Assembly: GCA_031316235.1 (NCBI GenBank)
Contig: JALDRA010000001.1
Span: forward strand, 1,320,001-1,352,000
Reading direction: 5' to 3'
From: Candidatus Scalindua sp.
Lineage (GTDB): Bacteria > Planctomycetota > Brocadiia > Brocadiales > Scalinduaceae
DNA: 32,000 nucleotides
The position numbers and the translations under genes were made by a program. This document shows positions 1 through 32,000 of the stretch, one piece after another; position 1 is the first letter of the stretch, and each line of letters opens with the position of its first letter. The notes under the pieces were generated by a model. It searched no databases. It worked only from the letters and a program-made list of their open reading frames with translations, and was not told where the DNA came from.

Positions 1-87
1 TTCATTCACCACCTCCTCTGCTTTATCTTTAGATACCAACATCGCTCCAAGCCCTAAACTGAGTATTTTTTTCAGAAGTTCCTGCAT
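1..87 (-). CDS. 5' end of a phasin-like small protein (COG3937-type); continues beyond the window start
   Basis: ATG at 87-85 with AGAGGGGG about 9 nt upstream. The translation MQELLKKILSLGLGAMLVSKDKAEEVVNE resembles, from memory, the conserved N-terminus of phasin / PHA-granule-associated proteins. Only 29 codons are visible. Confidence 0.4.
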   Translation of the reverse strand, partial: MQELLKKILSLGLGAMLVSKDKAEEVVNE

Positions 88-381
88 ATTTCACTACCCC
101 CTCTTAAATAAATTAATTCTGATCTAAATCCGATTCTCAGTATGATTCTACCTGACTTCCACGCAGCTTTTCCACACAAATCATCTTGTCTTCAACTTTT
201 ACTTTTCCCTGCAATACCGGGAAATACATACTAATAGTCTGAAGAACGGTATAAAACGCATTCCCCGCAGTGCTATCCGGGTATTGAGGGTTATACTGCA
301 ATATCAAGATCAAAATCCGTAATTTCATCGACTGCTGCCACCGCTTTGGCTGCTTTCGCTCAGCGTAACACCTTAACAAGA

Positions 382-414
382 TATACGAAAACCAAAACCT
401 GGCTGCTGGTATAC
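382..414 (-). repeat. Family-A element remnant (right arm with the big hairpin deleted)
   Basis: TATACGAAAACCAAAACCTGGCTGCTGGTATAC aligns to the right arm of copy A6 (GTACACGAAAACC...AAAACCAAGGCCTGGTTGCCGGTATAC), with the hairpin core missing. Confidence 0.45.
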
Positions 415-447
415 CCGCCCACCTGTACCAAATCGGGCAGGCATGTT
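413..447 (+). repeat. Family-D short intergenic motif, copy D1
   Basis: ACCCGCCCACCTGTACCAAATCGGGCAGGCATGTT matches 29703-29732 (TACCCGTCCACCCGTACCGAACTGGCATGTT) apart from a 5-nt indel. It also matches 4662-4689. Confidence 0.6.
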
Positions 448-569
448 TTTATCGGGTATCTATTGTGAACGAGCCGCCGGATGCCTGATAAGCTTCTCCT
501 CGTGAAAACTCGGAGGCATTCGGGTATGGCCAAACCGCATCTGCAAACATCGGTAACCCTGATTTGAAG

Positions 570-2090
570 CTAATTTAAGCGTGATATCGCTAGTTTTAAG
601 AGTCCGATCAGTTTGTCGGTATCGGCGGGCTTTGGCGCCGTAGAGAATCGAGAGTTACCCTTCCATTCAATGGTAAGGCTACTGTTTCCCAGAAGGGCTC
701 CAGCCTGTAACTCAGGCTGACCGGATTCGATATAGTGCGAGTAGGCATCGTCGCCGATACCTTTCACACGCGTCCAACCGTAGAGTTTAAATTTTTTATC
801 CCAACCCTTCTTTACGGACCCACTCGTTCGCAAGTAGAAGATTATTTTTACTTCGCCGAGACCCTGCATATTCAAAAAGTGGCATCTGGACTGCTGCTGC
901 TCAGTCGTGCCATCACCAGTGTTCTCATACACTTTTTCGACCGTGAAGCCCAAGTGTTGTTGTATCTCGGTTTCTGAAACCAGACAGGGACCACTGTTAG
1001 CTAACGACGGTGTGTTACCTCCCATAAACGAACGCCACGACGGGAGGGAGGAAGATTTTTGGCCGCTAACACCACCCTGGCTGCTCGTTATCACATCCCT
1101 GATTTTTTCTCCGGAACTCTTAACACCTGCCAGACCCTTTTCACCAAGCACCTTGTGCCCTTTTTCAATCTGTTCGAAAAAACCCTTTTCTCTGGAACCC
1201 GAGTTACCGGAATCCGAGATTCCTGAATTTGATCGACCAGGAATATGAAGCGGTTCGATACCTCCGTAGCGGCTGTACATAAGGTGTGCAAGCTCTGTCA
1301 GCTTTGGCAGATCATCCAGTGCCGCTTTCGGCTTCAGATAGAGCGAGATGGTCAATATGCTACCCCTCTTGGCCATACCGCCATGGTTCTGGTCCCACGA
1401 TTCACTTCCCAATATTTTCACTTGAAGCACTCCATTTCTGGATAGGGATGCAAAAGCGGATTCTCCAACCCCGGGAACATCAATGGGAGATTCTGCATCG
1501 TTTCGCATGCGTTCAAATGAACTTGCGGTGGTACTTCCGGTGTCTATCCATATCTTTACCCGGTCGTAGCTGCTGAACTGTGAATCGATCCGGCACCCCT
1601 CCTTCGGCTCCCCGGTTCGCTGGTCGGTTTCCCCTGTACTTACACCGTTTTTCACCGGTGCATCAAGTACTTCTGATACCTCCTCAGGAGTCAAGAGATC
1701 GCAAACCCCGCCGATTCCGGGACCACTATTGTGTGGTTGGCCGGGATACCAGACGCATTTCCATACACCCGTTCCCAGTTTCCCCGTTGCCTTCCAGGTG
1801 TCAGCATCCAGTAATTCATATGTCCCCCCGTCCTCCCACTGAGGAGAGCTGAGCGTCCATTTGTCATTGGATGCCTCTAATATTCCCCGGTGCTGTGCTT
1901 TCGTGTCCTGGCCGTGTAACCGATAGTGTCCGTCTGCTCTAACTACCCAGTACAGATCCCAATTGATACCAACCAGTTTCCATGTGCCCACGAGCCGCGA
2001 ATCTACTCCTCCATGCGATAAATCAGCATGAAAGATTGCCATGGTAAATACGACCATGAGGATTAAGGCAAAACGAAATGTGGATCTCAT
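570..2090 (-). CDS. Secreted hypothetical protein (506 aa) with an internally duplicated Cys-containing domain
   Basis: - Long ORF with ATG at 2090 and AAGGAG 6 nt upstream.
- N-terminal signal-like segment MRSTFRFALILMVVFTMAIFHA.
- Two related ~130-aa halves, each opening with C-x-L-[LV]-[TS]-x-x-E-[VI] (CDLLTPEEV / CLVSETEI) and carrying a second Cys about 40 aa later.
- A Ser/Gly-rich linker separates the halves.
- No family recognised. Confidence 0.8.
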   Translation of the reverse strand: MRSTFRFALILMVVFTMAIFHADLSHGGVDSRLVGTWKLVGINWDLYWVVRADGHYRLHGQDTKAQHRGILEASNDKWTLSSPQWEDGGTYELLDADTWKATGKLGTGVWKCVWYPGQPHNSGPGIGGVCDLLTPEEVSEVLDAPVKNGVSTGETDQRTGEPKEGCRIDSQFSSYDRVKIWIDTGSTTASSFERMRNDAESPIDVPGVGESAFASLSRNGVLQVKILGSESWDQNHGGMAKRGSILTISLYLKPKAALDDLPKLTELAHLMYSRYGGIEPLHIPGRSNSGISDSGNSGSREKGFFEQIEKGHKVLGEKGLAGVKSSGEKIRDVITSSQGGVSGQKSSSLPSWRSFMGGNTPSLANSGPCLVSETEIQQHLGFTVEKVYENTGDGTTEQQQSRCHFLNMQGLGEVKIIFYLRTSGSVKKGWDKKFKLYGWTRVKGIGDDAYSHYIESGQPELQAGALLGNSSLTIEWKGNSRFSTAPKPADTDKLIGLLKLAISRLN

Positions 2091-2244
2091 ATCATACTCC
2101 TTTCGTTAACGTTTTCTCTTGCATCATGGACTTAAGATAGACTCTGTGAACAAGATGATGAATAATAACAGCGCCAAAACCGGCACAGAAAGTCTCACAA
2201 AATGGTAGTGTAAACAACCCACATTTCCCTCCCTCCCGATTAAT

Positions 2245-4494
2245 TTAATGACCTGATGTTATGGTAAATGAGCCGCTCGCCACTTTTTCACCTTCTACAA
2301 TAATATCCACCCGGTAGGTTCCGGTTTCCCAGTTCCCGGGCTGACTCCAGCCATAACCGTGAAAATGAGAAGAAGATGTCCTGCCCTGTTGAATGGAGGA
2401 CTCCTTTGACTGACGAATGATAATGTTTCCATGTGGATCATAGTATTCTGCCGTTATGGTGAAATAGCTCTTCTTAGTTGGACTTGGGTAATTAAGGCTA
2501 AGCTCCCAATTTACGTTCCGAGTTGTCGACCTGGGGAAACTGGTACCATACTCACCCTTTCCACAGGGTTTCCAACTATTTCCTGTTTCATAGAAACGTA
2601 ATCCCGCGACCCTCGCATTCATGGACGGTATAACAACTTTTTCACCCCCGGTAATCATACTCTGGTTGTCTGCCGGATGTAAGACCTGATCTTCCTCTTT
2701 ATGCTGTTCTTTACGATTGTTTTCTGTACTCTTATGCAGTTGCTCACCGCTACCGGATTTTTGATCCTCCTCCCTAACAGGCTGCTGAATTTTTTCAGAC
2801 GAAAGATTTCCCGTTGTTACGGTAAAAGTGCCGCTTGCCACTCTTTGACCTTCGACAAACAGATCTGCCCGATAGGTACCTTGTTTCCATTTTCCGGGTT
2901 CATTCCAGCCATATCCTGAATTATGGTACGATGAGGTCCAGCCAGTTTCGATATAGGAATTCGTAACCCATTCTCTGATGAGATTGCCCTCGGGATCATA
3001 ATATTTTGCCATAATATTAAAATCTGTCCTCCGGTTCTGTTTAGGAAAGGCGAGAATGAGCTCCCAGTAGATATACCTTGCACCGGACTGAGAAAAAAGG
3101 GTTTGGTACGTTCTCTGCCCATATGGCGTATCTTCCATCCCACTTTCATAAAAACGCAGCTCCGTGACAGATCCATTAATCGTTGGTATAAAGTTCTCCT
3201 TCTCTCCTCTCTGTTTACTGAGATCTTCAACAGTCTTTGAGGACTCCTCTTTGCTCTTCGACACCCGGGTATCAGCCCCGCTCGAACTCGACAGATCTTT
3301 TTCTGAGGCCTTACGGAGCTTATTGAGAAACTCCGCATCTACCTTTTGACCCAAATCCACTGCCTTCTCTACATCCTCCAGGGCATTCCGGTAGTCACCC
3401 TTCTGGTTATGTGCAATACCCCGATTGTAGTAGGCGAGAGCATACGTGGAATTCAGCTTTATGGCCTGAGTGTAATCGGCAATCGCCTTCTCATTCTCAC
3501 CTTTGTTCTTGAAAGCAACACCCCGTCCGACATAGACTTTTGCATGTTTGGGGTCGAGCTTTATGGCCTGATCGTAATCGGCAATGGCTTTGTCATACTG
3601 GCCATTTTTACCGTAGGCAAGGCCACGGTCGCAGTAAACTCTAAAGTCATTGGGGTTAAGCTTTAAGGACAGGCTATACGCAGTAATGGCCTTGTCATAA
3701 AAGCCTCCCTTATAATGGGCAAGACCAAACTTGTAGAAGGAATCCTTATACTCAGGATTGAGCGCCATAGCCTTGTTAATCTCTGCAATCGCTTCATCCC
3801 ACCTCTCATTATTATAATACTCCAGACCTTTTTCAAAATAAATGTCTGCCTCGTCAGCAGCCGGAGAACTCTTTTTGTGTGGCACACCTCCATATGTTAT
3901 GGTAAAGGTACCGCTGGTCACATTCTGATTATCAACAAAAATATCTACCCGGTAAGTACCTATTTCCCAGTTTCCCGGAGTTTTCCACCCATATCCATGA
4001 TAGTGATAGGAAGAGGTCCATCCCGGCTCTATGTTAGATTGCAGCTTTAAGCGCGTCATAACATTTCCGTGGGGATTATAGAATTTTGACACTATGGTAA
4101 AATAACTCTTTCGGTTTGACTTTGGGAAAGCGAGCGTCATCTCCCAGTATATGTACCGGGTAGCGGACTTCGAGAATACGGTGCTATACTTTCTCTGACC
4201 ATAGGGTTGACCCTTAACATCACCTTCAAAAAAACGTAATCCTGTTACTTTCGCATTGAGTGATGAGATAAATTGATTATCGCAAAAGGCGAACCGTGCT
4301 GTTAAGAGCACTGTGAAAAAAAAGATCCAGAAACCGTAAAGTAAACATCCTGCCTGTAATCTGGAAATAAATAGAGACTCGGATCTCACAACCTTCTCAA
4401 GTGCCACGACATGTGATGGTGCGGAGGATGCGTTCGGTGGGGTGGTTATAGGGCTTGCCAACGGAACTCCCGAAGAAAAATGGTAATTATTCAA
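2245..4494 (-). CDS. Membrane-anchored TPR protein with three copies of an unrecognised ~120-aa beta-rich domain
   Basis: - 2.2-kb ORF with no ATG before the TM segment.
- TTG at 4494 is preceded by AGGAGG (4502-4507) 7 nt upstream. The alternative TTG at 4530 has no SD.
- One TM helix: LLYGFWIFFFTVLLTARFAF.
- The domain LRF-x-E...PYGQR-Y...R-YIYWE-LAFPK-NR...Y-P-GN...GWTSSYH-GYGW-PG-W-GTYR-D-FV...SGTFT-T occurs three times.
- About 170 aa of TPR repeats (AIA-Y-KAI-LNP type) lie between copies 1 and 2. Confidence 0.85.
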   Translation of the reverse strand: MNNYHFSSGVPLASPITTPPNASSAPSHVVALEKVVRSESLFISRLQAGCLLYGFWIFFFTVLLTARFAFCDNQFISSLNAKVTGLRFFEGDVKGQPYGQRKYSTVFSKSATRYIYWEMTLAFPKSNRKSYFTIVSKFYNPHGNVMTRLKLQSNIEPGWTSSYHYHGYGWKTPGNWEIGTYRVDIFVDNQNVTSGTFTITYGGVPHKKSSPAADEADIYFEKGLEYYNNERWDEAIAEINKAMALNPEYKDSFYKFGLAHYKGGFYDKAITAYSLSLKLNPNDFRVYCDRGLAYGKNGQYDKAIADYDQAIKLDPKHAKVYVGRGVAFKNKGENEKAIADYTQAIKLNSTYALAYYNRGIAHNQKGDYRNALEDVEKAVDLGQKVDAEFLNKLRKASEKDLSSSSGADTRVSKSKEESSKTVEDLSKQRGEKENFIPTINGSVTELRFYESGMEDTPYGQRTYQTLFSQSGARYIYWELILAFPKQNRRTDFNIMAKYYDPEGNLIREWVTNSYIETGWTSSYHNSGYGWNEPGKWKQGTYRADLFVEGQRVASGTFTVTTGNLSSEKIQQPVREEDQKSGSGEQLHKSTENNRKEQHKEEDQVLHPADNQSMITGGEKVVIPSMNARVAGLRFYETGNSWKPCGKGEYGTSFPRSTTRNVNWELSLNYPSPTKKSYFTITAEYYDPHGNIIIRQSKESSIQQGRTSSSHFHGYGWSQPGNWETGTYRVDIIVEGEKVASGSFTITSGH

Positions 4495-4661
4495 TACTAT
4501 ACCTCCTGTTTTTATCTTGCTATTTGACAAAATAGTACCGACAAGATAGTTTCAAAGGCTAACACTATAACACAGGCGATGTTACGATATCAATTCAAAA
4601 CTGCTAAACCAAAAAGTAACCATAACTACTGGAATTGAACTTAAAGTTAGATTCAATGACT

Positions 4662-4689
4662 CCGCCTGCCAGTACCGAACTGGTACGTT
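4662..4689 (+). repeat. Family-D short intergenic motif, copy D2
   Basis: CCGCCTGCCAGTACCGAACTGGTACGTT matches D3 at 22 of 28 positions, including the 12-nt core GTACCGAACTGG. Confidence 0.5.
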
Positions 4690-4883
4690 AGAGTAAATGC
4701 CTTAACCGACAATACCTGATGTGGTATACTGGTAGGAATTGTATCCACTGCCTCGCCTTCAAATGGCCTGTCATCCTGAAAATTAGGTATCCCGGGCCAT
4801 TGTCAGCAACAGATACTTTATAATCCGCCTCATAAGTTACCATGAAATTCTCGTGCACCCTCTTTTGTGCAGAAATTACCCGA

Positions 4884-5964
4884 TTACCTGATAGATTCAG
4901 CCAGTCGTACCAGATTAATGAACTCATGCCGGTAACCAAATGGATCTTTCCCTGATGCAGTCTCTGCTAATTTGATCACCTCTTCGTATGTGAATTGACC
5001 GGTATATTCCCCGCCCCGCAGGAGTTGCCCGAATGCGGCTACCGAAGCAGCAAAGTGAATGTCACCGGGAACCTCATCTATCTGAGAATACTCATTTTTA
5101 CGATTGATGGGTGTATGAATCAGCCGGCTTTTTTCCGAATCCGGCAATTTGTAACGAATCTTCAAGAAAGCGTATTCATTGTCAAATGATTCGTTCGCAG
5201 CACCTTTCTCGCTTCATTGAGGTTGTCGATGTATGCGGCATTCCCGTTTCCGTTTTGTACAAGCTCCTGCATAAGGGCATCATTATTGTTTCCCTGCCTA
5301 AACCCCAGAATAGATAGGAAGATGCCTGTTTCCCTCTTTCTCTCCACAAAACCTTTAAACTCATCAGGATCCCGGATTCCTACATTAAAATCACCATCGG
5401 TAGCCAGTATCACCCGATTCAGACCTTCTGTATTGAAATTCGCCTCTGCGAGCTCATACGCTTTCCTTATCCCTTCCCCGCCAGCTGTTGATCCTCCAGC
5501 CTGCAATTGATCCAGGGCCCCTGAAATCTTGCCCTTGTCGGCTCCAGTACCGTTCCTGCTACCCCGGCATAAACTACGATAGCAACCGTATCGTCTTCAT
5601 TGAGAGTGTTGACAAGCAGGCGGAAGGAATTTTTCAATAAGGGTAATTTGTCATGCGAATCCATCGAACCGGAGACGTCTATGAGAAAGACCAGGTTTGA
5701 AACAGGTTTTTCCTCTGCGATACTATCATATCCCTTAATTCCTATGTGCAGCACCCTGGTATACTCATCTCATAATGGTTTTCGGATAAAATCCGAGATA
5801 AAATTGAGCGAGTAAAGTCCTCGGCACTTTTTGTCCGGGGTTACCTTCACCAAGATTTGGTTTCCGGTAAAGCCGAAAACCAAATCGGTTTTAGTATATT
5901 ACGCACCCTGTCCGGGAAGTTTCATTTCCGCCACAGTGTTTCCGTCGAGGCGCCGAATAACGTT
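4884..5964 (-). pseudogene. Decayed VWA-domain protein gene (YfbK-like, VWA + C-terminal DUF3520-type region)
   Basis: - Three listed ORF fragments (5467-5754, 5162-5506, 4884-5165) in different frames together read as a VWA protein.
- MIDAS context NLVFLIDVSGSMDS is present, followed by LQAGGSTAGGEGI, ILATDGDFNVG, and the C-terminal AFLKIRYKLPD...FAASVAAFGQLLRG...GYRHEFINLV.
- There are frameshifts near 5520-5545 and near 5930.
- An internal stretch between the KVL... and ...NEYAFLKIRYK regions is missing.
- The N-terminal ~200 aa are absent.
- Family-A copy A1 is inserted at 5759-5902. Confidence 0.8.
5759..5902 (+). mobile_element. Family-A MITE-like element, copy A1 (full length with middle module), flanked by an 8-bp target-site duplication
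   Basis: - GTATACTCATCTCATAATGG...GGTTTTAGTATATTAC.
- The identical octamer GCACCCTG abuts both ends (5751-5758 and 5903-5910).
- Deleting the element plus one octamer rejoins the VWA reading frame (...NFPDRVLHIGIKGYD...). Confidence 0.85.
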
Positions 5965-5987
5965 TCAGATTGACATACTGTGCCGTA

Positions 5988-6016
5988 TTGACTTTGGTAA
6001 CATTTAAGTTTACAAT
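5988..6016 (+). promoter_or_regulatory. Sigma-70-type promoter candidate (TTGACT-17 bp-TACAAT)
   Basis: TTGACT at 5988-5993, a 17-bp spacer, then TACAAT at 6011-6016. It lies about 40 nt upstream of the ATG at 6057. Confidence 0.4.
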
Positions 6017-6056
6017 GCATGTTTATAATTAATATTCAGCGAAATCTTAACTACGG

Positions 6057-6269
6057 ATGAACATGAATACTCAACAGGAATATTATAAATGTGAAAGATT
6101 TGCCACTGACGAGTGCCCACACAGAGAGACACCGGTATTAAAAAAGTGTGAGCACCTGGATAGCAACAGGGAGACTGATTACGATGAGTATTCTGACACT
6201 GTTGACGAAGAGAATGAGCGCAGGGAGATCTGCGGTTACTGCGAGATGTTCTTACAAAAAGAGGTGTGA
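6057..6269 (+). CDS. Small acidic Cys-containing hypothetical protein (70 aa)
   Basis: - The ORF lies behind a near-consensus promoter.
- It has five Cys, including a CGYC pair and C-x7-C-x10-C.
- The C-terminal half is very acidic.
- There is no clear SD and no recognised family. Confidence 0.35.
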   Translation: MNMNTQQEYYKCERFATDECPHRETPVLKKCEHLDSNRETDYDEYSDTVDEENERREICGYCEMFLQKEV

Positions 6270-6535
6270 CGATGCATGCTTAGCTGACCGGCTTGCACAG
6301 GAGACGTGAAAACTGCTGTAAGCAAAAGGCAGGAAAAGATATTTCCAATAACAGTTCATCGAATCCATTCGAACTCCATGAGGAGCGAGGCAGCGTATCG
6401 TGTGAAATCCTGGCCATCTCCGTCCTCTGCCCGGGAGAAGCGAAATACACCTGCCCACCATTTTCCCCTTCAGGTCTCGATTCTTAAGCCCGGCAGATTC
6501 CTTTCCCACCGTCCTCCCCTCCTCTTAATCCCTCT

Positions 6536-9520
6536 CTAACCGTCCGATACGTTACCTGCTTTTTTACTGAGTTTATATTCACTGATTTCATGGCCATATA
6601 AATTTACATACTCTGCCTCTTTTACCGGAACGAATTCTAACATGAAAATGCGTCCCCCGATTGTCTCTTCCATTCGCCTGATTTTATTTGAAACCAGCAC
6701 TTTCTTCGTAATATTTTTCCAGTGGGTTGAAATCTTATCATTAAGACTGCATTTCCAGCACTCCAGGAAATACCGCCCCGCATTATTTGTAAAGAGTATC
6801 GTACCGTCTCGTGCGATTCTCAACACAGGGTTTGGATTTTCGTTTGGAAAGGTTCCTAAACTCCTTGCAATTTCACCTGTCTTCACAAGGGTTGTAATAT
6901 CAACAAACGTAATAACCACGCCATCTATGATATTTTCTACCGTTCTGTATGGCAAAATACGCATATTATACCAGTGCTGGTCCTGAGTTTTTATGTTTTT
7001 CTCCTTCTGTATCAGCGTTCTCAGCACCTCCTGCGTATCGTTATAAAGAGTTTCATTTTCAAATTTAGTGTTAATATCACTGATTGGACGATTTATATCT
7101 GTCGGCCTGAAACTGAACAAAGAGGTTGCAGAGGGAGTAAATCGAACAACGTTGAGCCTCGTATCCAGAAAGATGGTGGCTATCTCTGTGCTTGCAAGGA
7201 GGTTATTGAGATCGTTGTTGGCGCGTGACAATTCGTTTACTTTGTTCTGGAGTTCTGAATTTACGGTCTCCAGCTCCTCGTTGGTTGATTGCTGCTCCTC
7301 CTTGGAGGTCTCCAGCTCCTCGTTCGTGGACTGCAGTTCCTCGTTCGTGGACTGCAACTCCTCATTGGTTGATTTAAGCTCCTCGTTAGCGGTCTCCAGC
7401 TCTTCAACGGCAGCCTGCAGATACTCTCTGGTCGATTGTAATTCCTGTTGCAGGGTAGTTATTTTCATATCTTCCTTTTTCGTTTTAGAAGAAGATATTT
7501 TTCCCTGGACAATTTTTTCCTGCGCTGATTTTTCCTCAAATATTACGATCATTAAGCCCTCTGTGTCATCAGCCGCAGCAAGTGGCCTGACAGTCAGGTC
7601 AATAGTCAGAAAAGTGTCATTGTACTTTATCTTCAGTCCGCAAGCAGTGACCGTTTCTCTTTTCCTGGCTATTTTGTGAAGAAGCGTAATGAGTTTGTAT
7701 CGCAGGTCATCATGTGCCATCTTTATGATATTAAAGCTGGGGACACCCACCGGTGTTAATAAATACTTGTATACCTGGCCATTGACATAGAGGACGTCAT
7801 GTTTTGTATTGATCACCACAAACGGAGGGGCGTATGCATTAATAACCTCCCTCTCTGCCTGCTGGTAAATATTAGTGCCTATGAGCATCCTGTTTCCATC
7901 CTGCTGCTCAAGGTCAATGCCTGTTCCTATCTTCTCGATTGAAATGGCAGGGAACCTCCCGGGACTTTCAATAAATGCTCCTTTTCGTTTATAAATTTTC
8001 CATTTGGAATTAACTACTGAAAAAATATCGGAAAATTCTCCTATGGTTTCAGAAGTACCGAGGAACAGATATCCATCCCTGTTGAGGGTATAATTGAAGA
8101 CAGGAAGTATTTCCTTCTGCAGATTCGTATCCATGTATATCAAGACATTCCTGCACGAGACCAGGTCCAGTCTTGAGAAGGGAGGGTCTTTAATGAGACT
8201 GTGGACAGCAAAAACCACCATTTCCCGGATCTGTTTTTTTATTTTATAGCCACCTTCTTCTTTTATAAAAAAATGATTTAATCTCTCCTCAGACACGTCT
8301 GCCGCAATACTATCAGGATAGATCCCCGCGCGGGCAAACTCTATAGCGTCGCTATCTATATCCGCGCCAAATAACTGTACACTGCAATTCCTTCCCATCT
8401 CAACTTTAAGCTCTGCAATGAGCATCGCTATCGAGTAAGCCTCTTCACCGGTAGCACAACCGGGGACCCATATACGGAGATTACACGTGGAGCTCCCGTT
8501 TTTCAAAAGAGAAGTGAGTACCTTTTCTTTAAGGATCTCAAAGGCGTCAGGATCTCTGAAAAAACTTGTAACTCCTATGAGCATGTCTTTGTACAGGGCT
8601 TCTACTTCACCAGGTTTTTCCCGGAGATACGTGAGATAATCTGATACCTTCTCAATCTGATGAACGGCCATTCGTCTCTCAATCCTTCTCCTAGTAGTAT
8701 TCTGTTTATAGTTGGAAAAATCATGACCTGTTTTTGCCCGGATCTGTAAAAGTATCTTTGTTATCGTATTCTGGTATGTTTGTTCTGAGGTACCAACTGC
8801 ATCCGGTTTTTCAATATAAGGATGTTTACTATATTTTATCAGTTCTCCTCCCATTTTTTCCACAGGCAGGATAAAATCAACAAGTCCGGTATTTATGGCA
8901 TTTCTTGGCATGCTGTCATATTTTGCCTGCTTTTCTGACTGTACCATGGTCATCCCGCCGGCACCTTTGATTGCCTTGAGACCAAGGGTACCATCTGTTC
9001 CGGTACCGGAGAGGACAATGCAGACTGCTTTCTCACCCTGATCTTCGGAAAGTGAGCGGAAAAAGAAATCAATGGGCAATCTGGCAGCATGAGTTTCAAG
9101 GGGGGTTATTAACTGAAAAGTGCGGTTCATAACAGCAACATCACTGTCAGGCGGATTCATATATACGGTGTCCGGCTCAATCTTCATTCCGTCTTTTATT
9201 TCCACTATCCTCATCTTCGTATATTTTGAAAGAAGAGAGCCCATAATGCTTTTATAGCTAGGGGCAAGGTGCTGGATAATCACAACGGCAAGGTTACTGT
9301 GAGCAGGCAGGTTGACAATGAACCCCTCAATGGCCTCAAGTCCTCCGGCAGAAGCACCTATCCCTACAACAGGGAAGTTCTTTTCCCTGTCACAGGCGCT
9401 CCCTGACGCCTTTCTTCCTGTCTTGACCCCGCTATTAACAGGCGAGGCGGTTTTTTTCTTGAGAGTACTCACCTTTTTTTCAGAACTCCTTTTCGTTTCT
9501 CTCTTTTTTTTATCGGCCAT
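6536..9520 (-). CDS. CheB methylesterase - CheR methyltransferase fusion with a coiled coil and two PAS-like domains (no kinase domain)
   Basis: - CheB-type VVGIGASAGGLEAIEGF.
- CheR SAM-binding RIWVPGCATGEEAYSIAMLI.
- The family-typical repeat EELQSTNEELQSTNEELETSKEE.
- PAS_10-type ...MRILPYRTVENIIDGVVITFVDIT, then a second PAS-like ENPNPVLRIARDGTILFTNNA.
- I start the gene at the ATG at 9520 (MADKKKRE), which has GAGGA 8 nt upstream. The ORF-track extension to 9736 has no support. Confidence 0.9.
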   Translation of the reverse strand: MADKKKRETKRSSEKKVSTLKKKTASPVNSGVKTGRKASGSACDREKNFPVVGIGASAGGLEAIEGFIVNLPAHSNLAVVIIQHLAPSYKSIMGSLLSKYTKMRIVEIKDGMKIEPDTVYMNPPDSDVAVMNRTFQLITPLETHAARLPIDFFFRSLSEDQGEKAVCIVLSGTGTDGTLGLKAIKGAGGMTMVQSEKQAKYDSMPRNAINTGLVDFILPVEKMGGELIKYSKHPYIEKPDAVGTSEQTYQNTITKILLQIRAKTGHDFSNYKQNTTRRRIERRMAVHQIEKVSDYLTYLREKPGEVEALYKDMLIGVTSFFRDPDAFEILKEKVLTSLLKNGSSTCNLRIWVPGCATGEEAYSIAMLIAELKVEMGRNCSVQLFGADIDSDAIEFARAGIYPDSIAADVSEERLNHFFIKEEGGYKIKKQIREMVVFAVHSLIKDPPFSRLDLVSCRNVLIYMDTNLQKEILPVFNYTLNRDGYLFLGTSETIGEFSDIFSVVNSKWKIYKRKGAFIESPGRFPAISIEKIGTGIDLEQQDGNRMLIGTNIYQQAEREVINAYAPPFVVINTKHDVLYVNGQVYKYLLTPVGVPSFNIIKMAHDDLRYKLITLLHKIARKRETVTACGLKIKYNDTFLTIDLTVRPLAAADDTEGLMIVIFEEKSAQEKIVQGKISSSKTKKEDMKITTLQQELQSTREYLQAAVEELETANEELKSTNEELQSTNEELQSTNEELETSKEEQQSTNEELETVNSELQNKVNELSRANNDLNNLLASTEIATIFLDTRLNVVRFTPSATSLFSFRPTDINRPISDINTKFENETLYNDTQEVLRTLIQKEKNIKTQDQHWYNMRILPYRTVENIIDGVVITFVDITTLVKTGEIARSLGTFPNENPNPVLRIARDGTILFTNNAGRYFLECWKCSLNDKISTHWKNITKKVLVSNKIRRMEETIGGRIFMLEFVPVKEAEYVNLYGHEISEYKLSKKAGNVSDG

Positions 9521-9913
9521 TTCGTTTCCTCTGTTTTTATGATGGCAAATGGTTAAAAAGCAACTACGGTATACGTAAAATCTCTGTAAGGCTTTTACCG
9601 TCGGAGAATAATTGAAATAAGAAAAAAATACAAGGGTAAAAACAGCAAAGTAACAGGTGTGTTTTTCCGGATTTGCTGCCCACAGAAAACAGAGTATTAA
9701 TGTCATCACCATGTTCCGGGAATAAAACGATAACAATGCCCTGATTATTCATGAAAAAGGAACACGAGCGTTTCATCTGTTGTGTCGGTATGAATGTTCA
9801 GTAAATATTTTATTTATTTAAGAAGGCCGTTTATGCAGGATTTTATCTCAATCAGGCAGAGCCCTTGAGCAAGCAAGGAGGATCACGCTGAGTACGTGCT
9901 ATAGAAGTGTCAT

Positions 9914-11476
9914 TTATTGAGTTTTTACCATTATTTTCCCACGGAGAATGCCGTATTGTTCTATCTTCATATTCAGGCTTGCACGGCTTATTCCGAGGTT
10001 TCTTGAAGTTATGGTTTTATTCCATTTTGCCTTGAGCAGTGTATGCTCGATGATTTCCCTTTCGACATATTTGAGAATGCCCTTTAGTTTTGTCCCCTTT
10101 CCATTCGCTTTAATAACTGGTTCGGAACAGGTGTTTATCCTTAACTGTTTTCTGAGAAGATCTGCATTGATAGTCCTTTCCTGAGCTGACATGATAACCA
10201 GCCGTTCAACAATGTTCTTCAGTTCCCGTACATTCCCCGGCCAATCATAAGCTACAAGCATTTTGAAGACATCCTGATCGATATCCTTTATTTCACCATT
10301 CTGTCCTTTTGTGTGGGAATCTAAAAAATGAAAGGCCAGTGGTATGATATCCTCTTTCCTGTTTCTCAGAGAAGGGGCAAAGAGAGGTACGGTATTCAGT
10401 CTATAGAACAGGTCTTTTCGGAACAGGCCTTGTCCGACCATCTCATCGAGTTTTCTATTTGTTGCAGCGATAATTCGGACATCGGTTTTTAATACCCTGG
10501 TACCTCCCACCCGGGAAAATGTTCCATGTTCCAGAATACGCAGGAGCTTGGCCTGGTTTTCCAAACTCATATCTCCGATTTCATCCAGGAATAAGGTTCC
10601 CCCGTCTGCAATCTGGAACAGCCCGTCTTTCTCCGCTACGGCACCGGTAAAGGATCCTTTTTCATGGCCGAATAACTCGGATGTCAGGAGTGCATCATTA
10701 AATGCAGAGCAATTCTGGATGATAAAGACCTTATCTTTACGGGGACTATTGTAATGTATGGCAGCCGCAAGCAACTCTTTTCCGGTACCGGTTTCTCCCT
10801 GGATCAAAACTGTTTTTTCTGTTTTTTCTATAAGTTCCAGCATTCTGAAAACCTTTTTCATTGCCGGGCTCACACCAATTAAATCCTTATACTTTTCTGA
10901 ATAGATCTTGTCCAGAAGAGATGCCCGTTTTTCCCTCATGATTTTCTGTTCCTGAAGCATCTCATAATAAATTATTACGTCCCTGGCTATCAGTTCAACA
11001 AAATCAATCACATCCTCTTGAGAGTGACCATTTGAACTTTTCAGACCCTCAAAATACTGTTCAGCCACTGTTACATCTAAACCAGCCTTTGACAGCTCTG
11101 TTAATTGAGCCCGATGATCCAGACCGTTGATTTTTGACAGCTTCATCCCTGTACCAATAATGGAACCAACATATTTCCCACTATTAACTATGACTGGAAC
11201 AACTATACAGTACAGACCTGCGTAACATTCGCAGCTGAAAGGTTTATGAGGTGTGTTACCCGGCTTGAGATATCTCTTTACAAATTCACGACAGTTCCGG
11301 ACACCTTCCTTTGACGTGTGTATGAAGTTGCAGAAAGGATTTGAAAAGTCTGAACACTCACCGACACGGTTACCAGACTCATCATAAATCTGAATATCCA
11401 TTCCCCACAACTTGCAGCAAACCTGCTTAAATATCCTGATCACGTTTGATTCCAAGATTTTATTCCAGAAAATCAT
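9914..11476 (-). CDS. Sigma-54-dependent transcriptional activator with a PocR-like N-terminal sensor domain
   Basis: - Walker A GETGTGKE.
- GAFTGA-type loop GSFTGA, then DGGTLFLDEIGDM.
- WPGNVRELKN.
- C-terminal Fis-type HTH (NKTITSRNLGISRASL).
- Cys-rich N-terminal segment FCNFIH...C-EF...CECYAGLYCIVVPV typical of PocR domains.
- ATG at 11476. The track's 11485 start is a TTG. Confidence 0.9.
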   Translation of the reverse strand: MIFWNKILESNVIRIFKQVCCKLWGMDIQIYDESGNRVGECSDFSNPFCNFIHTSKEGVRNCREFVKRYLKPGNTPHKPFSCECYAGLYCIVVPVIVNSGKYVGSIIGTGMKLSKINGLDHRAQLTELSKAGLDVTVAEQYFEGLKSSNGHSQEDVIDFVELIARDVIIYYEMLQEQKIMREKRASLLDKIYSEKYKDLIGVSPAMKKVFRMLELIEKTEKTVLIQGETGTGKELLAAAIHYNSPRKDKVFIIQNCSAFNDALLTSELFGHEKGSFTGAVAEKDGLFQIADGGTLFLDEIGDMSLENQAKLLRILEHGTFSRVGGTRVLKTDVRIIAATNRKLDEMVGQGLFRKDLFYRLNTVPLFAPSLRNRKEDIIPLAFHFLDSHTKGQNGEIKDIDQDVFKMLVAYDWPGNVRELKNIVERLVIMSAQERTINADLLRKQLRINTCSEPVIKANGKGTKLKGILKYVEREIIEHTLLKAKWNKTITSRNLGISRASLNMKIEQYGILRGKIMVKTQ

Positions 11477-11675
11477 AGGCTTCAATATATGGTGATTAAA
11501 GGCAAACTGCCCGGATATAAACTACTCTGTTTTATCAGTCATAACGTTCTTATATACCTGAGGATTAACAAGTCATTACCGCCATGCAGCAGCCAGGCAC
11601 TCCTGGCTCGACCTCGGATCATTCGTTCAGGCACCGATTGACCAGCTTACTCTCGTTTTTTTACCCCTCATTCAG

Positions 11676-11819
11676 GTAATATACTAAAACCTATTTGGTT
11701 TTCAGTTTTACCGGAAACCAAATCTTGGTTAATGGTATCCCCGGACAAAAAGCGCCGAGGGCTTTACTCGCTCAATTGTATCTCGGATTTTATCCGAAAT
11801 CCAGTATGAGATGAGTATC
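11676..11819 (-). repeat. Family-A element, copy A2 (full length with middle module)
   Basis: The reverse complement aligns end to end with A1 and also ends in AGTATATTAC. It begins 7 nt after the cytochrome c stop codon, sense-oriented to that gene. Confidence 0.85.
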
Positions 11820-11825
11820 TGTTCT

Positions 11826-12164
11826 CTACTTCTCTCCAAATGCCCTTACAACGGAAACCAGGGACTTAATCTCAGCTACGGTAAGTTTCTCCTTAAAGGG
11901 GAACATCTTTTCTTCGGTTCCATTTGTAATTTGTTCAATAATCTGCTCATCGGTAATCGAATCCTGAAACTCTTTGTCCGTAAAGTCCCGAGCCCCTAGC
12001 CCTTCTCCTAAATCAGTTTTTCCTTTCCCGTCTTCACCATGGCACGTTATACAGTGATTTTTGTATAATGTCTGTGCGTCAATTTCATCTGCCGTTATTT
12101 CCGGTACTGCGAAATATCCGATGGCAGCCTGTAAGACGATGACAACTATTACCCTCTGAAGCAT
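11826..12164 (-). CDS. Monohaem class I c-type cytochrome (112 aa, secreted)
   Basis: - Haem motif CITCHG.
- Distal Met context EEKMFPF.
- Hydrophobic N-terminal signal.
- AGGAGG 8 nt upstream of the ATG at 12164. Confidence 0.85.
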   Translation of the reverse strand: MLQRVIVVIVLQAAIGYFAVPEITADEIDAQTLYKNHCITCHGEDGKGKTDLGEGLGARDFTDKEFQDSITDEQIIEQITNGTEEKMFPFKEKLTVAEIKSLVSVVRAFGEK

Positions 12165-12265
12165 GTCAGTTTCCTCCTATTTCTCTATCGTATCGGTTAC
12201 GTTATTAAAACTGCGTTTAGTCGCTTTGCCAGCGTTCCTCAGTTCACACTCCATTGAAAACTGTT

Positions 12266-12628
12266 TTATTTATGACTGAGTGCCATGCGGACACTCTTTA
12301 ATAAGGTTTCCCGTTCTATAGGTTTTGATAGATAGTCGTAAGCACCCAAACGTTTGGCTTCAGACTCACCCTTGATATCGGGAGCCCCGGTGTGCAGGAT
12401 TACCGGACAGATGGGATCTCTTTTTCTTACCTCTTTCAAGACATCGATCCCTGTTTTCTCTCCCATATTGATGTCGGAAAGCACTAAATCGAAATCAGTC
12501 CCGGACATCTTTCCCATTGCATCGTCGTAGCTGCAGGCCGTAGATACATCGTAACCCTCACGGGAAAGAAGTATTTTAAGGGAAGTCAAAATAACCTCCA
12601 TATCATCAACGATAAGTATTTTGTCCAT
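12266..12628 (-). CDS. Single-domain response regulator (CheY-like receiver)
   Basis: - ILIVDD acidic pocket.
- Phospho-acceptor context LVLSDINMG.
- Conserved T (ILHTG) and K (YLSKP).
- ATG at 12628. The track start at 12631 is a TTG one codon upstream. Confidence 0.9.
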   Translation of the reverse strand: MDKILIVDDMEVILTSLKILLSREGYDVSTACSYDDAMGKMSGTDFDLVLSDINMGEKTGIDVLKEVRKRDPICPVILHTGAPDIKGESEAKRLGAYDYLSKPIERETLLKSVRMALSHK

Positions 12629-12914
12629 CAATCTAACTCTCTTCCATTACCTTCAAGTGTCACTGGGGTCTCAGTAAGACCATCAGCAAATCCTTTAAGA
12701 ATTAAAAAGGGCATACTTCATTTCCGTAAAAATCTCTCTTGAATCGAACCACAGGAAAGAAAAAACCGCATATCCATACACTGCTGCGTTCATCCGCAGT
12801 TACTGAGTTATGGTAACTTCCTGAAAGGCTTTATAATCAGCGCTCCTTTCATCTTATTATTTCCCTGCCAACCCACAATCTCAAATAGTACCAGTATTAC
12901 AGATGAAGCAGATA

Positions 12915-13074
12915 GTATACTAAAACCGATTTGGTTTACGGTTTTCCCGTCTGAACGGCAGGGCAGGCTGGAAACCAAATCCTGGTGAGGTATCCCCGGA
13001 CAAGGCGCCGAGGGCTTTACCCGGGTAAAATAGTTTTTGGATTTTACCCGAAAACTCTTACGAGATGAGTATAC
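12915..13074 (-). repeat. Family-A element, copy A3 (variant subfamily with an enlarged right hairpin and a different left hairpin)
   Basis: It has the same termini and middle module. The right hairpin arms GATTTGGTTT/AAACCAAATC enclose an extra inner hairpin (CCGT-TCAG-ACGG). The left arm forms a new 10-bp stem, CGGGTAAAAT/ATTTTACCCG. Confidence 0.8.
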
Positions 13075-13095
13075 AAAAACAGAAGTATATGCATA

Positions 13096-13110
13096 ACAAA
13101 ACATATGCCA
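13096..13110 (-). promoter_or_regulatory. Candidate -24/-12 (sigma-54-type) promoter P_X, reading towards the receiver and cytochrome c genes
   Basis: - The minus strand reads TGGCAT-ATGTT-TTGT, matching the TGGCAC-N5-TTGC consensus with exact GG-N10 spacing but GT rather than GC at -12.
- The surrounding 20-mer (13092-13111) is 18/20 identical to 16619-16638. Confidence 0.45.
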
Positions 13111-13442
13111 AAAAATGAGATCTGGTTCAGTTTATACCCACTCTGAGGAAAAGAACGTATTATAACCTTGAATCGAAGGGGGGAGCTGTTCGCATTCGAC
13201 GGGATATCAGCTGATGGTCATTATGGAATACAGAGGACGTATGTAATTTTTTAACTCCTGCCTGATTTACCGGTTAAGGAGGAGAAGGTATTCTGCAGCC
13301 AGTTTGATTAAGCGGAAAGAGAAGAGTCCAATGCAGGTTTTCGTGATGGGGTAAGACCCGTACCGAAAGCAGGAGGTGACAGATACAGTATGTTACTATT
13401 TTTTCTGGTTTTTCACCATAGCTGTTTCACAAATTGAAAGAA

Positions 13443-13496
13443 AGTATAGCATGTTACACTTATGTAAGCCGTTACACATGTGCAGACCGCTACACT
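13443..13496. promoter_or_regulatory. Array X: three tandem 18-bp dyad-symmetric repeats (candidate activator UAS)
   Basis: - The units are AGTATAGCATGTTACACT, TATGTAAGCCGTTACACA and TGTGCAGACCGCTACACT.
- They keep 7/9, 6/9 and 5/9 dyad pairs.
- The array is the reverse-complement homologue of 16271-16324.
- It lies 45 bp beyond the stop of the PAS/sigma-54 activator gene. Confidence 0.5.
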
Positions 13497-13540
13497 AATG
13501 CGTCCGGCACTCGATGGGTATTGACCTGTTACCTTCTTTA

Positions 13541-15466
13541 TTATTCTTTTATACTGTGCTTTTTCATCAATTTGTAGATTGTCACACGATGAACGCCAAG
13601 CATCCGTGCTGCCTTGGCCTTGTTCCAGCCACTTTTTTCTAATGCTTTGACGATTTGATTCCGATCTTTCAGATTGGCTGTTTCTTTCGCTTGCCTGTCA
13701 CGATTCCTCACATTGTCAAAATCTGACGGCAAATTTTCTATGGTGATGCATGATTTGGTACAAGTGACAAAAGCATATTCCATTGTGTTATAGAGCTGTC
13801 TTATATTCCCCGGCCATCGGTAGTCCATAAATCTCTTTAAAACAGTTGCGCTTACCGATTCAATGTTTTTGTGTAACCGTATATTAAGTTTTTTTATAAA
13901 ATACTCTATCAGAAGCGGAATGTCTTCAGATCTGTCCCTGAGAGGAGGCATTGTAATTTCCACTACCTTTAACCGGTGATAGAGGTCTTCCCTGAATTTC
14001 CCCTGAGTAACCTTTCTTCGAAGATCCTGATTCGTGGCAGCTATTATCCTGACATCAACTTTGATGGGAACCGAGTCCCCAACACGTTCAAAGATTTTTT
14101 CCTCAAGGATTCTTAATAAACGCAATTGCATCGTGTGCGATATGTCTCCTATTTCATCCAGAAAGATAGTACCGCCGTCAGCCTTCTGAAACCTTCCAAC
14201 CCTGTCACTGACAGCACCGGTAAATGAGCCCTTAACGTGACCAAACAGTTCGCTCTCCAGGACATTTTCAGACAAAGAGGAACAGCTTACCACCACAAAA
14301 GGTTTGTTCTGCCCCCCCTTTTCATAGTAGTGCAATGCTTCGGCTACCAGCCCCTTTCCTGTACCGTTTTCACCCGTAATCAACACCGTTGTCGATGTTC
14401 CTGACAATGCCTCAATCAAAGAAAAAATCTTGTGCATGCCTCCGCTTTTGCCTACGATGTTCTGCAGCCTCTGCCGCTCCAGCAAATTATCCTCAAGGAT
14501 AGCAAGCCGGGTTTCATCTTTTACGACCAGAGTACAACCGGCAAATTGTCCCCTGGTGTCTAAAATCGGGTTTGTTGTTATACTGACCAGGCACCTGGAA
14601 CATTCAAAGCGGTCTCTGTGAGCGGGAAGCTTTGTCTTCAGTGTCTCCGTTACCGCCTGCAGACATTCACCTCCACAACTTTTTATGAGCGTTTCAAACC
14701 TTCTACCCCTGGCCTTTTTGATATCGGGTAAGCCGCAGATTCTTCTTGCTGAATCATTGAATTCTGCTATTCTCTGCTCACTATCCAGCAGAATAATGCC
14801 GTCCCTCATACTCTTAAAGATTGCATCAAGGTTTTGTTTATGATTCAGACTCTCGAGAAAAGCTGCCTTGATCTTATCCTCGGCCTGCTTTTGCCTGGTA
14901 ATGTCGGTAACCATTGCCATACATTGCCGGGAACACCTCATTTCATCATATTTAACCGTACAATCGATTCTTGCATGGAACTGGGTGCTGTCTCTCCTTA
15001 TCATAACCAAATCACATACCATGTTCTTTGTATTTTTAAACAGATGATTACGCAGCAGGTAGTATTTGTCTTGATCAGCCCTGGCAATGAATTTTGAAAA
15101 TGGTTGTGCGATCAACTGCCTTTGCTCTGTTCCCAGCATTACCGCTCCCGTCAAATTGGCCTCCTGGATCAATCCTTTTTCATTTATCGTAAAATATCCA
15201 GCCGGTGCATGGTCATACAGAAAAGTATACTTGTCTCTTGAGCTCTCCAGATCTCCCTGTGCCTTACGCAGCTCCTCATTCTGCATCTCCAGCTCAATCT
15301 GGTGCACCTGCAATTCATAAGCCAACCTGCAGGCATCCTCGTTTGACATTTTGAGGACATCCGCATTTAACAGATCCCCTTTCAGATTCGTTTTGGATTT
15401 GAGCTTTCTCTCTGCTATCTGGCGTAGTTCAGAGAATTTTTCATGGTTATATTCTTCTTTTTTCAT
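13541..15466 (-). CDS. Sigma-54-dependent transcriptional activator with an N-terminal coiled coil and two PAS domains (no receiver domain)
   Basis: - ELQVHQIELEMQNEELR motif followed by PAS-like regions.
- Walker A GENGTGKG.
- GSFTGA loop, then DGGTIFLDEIGD.
- WPGNIRQLYN.
- C-terminal HTH (NKAKAARMLGVHRVTIYK). Confidence 0.9.
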   Translation of the reverse strand: MKKEEYNHEKFSELRQIAERKLKSKTNLKGDLLNADVLKMSNEDACRLAYELQVHQIELEMQNEELRKAQGDLESSRDKYTFLYDHAPAGYFTINEKGLIQEANLTGAVMLGTEQRQLIAQPFSKFIARADQDKYYLLRNHLFKNTKNMVCDLVMIRRDSTQFHARIDCTVKYDEMRCSRQCMAMVTDITRQKQAEDKIKAAFLESLNHKQNLDAIFKSMRDGIILLDSEQRIAEFNDSARRICGLPDIKKARGRRFETLIKSCGGECLQAVTETLKTKLPAHRDRFECSRCLVSITTNPILDTRGQFAGCTLVVKDETRLAILEDNLLERQRLQNIVGKSGGMHKIFSLIEALSGTSTTVLITGENGTGKGLVAEALHYYEKGGQNKPFVVVSCSSLSENVLESELFGHVKGSFTGAVSDRVGRFQKADGGTIFLDEIGDISHTMQLRLLRILEEKIFERVGDSVPIKVDVRIIAATNQDLRRKVTQGKFREDLYHRLKVVEITMPPLRDRSEDIPLLIEYFIKKLNIRLHKNIESVSATVLKRFMDYRWPGNIRQLYNTMEYAFVTCTKSCITIENLPSDFDNVRNRDRQAKETANLKDRNQIVKALEKSGWNKAKAARMLGVHRVTIYKLMKKHSIKE

Positions 15467-15614
15467 TATATATTACAAAGAGCTGAAATTACTCGTATAG
15501 ACCAAAGGCTCACGCCGCCTTTCGATACCGCGGATCATGAGAAGCGCAGAAAACCGCTCCTGAGCAGAAAGATATAGCAGCCTCCTTTTATCCTGAAGCT
15601 AATACCGATCCACA

Positions 15615-15699
15615 TATACTCATCTCATAATAGTTTTCGGATAAAATCCGAGATAAATTTGAGCGAGTCTACCTTCACCAGGATCTGGTTTCGTATATA
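15615..15699 (+). repeat. Family-A element, copy A4 (left arm intact, right hairpin excised)
   Basis: - TATACTCATCTCATAATAGTTTTCGGATAAAATCCGAGATAAATTTGAGCGAGTCTACCTTCACCAGGATCTGGTTTCGTATATA.
- The sequence between the two GGTTT direct repeats of the full element is missing. Confidence 0.8.
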
Positions 15700-15856
15700 T
15701 TCAGGGTTAGCAGTTTTTATTATACAATGGTTGTCAATATGACAAAGTATGACAATCCGATATCTTCTTCACACTCAGCCTGGAGAGGTAAACAGCAGAT
15801 TTGATCTTTCGGTGCGGCTGAAAAAAGCGCTTTTGATCACAGGTTAAATATACTGT

Positions 15857-16105
15857 TTATCTGTTTTGACAGGACTGAGAAATTAACCGGAGCTCTTCAT
15901 TCTGCATCTCCAGCTCAATCTGGTGCACCTGAAGCTCGTGAGCCAGCCTGCGTACTTTTCCATCTGAGAGCTTCTCTATTGGTATAATAGAGGGATCGAG
16001 GCTTGCTTCTGCTTTTTTTCTCAGACCGGAAACGGTTTTTTCTGAATTTGAATCTCTTTCTTTATTCAGTCCTTTTAAGCGCAGACTAACTGCTGAATCT
16101 CGAAG
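15857..16105 (-). pseudogene. Start-less N-terminal fragment of a second PAS-type sensor/activator gene
   Basis: - The open frame ...LRKKAEASLDPSIIPIEKLSDGKVRRLAHELQVHQIELEMQNEELRLISQSCQNR* has no start codon.
- 15893-15955 is a close nucleotide copy of 15267-15329 inside the intact activator gene (CTCATTCTGCATCTCCAGCTCAATCTGGTGCACCTG).
- The frame stops immediately after the motif. Confidence 0.6.
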
Positions 16106-16270
16106 TTATTACAGAATATCTCAACAGAGAGAAAGCGGGAATAGTTCCCGTTTATTGCGTATAAGCAGATAACAGGAAACTCCTTCACTCTATAGATTCT
16201 TAAAATGTTGTGAAATCATTACCATAATTCAAGGTTTTTTGGAGGTCTGATGGACCGGAAAAACAACTTT

Positions 16271-16324
16271 TATGTAGCCATTTACGTGACTATAGCCGTT
16301 TGCACAAGTGTAGCATGCTACACT
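16271..16324. promoter_or_regulatory. Array Y: three tandem 18-bp dyad repeats (candidate activator UAS)
   Basis: The units are TATGTAGCCATTTACGTG, ACTATAGCCGTTTGCACA and AGTGTAGCATGCTACACT. The third is a perfect 18-bp palindrome. The array is homologous in inverted orientation to 13443-13496. Confidence 0.5.
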
Positions 16325-16552
16325 TTATCCTGCTTTGCGGATATCCTTACCCCCTTTAGAGATACCTCTCAGGACACCATGCCTGCTTTCGTTATGGTTT
16401 ACACTGCACTCTTCCCTGCACTCCTGACCTCCTCTTGCAAAGCATTCCATGATTATTTAACTTATTATTCCAGTTTGAGTTAATGAGCGAAATTGATTTA
16501 CTGAGTACAAAATGAATCTCTCCTGTTTTTCATAGATGCCACCATTTACCCC

Positions 16553-16581
16553 AGTAGCTCCACCGGTATAGCTACTTTTTT
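16553..16581 (+). terminator. Hairpin plus T5 (intrinsic-terminator-like) about 40 nt upstream of P_Y
   Basis: AGTAGCT-ccaccggtat-AGCTACT followed by TTTTT. The half-sites also resemble the TAGC/GCTA core of the dyad arrays, so a protein-binding role is an alternative. Confidence 0.4.
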
Positions 16582-16619
16582 CCCGGCAGAGTAATTACCG
16601 TACGGAAATATTTCAATGT

Positions 16620-16634
16620 TGGCATGTATTTTGT
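16620..16634 (+). promoter_or_regulatory. Candidate -24/-12 (sigma-54-type) promoter P_Y, reading towards the zinc-ribbon gene
   Basis: TGGCAT-GTATT-TTGT. It sits inside the 20-mer TTGGCATGTATTTTGTTATG, which is shared with 13092-13111 (minus strand). Confidence 0.45.
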
Positions 16635-16635
16635 T

Positions 16636-16685
16636 ATGGATCAGCTATGGATCAGCTATGGATCAGCTATGGATCAGCTATGGAA
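16636..16685 (+). repeat. Tandem repeat: 11-bp unit ATGGATCAGCT x 4 plus a partial fifth
   Basis: Four perfect head-to-tail copies are read directly. Each holds a GATC and an AUGGAU (GGA) motif. The array lies between P_Y and the SD of the gene starting at 16733. Confidence 0.95.
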
Positions 16686-16732
16686 CACGCCCTCAAGACT
16701 CAAGTCAAAATAGAACACGTAAGGAATTATCA

Positions 16733-16978
16733 ATGAAAAAGACTCATAAAAGGTTAAACGCAAAGAGAAAAAACAGGGAAACAAAAATCAAATCTGATAA
16801 TTGTGATTTTCGTGTAAGTAAACGTGACAAGATGAGGGTATGTTTAAAATGCGGAAAACAATTTTCCAGTAAAGGACCCCATAATCGTATATGTGTTAAA
16901 TGTGATTTGGTTAATCTAAGAACAGGTACAACCACTTATTCATTATGGTTGAGGCTTGCAGAAGTTACGGAATTCTAG
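16733..16978 (+). CDS. Small basic zinc-ribbon protein (81 aa)
   Basis: - ATG at 16733 with AAGGA 7 nt upstream.
- Lys/Arg-rich N-terminus.
- CLKCG-x14-CVKC four-Cys knuckle pair.
- The track ORF from 16616 runs through the tandem repeat and is probably a spurious extension. Confidence 0.6.
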   Translation: MKKTHKRLNAKRKNRETKIKSDNCDFRVSKRDKMRVCLKCGKQFSSKGPHNRICVKCDLVNLRTGTTTYSLWLRLAEVTEF

Positions 16979-17116
16979 AATAACAGGCAGTATGAGTTCT
17001 CTTAAACTTTCAAAGAGATACCTGCGATAAATCAGACGAATCCCCAGGTCTGTTTAGATAATTTATCCCGGAGACTTGCAGTTGCGATATGTGTTTCGAA
17101 TCATGGCGTATGTTTT

Positions 17117-17274
17117 ACTACTAAGAGTATAAAACAGTTTTACAGTCATTACACCCCTGATTCAGCGATGTATCTCAGCCTTTGCTGGAAAATATGATGT
17201 CGCTTCTTTTATTCAGAATGAGAGGGGCTGAAAAGTTCAGGAGTGCATGTAAACTAAATTTTACTCTTAGTAGT
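17117..17274. repeat. Element E: 158-bp segment bounded by ~26-bp imperfect inverted repeats
   Basis: ACTACTAAGAGTATAAAACAGTTTTAC (17117-17143) pairs with the reverse complement of GTAAACTAAATTTTACTCTTAGTAGT (17249-17274). The inner complementary segments are CCCCT...AGGGG. Only one copy is present in the window. Confidence 0.6.
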
Positions 17275-17376
17275 TTTTGAATTGGGCAACTCTTGATCAG
17301 AATTGCACTCCCTGGAAGAGGTTAATGCCGCGCTTTATGGATCCATGCCGCACATTACGAGAGAGACAAAAAAAAC

Positions 17377-17474
17377 GAAGCGAGTAAAGTCCTCGGCACT
17401 TTTTGTCCGGGGATACCTTCACCAGGATTTGGTTTCCGGTAAAACCGGAAACCAAATCGGTTTTAGTATATTAC
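17377..17474 (+). repeat. Family-A element, copy A5 (left arm missing; middle module plus a perfect 15-bp right hairpin)
   Basis: GAAGCGAGTAAAGTCCTCGGCACTTTTTGTCCGGGGATACCTTCACCAGGATTTGGTTTCCGGTAAAACCGGAAACCAAATCGGTTTTAGTATATTAC. Confidence 0.85.
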
Positions 17475-17600
17475 TTCTCGATGGCAGATAATCAGGACGC
17501 TATCCTACCGAATAGTGGCCTCGCTTTATGAGACACATCTCTCCTCATGTAACCAGAAAATAATCTGCTGTTAACGATTTTTTCTGTTATAATCAGCGTA

Positions 17601-17737
17601 TGAACGAAAACTACTCATCTACGGCGTTGCTGCAATAATGACGTAATCCTCACGTACATAATAAGTACGCTCCGGTTACGTAATTATTTCGCGACTTGTG
17701 CCTGGGCAGTTTTCATCAATCGCGGGATTTTCGTTCA
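17601..17737 (+). repeat. Family-B palindromic element, copy B1
   Basis: - Terminal inverted repeats TGAACGAAAA...TTTTCGTTCA.
- Internal long stem AATAATGACGTAATCC / GGTTACGTAATTATT.
- Homologous over ~137 bp to 24722-24860. Confidence 0.8.
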
Positions 17738-17974
17738 CACACCAGGTACCATAAAATATGCGATATTTTTTTCTGGTGAAACAAAGTGCTGCCAGGAATC
17801 TAAAGAGGCGGATCCAATGAGGCTTTTTGTAATTTCCCCCGGATAACCGTCTCTACGTGTGACCTCTTTATACTATAACGACCAGTAATATGACGCACTG
17901 TTCTGAAGCGGAAAATTCCAGGAGATAAAATTTTTCGCTTCGAGAAATCTAACAGTAACCGGTGAGAAAAAAAA

Positions 17975-19165
17975 ATGCGAGACATGCTCCGTAAAGAAGT
18001 AACCAGAATACTTGAGAATGCAATCAGATTAAGGCATCAGTTCCATCAGATACCTGAAAGGTCGTTTAAAGAAAAAAAAACAGCAGAATTGATTGCACAG
18101 GAACTGAGAAAAATGGGACTCACTATTGAAGATGGATTTTTCGGAACAGGTATTGCCGCGACCATAAAGGGGAAACGGCCCGGAAACACCATCGCCCTGC
18201 GAGCTGACATGGACGCACTTAACATTGAAGAGAAAACCTCAAAACCGTACAGCTCCAGACATAAAGGTTTTTCACACTGCTGCGGTCATGATGGGCACAT
18301 CGTCTGTACATTAGAAGCAACCAGGATACTTGTCAGACTGAAGAAACAGCTGGCGGGAAGTGTGAGGGTCGTTTTTCAACCTGGAGAAGAAAACGGTACA
18401 GGTGCGCGGGCAATGATAGACGCTGGTGCATTGGGCAACCCGTTACCGACTGCAATTTTCGCGTTACATGCATGGCCTCATCTGGAATCGGGTGTTGTTG
18501 CTTCAAAATCCGGTCTGATAACCTCTGCAATTGATTATTTCCGTATCACTGTAAAAGGGAAAGGCGGTCATGGGGCGCGGCCTCATGAAAGTATCAGTCC
18601 GATTATAGGTATTTCACGCATAGCACAGAAGATAAGTGAGCTTACCCGGAAAGGTGATCGCAACAAACCTCCCTGTGTCGTAAGTGTCGGAATGATACAG
18701 GGAGGCAAAGAGCCAAATGTCATACCTGACCGTGCATCTCTCGAAGGTACGATCCGGTCTCTGAATGAAACAGACCGTCAGCAGACAGTTGATAAATTCA
18801 AGAAAGCGGTGAAGAAAATCTGCACTGAAGAGCGCTTGGGCGTCGACATCGATTTCCTGAAATATGGCCCCCCCGTACATAACCATCCGGATCTGTACCA
18901 TCTGTTCGAAAAGGTTGGAGAAGAGCTCCTGATCCCTGAAAAACGGGCGTATATCACCGAACAGAGTATGGGGTCAGAAGATTTTGGAAATTTTACAAAC
19001 CTCCTCCCCGGCCTTCTCATTCGATTAGGAATGGGAAAGTCTTCACCACAGCTTCATACAAGCAGATTTGATTTTTGTGATGGATCTCTTGAGTCAGGAA
19101 TCACGATACTGGCTGGTCTGGCAATGAAGGCAACACAAAGTGATTGGAAGATCAGTACAGGATAA
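17975..19165 (+). CDS. M20D-family amidohydrolase (N-acyl-amino-acid / hippurate hydrolase-like)
   Basis: - Metal-binding motif HCCGHDGH (family HACGHD-H).
- QPGEE.
- Dimerisation-domain pattern KGKGGHGARPHE.
- GSEDF near the C-terminus.
- GGTGAG 8 nt upstream of the ATG. Confidence 0.85.
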   Translation: MRDMLRKEVTRILENAIRLRHQFHQIPERSFKEKKTAELIAQELRKMGLTIEDGFFGTGIAATIKGKRPGNTIALRADMDALNIEEKTSKPYSSRHKGFSHCCGHDGHIVCTLEATRILVRLKKQLAGSVRVVFQPGEENGTGARAMIDAGALGNPLPTAIFALHAWPHLESGVVASKSGLITSAIDYFRITVKGKGGHGARPHESISPIIGISRIAQKISELTRKGDRNKPPCVVSVGMIQGGKEPNVIPDRASLEGTIRSLNETDRQQTVDKFKKAVKKICTEERLGVDIDFLKYGPPVHNHPDLYHLFEKVGEELLIPEKRAYITEQSMGSEDFGNFTNLLPGLLIRLGMGKSSPQLHTSRFDFCDGSLESGITILAGLAMKATQSDWKISTG

Positions 19166-19170
19166 TAAAC

Positions 19171-20286
19171 GTGGAACCATTTAAACAAAACAGTTTTCCG
19201 ACATTGGGAGTGGAAGAAGAATTCCACTTGATAGCTCCAGAAACAGCAGAACTTGTACCGGCTGTTAATGAGGTCATGGAGCACCTTGATGCTGATATGC
19301 AGGAGAGAGTATGCTACGAACTCCTTCAGTGCGTTATAGAGAACCGCACGGGTGTTTATCAAACAGCAGATGAACTCATCGAAAATATATCCCGGGGGAG
19401 AACTCTCCTTGCAGAGTGCTGTAACGCACGCAACATAAACCTTGTCGCCAGTGGCAGCCATCCTTTCAGCAACTGGAAGAGGCAGCCTTTTATAGAAACA
19501 GAGCATTACCGATGGGTTCGTGACAATCATGGATATATTGCTAATCGCATGCTCGCCTTCGGACTGCACATCCATGTCGGGGTGTACAATGAGGAGATTG
19601 CCATTTATGTAATGAACGAAATGAAACGATGGACTTATCCTTTACTCGCCCTCTCGGCAAACTCTCCCTACTATGATGGTATGGAAACCGGACTGGATTC
19701 CACACGGACACATCTTTTCCACTCTATGCCCAGGACTAAATTTGCACCGCACTTTACATCATTTCCCGAACTTGTTGCGTATTATGAAAAACTTCTTGCC
19801 GCTGGTGATATTACCCGGCCTGGTGATCTATGGTGGATCATACGTCCTCAACCCCCGTTTGGTACTGTTGAGTTCCGAATCTTCGATCTTCCTACATCTG
19901 TTCGCCGTATAGGTGCATTTGCCGCCATTTTGCAGGCGGCTGTCGCTACCTACCAGGACGCTTTCCTGGCAGGTAAGCCTTCTACTGTTTTCCATTCAGG
20001 ATATCTTGAACAGAATTGGTGGTCAGCGGTCAGCAAGGGACTGAAAGGAAATATGGTTGAGCCGGAAACGGGTGAAGTCCTTACCACACCCTGTCAGCTG
20101 AACCGCCTGTTGAATTTTGTCTCTCCGAAGGGAAAAGCGCTCAACACTGAACGGCATCTTGATTTTGCAGGAAACATGATTGAAGAGGGAAACGAGGCAG
20201 AGCTACAGAGAGTTATCTATCAGCAGTGCGGAAGAGATTTTCGCGCACTTGAGCTGATACTGGCTAAACAAACGGTTCAGCCGTAA
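19171..20286 (+). CDS. ybdK: Carboxylate-amine ligase, glutamate-cysteine ligase family 2 (YbdK-like)
   Basis: - N-terminal FPTLGVEEEFHL, then GSHPF, FGLHIHVG, ALSANSPY and WW-IRP...VEFRI, all typical of GCS2/YbdK.
- There is no ATG near the 5' end.
- GTG at 19171 has AGGA 8 nt upstream and lies 5 nt after the M20 stop.
- The alternative TTG at 19144 overlaps the M20 gene by 22 nt. Confidence 0.8.
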   Translation: MEPFKQNSFPTLGVEEEFHLIAPETAELVPAVNEVMEHLDADMQERVCYELLQCVIENRTGVYQTADELIENISRGRTLLAECCNARNINLVASGSHPFSNWKRQPFIETEHYRWVRDNHGYIANRMLAFGLHIHVGVYNEEIAIYVMNEMKRWTYPLLALSANSPYYDGMETGLDSTRTHLFHSMPRTKFAPHFTSFPELVAYYEKLLAAGDITRPGDLWWIIRPQPPFGTVEFRIFDLPTSVRRIGAFAAILQAAVATYQDAFLAGKPSTVFHSGYLEQNWWSAVSKGLKGNMVEPETGEVLTTPCQLNRLLNFVSPKGKALNTERHLDFAGNMIEEGNEAELQRVIYQQCGRDFRALELILAKQTVQP

Positions 20287-20291
20287 TGAAA

Positions 20292-22814
20292 TTAATCCCG
20301 GTTTCCATACGTTTTAACAACCGCTCTCTTTTCGATTTTTTTCATTAAAATCTTCATATCTGCACTTCCCGGTTCGGCAAATTTTTCCCCGACTTGATAT
20401 TGAAAGATAATGCTGACGCTTTCGTTATACATATCCTCCGTCAGTTTTGTCAGGTCCAATGCCCTCACATCTGTATTGCTCAGCAAAAAGGTTATCTGAT
20501 CGAAGAGAACACTGGTAGAGACACCCGAGTGAACAAAAGAATGTTGGTCAAGAAAGCCTTTAATTGTTTCAATAAAATCAAGTGCCTGAGATATCTGTCT
20601 CTGGATAAGCAGAATTGTATCTTCTAAATTTTTCCTGGTAACCATGGAGCTTTTCAAGAAATCTATCTGCGGATTTGTGACTTTACTTACGGTATTATTT
20701 TTGCTCCTTTTCTTCGATGATATGCGAGACTCAATGTCACTCACCTTTTCAATCAGTTGATCAAACTTTCTTTCTGTCTCTTTGAAGTTTGATATCTTTC
20801 CAAAATATCTTGTATCCTTCAATTCCCGATAAAAGACGACCAGCTCCTCCAGGTAAGTGTCCAGTTCTCTTCCACTCAGGGAGAGAAAATCAGGTTCATC
20901 CTTGAAAGTTTCGGTTTCCCGGATCTGCTTTTCCGTCTTGAGAATATTTTGAATTCCGGTCTTTATATTCATGATATATCTGTACGTTTCGTTCTGGCTC
21001 AACTCCAGTGGTATCGAAGGTGCCGATTCAGATTTCTTCTGTGTCGAACTGTTTTTTATGGTAATAATGCTTTCCAGTTTATCAATAGTCTCTACAATCC
21101 GGGTGTACGTATCTTCTTTTAAAGGTTTATCATGAAGAAGTTTCTGTAAATCATTCAAGATTCCCTGTACCGTTTTCTCTTCTTTCTTTGTTTTGAATTT
21201 AACCAATTTGCTGAGCTCGCTGAAAAAAAAGACAAACTTGTTCTTCCTGTTGAAAATATCCCTGAATTGCTCTTGAATGTCTTTTCCACGTTCAACATCT
21301 GTAATTAATTTTTTTAATTCGCTCAATGCAACTGACAAATTGGTGAGAAAAGGAATATTCATCTTTGCATCAACATAAGCATTTACACCGGAATTTGTCT
21401 TCAATTCAGAAATTTTCCGAATAGCATCTTTTACCTTTGCAAGAAGTTTATGAACTTCCTCTCGCTGCCTGGTTGTGATCATCTCTTTTTCCGGAGATTT
21501 CACCTCTTGTGATGACTCTGGAGGTGCAGCTAAAACGGATTTTGCATAGCTTCTTATGGTCTCAACAAAGCTTTTTGCTTTCTTTTCCGGTACCACTTTT
21601 TCCTCTTGAACTTCACCTGTGCCTCCCGCATCGGCATCCTGATTTGACAGAGAGTCAACGTATTCCAGCAAATTCACCATCGAAGAGAGAATTTCCTGAA
21701 AGTTATTTCTCAGTAAAGGATGATGAGAAATTAATTTCAAGTTCCTCAATTCATGATAATTTGAATCGAGATTGTTTTGTTCATTCTGAAAATCACTTTT
21801 GTTTTTCAATAATTTCTCGTGGAGCTCCTGGCCGAATTTTTCCACACAATCCGCATACGATAAAAAGAGGCCGAACTCTTCGAGAAATTTCAGATGGCTG
21901 TCAAGACTTTTTGAAGCAGAATAAATATAACTATCGTAAGCGGGAAGCGATTTCCAGTTATTTTTTTCGATAATATGTTCAAGCCTTAAGAGATCGACGA
22001 AGAGATCGTTATTATATAACAGTGGATTCGCTTCATCACCAATCCGTTCAAACAGTTCAGTAAAAAGTCCAAGACTATCGATATTGTCTTCTACCGCTTT
22101 CAGGTCCTCTTCCTGTGCAGAAAAAATCCTGTATTTAAAATAGTGCTGCTCCAAATCCAGCATAAGGACCAGTGTGATAAAGTTCATGTGCAGAAATATC
22201 TCTTTCAGCCCCGCACTGGTATAGACTTTGTTCTTTGTCTCAATTATATTAAACCGCAGTTCACTTCCCAGCGTCTCTGTCGTTAAAGGTATACCATCAT
22301 CAATTAAAAAGTCTCCCAGTCTCCCTGTATACCTTTCGCATGATTCGGCTGTGGTAACGTAATTACAGCGGGTATAATCGGGTTTAAAATCATTCAACTG
22401 TTTTTTCTCTTTCTCATCGATGATCAGCAGGTTACTCGCACCCTGTGTAATTGCTTTTCTGCAATGCAGCACTACATGCCGTTTCATGAGAAACCGGATC
22501 AGCTCTTCCACTTCGGTTGGAGTCGCAACAAAGCGGGCTTCAACCAGACCACTTTCTTCTATCGTGCTGTAATCTTTAATCTTCCCTTTAAGAAAGAGAT
22601 GCCTGGATATAATTTTGAGGGTTTTTTCAAATGAAGTCTTTACAACCTTTCCTTTAAAAGTAACGTAAAACATTTTTAACGGTTCTGCCATTACCCTGTT
22701 TCTTGTTTTTTCTTTAATTGCAGCTATTTGTGAACGTACAATTTCAGAGGTGTGATACTTCTTTCTCAATAACTCATAATAAAAATTCTTCGTATCCGGT
22801 GTCTTCATATCCAT
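20292..22814 (-). CDS. Large orphan protein (840 aa): K/E/N-rich, predominantly helical, no recognised domain
   Basis: - Uninterrupted 2.5-kb ORF.
- No Walker, HExxH, TM or signal motif seen.
- Visibly more AT-rich than its neighbours.
- Converges on ybdK, with only 5 bp between the stop codons. Confidence 0.7.
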   Translation of the reverse strand: MDMKTPDTKNFYYELLRKKYHTSEIVRSQIAAIKEKTRNRVMAEPLKMFYVTFKGKVVKTSFEKTLKIISRHLFLKGKIKDYSTIEESGLVEARFVATPTEVEELIRFLMKRHVVLHCRKAITQGASNLLIIDEKEKKQLNDFKPDYTRCNYVTTAESCERYTGRLGDFLIDDGIPLTTETLGSELRFNIIETKNKVYTSAGLKEIFLHMNFITLVLMLDLEQHYFKYRIFSAQEEDLKAVEDNIDSLGLFTELFERIGDEANPLLYNNDLFVDLLRLEHIIEKNNWKSLPAYDSYIYSASKSLDSHLKFLEEFGLFLSYADCVEKFGQELHEKLLKNKSDFQNEQNNLDSNYHELRNLKLISHHPLLRNNFQEILSSMVNLLEYVDSLSNQDADAGGTGEVQEEKVVPEKKAKSFVETIRSYAKSVLAAPPESSQEVKSPEKEMITTRQREEVHKLLAKVKDAIRKISELKTNSGVNAYVDAKMNIPFLTNLSVALSELKKLITDVERGKDIQEQFRDIFNRKNKFVFFFSELSKLVKFKTKKEEKTVQGILNDLQKLLHDKPLKEDTYTRIVETIDKLESIITIKNSSTQKKSESAPSIPLELSQNETYRYIMNIKTGIQNILKTEKQIRETETFKDEPDFLSLSGRELDTYLEELVVFYRELKDTRYFGKISNFKETERKFDQLIEKVSDIESRISSKKRSKNNTVSKVTNPQIDFLKSSMVTRKNLEDTILLIQRQISQALDFIETIKGFLDQHSFVHSGVSTSVLFDQITFLLSNTDVRALDLTKLTEDMYNESVSIIFQYQVGEKFAEPGSADMKILMKKIEKRAVVKTYGNRD

Positions 22815-23030
22815 TCACACTATACCTTCTAAGAAGTTCAAAAATAATTACAGGTAGCTCTCAAAAGAATACATTTCACTAAAGAGGTTTTCAGAGAGTA
22901 ATACCCCGGCAGCTCCAGAAAAAAAGCTGCTGTTCATTCCAGCCAGGAAGGCCCATTCATATTCCACATATTCTGATTTAATTTATCCTCTTTGTCAATT
23001 ATCTTTTCTCTGGAATGTTTTGTCTTTCAG

Positions 23031-23144
23031 GTACACGAAAACCGATTTGGTTTTGGATTTTCCTAAAAACCAAGGCCTGGTTGCCGGTATACTCGCTCAG
23101 TTTTTTCTCGAATTTTACCCGAAATCCAGTATGAGATGAGTATA
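23031..23144 (-). repeat. Family-A element, copy A6 (no middle module; divergent hairpin loops)
   Basis: - The reverse complement reads TATACTCATCTCATACTGGATTTCGGGTAAAATTCGAGAAAAAACTGAGCGAGTATACCGGCAACCAGGCCTTGGTTTTTAGGAAAATCCAAAACCAAATCGGTTTTCGTGTAC.
- It starts 11 nt after the K+ channel stop codon, in sense orientation. Confidence 0.8.
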
Positions 23145-23155
23145 AGATGAGCATA

Positions 23156-23986
23156 TTAGATTTTTGCACCGCAGAATTTACAGTATACGGCATCGTTTTC
23201 ATGACCCTCGGCGCTGCACTCCGGGCATGCCTGGGTAGAAACCTTCTTCTTCACCATAGCCTGCGTTATTTCCGCCGTCATGATACCGGTAGGAACCGCA
23301 ATAATTGCAAATCCCAGAATCATGACCAATGCTGCCAGAGCCTGCCCCAGACTTGTCTCTGGAGATATATCGCCATACCCTACAGTCGTAAGTGTTACAA
23401 TAGCCCAGTAAACACTTCGCGGTATACTCGTAAAGCCGCTCTCTTCACTTTCTATGAGATACATGAGCGAACCTACTATTATCACAATGTTAAAAACGAC
23501 AAACAGGAAGACTGTTATCTTACGACGGCCTGCACGTAAAGCCTCTATGAGGATATTGGCCTCACCAAGATAATAGACAAGTTTCAGAACTCGAAAGATG
23601 CGAAGAACCCTGAGCAATCTGATTACCAGGAGATACTGACTGCCCGGGAACAACAGGCTGAGATACGTAGGAGCTATTGCCAACAGATCCACTACCCCGA
23701 AAAAGCTTTTTACATACATGAACGGACGGCCGACACAGAGCAATCGCAAACTGTACTCAATTGTGAAGAGGATAGTAAAGATCCATTCAATCCAATAGAG
23801 TAAGCCGCCATATCGGCTGCTTACAGCGCTTATGCTGTCAAGCATTACGGCGGTAACGCTCAGCACTATGCAGCATAACAATACTATATCAAACGTTTTG
23901 CCTAACGGAGTATCCGCCTCAAAAATTACTTCATGGAGAACAGATCTCCATTTCCTGTCAGATAACCTATTTTTGTCTGGTTGCAT
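23156..23986 (-). CDS. Voltage-gated K+ channel (six-TM Kv-type) with a C-terminal zinc-ribbon tail
   Basis: - S4 with Arg at every third position (RLLRVLRIFRVLK).
- Selectivity filter TLTTVGYGD.
- C-terminal CPECS-x12-CKFCG. Confidence 0.85.
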   Translation of the reverse strand: MQPDKNRLSDRKWRSVLHEVIFEADTPLGKTFDIVLLCCIVLSVTAVMLDSISAVSSRYGGLLYWIEWIFTILFTIEYSLRLLCVGRPFMYVKSFFGVVDLLAIAPTYLSLLFPGSQYLLVIRLLRVLRIFRVLKLVYYLGEANILIEALRAGRRKITVFLFVVFNIVIIVGSLMYLIESEESGFTSIPRSVYWAIVTLTTVGYGDISPETSLGQALAALVMILGFAIIAVPTGIMTAEITQAMVKKKVSTQACPECSAEGHENDAVYCKFCGAKI

Positions 23987-24080
23987 AGTGATAAGGTGAG
24001 TATAACAGAAAAACTGGCAGTTAGTACTGTTGAGTTCAAAACTCCGGGTATCTTGACGGATGAAAACTTCAAAAGCAAGG

Positions 24081-24698
24081 TTAAAAATCTCCCGGCACCC
24101 AGAATTCTTTTCTCCCGTCCAGGGTCTTTTTCTCCAGCTCTTTTACCTCTCTTGAGATTTTGTCTACGAACGTTTTGTCATGTATGAAGGGTAAGTTAAT
24201 CCTGACATTGCATAGTGCAGAGAGGACAGCCGCTTTCGCCATTATGATACCCACAGTTCCATCAGAAATGGTATTCCTGTTTCCCTTTTCTACCGCCTCA
24301 CCTGCCAGCTCCATCACTCTGACGGCATCCCCTGCCACGTTCATCGGAATTACGGTAGCCTGTTTCAAACCATTCTGGATCATCTTTTCCCTATGACGTT
24401 TTTCTCTCTCAGTGCCCCTGGGGAGCTGCATGGCAGATATCACAGTTCCATAAGCATTTGAATCGTTATCAACGGCAGATACAAGCTTCTCTCTTAATCG
24501 AATTGCTTCCTGTGAAAGAATCTGCATATCTTCTTCCACTGCTTCATAACCCTTTTTGCCGAGGGTCAGATTCGCTACCATCTCTGCCAGGCTCGCCGCA
24601 AGCGCCGCACTCAAGGCGGCCACACTCCCCCCACCGGGAACAGGTGAGCCCGCTGTGATCTTTTTCAAGAACTCTTTCATGGTGAGATCTGCCAGCAT
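24081..24698 (-). CDS. Formimino-tetrahydrofolate cyclodeaminase (FTCD C-terminal-domain family), stand-alone
   Basis: - N-terminal FLKKITAGSPVPGGGSVAALSAALAASLAEMVANLT is the family signature.
- AAGAGGA 6 nt upstream of the ATG at 24698. Confidence 0.8.
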   Translation of the reverse strand: MLADLTMKEFLKKITAGSPVPGGGSVAALSAALAASLAEMVANLTLGKKGYEAVEEDMQILSQEAIRLREKLVSAVDNDSNAYGTVISAMQLPRGTEREKRHREKMIQNGLKQATVIPMNVAGDAVRVMELAGEAVEKGNRNTISDGTVGIIMAKAAVLSALCNVRINLPFIHDKTFVDKISREVKELEKKTLDGRKEFWVPGDF

Positions 24699-24721
24699 GA
24701 TACATCCTCTTTTATCGTGGT

Positions 24722-24860
24722 TGAACGAAAACTACCCATCTACTGCGTTGCGGCAATAATTCAGTAATCCTCATGTACAATATGGTACGCTCCGGTTACA
24801 AAATTATTACGTTTCTTGTGTATCTGGACCGTTTTGAATCAGCCACAGGGTTTCCGCTCA
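24722..24860 (+). repeat. Family-B palindromic element, copy B2 (more degenerate)
   Basis: - The first ~90 nt are nearly identical to B1 (TGAACGAAAACTAC-CATCTAC-GCGTTGC-GCAATAAT...GTACGCTCCGGTTAC).
- It fills the whole hutI-cyclodeaminase spacer.
- Its last 3 nt (TCA, 24858-24860) are the hutI stop codon. Confidence 0.8.
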
Positions 24861-26138
24861 AGTACCTTTTATCTGCAATTGTTCCCTTCCTTTATCAAAT
24901 ACGAGATTACCGTTTTTGATGACTTTTTCGACACAGCTTACCCCTGCATGATAGGGAATAAATTCATATGAAGGAAACTCAAGGATTACGACATCACCGG
25001 CTTTTCCCACATCGAGGCTGCCGATTTTATCTGCACGGTCAACTGCTGCGGCACCATTTATCGTTAACGCCGTAATCGCCTCTTCAATCGTAATCTCCAT
25101 AGAGAGGGTGGCCAATGCACAGACAAGCGGGATCGATTCCGAAAAGCAGCTTCCCGGGTTGAAATCAGTTGCCAGTGCGACCGCACAGCCTTGATCGATA
25201 ATATAGCGTCCTCGAGCGTAAGGCTGCCGGAGACAGAATGCAGTTCCCGGAAGCAGCGTTGCAATGACTCCCTCTTTTGCCATTCTGGTAATACCTTTGT
25301 CTGAGGCGTGGAGCAGATGGTCGGCTGAAACTGCCCCGAGTTCGGCCGCCAGTTCAGCTCCTCCGAGCGGGAATATTTCATCGGCATGCATCTTCACCTT
25401 GAACCCGAGAGTCTTCGCTTTGAGGAGTAACCGCTGAGATTGAGCGAGCGAAAAGACATCTTTTTCACAAAAGACATCGCAAAATTCTGCAAGATTTCGC
25501 TGGGCAACCTGAGGCATAACGATATCTGCCACATAATCTATATAGTGATCTGCGCCCCCTTTACAATCGACCGGAACGGCATGGGCACCAAGAAAGGTTC
25601 TGACGACATCCACTGCATGCCGCCTGTCAAGAGCCTTCATCGCTTCCAGCTGCTTGATCTCAGCCTGTTCATCCAGGCCGTAACCGCTCTTCCCTTCAAC
25701 GGTTGTTACTCCGAATGACAGCATCGAATCAAGGCGTTTTATGCCTAATGCTATCAGCTCTTCCCAGGTGGCTTCCCGTGTAGCCTTGACCGTACTGGCG
25801 ATCCCGCCACCGCGTTTCATTATTTTCATATAATCGTCACCACGCAGCCGCCAGGAAAACTCTTCTGCCCTATAGCCTGCAAACAGAAAATGGGTATGAG
25901 AATCCACAAACCCAGGTAACACTGACTTTCCCGCCGCATCAATACTCTTGATCCCGGTTTGCTCAAATCTCTTCAGAACCTCTCCACTCTTACCAACAGC
26001 CGTTATTACTCCATTCTCGACAACGAGCGTCCCGTCTTCGATTATGTGTAAATCGGCCATGGCCTTTCCCTGTTTGGCTTTCGAGCCACTACAGGTCACC
26101 AGTTGAGAAGCATTTTTAATTATTATGCTATTCTGCAT
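24858..26138 (-). CDS. hutI: Imidazolonepropionase
   Basis: - PGFVDSHTHFLFAG metal-binding motif.
- HADE and ATDFNPGS motifs of the HutI amidohydrolase family.
- The ATG at 26138 (MQNSIIIKNASQLVTC) fits the family N-terminus. The track start at 26171 is a TTG. Confidence 0.9.
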   Translation of the reverse strand: MQNSIIIKNASQLVTCSGSKAKQGKAMADLHIIEDGTLVVENGVITAVGKSGEVLKRFEQTGIKSIDAAGKSVLPGFVDSHTHFLFAGYRAEEFSWRLRGDDYMKIMKRGGGIASTVKATREATWEELIALGIKRLDSMLSFGVTTVEGKSGYGLDEQAEIKQLEAMKALDRRHAVDVVRTFLGAHAVPVDCKGGADHYIDYVADIVMPQVAQRNLAEFCDVFCEKDVFSLAQSQRLLLKAKTLGFKVKMHADEIFPLGGAELAAELGAVSADHLLHASDKGITRMAKEGVIATLLPGTAFCLRQPYARGRYIIDQGCAVALATDFNPGSCFSESIPLVCALATLSMEITIEEAITALTINGAAAVDRADKIGSLDVGKAGDVVILEFPSYEFIPYHAGVSCVEKVIKNGNLVFDKGREQLQIKGT

Positions 26139-26253
26139 CGGATCATAGTGTACGGCACGGGATATACCCAACCCGGACGAGTCTGAAAAGTATTTTCAGA
26201 TTTACGAATTACGCTTTACCTGACAGACAAAATTCCCTGCTCCAGACTCAAGA

Positions 26254-28329
26254 TTATGGCAGATGCTCAAATGCCTCTGATACCAGGTTTGCGATAAACA
26301 CCTCATCCGTAATAAAGGGAAGTGTAATATGGTCCAGCCCCCTTCTTTCAACATTATGTTTGATGCTGGTCTCTATGGAATGTTCATTTCTTGCCCAGCT
26401 TCGCCTGGCGACACCGCCCATTATGTCCCATGGAATTGCCCGCCTGATAACATCATCAACTCTTTTACTCCCATCCAATACAAGCGCAAAACCCCCGTTT
26501 ATGGCCTTTCCAATACCGACACCGCCGCCATTGTGCAGTGCAACAAGACTCATGCCCCTGGCAGCATTTCCGGCAAAACACTGTGTCGCCATATCCGCCA
26601 TGATATTGCTTCCGTCTTTTATGTTCGCCGTCTCCCTGAAGGGAGAGTCGGTGCCTCCGGTATCGTGATGGTCACGTCCCAGCATCACCGGCCCTATGTG
26701 GCCACCCCGAACCAACTCATTAAATCTGAGAGCAATTTTCATTCTCCCCGCAGCATCCTGATAGAGTATCCTGGCTTGCGTACCGACGACAAGGTTGTGT
26801 TTCTGCGCATCTCTGATCCAGCAGTAATTGTCTTTGTCCTGGAACCTTCTTTCTGGATCGATACACGCCATGGCTGCTTTATCGGTCACAAGAAGGTCCT
26901 CCTCCTTCCCACTCAGGCAAACCCAGCGAAACGGCCCATAACCGTAATCGAATAAGAGCGGCCCCATGATATCTTCAACATAGGAGGGGAATATGAAACC
27001 TTCTCCGGGATCTTTCCCGTTTTTACAGATCTCGTGAACTCCGGCATCAAAAACCGCCTTGAGGAAGCTGTTCCCATAGTCAAAAAAGAAGGTACCCTGG
27101 TCTACCATAATCCTGATCAACTCAAAGTGATGTTTTAATGACCTGTTTACATATCCCTTAAACCCTGCATAATCGGCCGCTAACAGCTTTGTACGCTCAT
27201 CATAGGTCAACCCCTGAGGACAATACCCCCCTTCGTAAGCTGCATGGCATGAAGTCTGGTCAGATAACAAATCGACTCTGATATTTTCCTTCACCGCGTA
27301 TTCGAGAAGATCTACGATGTTACCGTAAAATGCGATGCTGAGGGTCTCTTTTCTCTCCTGGTACTCCTTTGCCGCAGCGAATGCTTCTGCGGGATCATCA
27401 ATGACTTTTTTAATCCAGCCCTGTTTATGCCTTGTCTCAATTCTTGAATAATCTACCTCAGCGATGATGCCGACACCCCGTGCAATTTCCACTGCCTTGC
27501 CCTGGGCTCCGCTCATCCCCCCCAAACCGGACGATACGAAGAGGCACCCGCTCAAGTCCTTCTCTTCCCCGATATTGAGCTTTAGCCTCCCGGCATTCAG
27601 AATAGTGGTGTATGTCCCATGGACAATACCCTGCGGACCGATATACATCCATCCGCCCGCTGTCATCTGCCCGTAATTTGCAACACCCAGCGCTGCAGCC
27701 CTGTGCCAATTCTCCTCGTCATCAAAGCAGCCTACCATAAGGGAGTTGGTAATGATTACGCGTGGAGCTTCCGGCGAGGATTCGAACAGACCGAGCGGGT
27801 GGCCCGATTCAACCACCAGCGTCTGCTGCCTCGTCATCTTTTCAAGATATCGCTTGATAAGCCGGAACTGCATCCAGTTCTGGCAGACCTGTCCGGTTTC
27901 ACCATAGGTAACCAGCTCGTAGGGATAGAGCGCAACCTCAAAATCGAGATTATTATCGATCATGAGTTGAAAGGCCTTTCCCTCAATACACCTGCCTTTA
28001 TACTGATCAACAGGTCTTGCGGTTATATTGCCTTGAGGCCTGAATCTATAGCCATATATCCGGCCGGTGGTAAGGAGCTCCTCCAGAAACTCAGGTGCCA
28101 GTTCCCCGTGCCACTCTTCAGGGATATAGCGAAGTGCATTTTTTACGGCAAGTTCGGTCTCTTTTCGGGATAATGAAAAATTCCTTTTGGGTGCTCTGCG
28201 TACATTCCCCGCAAATTCGGGCATCTGGGGCAATTGGCCAAACTGTTCTGAAAGCTGGATCGACATTGCCTTTGAAATATCGCCATTGTTAACCAAATTC
28301 CTGCTCTCCCTCCGCACTTCGTTACACAT
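26254..28329 (-). CDS. hutU: Urocanate hydratase, long form (691 aa)
   Basis: - Family motifs YGETGQ, LVVESGHPLG, TAGGWMYIGPQGIVHGT, GLGGMSGAQ, GRDHHDTGGTDSPFRET and HNGGGVG.
- About 80 extra N-terminal residues compared with the ~557-aa Pseudomonas type (from memory).
- An alternative start is the ATG at 28266. Confidence 0.9.
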   Translation of the reverse strand: MCNEVRRESRNLVNNGDISKAMSIQLSEQFGQLPQMPEFAGNVRRAPKRNFSLSRKETELAVKNALRYIPEEWHGELAPEFLEELLTTGRIYGYRFRPQGNITARPVDQYKGRCIEGKAFQLMIDNNLDFEVALYPYELVTYGETGQVCQNWMQFRLIKRYLEKMTRQQTLVVESGHPLGLFESSPEAPRVIITNSLMVGCFDDEENWHRAAALGVANYGQMTAGGWMYIGPQGIVHGTYTTILNAGRLKLNIGEEKDLSGCLFVSSGLGGMSGAQGKAVEIARGVGIIAEVDYSRIETRHKQGWIKKVIDDPAEAFAAAKEYQERKETLSIAFYGNIVDLLEYAVKENIRVDLLSDQTSCHAAYEGGYCPQGLTYDERTKLLAADYAGFKGYVNRSLKHHFELIRIMVDQGTFFFDYGNSFLKAVFDAGVHEICKNGKDPGEGFIFPSYVEDIMGPLLFDYGYGPFRWVCLSGKEEDLLVTDKAAMACIDPERRFQDKDNYCWIRDAQKHNLVVGTQARILYQDAAGRMKIALRFNELVRGGHIGPVMLGRDHHDTGGTDSPFRETANIKDGSNIMADMATQCFAGNAARGMSLVALHNGGGVGIGKAINGGFALVLDGSKRVDDVIRRAIPWDIMGGVARRSWARNEHSIETSIKHNVERRGLDHITLPFITDEVFIANLVSEAFEHLP

Positions 28330-28376
28330 AACCTGCTGACTTTCACTTCAAAACGTAGGGATCAATATTCTGACCA

Positions 28377-28386
28377 GCCCCCCCCC
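28377..28386. repeat. Homopolymeric C10 tract (G10 on the hutU strand)
   Basis: Read directly. It lies 48 nt upstream of the hutU ATG, inside a locally GC-rich patch of an otherwise AT-rich 500-bp divergent intergenic region. Confidence 0.9.
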
Positions 28387-28832
28387 CTCCGGATGAACCT
28401 GCTCCTCAGCCTTCCGTCCTTACCGGCACGGTCTGACAGCAATCATTACGGCGGGGGGAGAGCCCGATAGGCAGCGACCTGATTTCCGGCGGACAGTGAA
28501 CATTTACGAATATTGTACCCTTCGAACAGGTTCAAATCAAAGGGAAATTACGGAAGATTCAATCTGAGAGACCGAAGAGTCACCGCGATATCCAGCTGGT
28601 CAAGAGATCCTTCAACCCTTATCGTGTGAGAATAGTTCCCCATTGAATTAATGGGACCAGCACTCCTTACAGAATATAAATGACTCGTCACTTCTCAAAA
28701 AGAAATCTGTGATACTATCCAAAAAATCATTTTGCAATGGATATATATATAGAATAGAATGAACTGCTGAGAAACATAACAGTCTTTTACATTACTTCAT
28801 CGAATAATTCACTTTTAGCTCAGGAGGTATCC

Positions 28833-29342
28833 ATGTACGAGAAGAGTATAGAATTAATGAACCTGGCAGTAGCTGATGAAATACAAGCCGTACATCAGTA
28901 TATGTATTTCCATTTCCACTGTGATAACCAGGGATACGATCTTTTGTCAAACCTGTTTAGAAAAACTGCGATAGAAGAGATGTCTCACGTTGAACTCATC
29001 GCAGAGAGAATACTCTTTCTTAAAGGAGATGTGGAAATGATACCAAAATCTAATCCGGACAAACTCCACGATGTTAAAGATATGCTGAAGCAGTCTCTCT
29101 CCATGGAAGTGCAGAGCATTAAAGACTATAACAATTCAATAATAGCGTGCACGACACATTCCGATTCTGTTACCCGGAAGCTTTTCGAGCAACTCGTTAT
29201 GGATGAAGAGCGTCATATGGATCAATTTGACACAGAGCTTGAAAATTTGAAGAAATTCGGTGATCAATACCTGGCTCTTCAATCTATTGAGAGAAGTAAA
29301 ACAGTGGCAACACAGACGGGAGCAAACCAGACGGGCGCCTGA
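28833..29342 (+). CDS. bfr: Bacterioferritin
   Basis: - AGGAGG 5 nt upstream of the ATG.
- Di-iron ligand pattern E...EEMSH...E...EERH.
- The Met of EEMSH aligns with the haem-ligand Met52 of E. coli Bfr (DEMKH).
- ERILFL is conserved. Confidence 0.85.
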   Translation: MYEKSIELMNLAVADEIQAVHQYMYFHFHCDNQGYDLLSNLFRKTAIEEMSHVELIAERILFLKGDVEMIPKSNPDKLHDVKDMLKQSLSMEVQSIKDYNNSIIACTTHSDSVTRKLFEQLVMDEERHMDQFDTELENLKKFGDQYLALQSIERSKTVATQTGANQTGA

Positions 29343-29448
29343 AAACATTTCCATGGTACATGAATATACCTTTCCCCATGCGTCTCACAGGAATTTTCTC
29401 AATAGAACCGGCAGTTTACTGGTTTGTGAATGCATCTCATTTTGAGTG

Positions 29449-29496
29449 ACCTGCCCGAAACTGGAATGTGTACAATCAGTCGGGCAGGTTTCTTTC
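29449..29496 (+). terminator. Hairpin plus T-rich tail downstream of bfr
   Basis: Perfect 10-bp stem ACCTGCCCGA/TCGGGCAGGT with a 21-nt loop, followed by TTCTTTC. It lies about 105 nt after the bfr stop. Confidence 0.45.
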
Positions 29497-29535
29497 AGAC
29501 TGAGAACGGCAATTTGCTGACTACGCAGACAATTC

Positions 29536-29566
29536 CATCTCATAATGGTTCAACATGAAAATTGAT
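29536..29566 (+). repeat. Family-A left-arm fragment
   Basis: CATCTCATAATGGTT is identical to 15 nt of A1, followed by ...AAAATTGA. The small hairpin in between has been replaced or lost. Confidence 0.5.
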
Positions 29567-29702
29567 TATTAAACTCCTCCGGCAGGACCAATTATCTTCT
29601 CTGATATCCCGTATTCATACATAATGAATAACTCCCTTCTTATTTTCCATCAGCCTTTATTACTCTCTTCGTCCTCTGGGCCGCTGCGTTAAAACAGAAC
29701 AC

Positions 29703-29732
29703 TACCCGTCCACCCGTACCGAACTGGCATGT
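29703..29732 (+). repeat. Family-D short intergenic motif, copy D3
   Basis: TACCCGTCCACCCGTACCGAACTGGCATGTT; see D1 and D2. It lies about 60 nt beyond the stop of the HExxH gene. Confidence 0.6.
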
Positions 29733-29794
29733 TCTGATGAAAAACCCTCACCTACAAAGAGTGTTACATGAACCCGGGATAAAACCCGATTGGA

Positions 29795-30361
29795 TTATAT
29801 ATCCAGGTTTTTGCACTCCCGGGCAAGCCTCTTCGCACCGGGAACGAGCTCTTGTGAAGATTTTGAAGATTTAATAACCTCCCAGAGATCCTGAATGACC
29901 CCACTCTCATATAATTTCTTACACCGTTCACTATGTAATCCCTCAGCGATATCGACATCAAATAATACATATTCAAGTTCTCGCCAGAAAAAGCTGCTGC
30001 CCACCATCCCACTGCCCTTCATCTCCTCAATGCTGTCTTTATAGAATCTATTAAAGGTGACTTCAAGTTTTGGATACTGTTGACAAAAATGATAATTGAC
30101 ATAGGCCTGTTCAAGTGTATCCAAAGCACTGGATTCTTCAGAATTCAGATCCCTGAGAGAAACCTCGGTGCTGAACATAACGTGGGCAACTTCATGAAAC
30201 GCCTCCTTGAGGATCATGAAGAAATCGTATTGGTAGTTTGGGAGCACTATCTCCTTTTTACCTGGAAGTGCATATCCGACGGGAACGTCTTTAAAATCGA
30301 TCCGTATCTCGGGATCTAAAACTTGAACACATTTCACAACCATTTGGTGAATTTTTTCCAT
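29795..30361 (-). CDS. Hypothetical protein with an HExxH motif (possible small zinc metallopeptidase)
   Basis: ORF containing FHEVAHVMF. The ATG at 30361 is preferred; the track start at 30367 is a TTG. No family recognised. Confidence 0.6.
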   Translation of the reverse strand: MEKIHQMVVKCVQVLDPEIRIDFKDVPVGYALPGKKEIVLPNYQYDFFMILKEAFHEVAHVMFSTEVSLRDLNSEESSALDTLEQAYVNYHFCQQYPKLEVTFNRFYKDSIEEMKGSGMVGSSFFWRELEYVLFDVDIAEGLHSERCKKLYESGVIQDLWEVIKSSKSSQELVPGAKRLARECKNLDI

Positions 30362-30606
30362 ACTCAAGACCTCATAAACAGAAATTGATAAAATAGGGAG
30401 GAAATCATGTGGGATTCCCGGGCATCCGATCTTACTGAAGAAAGGCAGAAATCCACCGTTAATTTCAGTAACATAGTGGATTGACCAATAAAGAAAGGCC
30501 TTCTTACTCCATTTCGATAAGAAGGCCTGAAACTATGCATCTGCATGAACTTGAACTGTCCACCAGACCGTTAACGTTTTTTTCTTATTTCCGCACGGAA
30601 ACACAC

Positions 30607-31044
30607 CTACATTTCTTCACGAAGTGCGATACCCGTATTTAATAACTCGGGCGCATTCTCAAACGTCAGGTATTCAACCACTTCATCATGAGGATTATGA
30701 AGCTGATGCCACGACCAGATAGGTACTTCAAAAATGTCTCCTGCCTCATAATTCAATTTGTGCCCCTCAACCACAACATACCCTTTCCCTTTGGTAACAT
30801 ACGTTATTGCATGATATGTATGCCGATGTTTCCTCCCCTGTGACCTGGGAGTTATTTCAGAGAACGTCACACTGTATTTTTTCGATGGCAGATCTGCCAT
30901 TGCAATTGGATGCTGTCTCTCGGCAGAAAACGTTTTATCGATACCGGTTTTTCTGACCTGCCGATGTATCAGTTTCTCCGGATCATCGGGAATCTGTGAT
31001 TTAAGGGTTGATCCAACCTTTGGAAAATCTTTTGCGGTAAACAT
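30607..31044 (-). CDS. Cupin-domain protein (145 aa)
   Basis: - Cupin motifs G-x-H-x-H (GRKHRHTYH) and G-x5-P-x-W-W-H (GDIFEVPIWSWHQLHN).
- The ATG at 31044 has AAGGAG 8 nt upstream.
- The track extension to 31167 runs into repeat copy A7. Confidence 0.75.
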   Translation of the reverse strand: MFTAKDFPKVGSTLKSQIPDDPEKLIHRQVRKTGIDKTFSAERQHPIAMADLPSKKYSVTFSEITPRSQGRKHRHTYHAITYVTKGKGYVVVEGHKLNYEAGDIFEVPIWSWHQLHNPHDEVVEYLTFENAPELLNTGIALREEM

Positions 31045-31158
31045 TATATATCTCCTTACTTTGAGTGATCTGAAAATTCTGCTTCCCCTTGATTGCCATA
31101 CTCCCGGGAAAGCTTTCACCAGTTTACAATCGATACAAATCCATAATTGCAGTCCTGA

Positions 31159-31270
31159 TATACTCATCTCATACTGGATTTCGGATAAAATCCGAGATAA
31201 AATTGAGCGAGTATACCTTCACCAGGATTTGGTTTCCGGTAAAACCGAAAACCAAATCGGTTTTAGTATA
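31159..31270 (+). repeat. Family-A element, copy A7 (no middle module)
   Basis: - TATACTCATCTCATACTGGATTTCGGATAAAATCCGAGATAAAATTGAGCGAGTATACCTTCACCAGGATTTGGTTTCCGGTAAAACCGAAAACCAAATCGGTTTTAGTATA.
- It lies 24 nt beyond the glutamine synthetase stop, antisense to it. Confidence 0.85.
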
Positions 31271-31294
31271 CCTGTTTCTTACCCGGCGGAAAAA

Positions 31295-32000
31295 CTACAA
31301 TGAGAACAAGATATCAGCATACGTTGGTACCGGCCACAGCCTCCGGGGGATAATTGCCTCCAGCTTATCAATATCTCCCCGCAAATCATTCATAGTCACC
31401 AATACTTTTTCCCTGTATTCAGTTGCCCGTTTAAAACCATGAGATACATCGTGTGGAATCTGGTATGCGTGCTCTAACTCAGCCTCCAGTTTCTCTGCCT
31501 TCCGATATGCTGATTCCAGAAGGGCCGAAACCTTGGCAAGCAGCTCTTTCTGGACCACCGAGGATCCTTTCACTGCTTCCAGATACTGGATCGTTTCTGC
31601 AAGCTCACTTGTATACTGTATAACTGCGGGGAAATACAGACTTTTCACCATATCAAGAGAAGCCCTGGCTTCGATGTTAATCTGCATAGAGTACAGATCA
31701 ATATAAATTTCATACCGGGCATGCACCTCTCCTTTTGTAAGTATCTTATACTTTTCAAACAAATCTATCGATTTTTTGTCAGTAAAATTCTTAAACGCTT
31801 CTATTGTGGTACGTAAATTCGGTAATCCCCGCCTCTCAGCCTCTCTGGTCCAATCATCTGAATAGTTATTACCATTAAAGATGATTCTCCCATGCTCCTT
31901 CATAATATCCCCGATGATTGCTTTTGTCTCCTGGTGGATATCCTTCGCTTTCTCCAGACGGGTTGCCATCTCATCAAGCGCTTCCGCCACTATAGTATTC
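31295..32000 (-). CDS. glnN: Glutamine synthetase type III, C-terminal portion (gene continues beyond the window end)
   Basis: - The frame is open to the window edge.
- NGNNYSDDWTREAERRGLPNL, YEIYIDLY and the terminal LWPVPTYADILFSL match my memory of GSIII C-termini. Confidence 0.7.
   Translation of the reverse strand, partial: NTIVAEALDEMATRLEKAKDIHQETKAIIGDIMKEHGRIIFNGNNYSDDWTREAERRGLPNLRTTIEAFKNFTDKKSIDLFEKYKILTKGEVHARYEIYIDLYSMQINIEARASLDMVKSLYFPAVIQYTSELAETIQYLEAVKGSSVVQKELLAKVSALLESAYRKAEKLEAELEHAYQIPHDVSHGFKRATEYREKVLVTMNDLRGDIDKLEAIIPRRLWPVPTYADILFSL

Follow-up and report, generated by a model that had tools for sequence, protein, structure and literature searches.

Does the region 13092–16685 of a 32-kb window from Candidatus Scalindua, a marine anammox bacterium, form a unit in which one sigma-54 activator gene commands two promoters of its own (the window is the whole stretch of 32,000 nt that was analysed)? 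An earlier note, made from the letters alone, described an activator gene between two tandem-dyad arrays and two copies of a 20-mer, and read the arrays as binding sites and the 20-mers as promoters. Arrays, 20-mer and outward orientation are all present at the coordinates reported below, with exactly matching sequences, and comparative loci back the reading of an activator with array sites and promoters. Because the same layout recurs behind related activator genes of other genomes, the arrangement is genuine and of a kind already well known. We conclude that the region is probably an ordinary sigma-54 bEBP cassette in one and a half copies. As for the proposed two-promoter unit, module X stands as the orthologous cognate cassette, conserved behind the activator gene, whereas module Y, judged by sequence comparison, is an orphan second copy and no half of a mirror-image design.

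The activator gene and the two arrays

The activator gene (13541–15466, minus strand) encodes a 641-aa protein of PAS-PAS, Sigma54_activat, AAA_lid and HTH_8 architecture (Pfam matches Sigma54_activat, 1.4e-63, AAA_lid_14, HTH_8 and PAS_9/PAS). The GSFTGA loop is intact, as are the Walker A (GENGTGKG) and Walker B (DEIGD) motifs, and the protein is 100% identical to an NCBI protein from a Candidatus Scalindua sp. MAG.

Array X (13443–13496, unstranded), the proposed upstream activating sequence, begins 45 nt past the activator stop codon and consists of three head-to-tail 18-bp dyads with the half-site TGTAGC/TGTAAC. Array Y (16271–16324, unstranded) also has three 18-bp units, the third of which, AGTGTAGCATGCTACACT, is the sole perfect 18-bp palindrome of the 32-kb window. 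Read on the minus strand for X and on the plus strand for Y, both arrays are exactly as first quoted, and our recount reproduces the dyad pairs given for the six units: 5, 6 and 7 out of nine for X1 to X3, and 4, 3 and 9 for Y1 to Y3, Y1 and Y2 being poor dyads. The dyad score summed over three units is 18 for X, the maximum of the window, and 16 for Y.

The array Y sequence also lies within an open frame with an ATG (16250–16483), whose 77-aa hydrophobic translation resembles two hydrophobic helices; if array Y were coding sequence, its 18-bp period would be a 6-residue repeat. The translation has no Pfam match, the same frame in X lacks a start codon and stops ~9 codons (27 nt) past the array, and no comparable frame crosses the arrays of L001, L004, L006, L009, L010, L012 or L013. 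Coding would moreover leave the perfect palindrome and the dyad symmetry unexplained, and we consider this explanation extremely improbable. A conserved frame at this position or a conserved structured RNA had been named beforehand as observations that would speak against binding sites; the frame is unconserved and the Rfam search matched no family.

Conservation of the layout in related loci

Twelve Scalindua-type loci carry 2–4 tandem dyads directly after the activator stop codon, in the order activator stop, array, one forward GGYAY-N5-TTG box, target genes. In the syntenic Scalindua loci of AMX11 (L001) and SCAELEC01 (L005) and in RBC_AMX3 (L006), TGTAGC arrays directly follow the stop codon of the orthologous activator and the box lies ~340 nt further on. 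The same array and box layout is found in P6-7 (L004), Brocadiaceae S225 (L010), S. japonica (L012) and the metagenome loci L016 and L017.

The half-site changes together with the recognition helix of the activator: TGTAGC, the window type, occurs with HRVT(I/L)YK(L/M/V)MKK, TGTCGC (L009, L013) with HRATIY(K/N)KMKQ, TGTAAA (L014) with SRTNIYLKMEE and TGTGCA (L015) with GRRTIYLKIKE. This co-variation covers four clades, so few independent events stand behind it. Orthologous and paralogous activator genes alike keep an array directly on their 3′ side, with diverging flanks, and the half-site of the array co-varies with activator paralog and HTH helix; both observations support a role of the arrays as activator binding sites.

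Spacer X (13112–13442, minus strand, ~330 nt) shows short conserved islands in the alignment with relatives, among them CCTGATGYTTTTCAGG and CATACAACYCATC; identity to the L001 and L006 orthologues is 68–69% right after the array and 34–56% further on. Spacer Y (16325–16618, plus strand, ~295 nt) has diverged from all other cassettes except for ~85 nt before the box. Between X and Y, identity amounts to 67% in the array, 82% in the box and 19–48% elsewhere, and the previously reported islands CCTGCTTTCG and ACTCTTC are found in both spacers. The local alignment of X and Y around the box scores 23, compared with 11 ± 1.3 for dinucleotide shuffles (0/500 reach 23), and extends ~85 nt upstream of the box. 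The gaps between array and box measure 332 nt (X) and 295 nt (Y), in place of the 333 and 296 bp first given.

A function at the RNA level can also be considered, in which the three similar dyads, as part of the 3′ end of the activator mRNA, would pair into a long hairpin ahead of a short U-run and so end or stabilise that transcript, alone or beside an enhancer role. Arrays always begin 5–60 nt past the stop codon, CTTT(T/C/A) follows the last unit in most cassettes, and some predicted paralog folds are significantly stable (z = −5.8 for L015, −3.4 for L009 and −2.4 for L006). For the arrays of the window, however, the folds show no unusual stability (z = −1.6 in X, −1.3 in Y), none of the short U-tracts is called by a terminator scan, and array Y follows no gene. 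Orthologues keep the half-site while uncompensated changes break the pairing (X3: TGTAAC / CTATAC), and a hairpin leaves both the three equal units and the joint change of half-site and HTH helix unexplained. We regard an RNA-level explanation as improbable; such a function is unlikely as the sole role of the arrays and could at most be a second one.

The boxes as candidate sigma-54 promoters

Box X (TTGGCATATGTTTTGTTATG, 13092–13111, minus strand, core 13096–13110) is a sigma-54-type −24/−12 element with a predicted start at ~13084, and box Y (TTGGCATGTATTTTGTTATG, 16619–16638, plus strand, core 16620–16634) has its predicted start at ~16646. These are the two copies of the shared 20-mer, and they face outward as described, X toward the genes for a CheY-like receiver and a cytochrome c, Y toward that for an 81-aa zinc-ribbon protein. 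Box X is the single forward GGYAY-N5-TTG of its intergenic region, 432 nt past the stop codon. All 10 activator-to-next-gene regions scored contain exactly one forward match and none in reverse (shuffles, 0.28/10), located 386–432 nt past the stop, where the motif itself derives partly from these 10 cassettes, independence being limited to L014, L015 and the metagenome set. In that independent set of 58 metagenome relatives, a forward box lies downstream in 38/58 and a reverse box in 0/58, compared with 1.8 in shuffles. The offset from stop to promoter is near-constant at ~400 nt across paralogs with unalignable spacers. One forward match per intergenic region, none in reverse, and the near-constant position support the assignment of the boxes as sigma-54 promoters.

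Within the 32-kb window, TGGYAY-N5-TTGY occurs three times (0.39 expected); the canonical TGGCAC-N5-TTGCW with up to two mismatches occurs 14 times (12.9 expected) and is not significant alone. The GT at −12 is present as the earlier note stated, and is no oddity, since T is common in this family: of the 10 cassettes, seven have T directly after TTG, two have C and one has A, and non-C bases occupy −12 in 18/40 boxes of the wider family. The orthologous box of L001 has the canonical TTGC, and box Y shares 91% identity with the L012 box and 82% with that of L010.

Alternatively, TTGGCA could represent the −35 element of a sigma-70 promoter and the arrays the operators of an ordinary regulator; a sigma-70 scan indeed scores box X 10/12 as TTGGCA-16-TATACT. 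Such sites occur in the region about as often as expected (10 found, 10.5 expected), and on inspection neither box Y nor any other cassette's box has a correctly spaced −10 element of similar quality. Invariant across cassettes is GG-N10-G with a TTG run, which is sigma-54 geometry, and the feature is tied to sigma-54 activator genes. A sigma-70 assignment is very improbable in our judgement. Planctomycetes, at the level of the phylum, often possess RpoN (PMC3372290).

Target genes and the state of module Y

The first gene past box X encodes a single-domain CheY-like receiver of 121 aa (12266–12631, minus strand, Pfam Response_reg 1.2e-26), whose AMX11 orthologue (L001, 14015–14394) belongs to the operon that follows the activator gene there. 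The second gene of the X unit encodes a 112-aa c-type cytochrome (11826–12164, minus strand, Pfam Cytochrome_CBB3 and Cytochrom_C). A copy of a dispersed hairpin-rich repeat (12909–13074, minus strand, ~125–165 nt), present in at least seven copies in the window, starts ~10 nt past the predicted X transcription start and is context with no functional part. L001 has a copy in the same relative place and in opposite orientation.

The proposed target of module Y is the 81-aa zinc-ribbon protein (16733–16978, plus strand, CxxC-X13-CxxC), which belongs to no Pfam family. Its gene is conserved in four species, and homologues of 65 aa (L001), 83 aa (L010) and 81 aa (L012) follow an activator, array and box in their own loci. 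In these relatives an activator gene heads the cassette; here, no intact activator precedes the zinc-ribbon gene. Nearby lies only a truncated activator N-terminus of ~59 codons (15887–16063, minus strand), identified by tblastn against the activators of L001, L004, L006, L012, L009 and L013 (E 1e-14 to 3e-20). It continues into ~9 unrelated codons and a stop, its 5′ end is ~200 bp from array Y, and its region shares 88% DNA identity with 15267–15330. Since this fragment is all that remains near Y, and since half-sites are identical and recognition helices near-identical, the single surviving activator most probably serves both modules.

Module Y might instead be the non-functional relic of a second cassette, broken so recently that array and box have not yet decayed, with the zinc-ribbon gene expressed otherwise or never. 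Besides the lack of an intact activator gene ahead of Y, the adjoining fragment, the weak dyads Y1 and Y2 (4/9 and 3/9 pairs) and a spacer that aligns with no other cassette, an 11-bp tandem repeat (TATGGATCAGC × 4.5, 16635–16684, plus strand; Tandem Repeats Finder, 100% matches, score 100) has expanded, beginning within the final 4 nt of box Y and running across the predicted start and the early 5′ UTR. Neither the L010 nor the L012 cassette has this repeat, and its expansion could mean that Y is decaying. Yet with the spacer at background (19–48%), array (67–75%, including 74–75% to the arrays of L006, L010 and L012) and box (82–91%) remain conserved, the pattern left when the sites are under selection. 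Y3 has the best dyad among all units, the zinc-ribbon frame is intact and conserved, and the recognition helix of the surviving activator is essentially that of activators preceding such modules elsewhere. We therefore consider a relic unlikely, and retain the reading of Y as an orphan second copy of the cassette.

Proposed mechanism

In the mechanism that we propose, array X would serve as the activator's own upstream activating sequence, immediately past its gene. Each of the three tandem dyads would bind one activator dimer via the Fis-type HTH, and three neighbouring dimers would nucleate the active AAA+ hexamer; we infer both DNA binding by the 641-aa activator and hexamer assembly at three sites. 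A DNA loop of ~300–340 bp would bring the hexamer to the sigma-54 holoenzyme in the closed complex at the −24/−12 box, and ATP hydrolysis would then open the promoter, with looping, sigma-54 dependence and transcription start sites all being predictions. The module X transcript would carry the receiver and cytochrome c genes, and module Y, with its diverged array, spacer and box, would drive the small zinc-ribbon gene.

Comparison with known systems

An experimental precedent for three dyads that gather three dimers into one hexamer is NorR at E. coli norVW, where all three enhancer sites are required, which was interpreted to mean that three dimers build the active hexamer (PMC2831303). In both systems, a sigma-54 promoter is preceded by three dyad-symmetric sites in a row, and the activator combines an N-terminal sensory part with an AAA+ domain and an HTH. 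For NO sensing NorR has a GAF domain, whereas the Scalindua activator has two PAS domains, and the NorR site core GT-N7-AC differs from TGTAGC-N2-GCTACA, repeated here every 16–18 bp. Unlike that of NorR, the array adjoins the activator gene on its 3′ side, would act on an operon that lies downstream in the same direction and is ~300–340 bp from the promoter. Typical distances from array to promoter are 80–200 bp, and the distance here is longer.

With the upstream activating sequences of the NtrC/NifA type, the cassette shares dyads of the form TGT...ACA, the NifA site being TGT-N10-ACA. It also shares an activator with a GAFTGA-type loop and promoters with GG at −24, TTG at −14 to −12 and exact spacing; TGGTAT or TGGCAT at −24 occurs in some nif promoters as well. 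It differs in the T (or A) that replaces C at −12 in 8/10 Scalindua-type cassettes, in the strictly head-to-tail units and in the near-constant distance of ~400 nt between stop codon and promoter.

TyrR boxes (TGTAAA-N6-TTTACA) resemble the arrays in their 18-bp dyad unit and in the presence of multiple adjacent boxes, and they are bound by dimers of a bEBP-related, hexamerising protein. The same parallel to TyrR is drawn in the NorR study (PMC2831303). The Scalindua paralog L014 itself uses TGTAAA-N2-TTTACA. TyrR has no sigma-54 contact loop and works at sigma-70 promoters, whereas the Scalindua activator has an intact GSFTGA loop.

Paired dyad arrays and boxes flank a PAS-PAS activator gene

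The 641-aa activator encoded at 13541-15466 (minus strand) combines PAS-PAS, Sigma54_activat (1.4e-63), AAA_lid_14 and HTH_8 (1.7e-11) domains according to Pfam. A Candidatus Scalindua sp. MAG at NCBI encodes a sigma-54-interacting regulator with the same sequence (100% identity); exact-sequence look-ups of the activator and of P0002 returned no record. Scalindua is a marine anammox planctomycete. The GSFTGA sigma-54 contact loop and the Walker A and Walker B motifs are intact in the activator and its relatives. Pfam further assigns, on the minus strand, a single-domain receiver (12266-12631), a c-type cytochrome (11826-12164), a PocR-sigma54-HTH_8 activator (9914-11485) and a CheB-CheR-PAS protein (6536-9736). 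On the plus strand, the 77-aa ORF (16250-16483) and the 81-aa protein with a CxxC...CxxC motif (16733-16978) belong to no Pfam family.

The two modules around the activator gene each comprise an array of three 18-bp dyads and a box further out. The sequences of array X (13443-13496) and array Y (16271-16324) are exactly as first reported, as are the counts of dyad pairs per unit (5, 6 and 7 of 9 in X; 4, 3 and 9 of 9 in Y). The third Y unit is the sole perfect 18-bp palindrome within the 32-kb window, and array X has its top three-unit dyad score (18). Both 20-mers lie where the earlier note placed them, at 13092-13111 (minus) and 16619-16638 (plus), and the array-to-box gaps measure 332 and 295 nt rather than 333 and 296 nt. 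The window has three occurrences of TGGYAY-N5-TTGY where 0.39 are expected; the one outside the two boxes (22217) lies within a long ORF. Local alignment of X with Y around the box scores 23 (shuffles 11 ± 1.3; 0/500 reach 23), and the likeness extends ~85 nt upstream of the box. Conservation had been described as confined to islands; in a seven-sequence alignment, X and Y are 67% identical in the array, 82% in the box and 19-48% elsewhere. The observation of paired arrays and boxes is real. Read by eye, the sequence 3′ of the PocR-type activator gene contains neither array nor box.

Related cassettes pair half-sites with recognition helices

We collected further loci from the genome collection and by look-ups of other homologues. 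The nearest homologue on a readable contig, 78% identical to the activator, is that of Scalindua sp. AMX11 (locus L001). Gene order there (838-aa gene, GCS2, M20 peptidase, then activator, then CheB-CheR-PAS) is syntenic with the window. Right after its activator stop codon stand AGTGTAGCCACTTACACA and AGTGTAGCAGGCTATACT, followed by TTCTTTCACTTTGTGAAAC, a post-array motif shared with X, and ~340 nt further on by the box TTTGGTATATTTATTGCTT, which has the canonical GC at -12. The operon behind this box encodes a receiver, a 73-aa protein, a 65-aa zinc-ribbon protein, a second receiver orthologous to window 12266-12631, and additional genes. RBC_AMX3 (L006) carries three clean units, AGTGTAGCCATTAACATG twice and then AGTGTAGCAGGCTACACT, and P6-7 (L004), Brocadiaceae S225 (L010) and S. 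japonica (L012) carry three or four units at a spacing of 16-18 bp. After the box, the zinc-ribbon gene follows directly in S225, and receiver, zinc-ribbon and receiver genes follow in S. japonica.

TGTAGC arrays are found at nine loci of the window type, whose PAS-PAS activators have the recognition helix HRVT(I/L)YK(L/M/V)MKK. Two ~52% identical paralogs (L009, L013) have the helix HRATIY(K/N)KMKQ and three 18-bp units built on TGTCGC, such as CGTGTCGATATCGACACA and ACTGTCGCATGCGACACT. The receiver-type paralogs L014 (SRTNIYLKMEE; array AGTGTAAAATTTTACAGA) and L015 (GRRTIYLKIKE; array AGTGTGCATTGCACACT) use TGTAAA and TGTGCA, respectively. The half-site thus appears to co-vary with the paralog as expected of cognate sites, over few independent events. 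As candidate upstream activating sequences, the arrays place three dyads 295-332 nt upstream of each box next to a gene encoding an HTH_8 domain; the site is kept in orthologues and altered with activator specificity, again in few independent events.

A box behind the activator gene recurs across the family

Both boxes have the GG, the right spacing and the TTG of a sigma-54 promoter, with the C of the -12 GC replaced by T. Matches to the consensus TGGCAC-N5-TTGCW with up to two mismatches are at chance level (14 found, 12.9 expected), and the promoter assignment is therefore based on conservation and context. We scored 10 intergenic regions from the activator stop codon to the next gene, the Y region beginning at 16236 with no activator before it. 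Each of the 10 regions contains one forward match to GGYAY-N5-TTG and no reverse match (shuffles, 0.28 per 10 regions), at an offset of 386-432 nt past the stop codon (for Y, past 16236). In 10/10 cassettes the box precedes the next co-directional gene by 84-478 nt, and it is never on the reverse strand.

Since the pattern was partly derived from these same 10 regions, we performed an independent test. The exact array pattern ACAAGTGTAGCNNGCTAYACT had 0 matches in metagenomes, and a protein-profile search was used instead: a profile of the C-terminal 160 residues (A4) retrieved 80 metagenome loci (L016-L095) of soil and sediment origin, 58 of them distinct and with at least 450 nt downstream. 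Counting boxes within 600 nt, a forward box is present in 38/58 and a reverse box in 0/58, with 1.8 expected from shuffles. The two closest loci (L016, 71%; L017, 64%) have three TGTAGC units past the stop codon and the box at +390 and +404, and in remoter relatives the box lies at +124 to +300 after the activator stop, compared with ~400 nt in Scalindua. Across this broad set, dyads are at most modestly in excess in the first 100 nt past the stop codon (2.4 per 100 nt, versus 0.9-1.8 in later bins). By these sequence comparisons, the family characteristically has a putative sigma-54-type promoter behind the activator gene and co-directional with it.

The GT at -12 noted in both boxes was borne out, and the cassettes conserve this variant. 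TTG is followed by T in seven, C in two and A in one of the 10 cassettes; among the metagenome boxes it is followed by C in 22/40, T in 9, A in 5 and G in 4. Because bases other than C are common in both sets, GT is a normal variant for this activator family. Box X can also be read as a sigma-70 promoter, TTGGCA-16-TATACT, a pattern that it matches at 10/12 positions; such matches nevertheless occur at chance level in the region, and no comparable -10 element is seen when the other cassettes are inspected.

Regarding the sigma factor itself, no RpoN-box peptide was found in the window, which covers 32 kb of the whole genome, or in the related-locus sequences, and sigma factors go unmentioned in the genome paper on Scalindua profunda. 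Indirectly in favour of rpoN, the Sigma54_activat domain is present in dozens of Scalindua proteins. Planctomycetes are reported often to have RpoN (PMC3372290).

Coding and RNA readings of the arrays

The 77-aa ORF that covers array Y (16250-16483) had been named as a feature that, if conserved, would explain the arrays in another way. It is not conserved: the same frame in X lacks a start codon and meets a stop ~9 codons past the array, and no comparable ORF exists in L001, L004, L006, L009, L010, L012 or L013. With the frame broken or absent in X and these seven related loci, and without a Pfam match, we rejected a conserved coding ORF. A described structured RNA was likewise rejected; searching the whole window against Rfam at the gathering threshold gave 0 matches, and the X and Y folds are not significantly stable. 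A single long hairpin can form from three similar dyads, and the arrays could in a secondary role serve as a 3′ hairpin of the activator mRNA. The fold is significant in some paralogs (L015, z = -5.8; L009, z = -3.4), but not in the window (z = -1.6 for X, -1.3 for Y), and a hairpin leaves unexplained the conserved half-site sequence, the uncompensated changes and array Y.

Module Y and rearrangement of the cassette

The two modules are not equivalent. X is the orthologue of the AMX11 and RBC_AMX3 modules; just past the array, X is 68-69% identical to them and Y 19-25%. Box Y is closest to the boxes of S. japonica (91%) and S225 (82%), the first unit of array Y (TTTTATGTAGCC) matches S225 and P6-7, and the remaining Y spacer has no alignable counterpart. 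Y lacks an intact activator gene in front of it. On the opposite strand, ~200 bp from array Y, lies a 59-codon fragment of an activator N-terminus (16063-15887; tblastn E 1e-14 to 3e-20), in which the canonical IPIEKLSD...ELQVHQIELEMQNEELR motif is better preserved than among the first 50 residues of the intact gene. The zinc-ribbon gene, which in AMX11 belongs to the single operon behind the activator, has in the window its own inverted module on the activator's other side, and this differing placement implies that the window lineage rearranged or duplicated a cassette. Y may descend from a second complete cassette that lost its activator, or from a duplicated segment comprising array, spacer and box. 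Of the 120 best homologues, only the activator itself is located on its 4.15-Mb contig, which weakly hints at a genome without a second close paralog.

We also considered the plus strand at 16041-16235 as the decayed 3′ end of a second activator gene and rejected it, tblastn giving only E = 0.6-9 and local DNA alignment against the 3′ ends of six activator genes remaining at shuffle level; the minus-strand N-terminal piece is the one solid fragment near Y.

The activator gene itself differs from its orthologues. Its product is 96 residues shorter than those of AMX11 (L001 10001-12214) and RBC_AMX3, nothing in the window corresponds to L001 10384-10915, and the first 50 residues of the product are aberrant, with an 8-residue insertion and loss of the IPIEKLSD motif, the nearby 59-codon fragment being canonical. 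A chimera of two paralogs was unsupported by sliding identity. Upstream of the gene, an island at 15716-15763 is 90% identical to AMX11 (L001 9853-9900). Within the island lie the palindrome TTGTCAATATGACAA, another TGACAA and, on the activator (minus) strand, a perfect TATAAT; the activator gene may have its promoter and operator here.

Repeats in the window

At 16635-16684, from the last four bases of box Y across the predicted transcription start, the 11-bp unit TATGGATCAGC is perfectly repeated in tandem 4.5 times; S. japonica and S225 lack this repeat at the matching position. A dispersed intergenic repeat of ~125-165 nt, which combines hairpin modules, TATACT...AGTATA ends and variable internal inserts, has at least seven copies in the 32 kb and no Rfam match (5759-5902, 11673-11822, 12909-13074, 15596-15692 (partial), 17372-17474 (partial), 23028-23162 and 31144-31274). 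One copy begins ~10 nt past the predicted X transcription start, and AMX11 has one at the same relative place in opposite orientation (L001 12657-12800). It looks like a miniature mobile element. A second dispersed family of ~140 nt, its copies 78-84% identical, is common to the window (17598-17742, 24714-24861) and AMX11 (L001 15698-15811, 16273-16409). The 761-aa ORF (2245-4530) contains three ~380-nt copies that are 60-65% identical (2252-2633, 2810-3191, 3894-4271), and the CheB-CheR-PAS gene (6536-9736) a 21/42-nt tandem repeat (7265-7402); both are coding repeats.

A zinc-ribbon protein as a conserved predicted target

The zinc-ribbon protein (CLKCG-X13-RICxKC) is a conserved predicted target of the cassettes outside described families (window 16733-16978; L001 13707-13904; S225, L010, from 1148; S. 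japonica, L012, 9422-9667), and no family was assigned at threshold. FlgZ, a larger zinc-ribbon protein, stabilises RpoN in Helicobacter (PMC3372290). We rejected DUF164/FlgZ membership, as the CxxC-X13-CxxC spacing misfits the motif in that paper.

Discussion

The interpretation offered earlier, a sensor-activator with arrays and sigma-54-type promoters, is supported. The arrangement is the standard enhancer and sigma-54 promoter design, to our knowledge previously undescribed in this organism; distinctive at this locus are the 18-bp dyads, set in threes at the activator gene's 3′ end, the T of the -12 element, the ~400-nt offset and the orphan second module. Since the design is conceptually standard, the gain is one of annotation and testability and no new principle. 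Anammox gene regulation is, as far as we know, nearly unstudied because there is no pure culture and no genetic manipulation, and the locus and its relatives provide testable predictions for one Scalindua sigma-54 activator family: a binding site TGTAGC-N2-GCTACA in three copies, a promoter variant TGGYAT-N5-TTGT, and single-domain receivers, a small zinc-ribbon protein and a c-type cytochrome as targets. The paralogs with differing half-sites form a natural data set on DNA reading by Fis-type HTH domains.

More speculatively, and with the odds against it, the cassette might be a self-contained design throughout Scalindua, in which each paralog has a triple-dyad enhancer past its stop codon, a length-constrained ~400-nt offset (386-432 nt, 12 cassettes) even with unalignable spacers and a -12 element relaxed to TTG(T/A/C), and in which rewiring after cassette break-up gave one activator a second promoter, Y. 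Were this so, the fixed length could indicate a looping geometry independent of an IHF-type bend, the array may double as a terminator hairpin of the activator mRNA, and the paralogs would form a readable code of HTH helix and half-site.

Bacterial enhancer-binding proteins bind enhancer dyads as dimers, assemble into AAA+ hexamers and, by DNA looping to the sigma-54 holoenzyme, drive promoter opening with ATP. In the window, the PAS domains would gate the activity of the activator by signal; the predicted outputs are a receiver and cytochrome c transcript from ~13084 (minus) at X and a zinc-ribbon transcript from ~16646 (plus) at Y. Scalindua paralogs keep the array-to-promoter distance nearly constant at 300-340 bp, perhaps because the DNA loops with no sharp bend imposed by a protein. 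NorR needs each of its three consecutive dyads, read as three dimers forming one hexamer (PMC2831303), and in X and Y alike the three dyads, arranged head to tail, would serve the PAS-PAS activator in the same way. NorR-family members have a GAF sensor and GT-N7-AC sites, whereas the window activator has PAS-PAS, no GAF and a different site core; it falls outside that family, and its likeness to NorR is mechanistic only.
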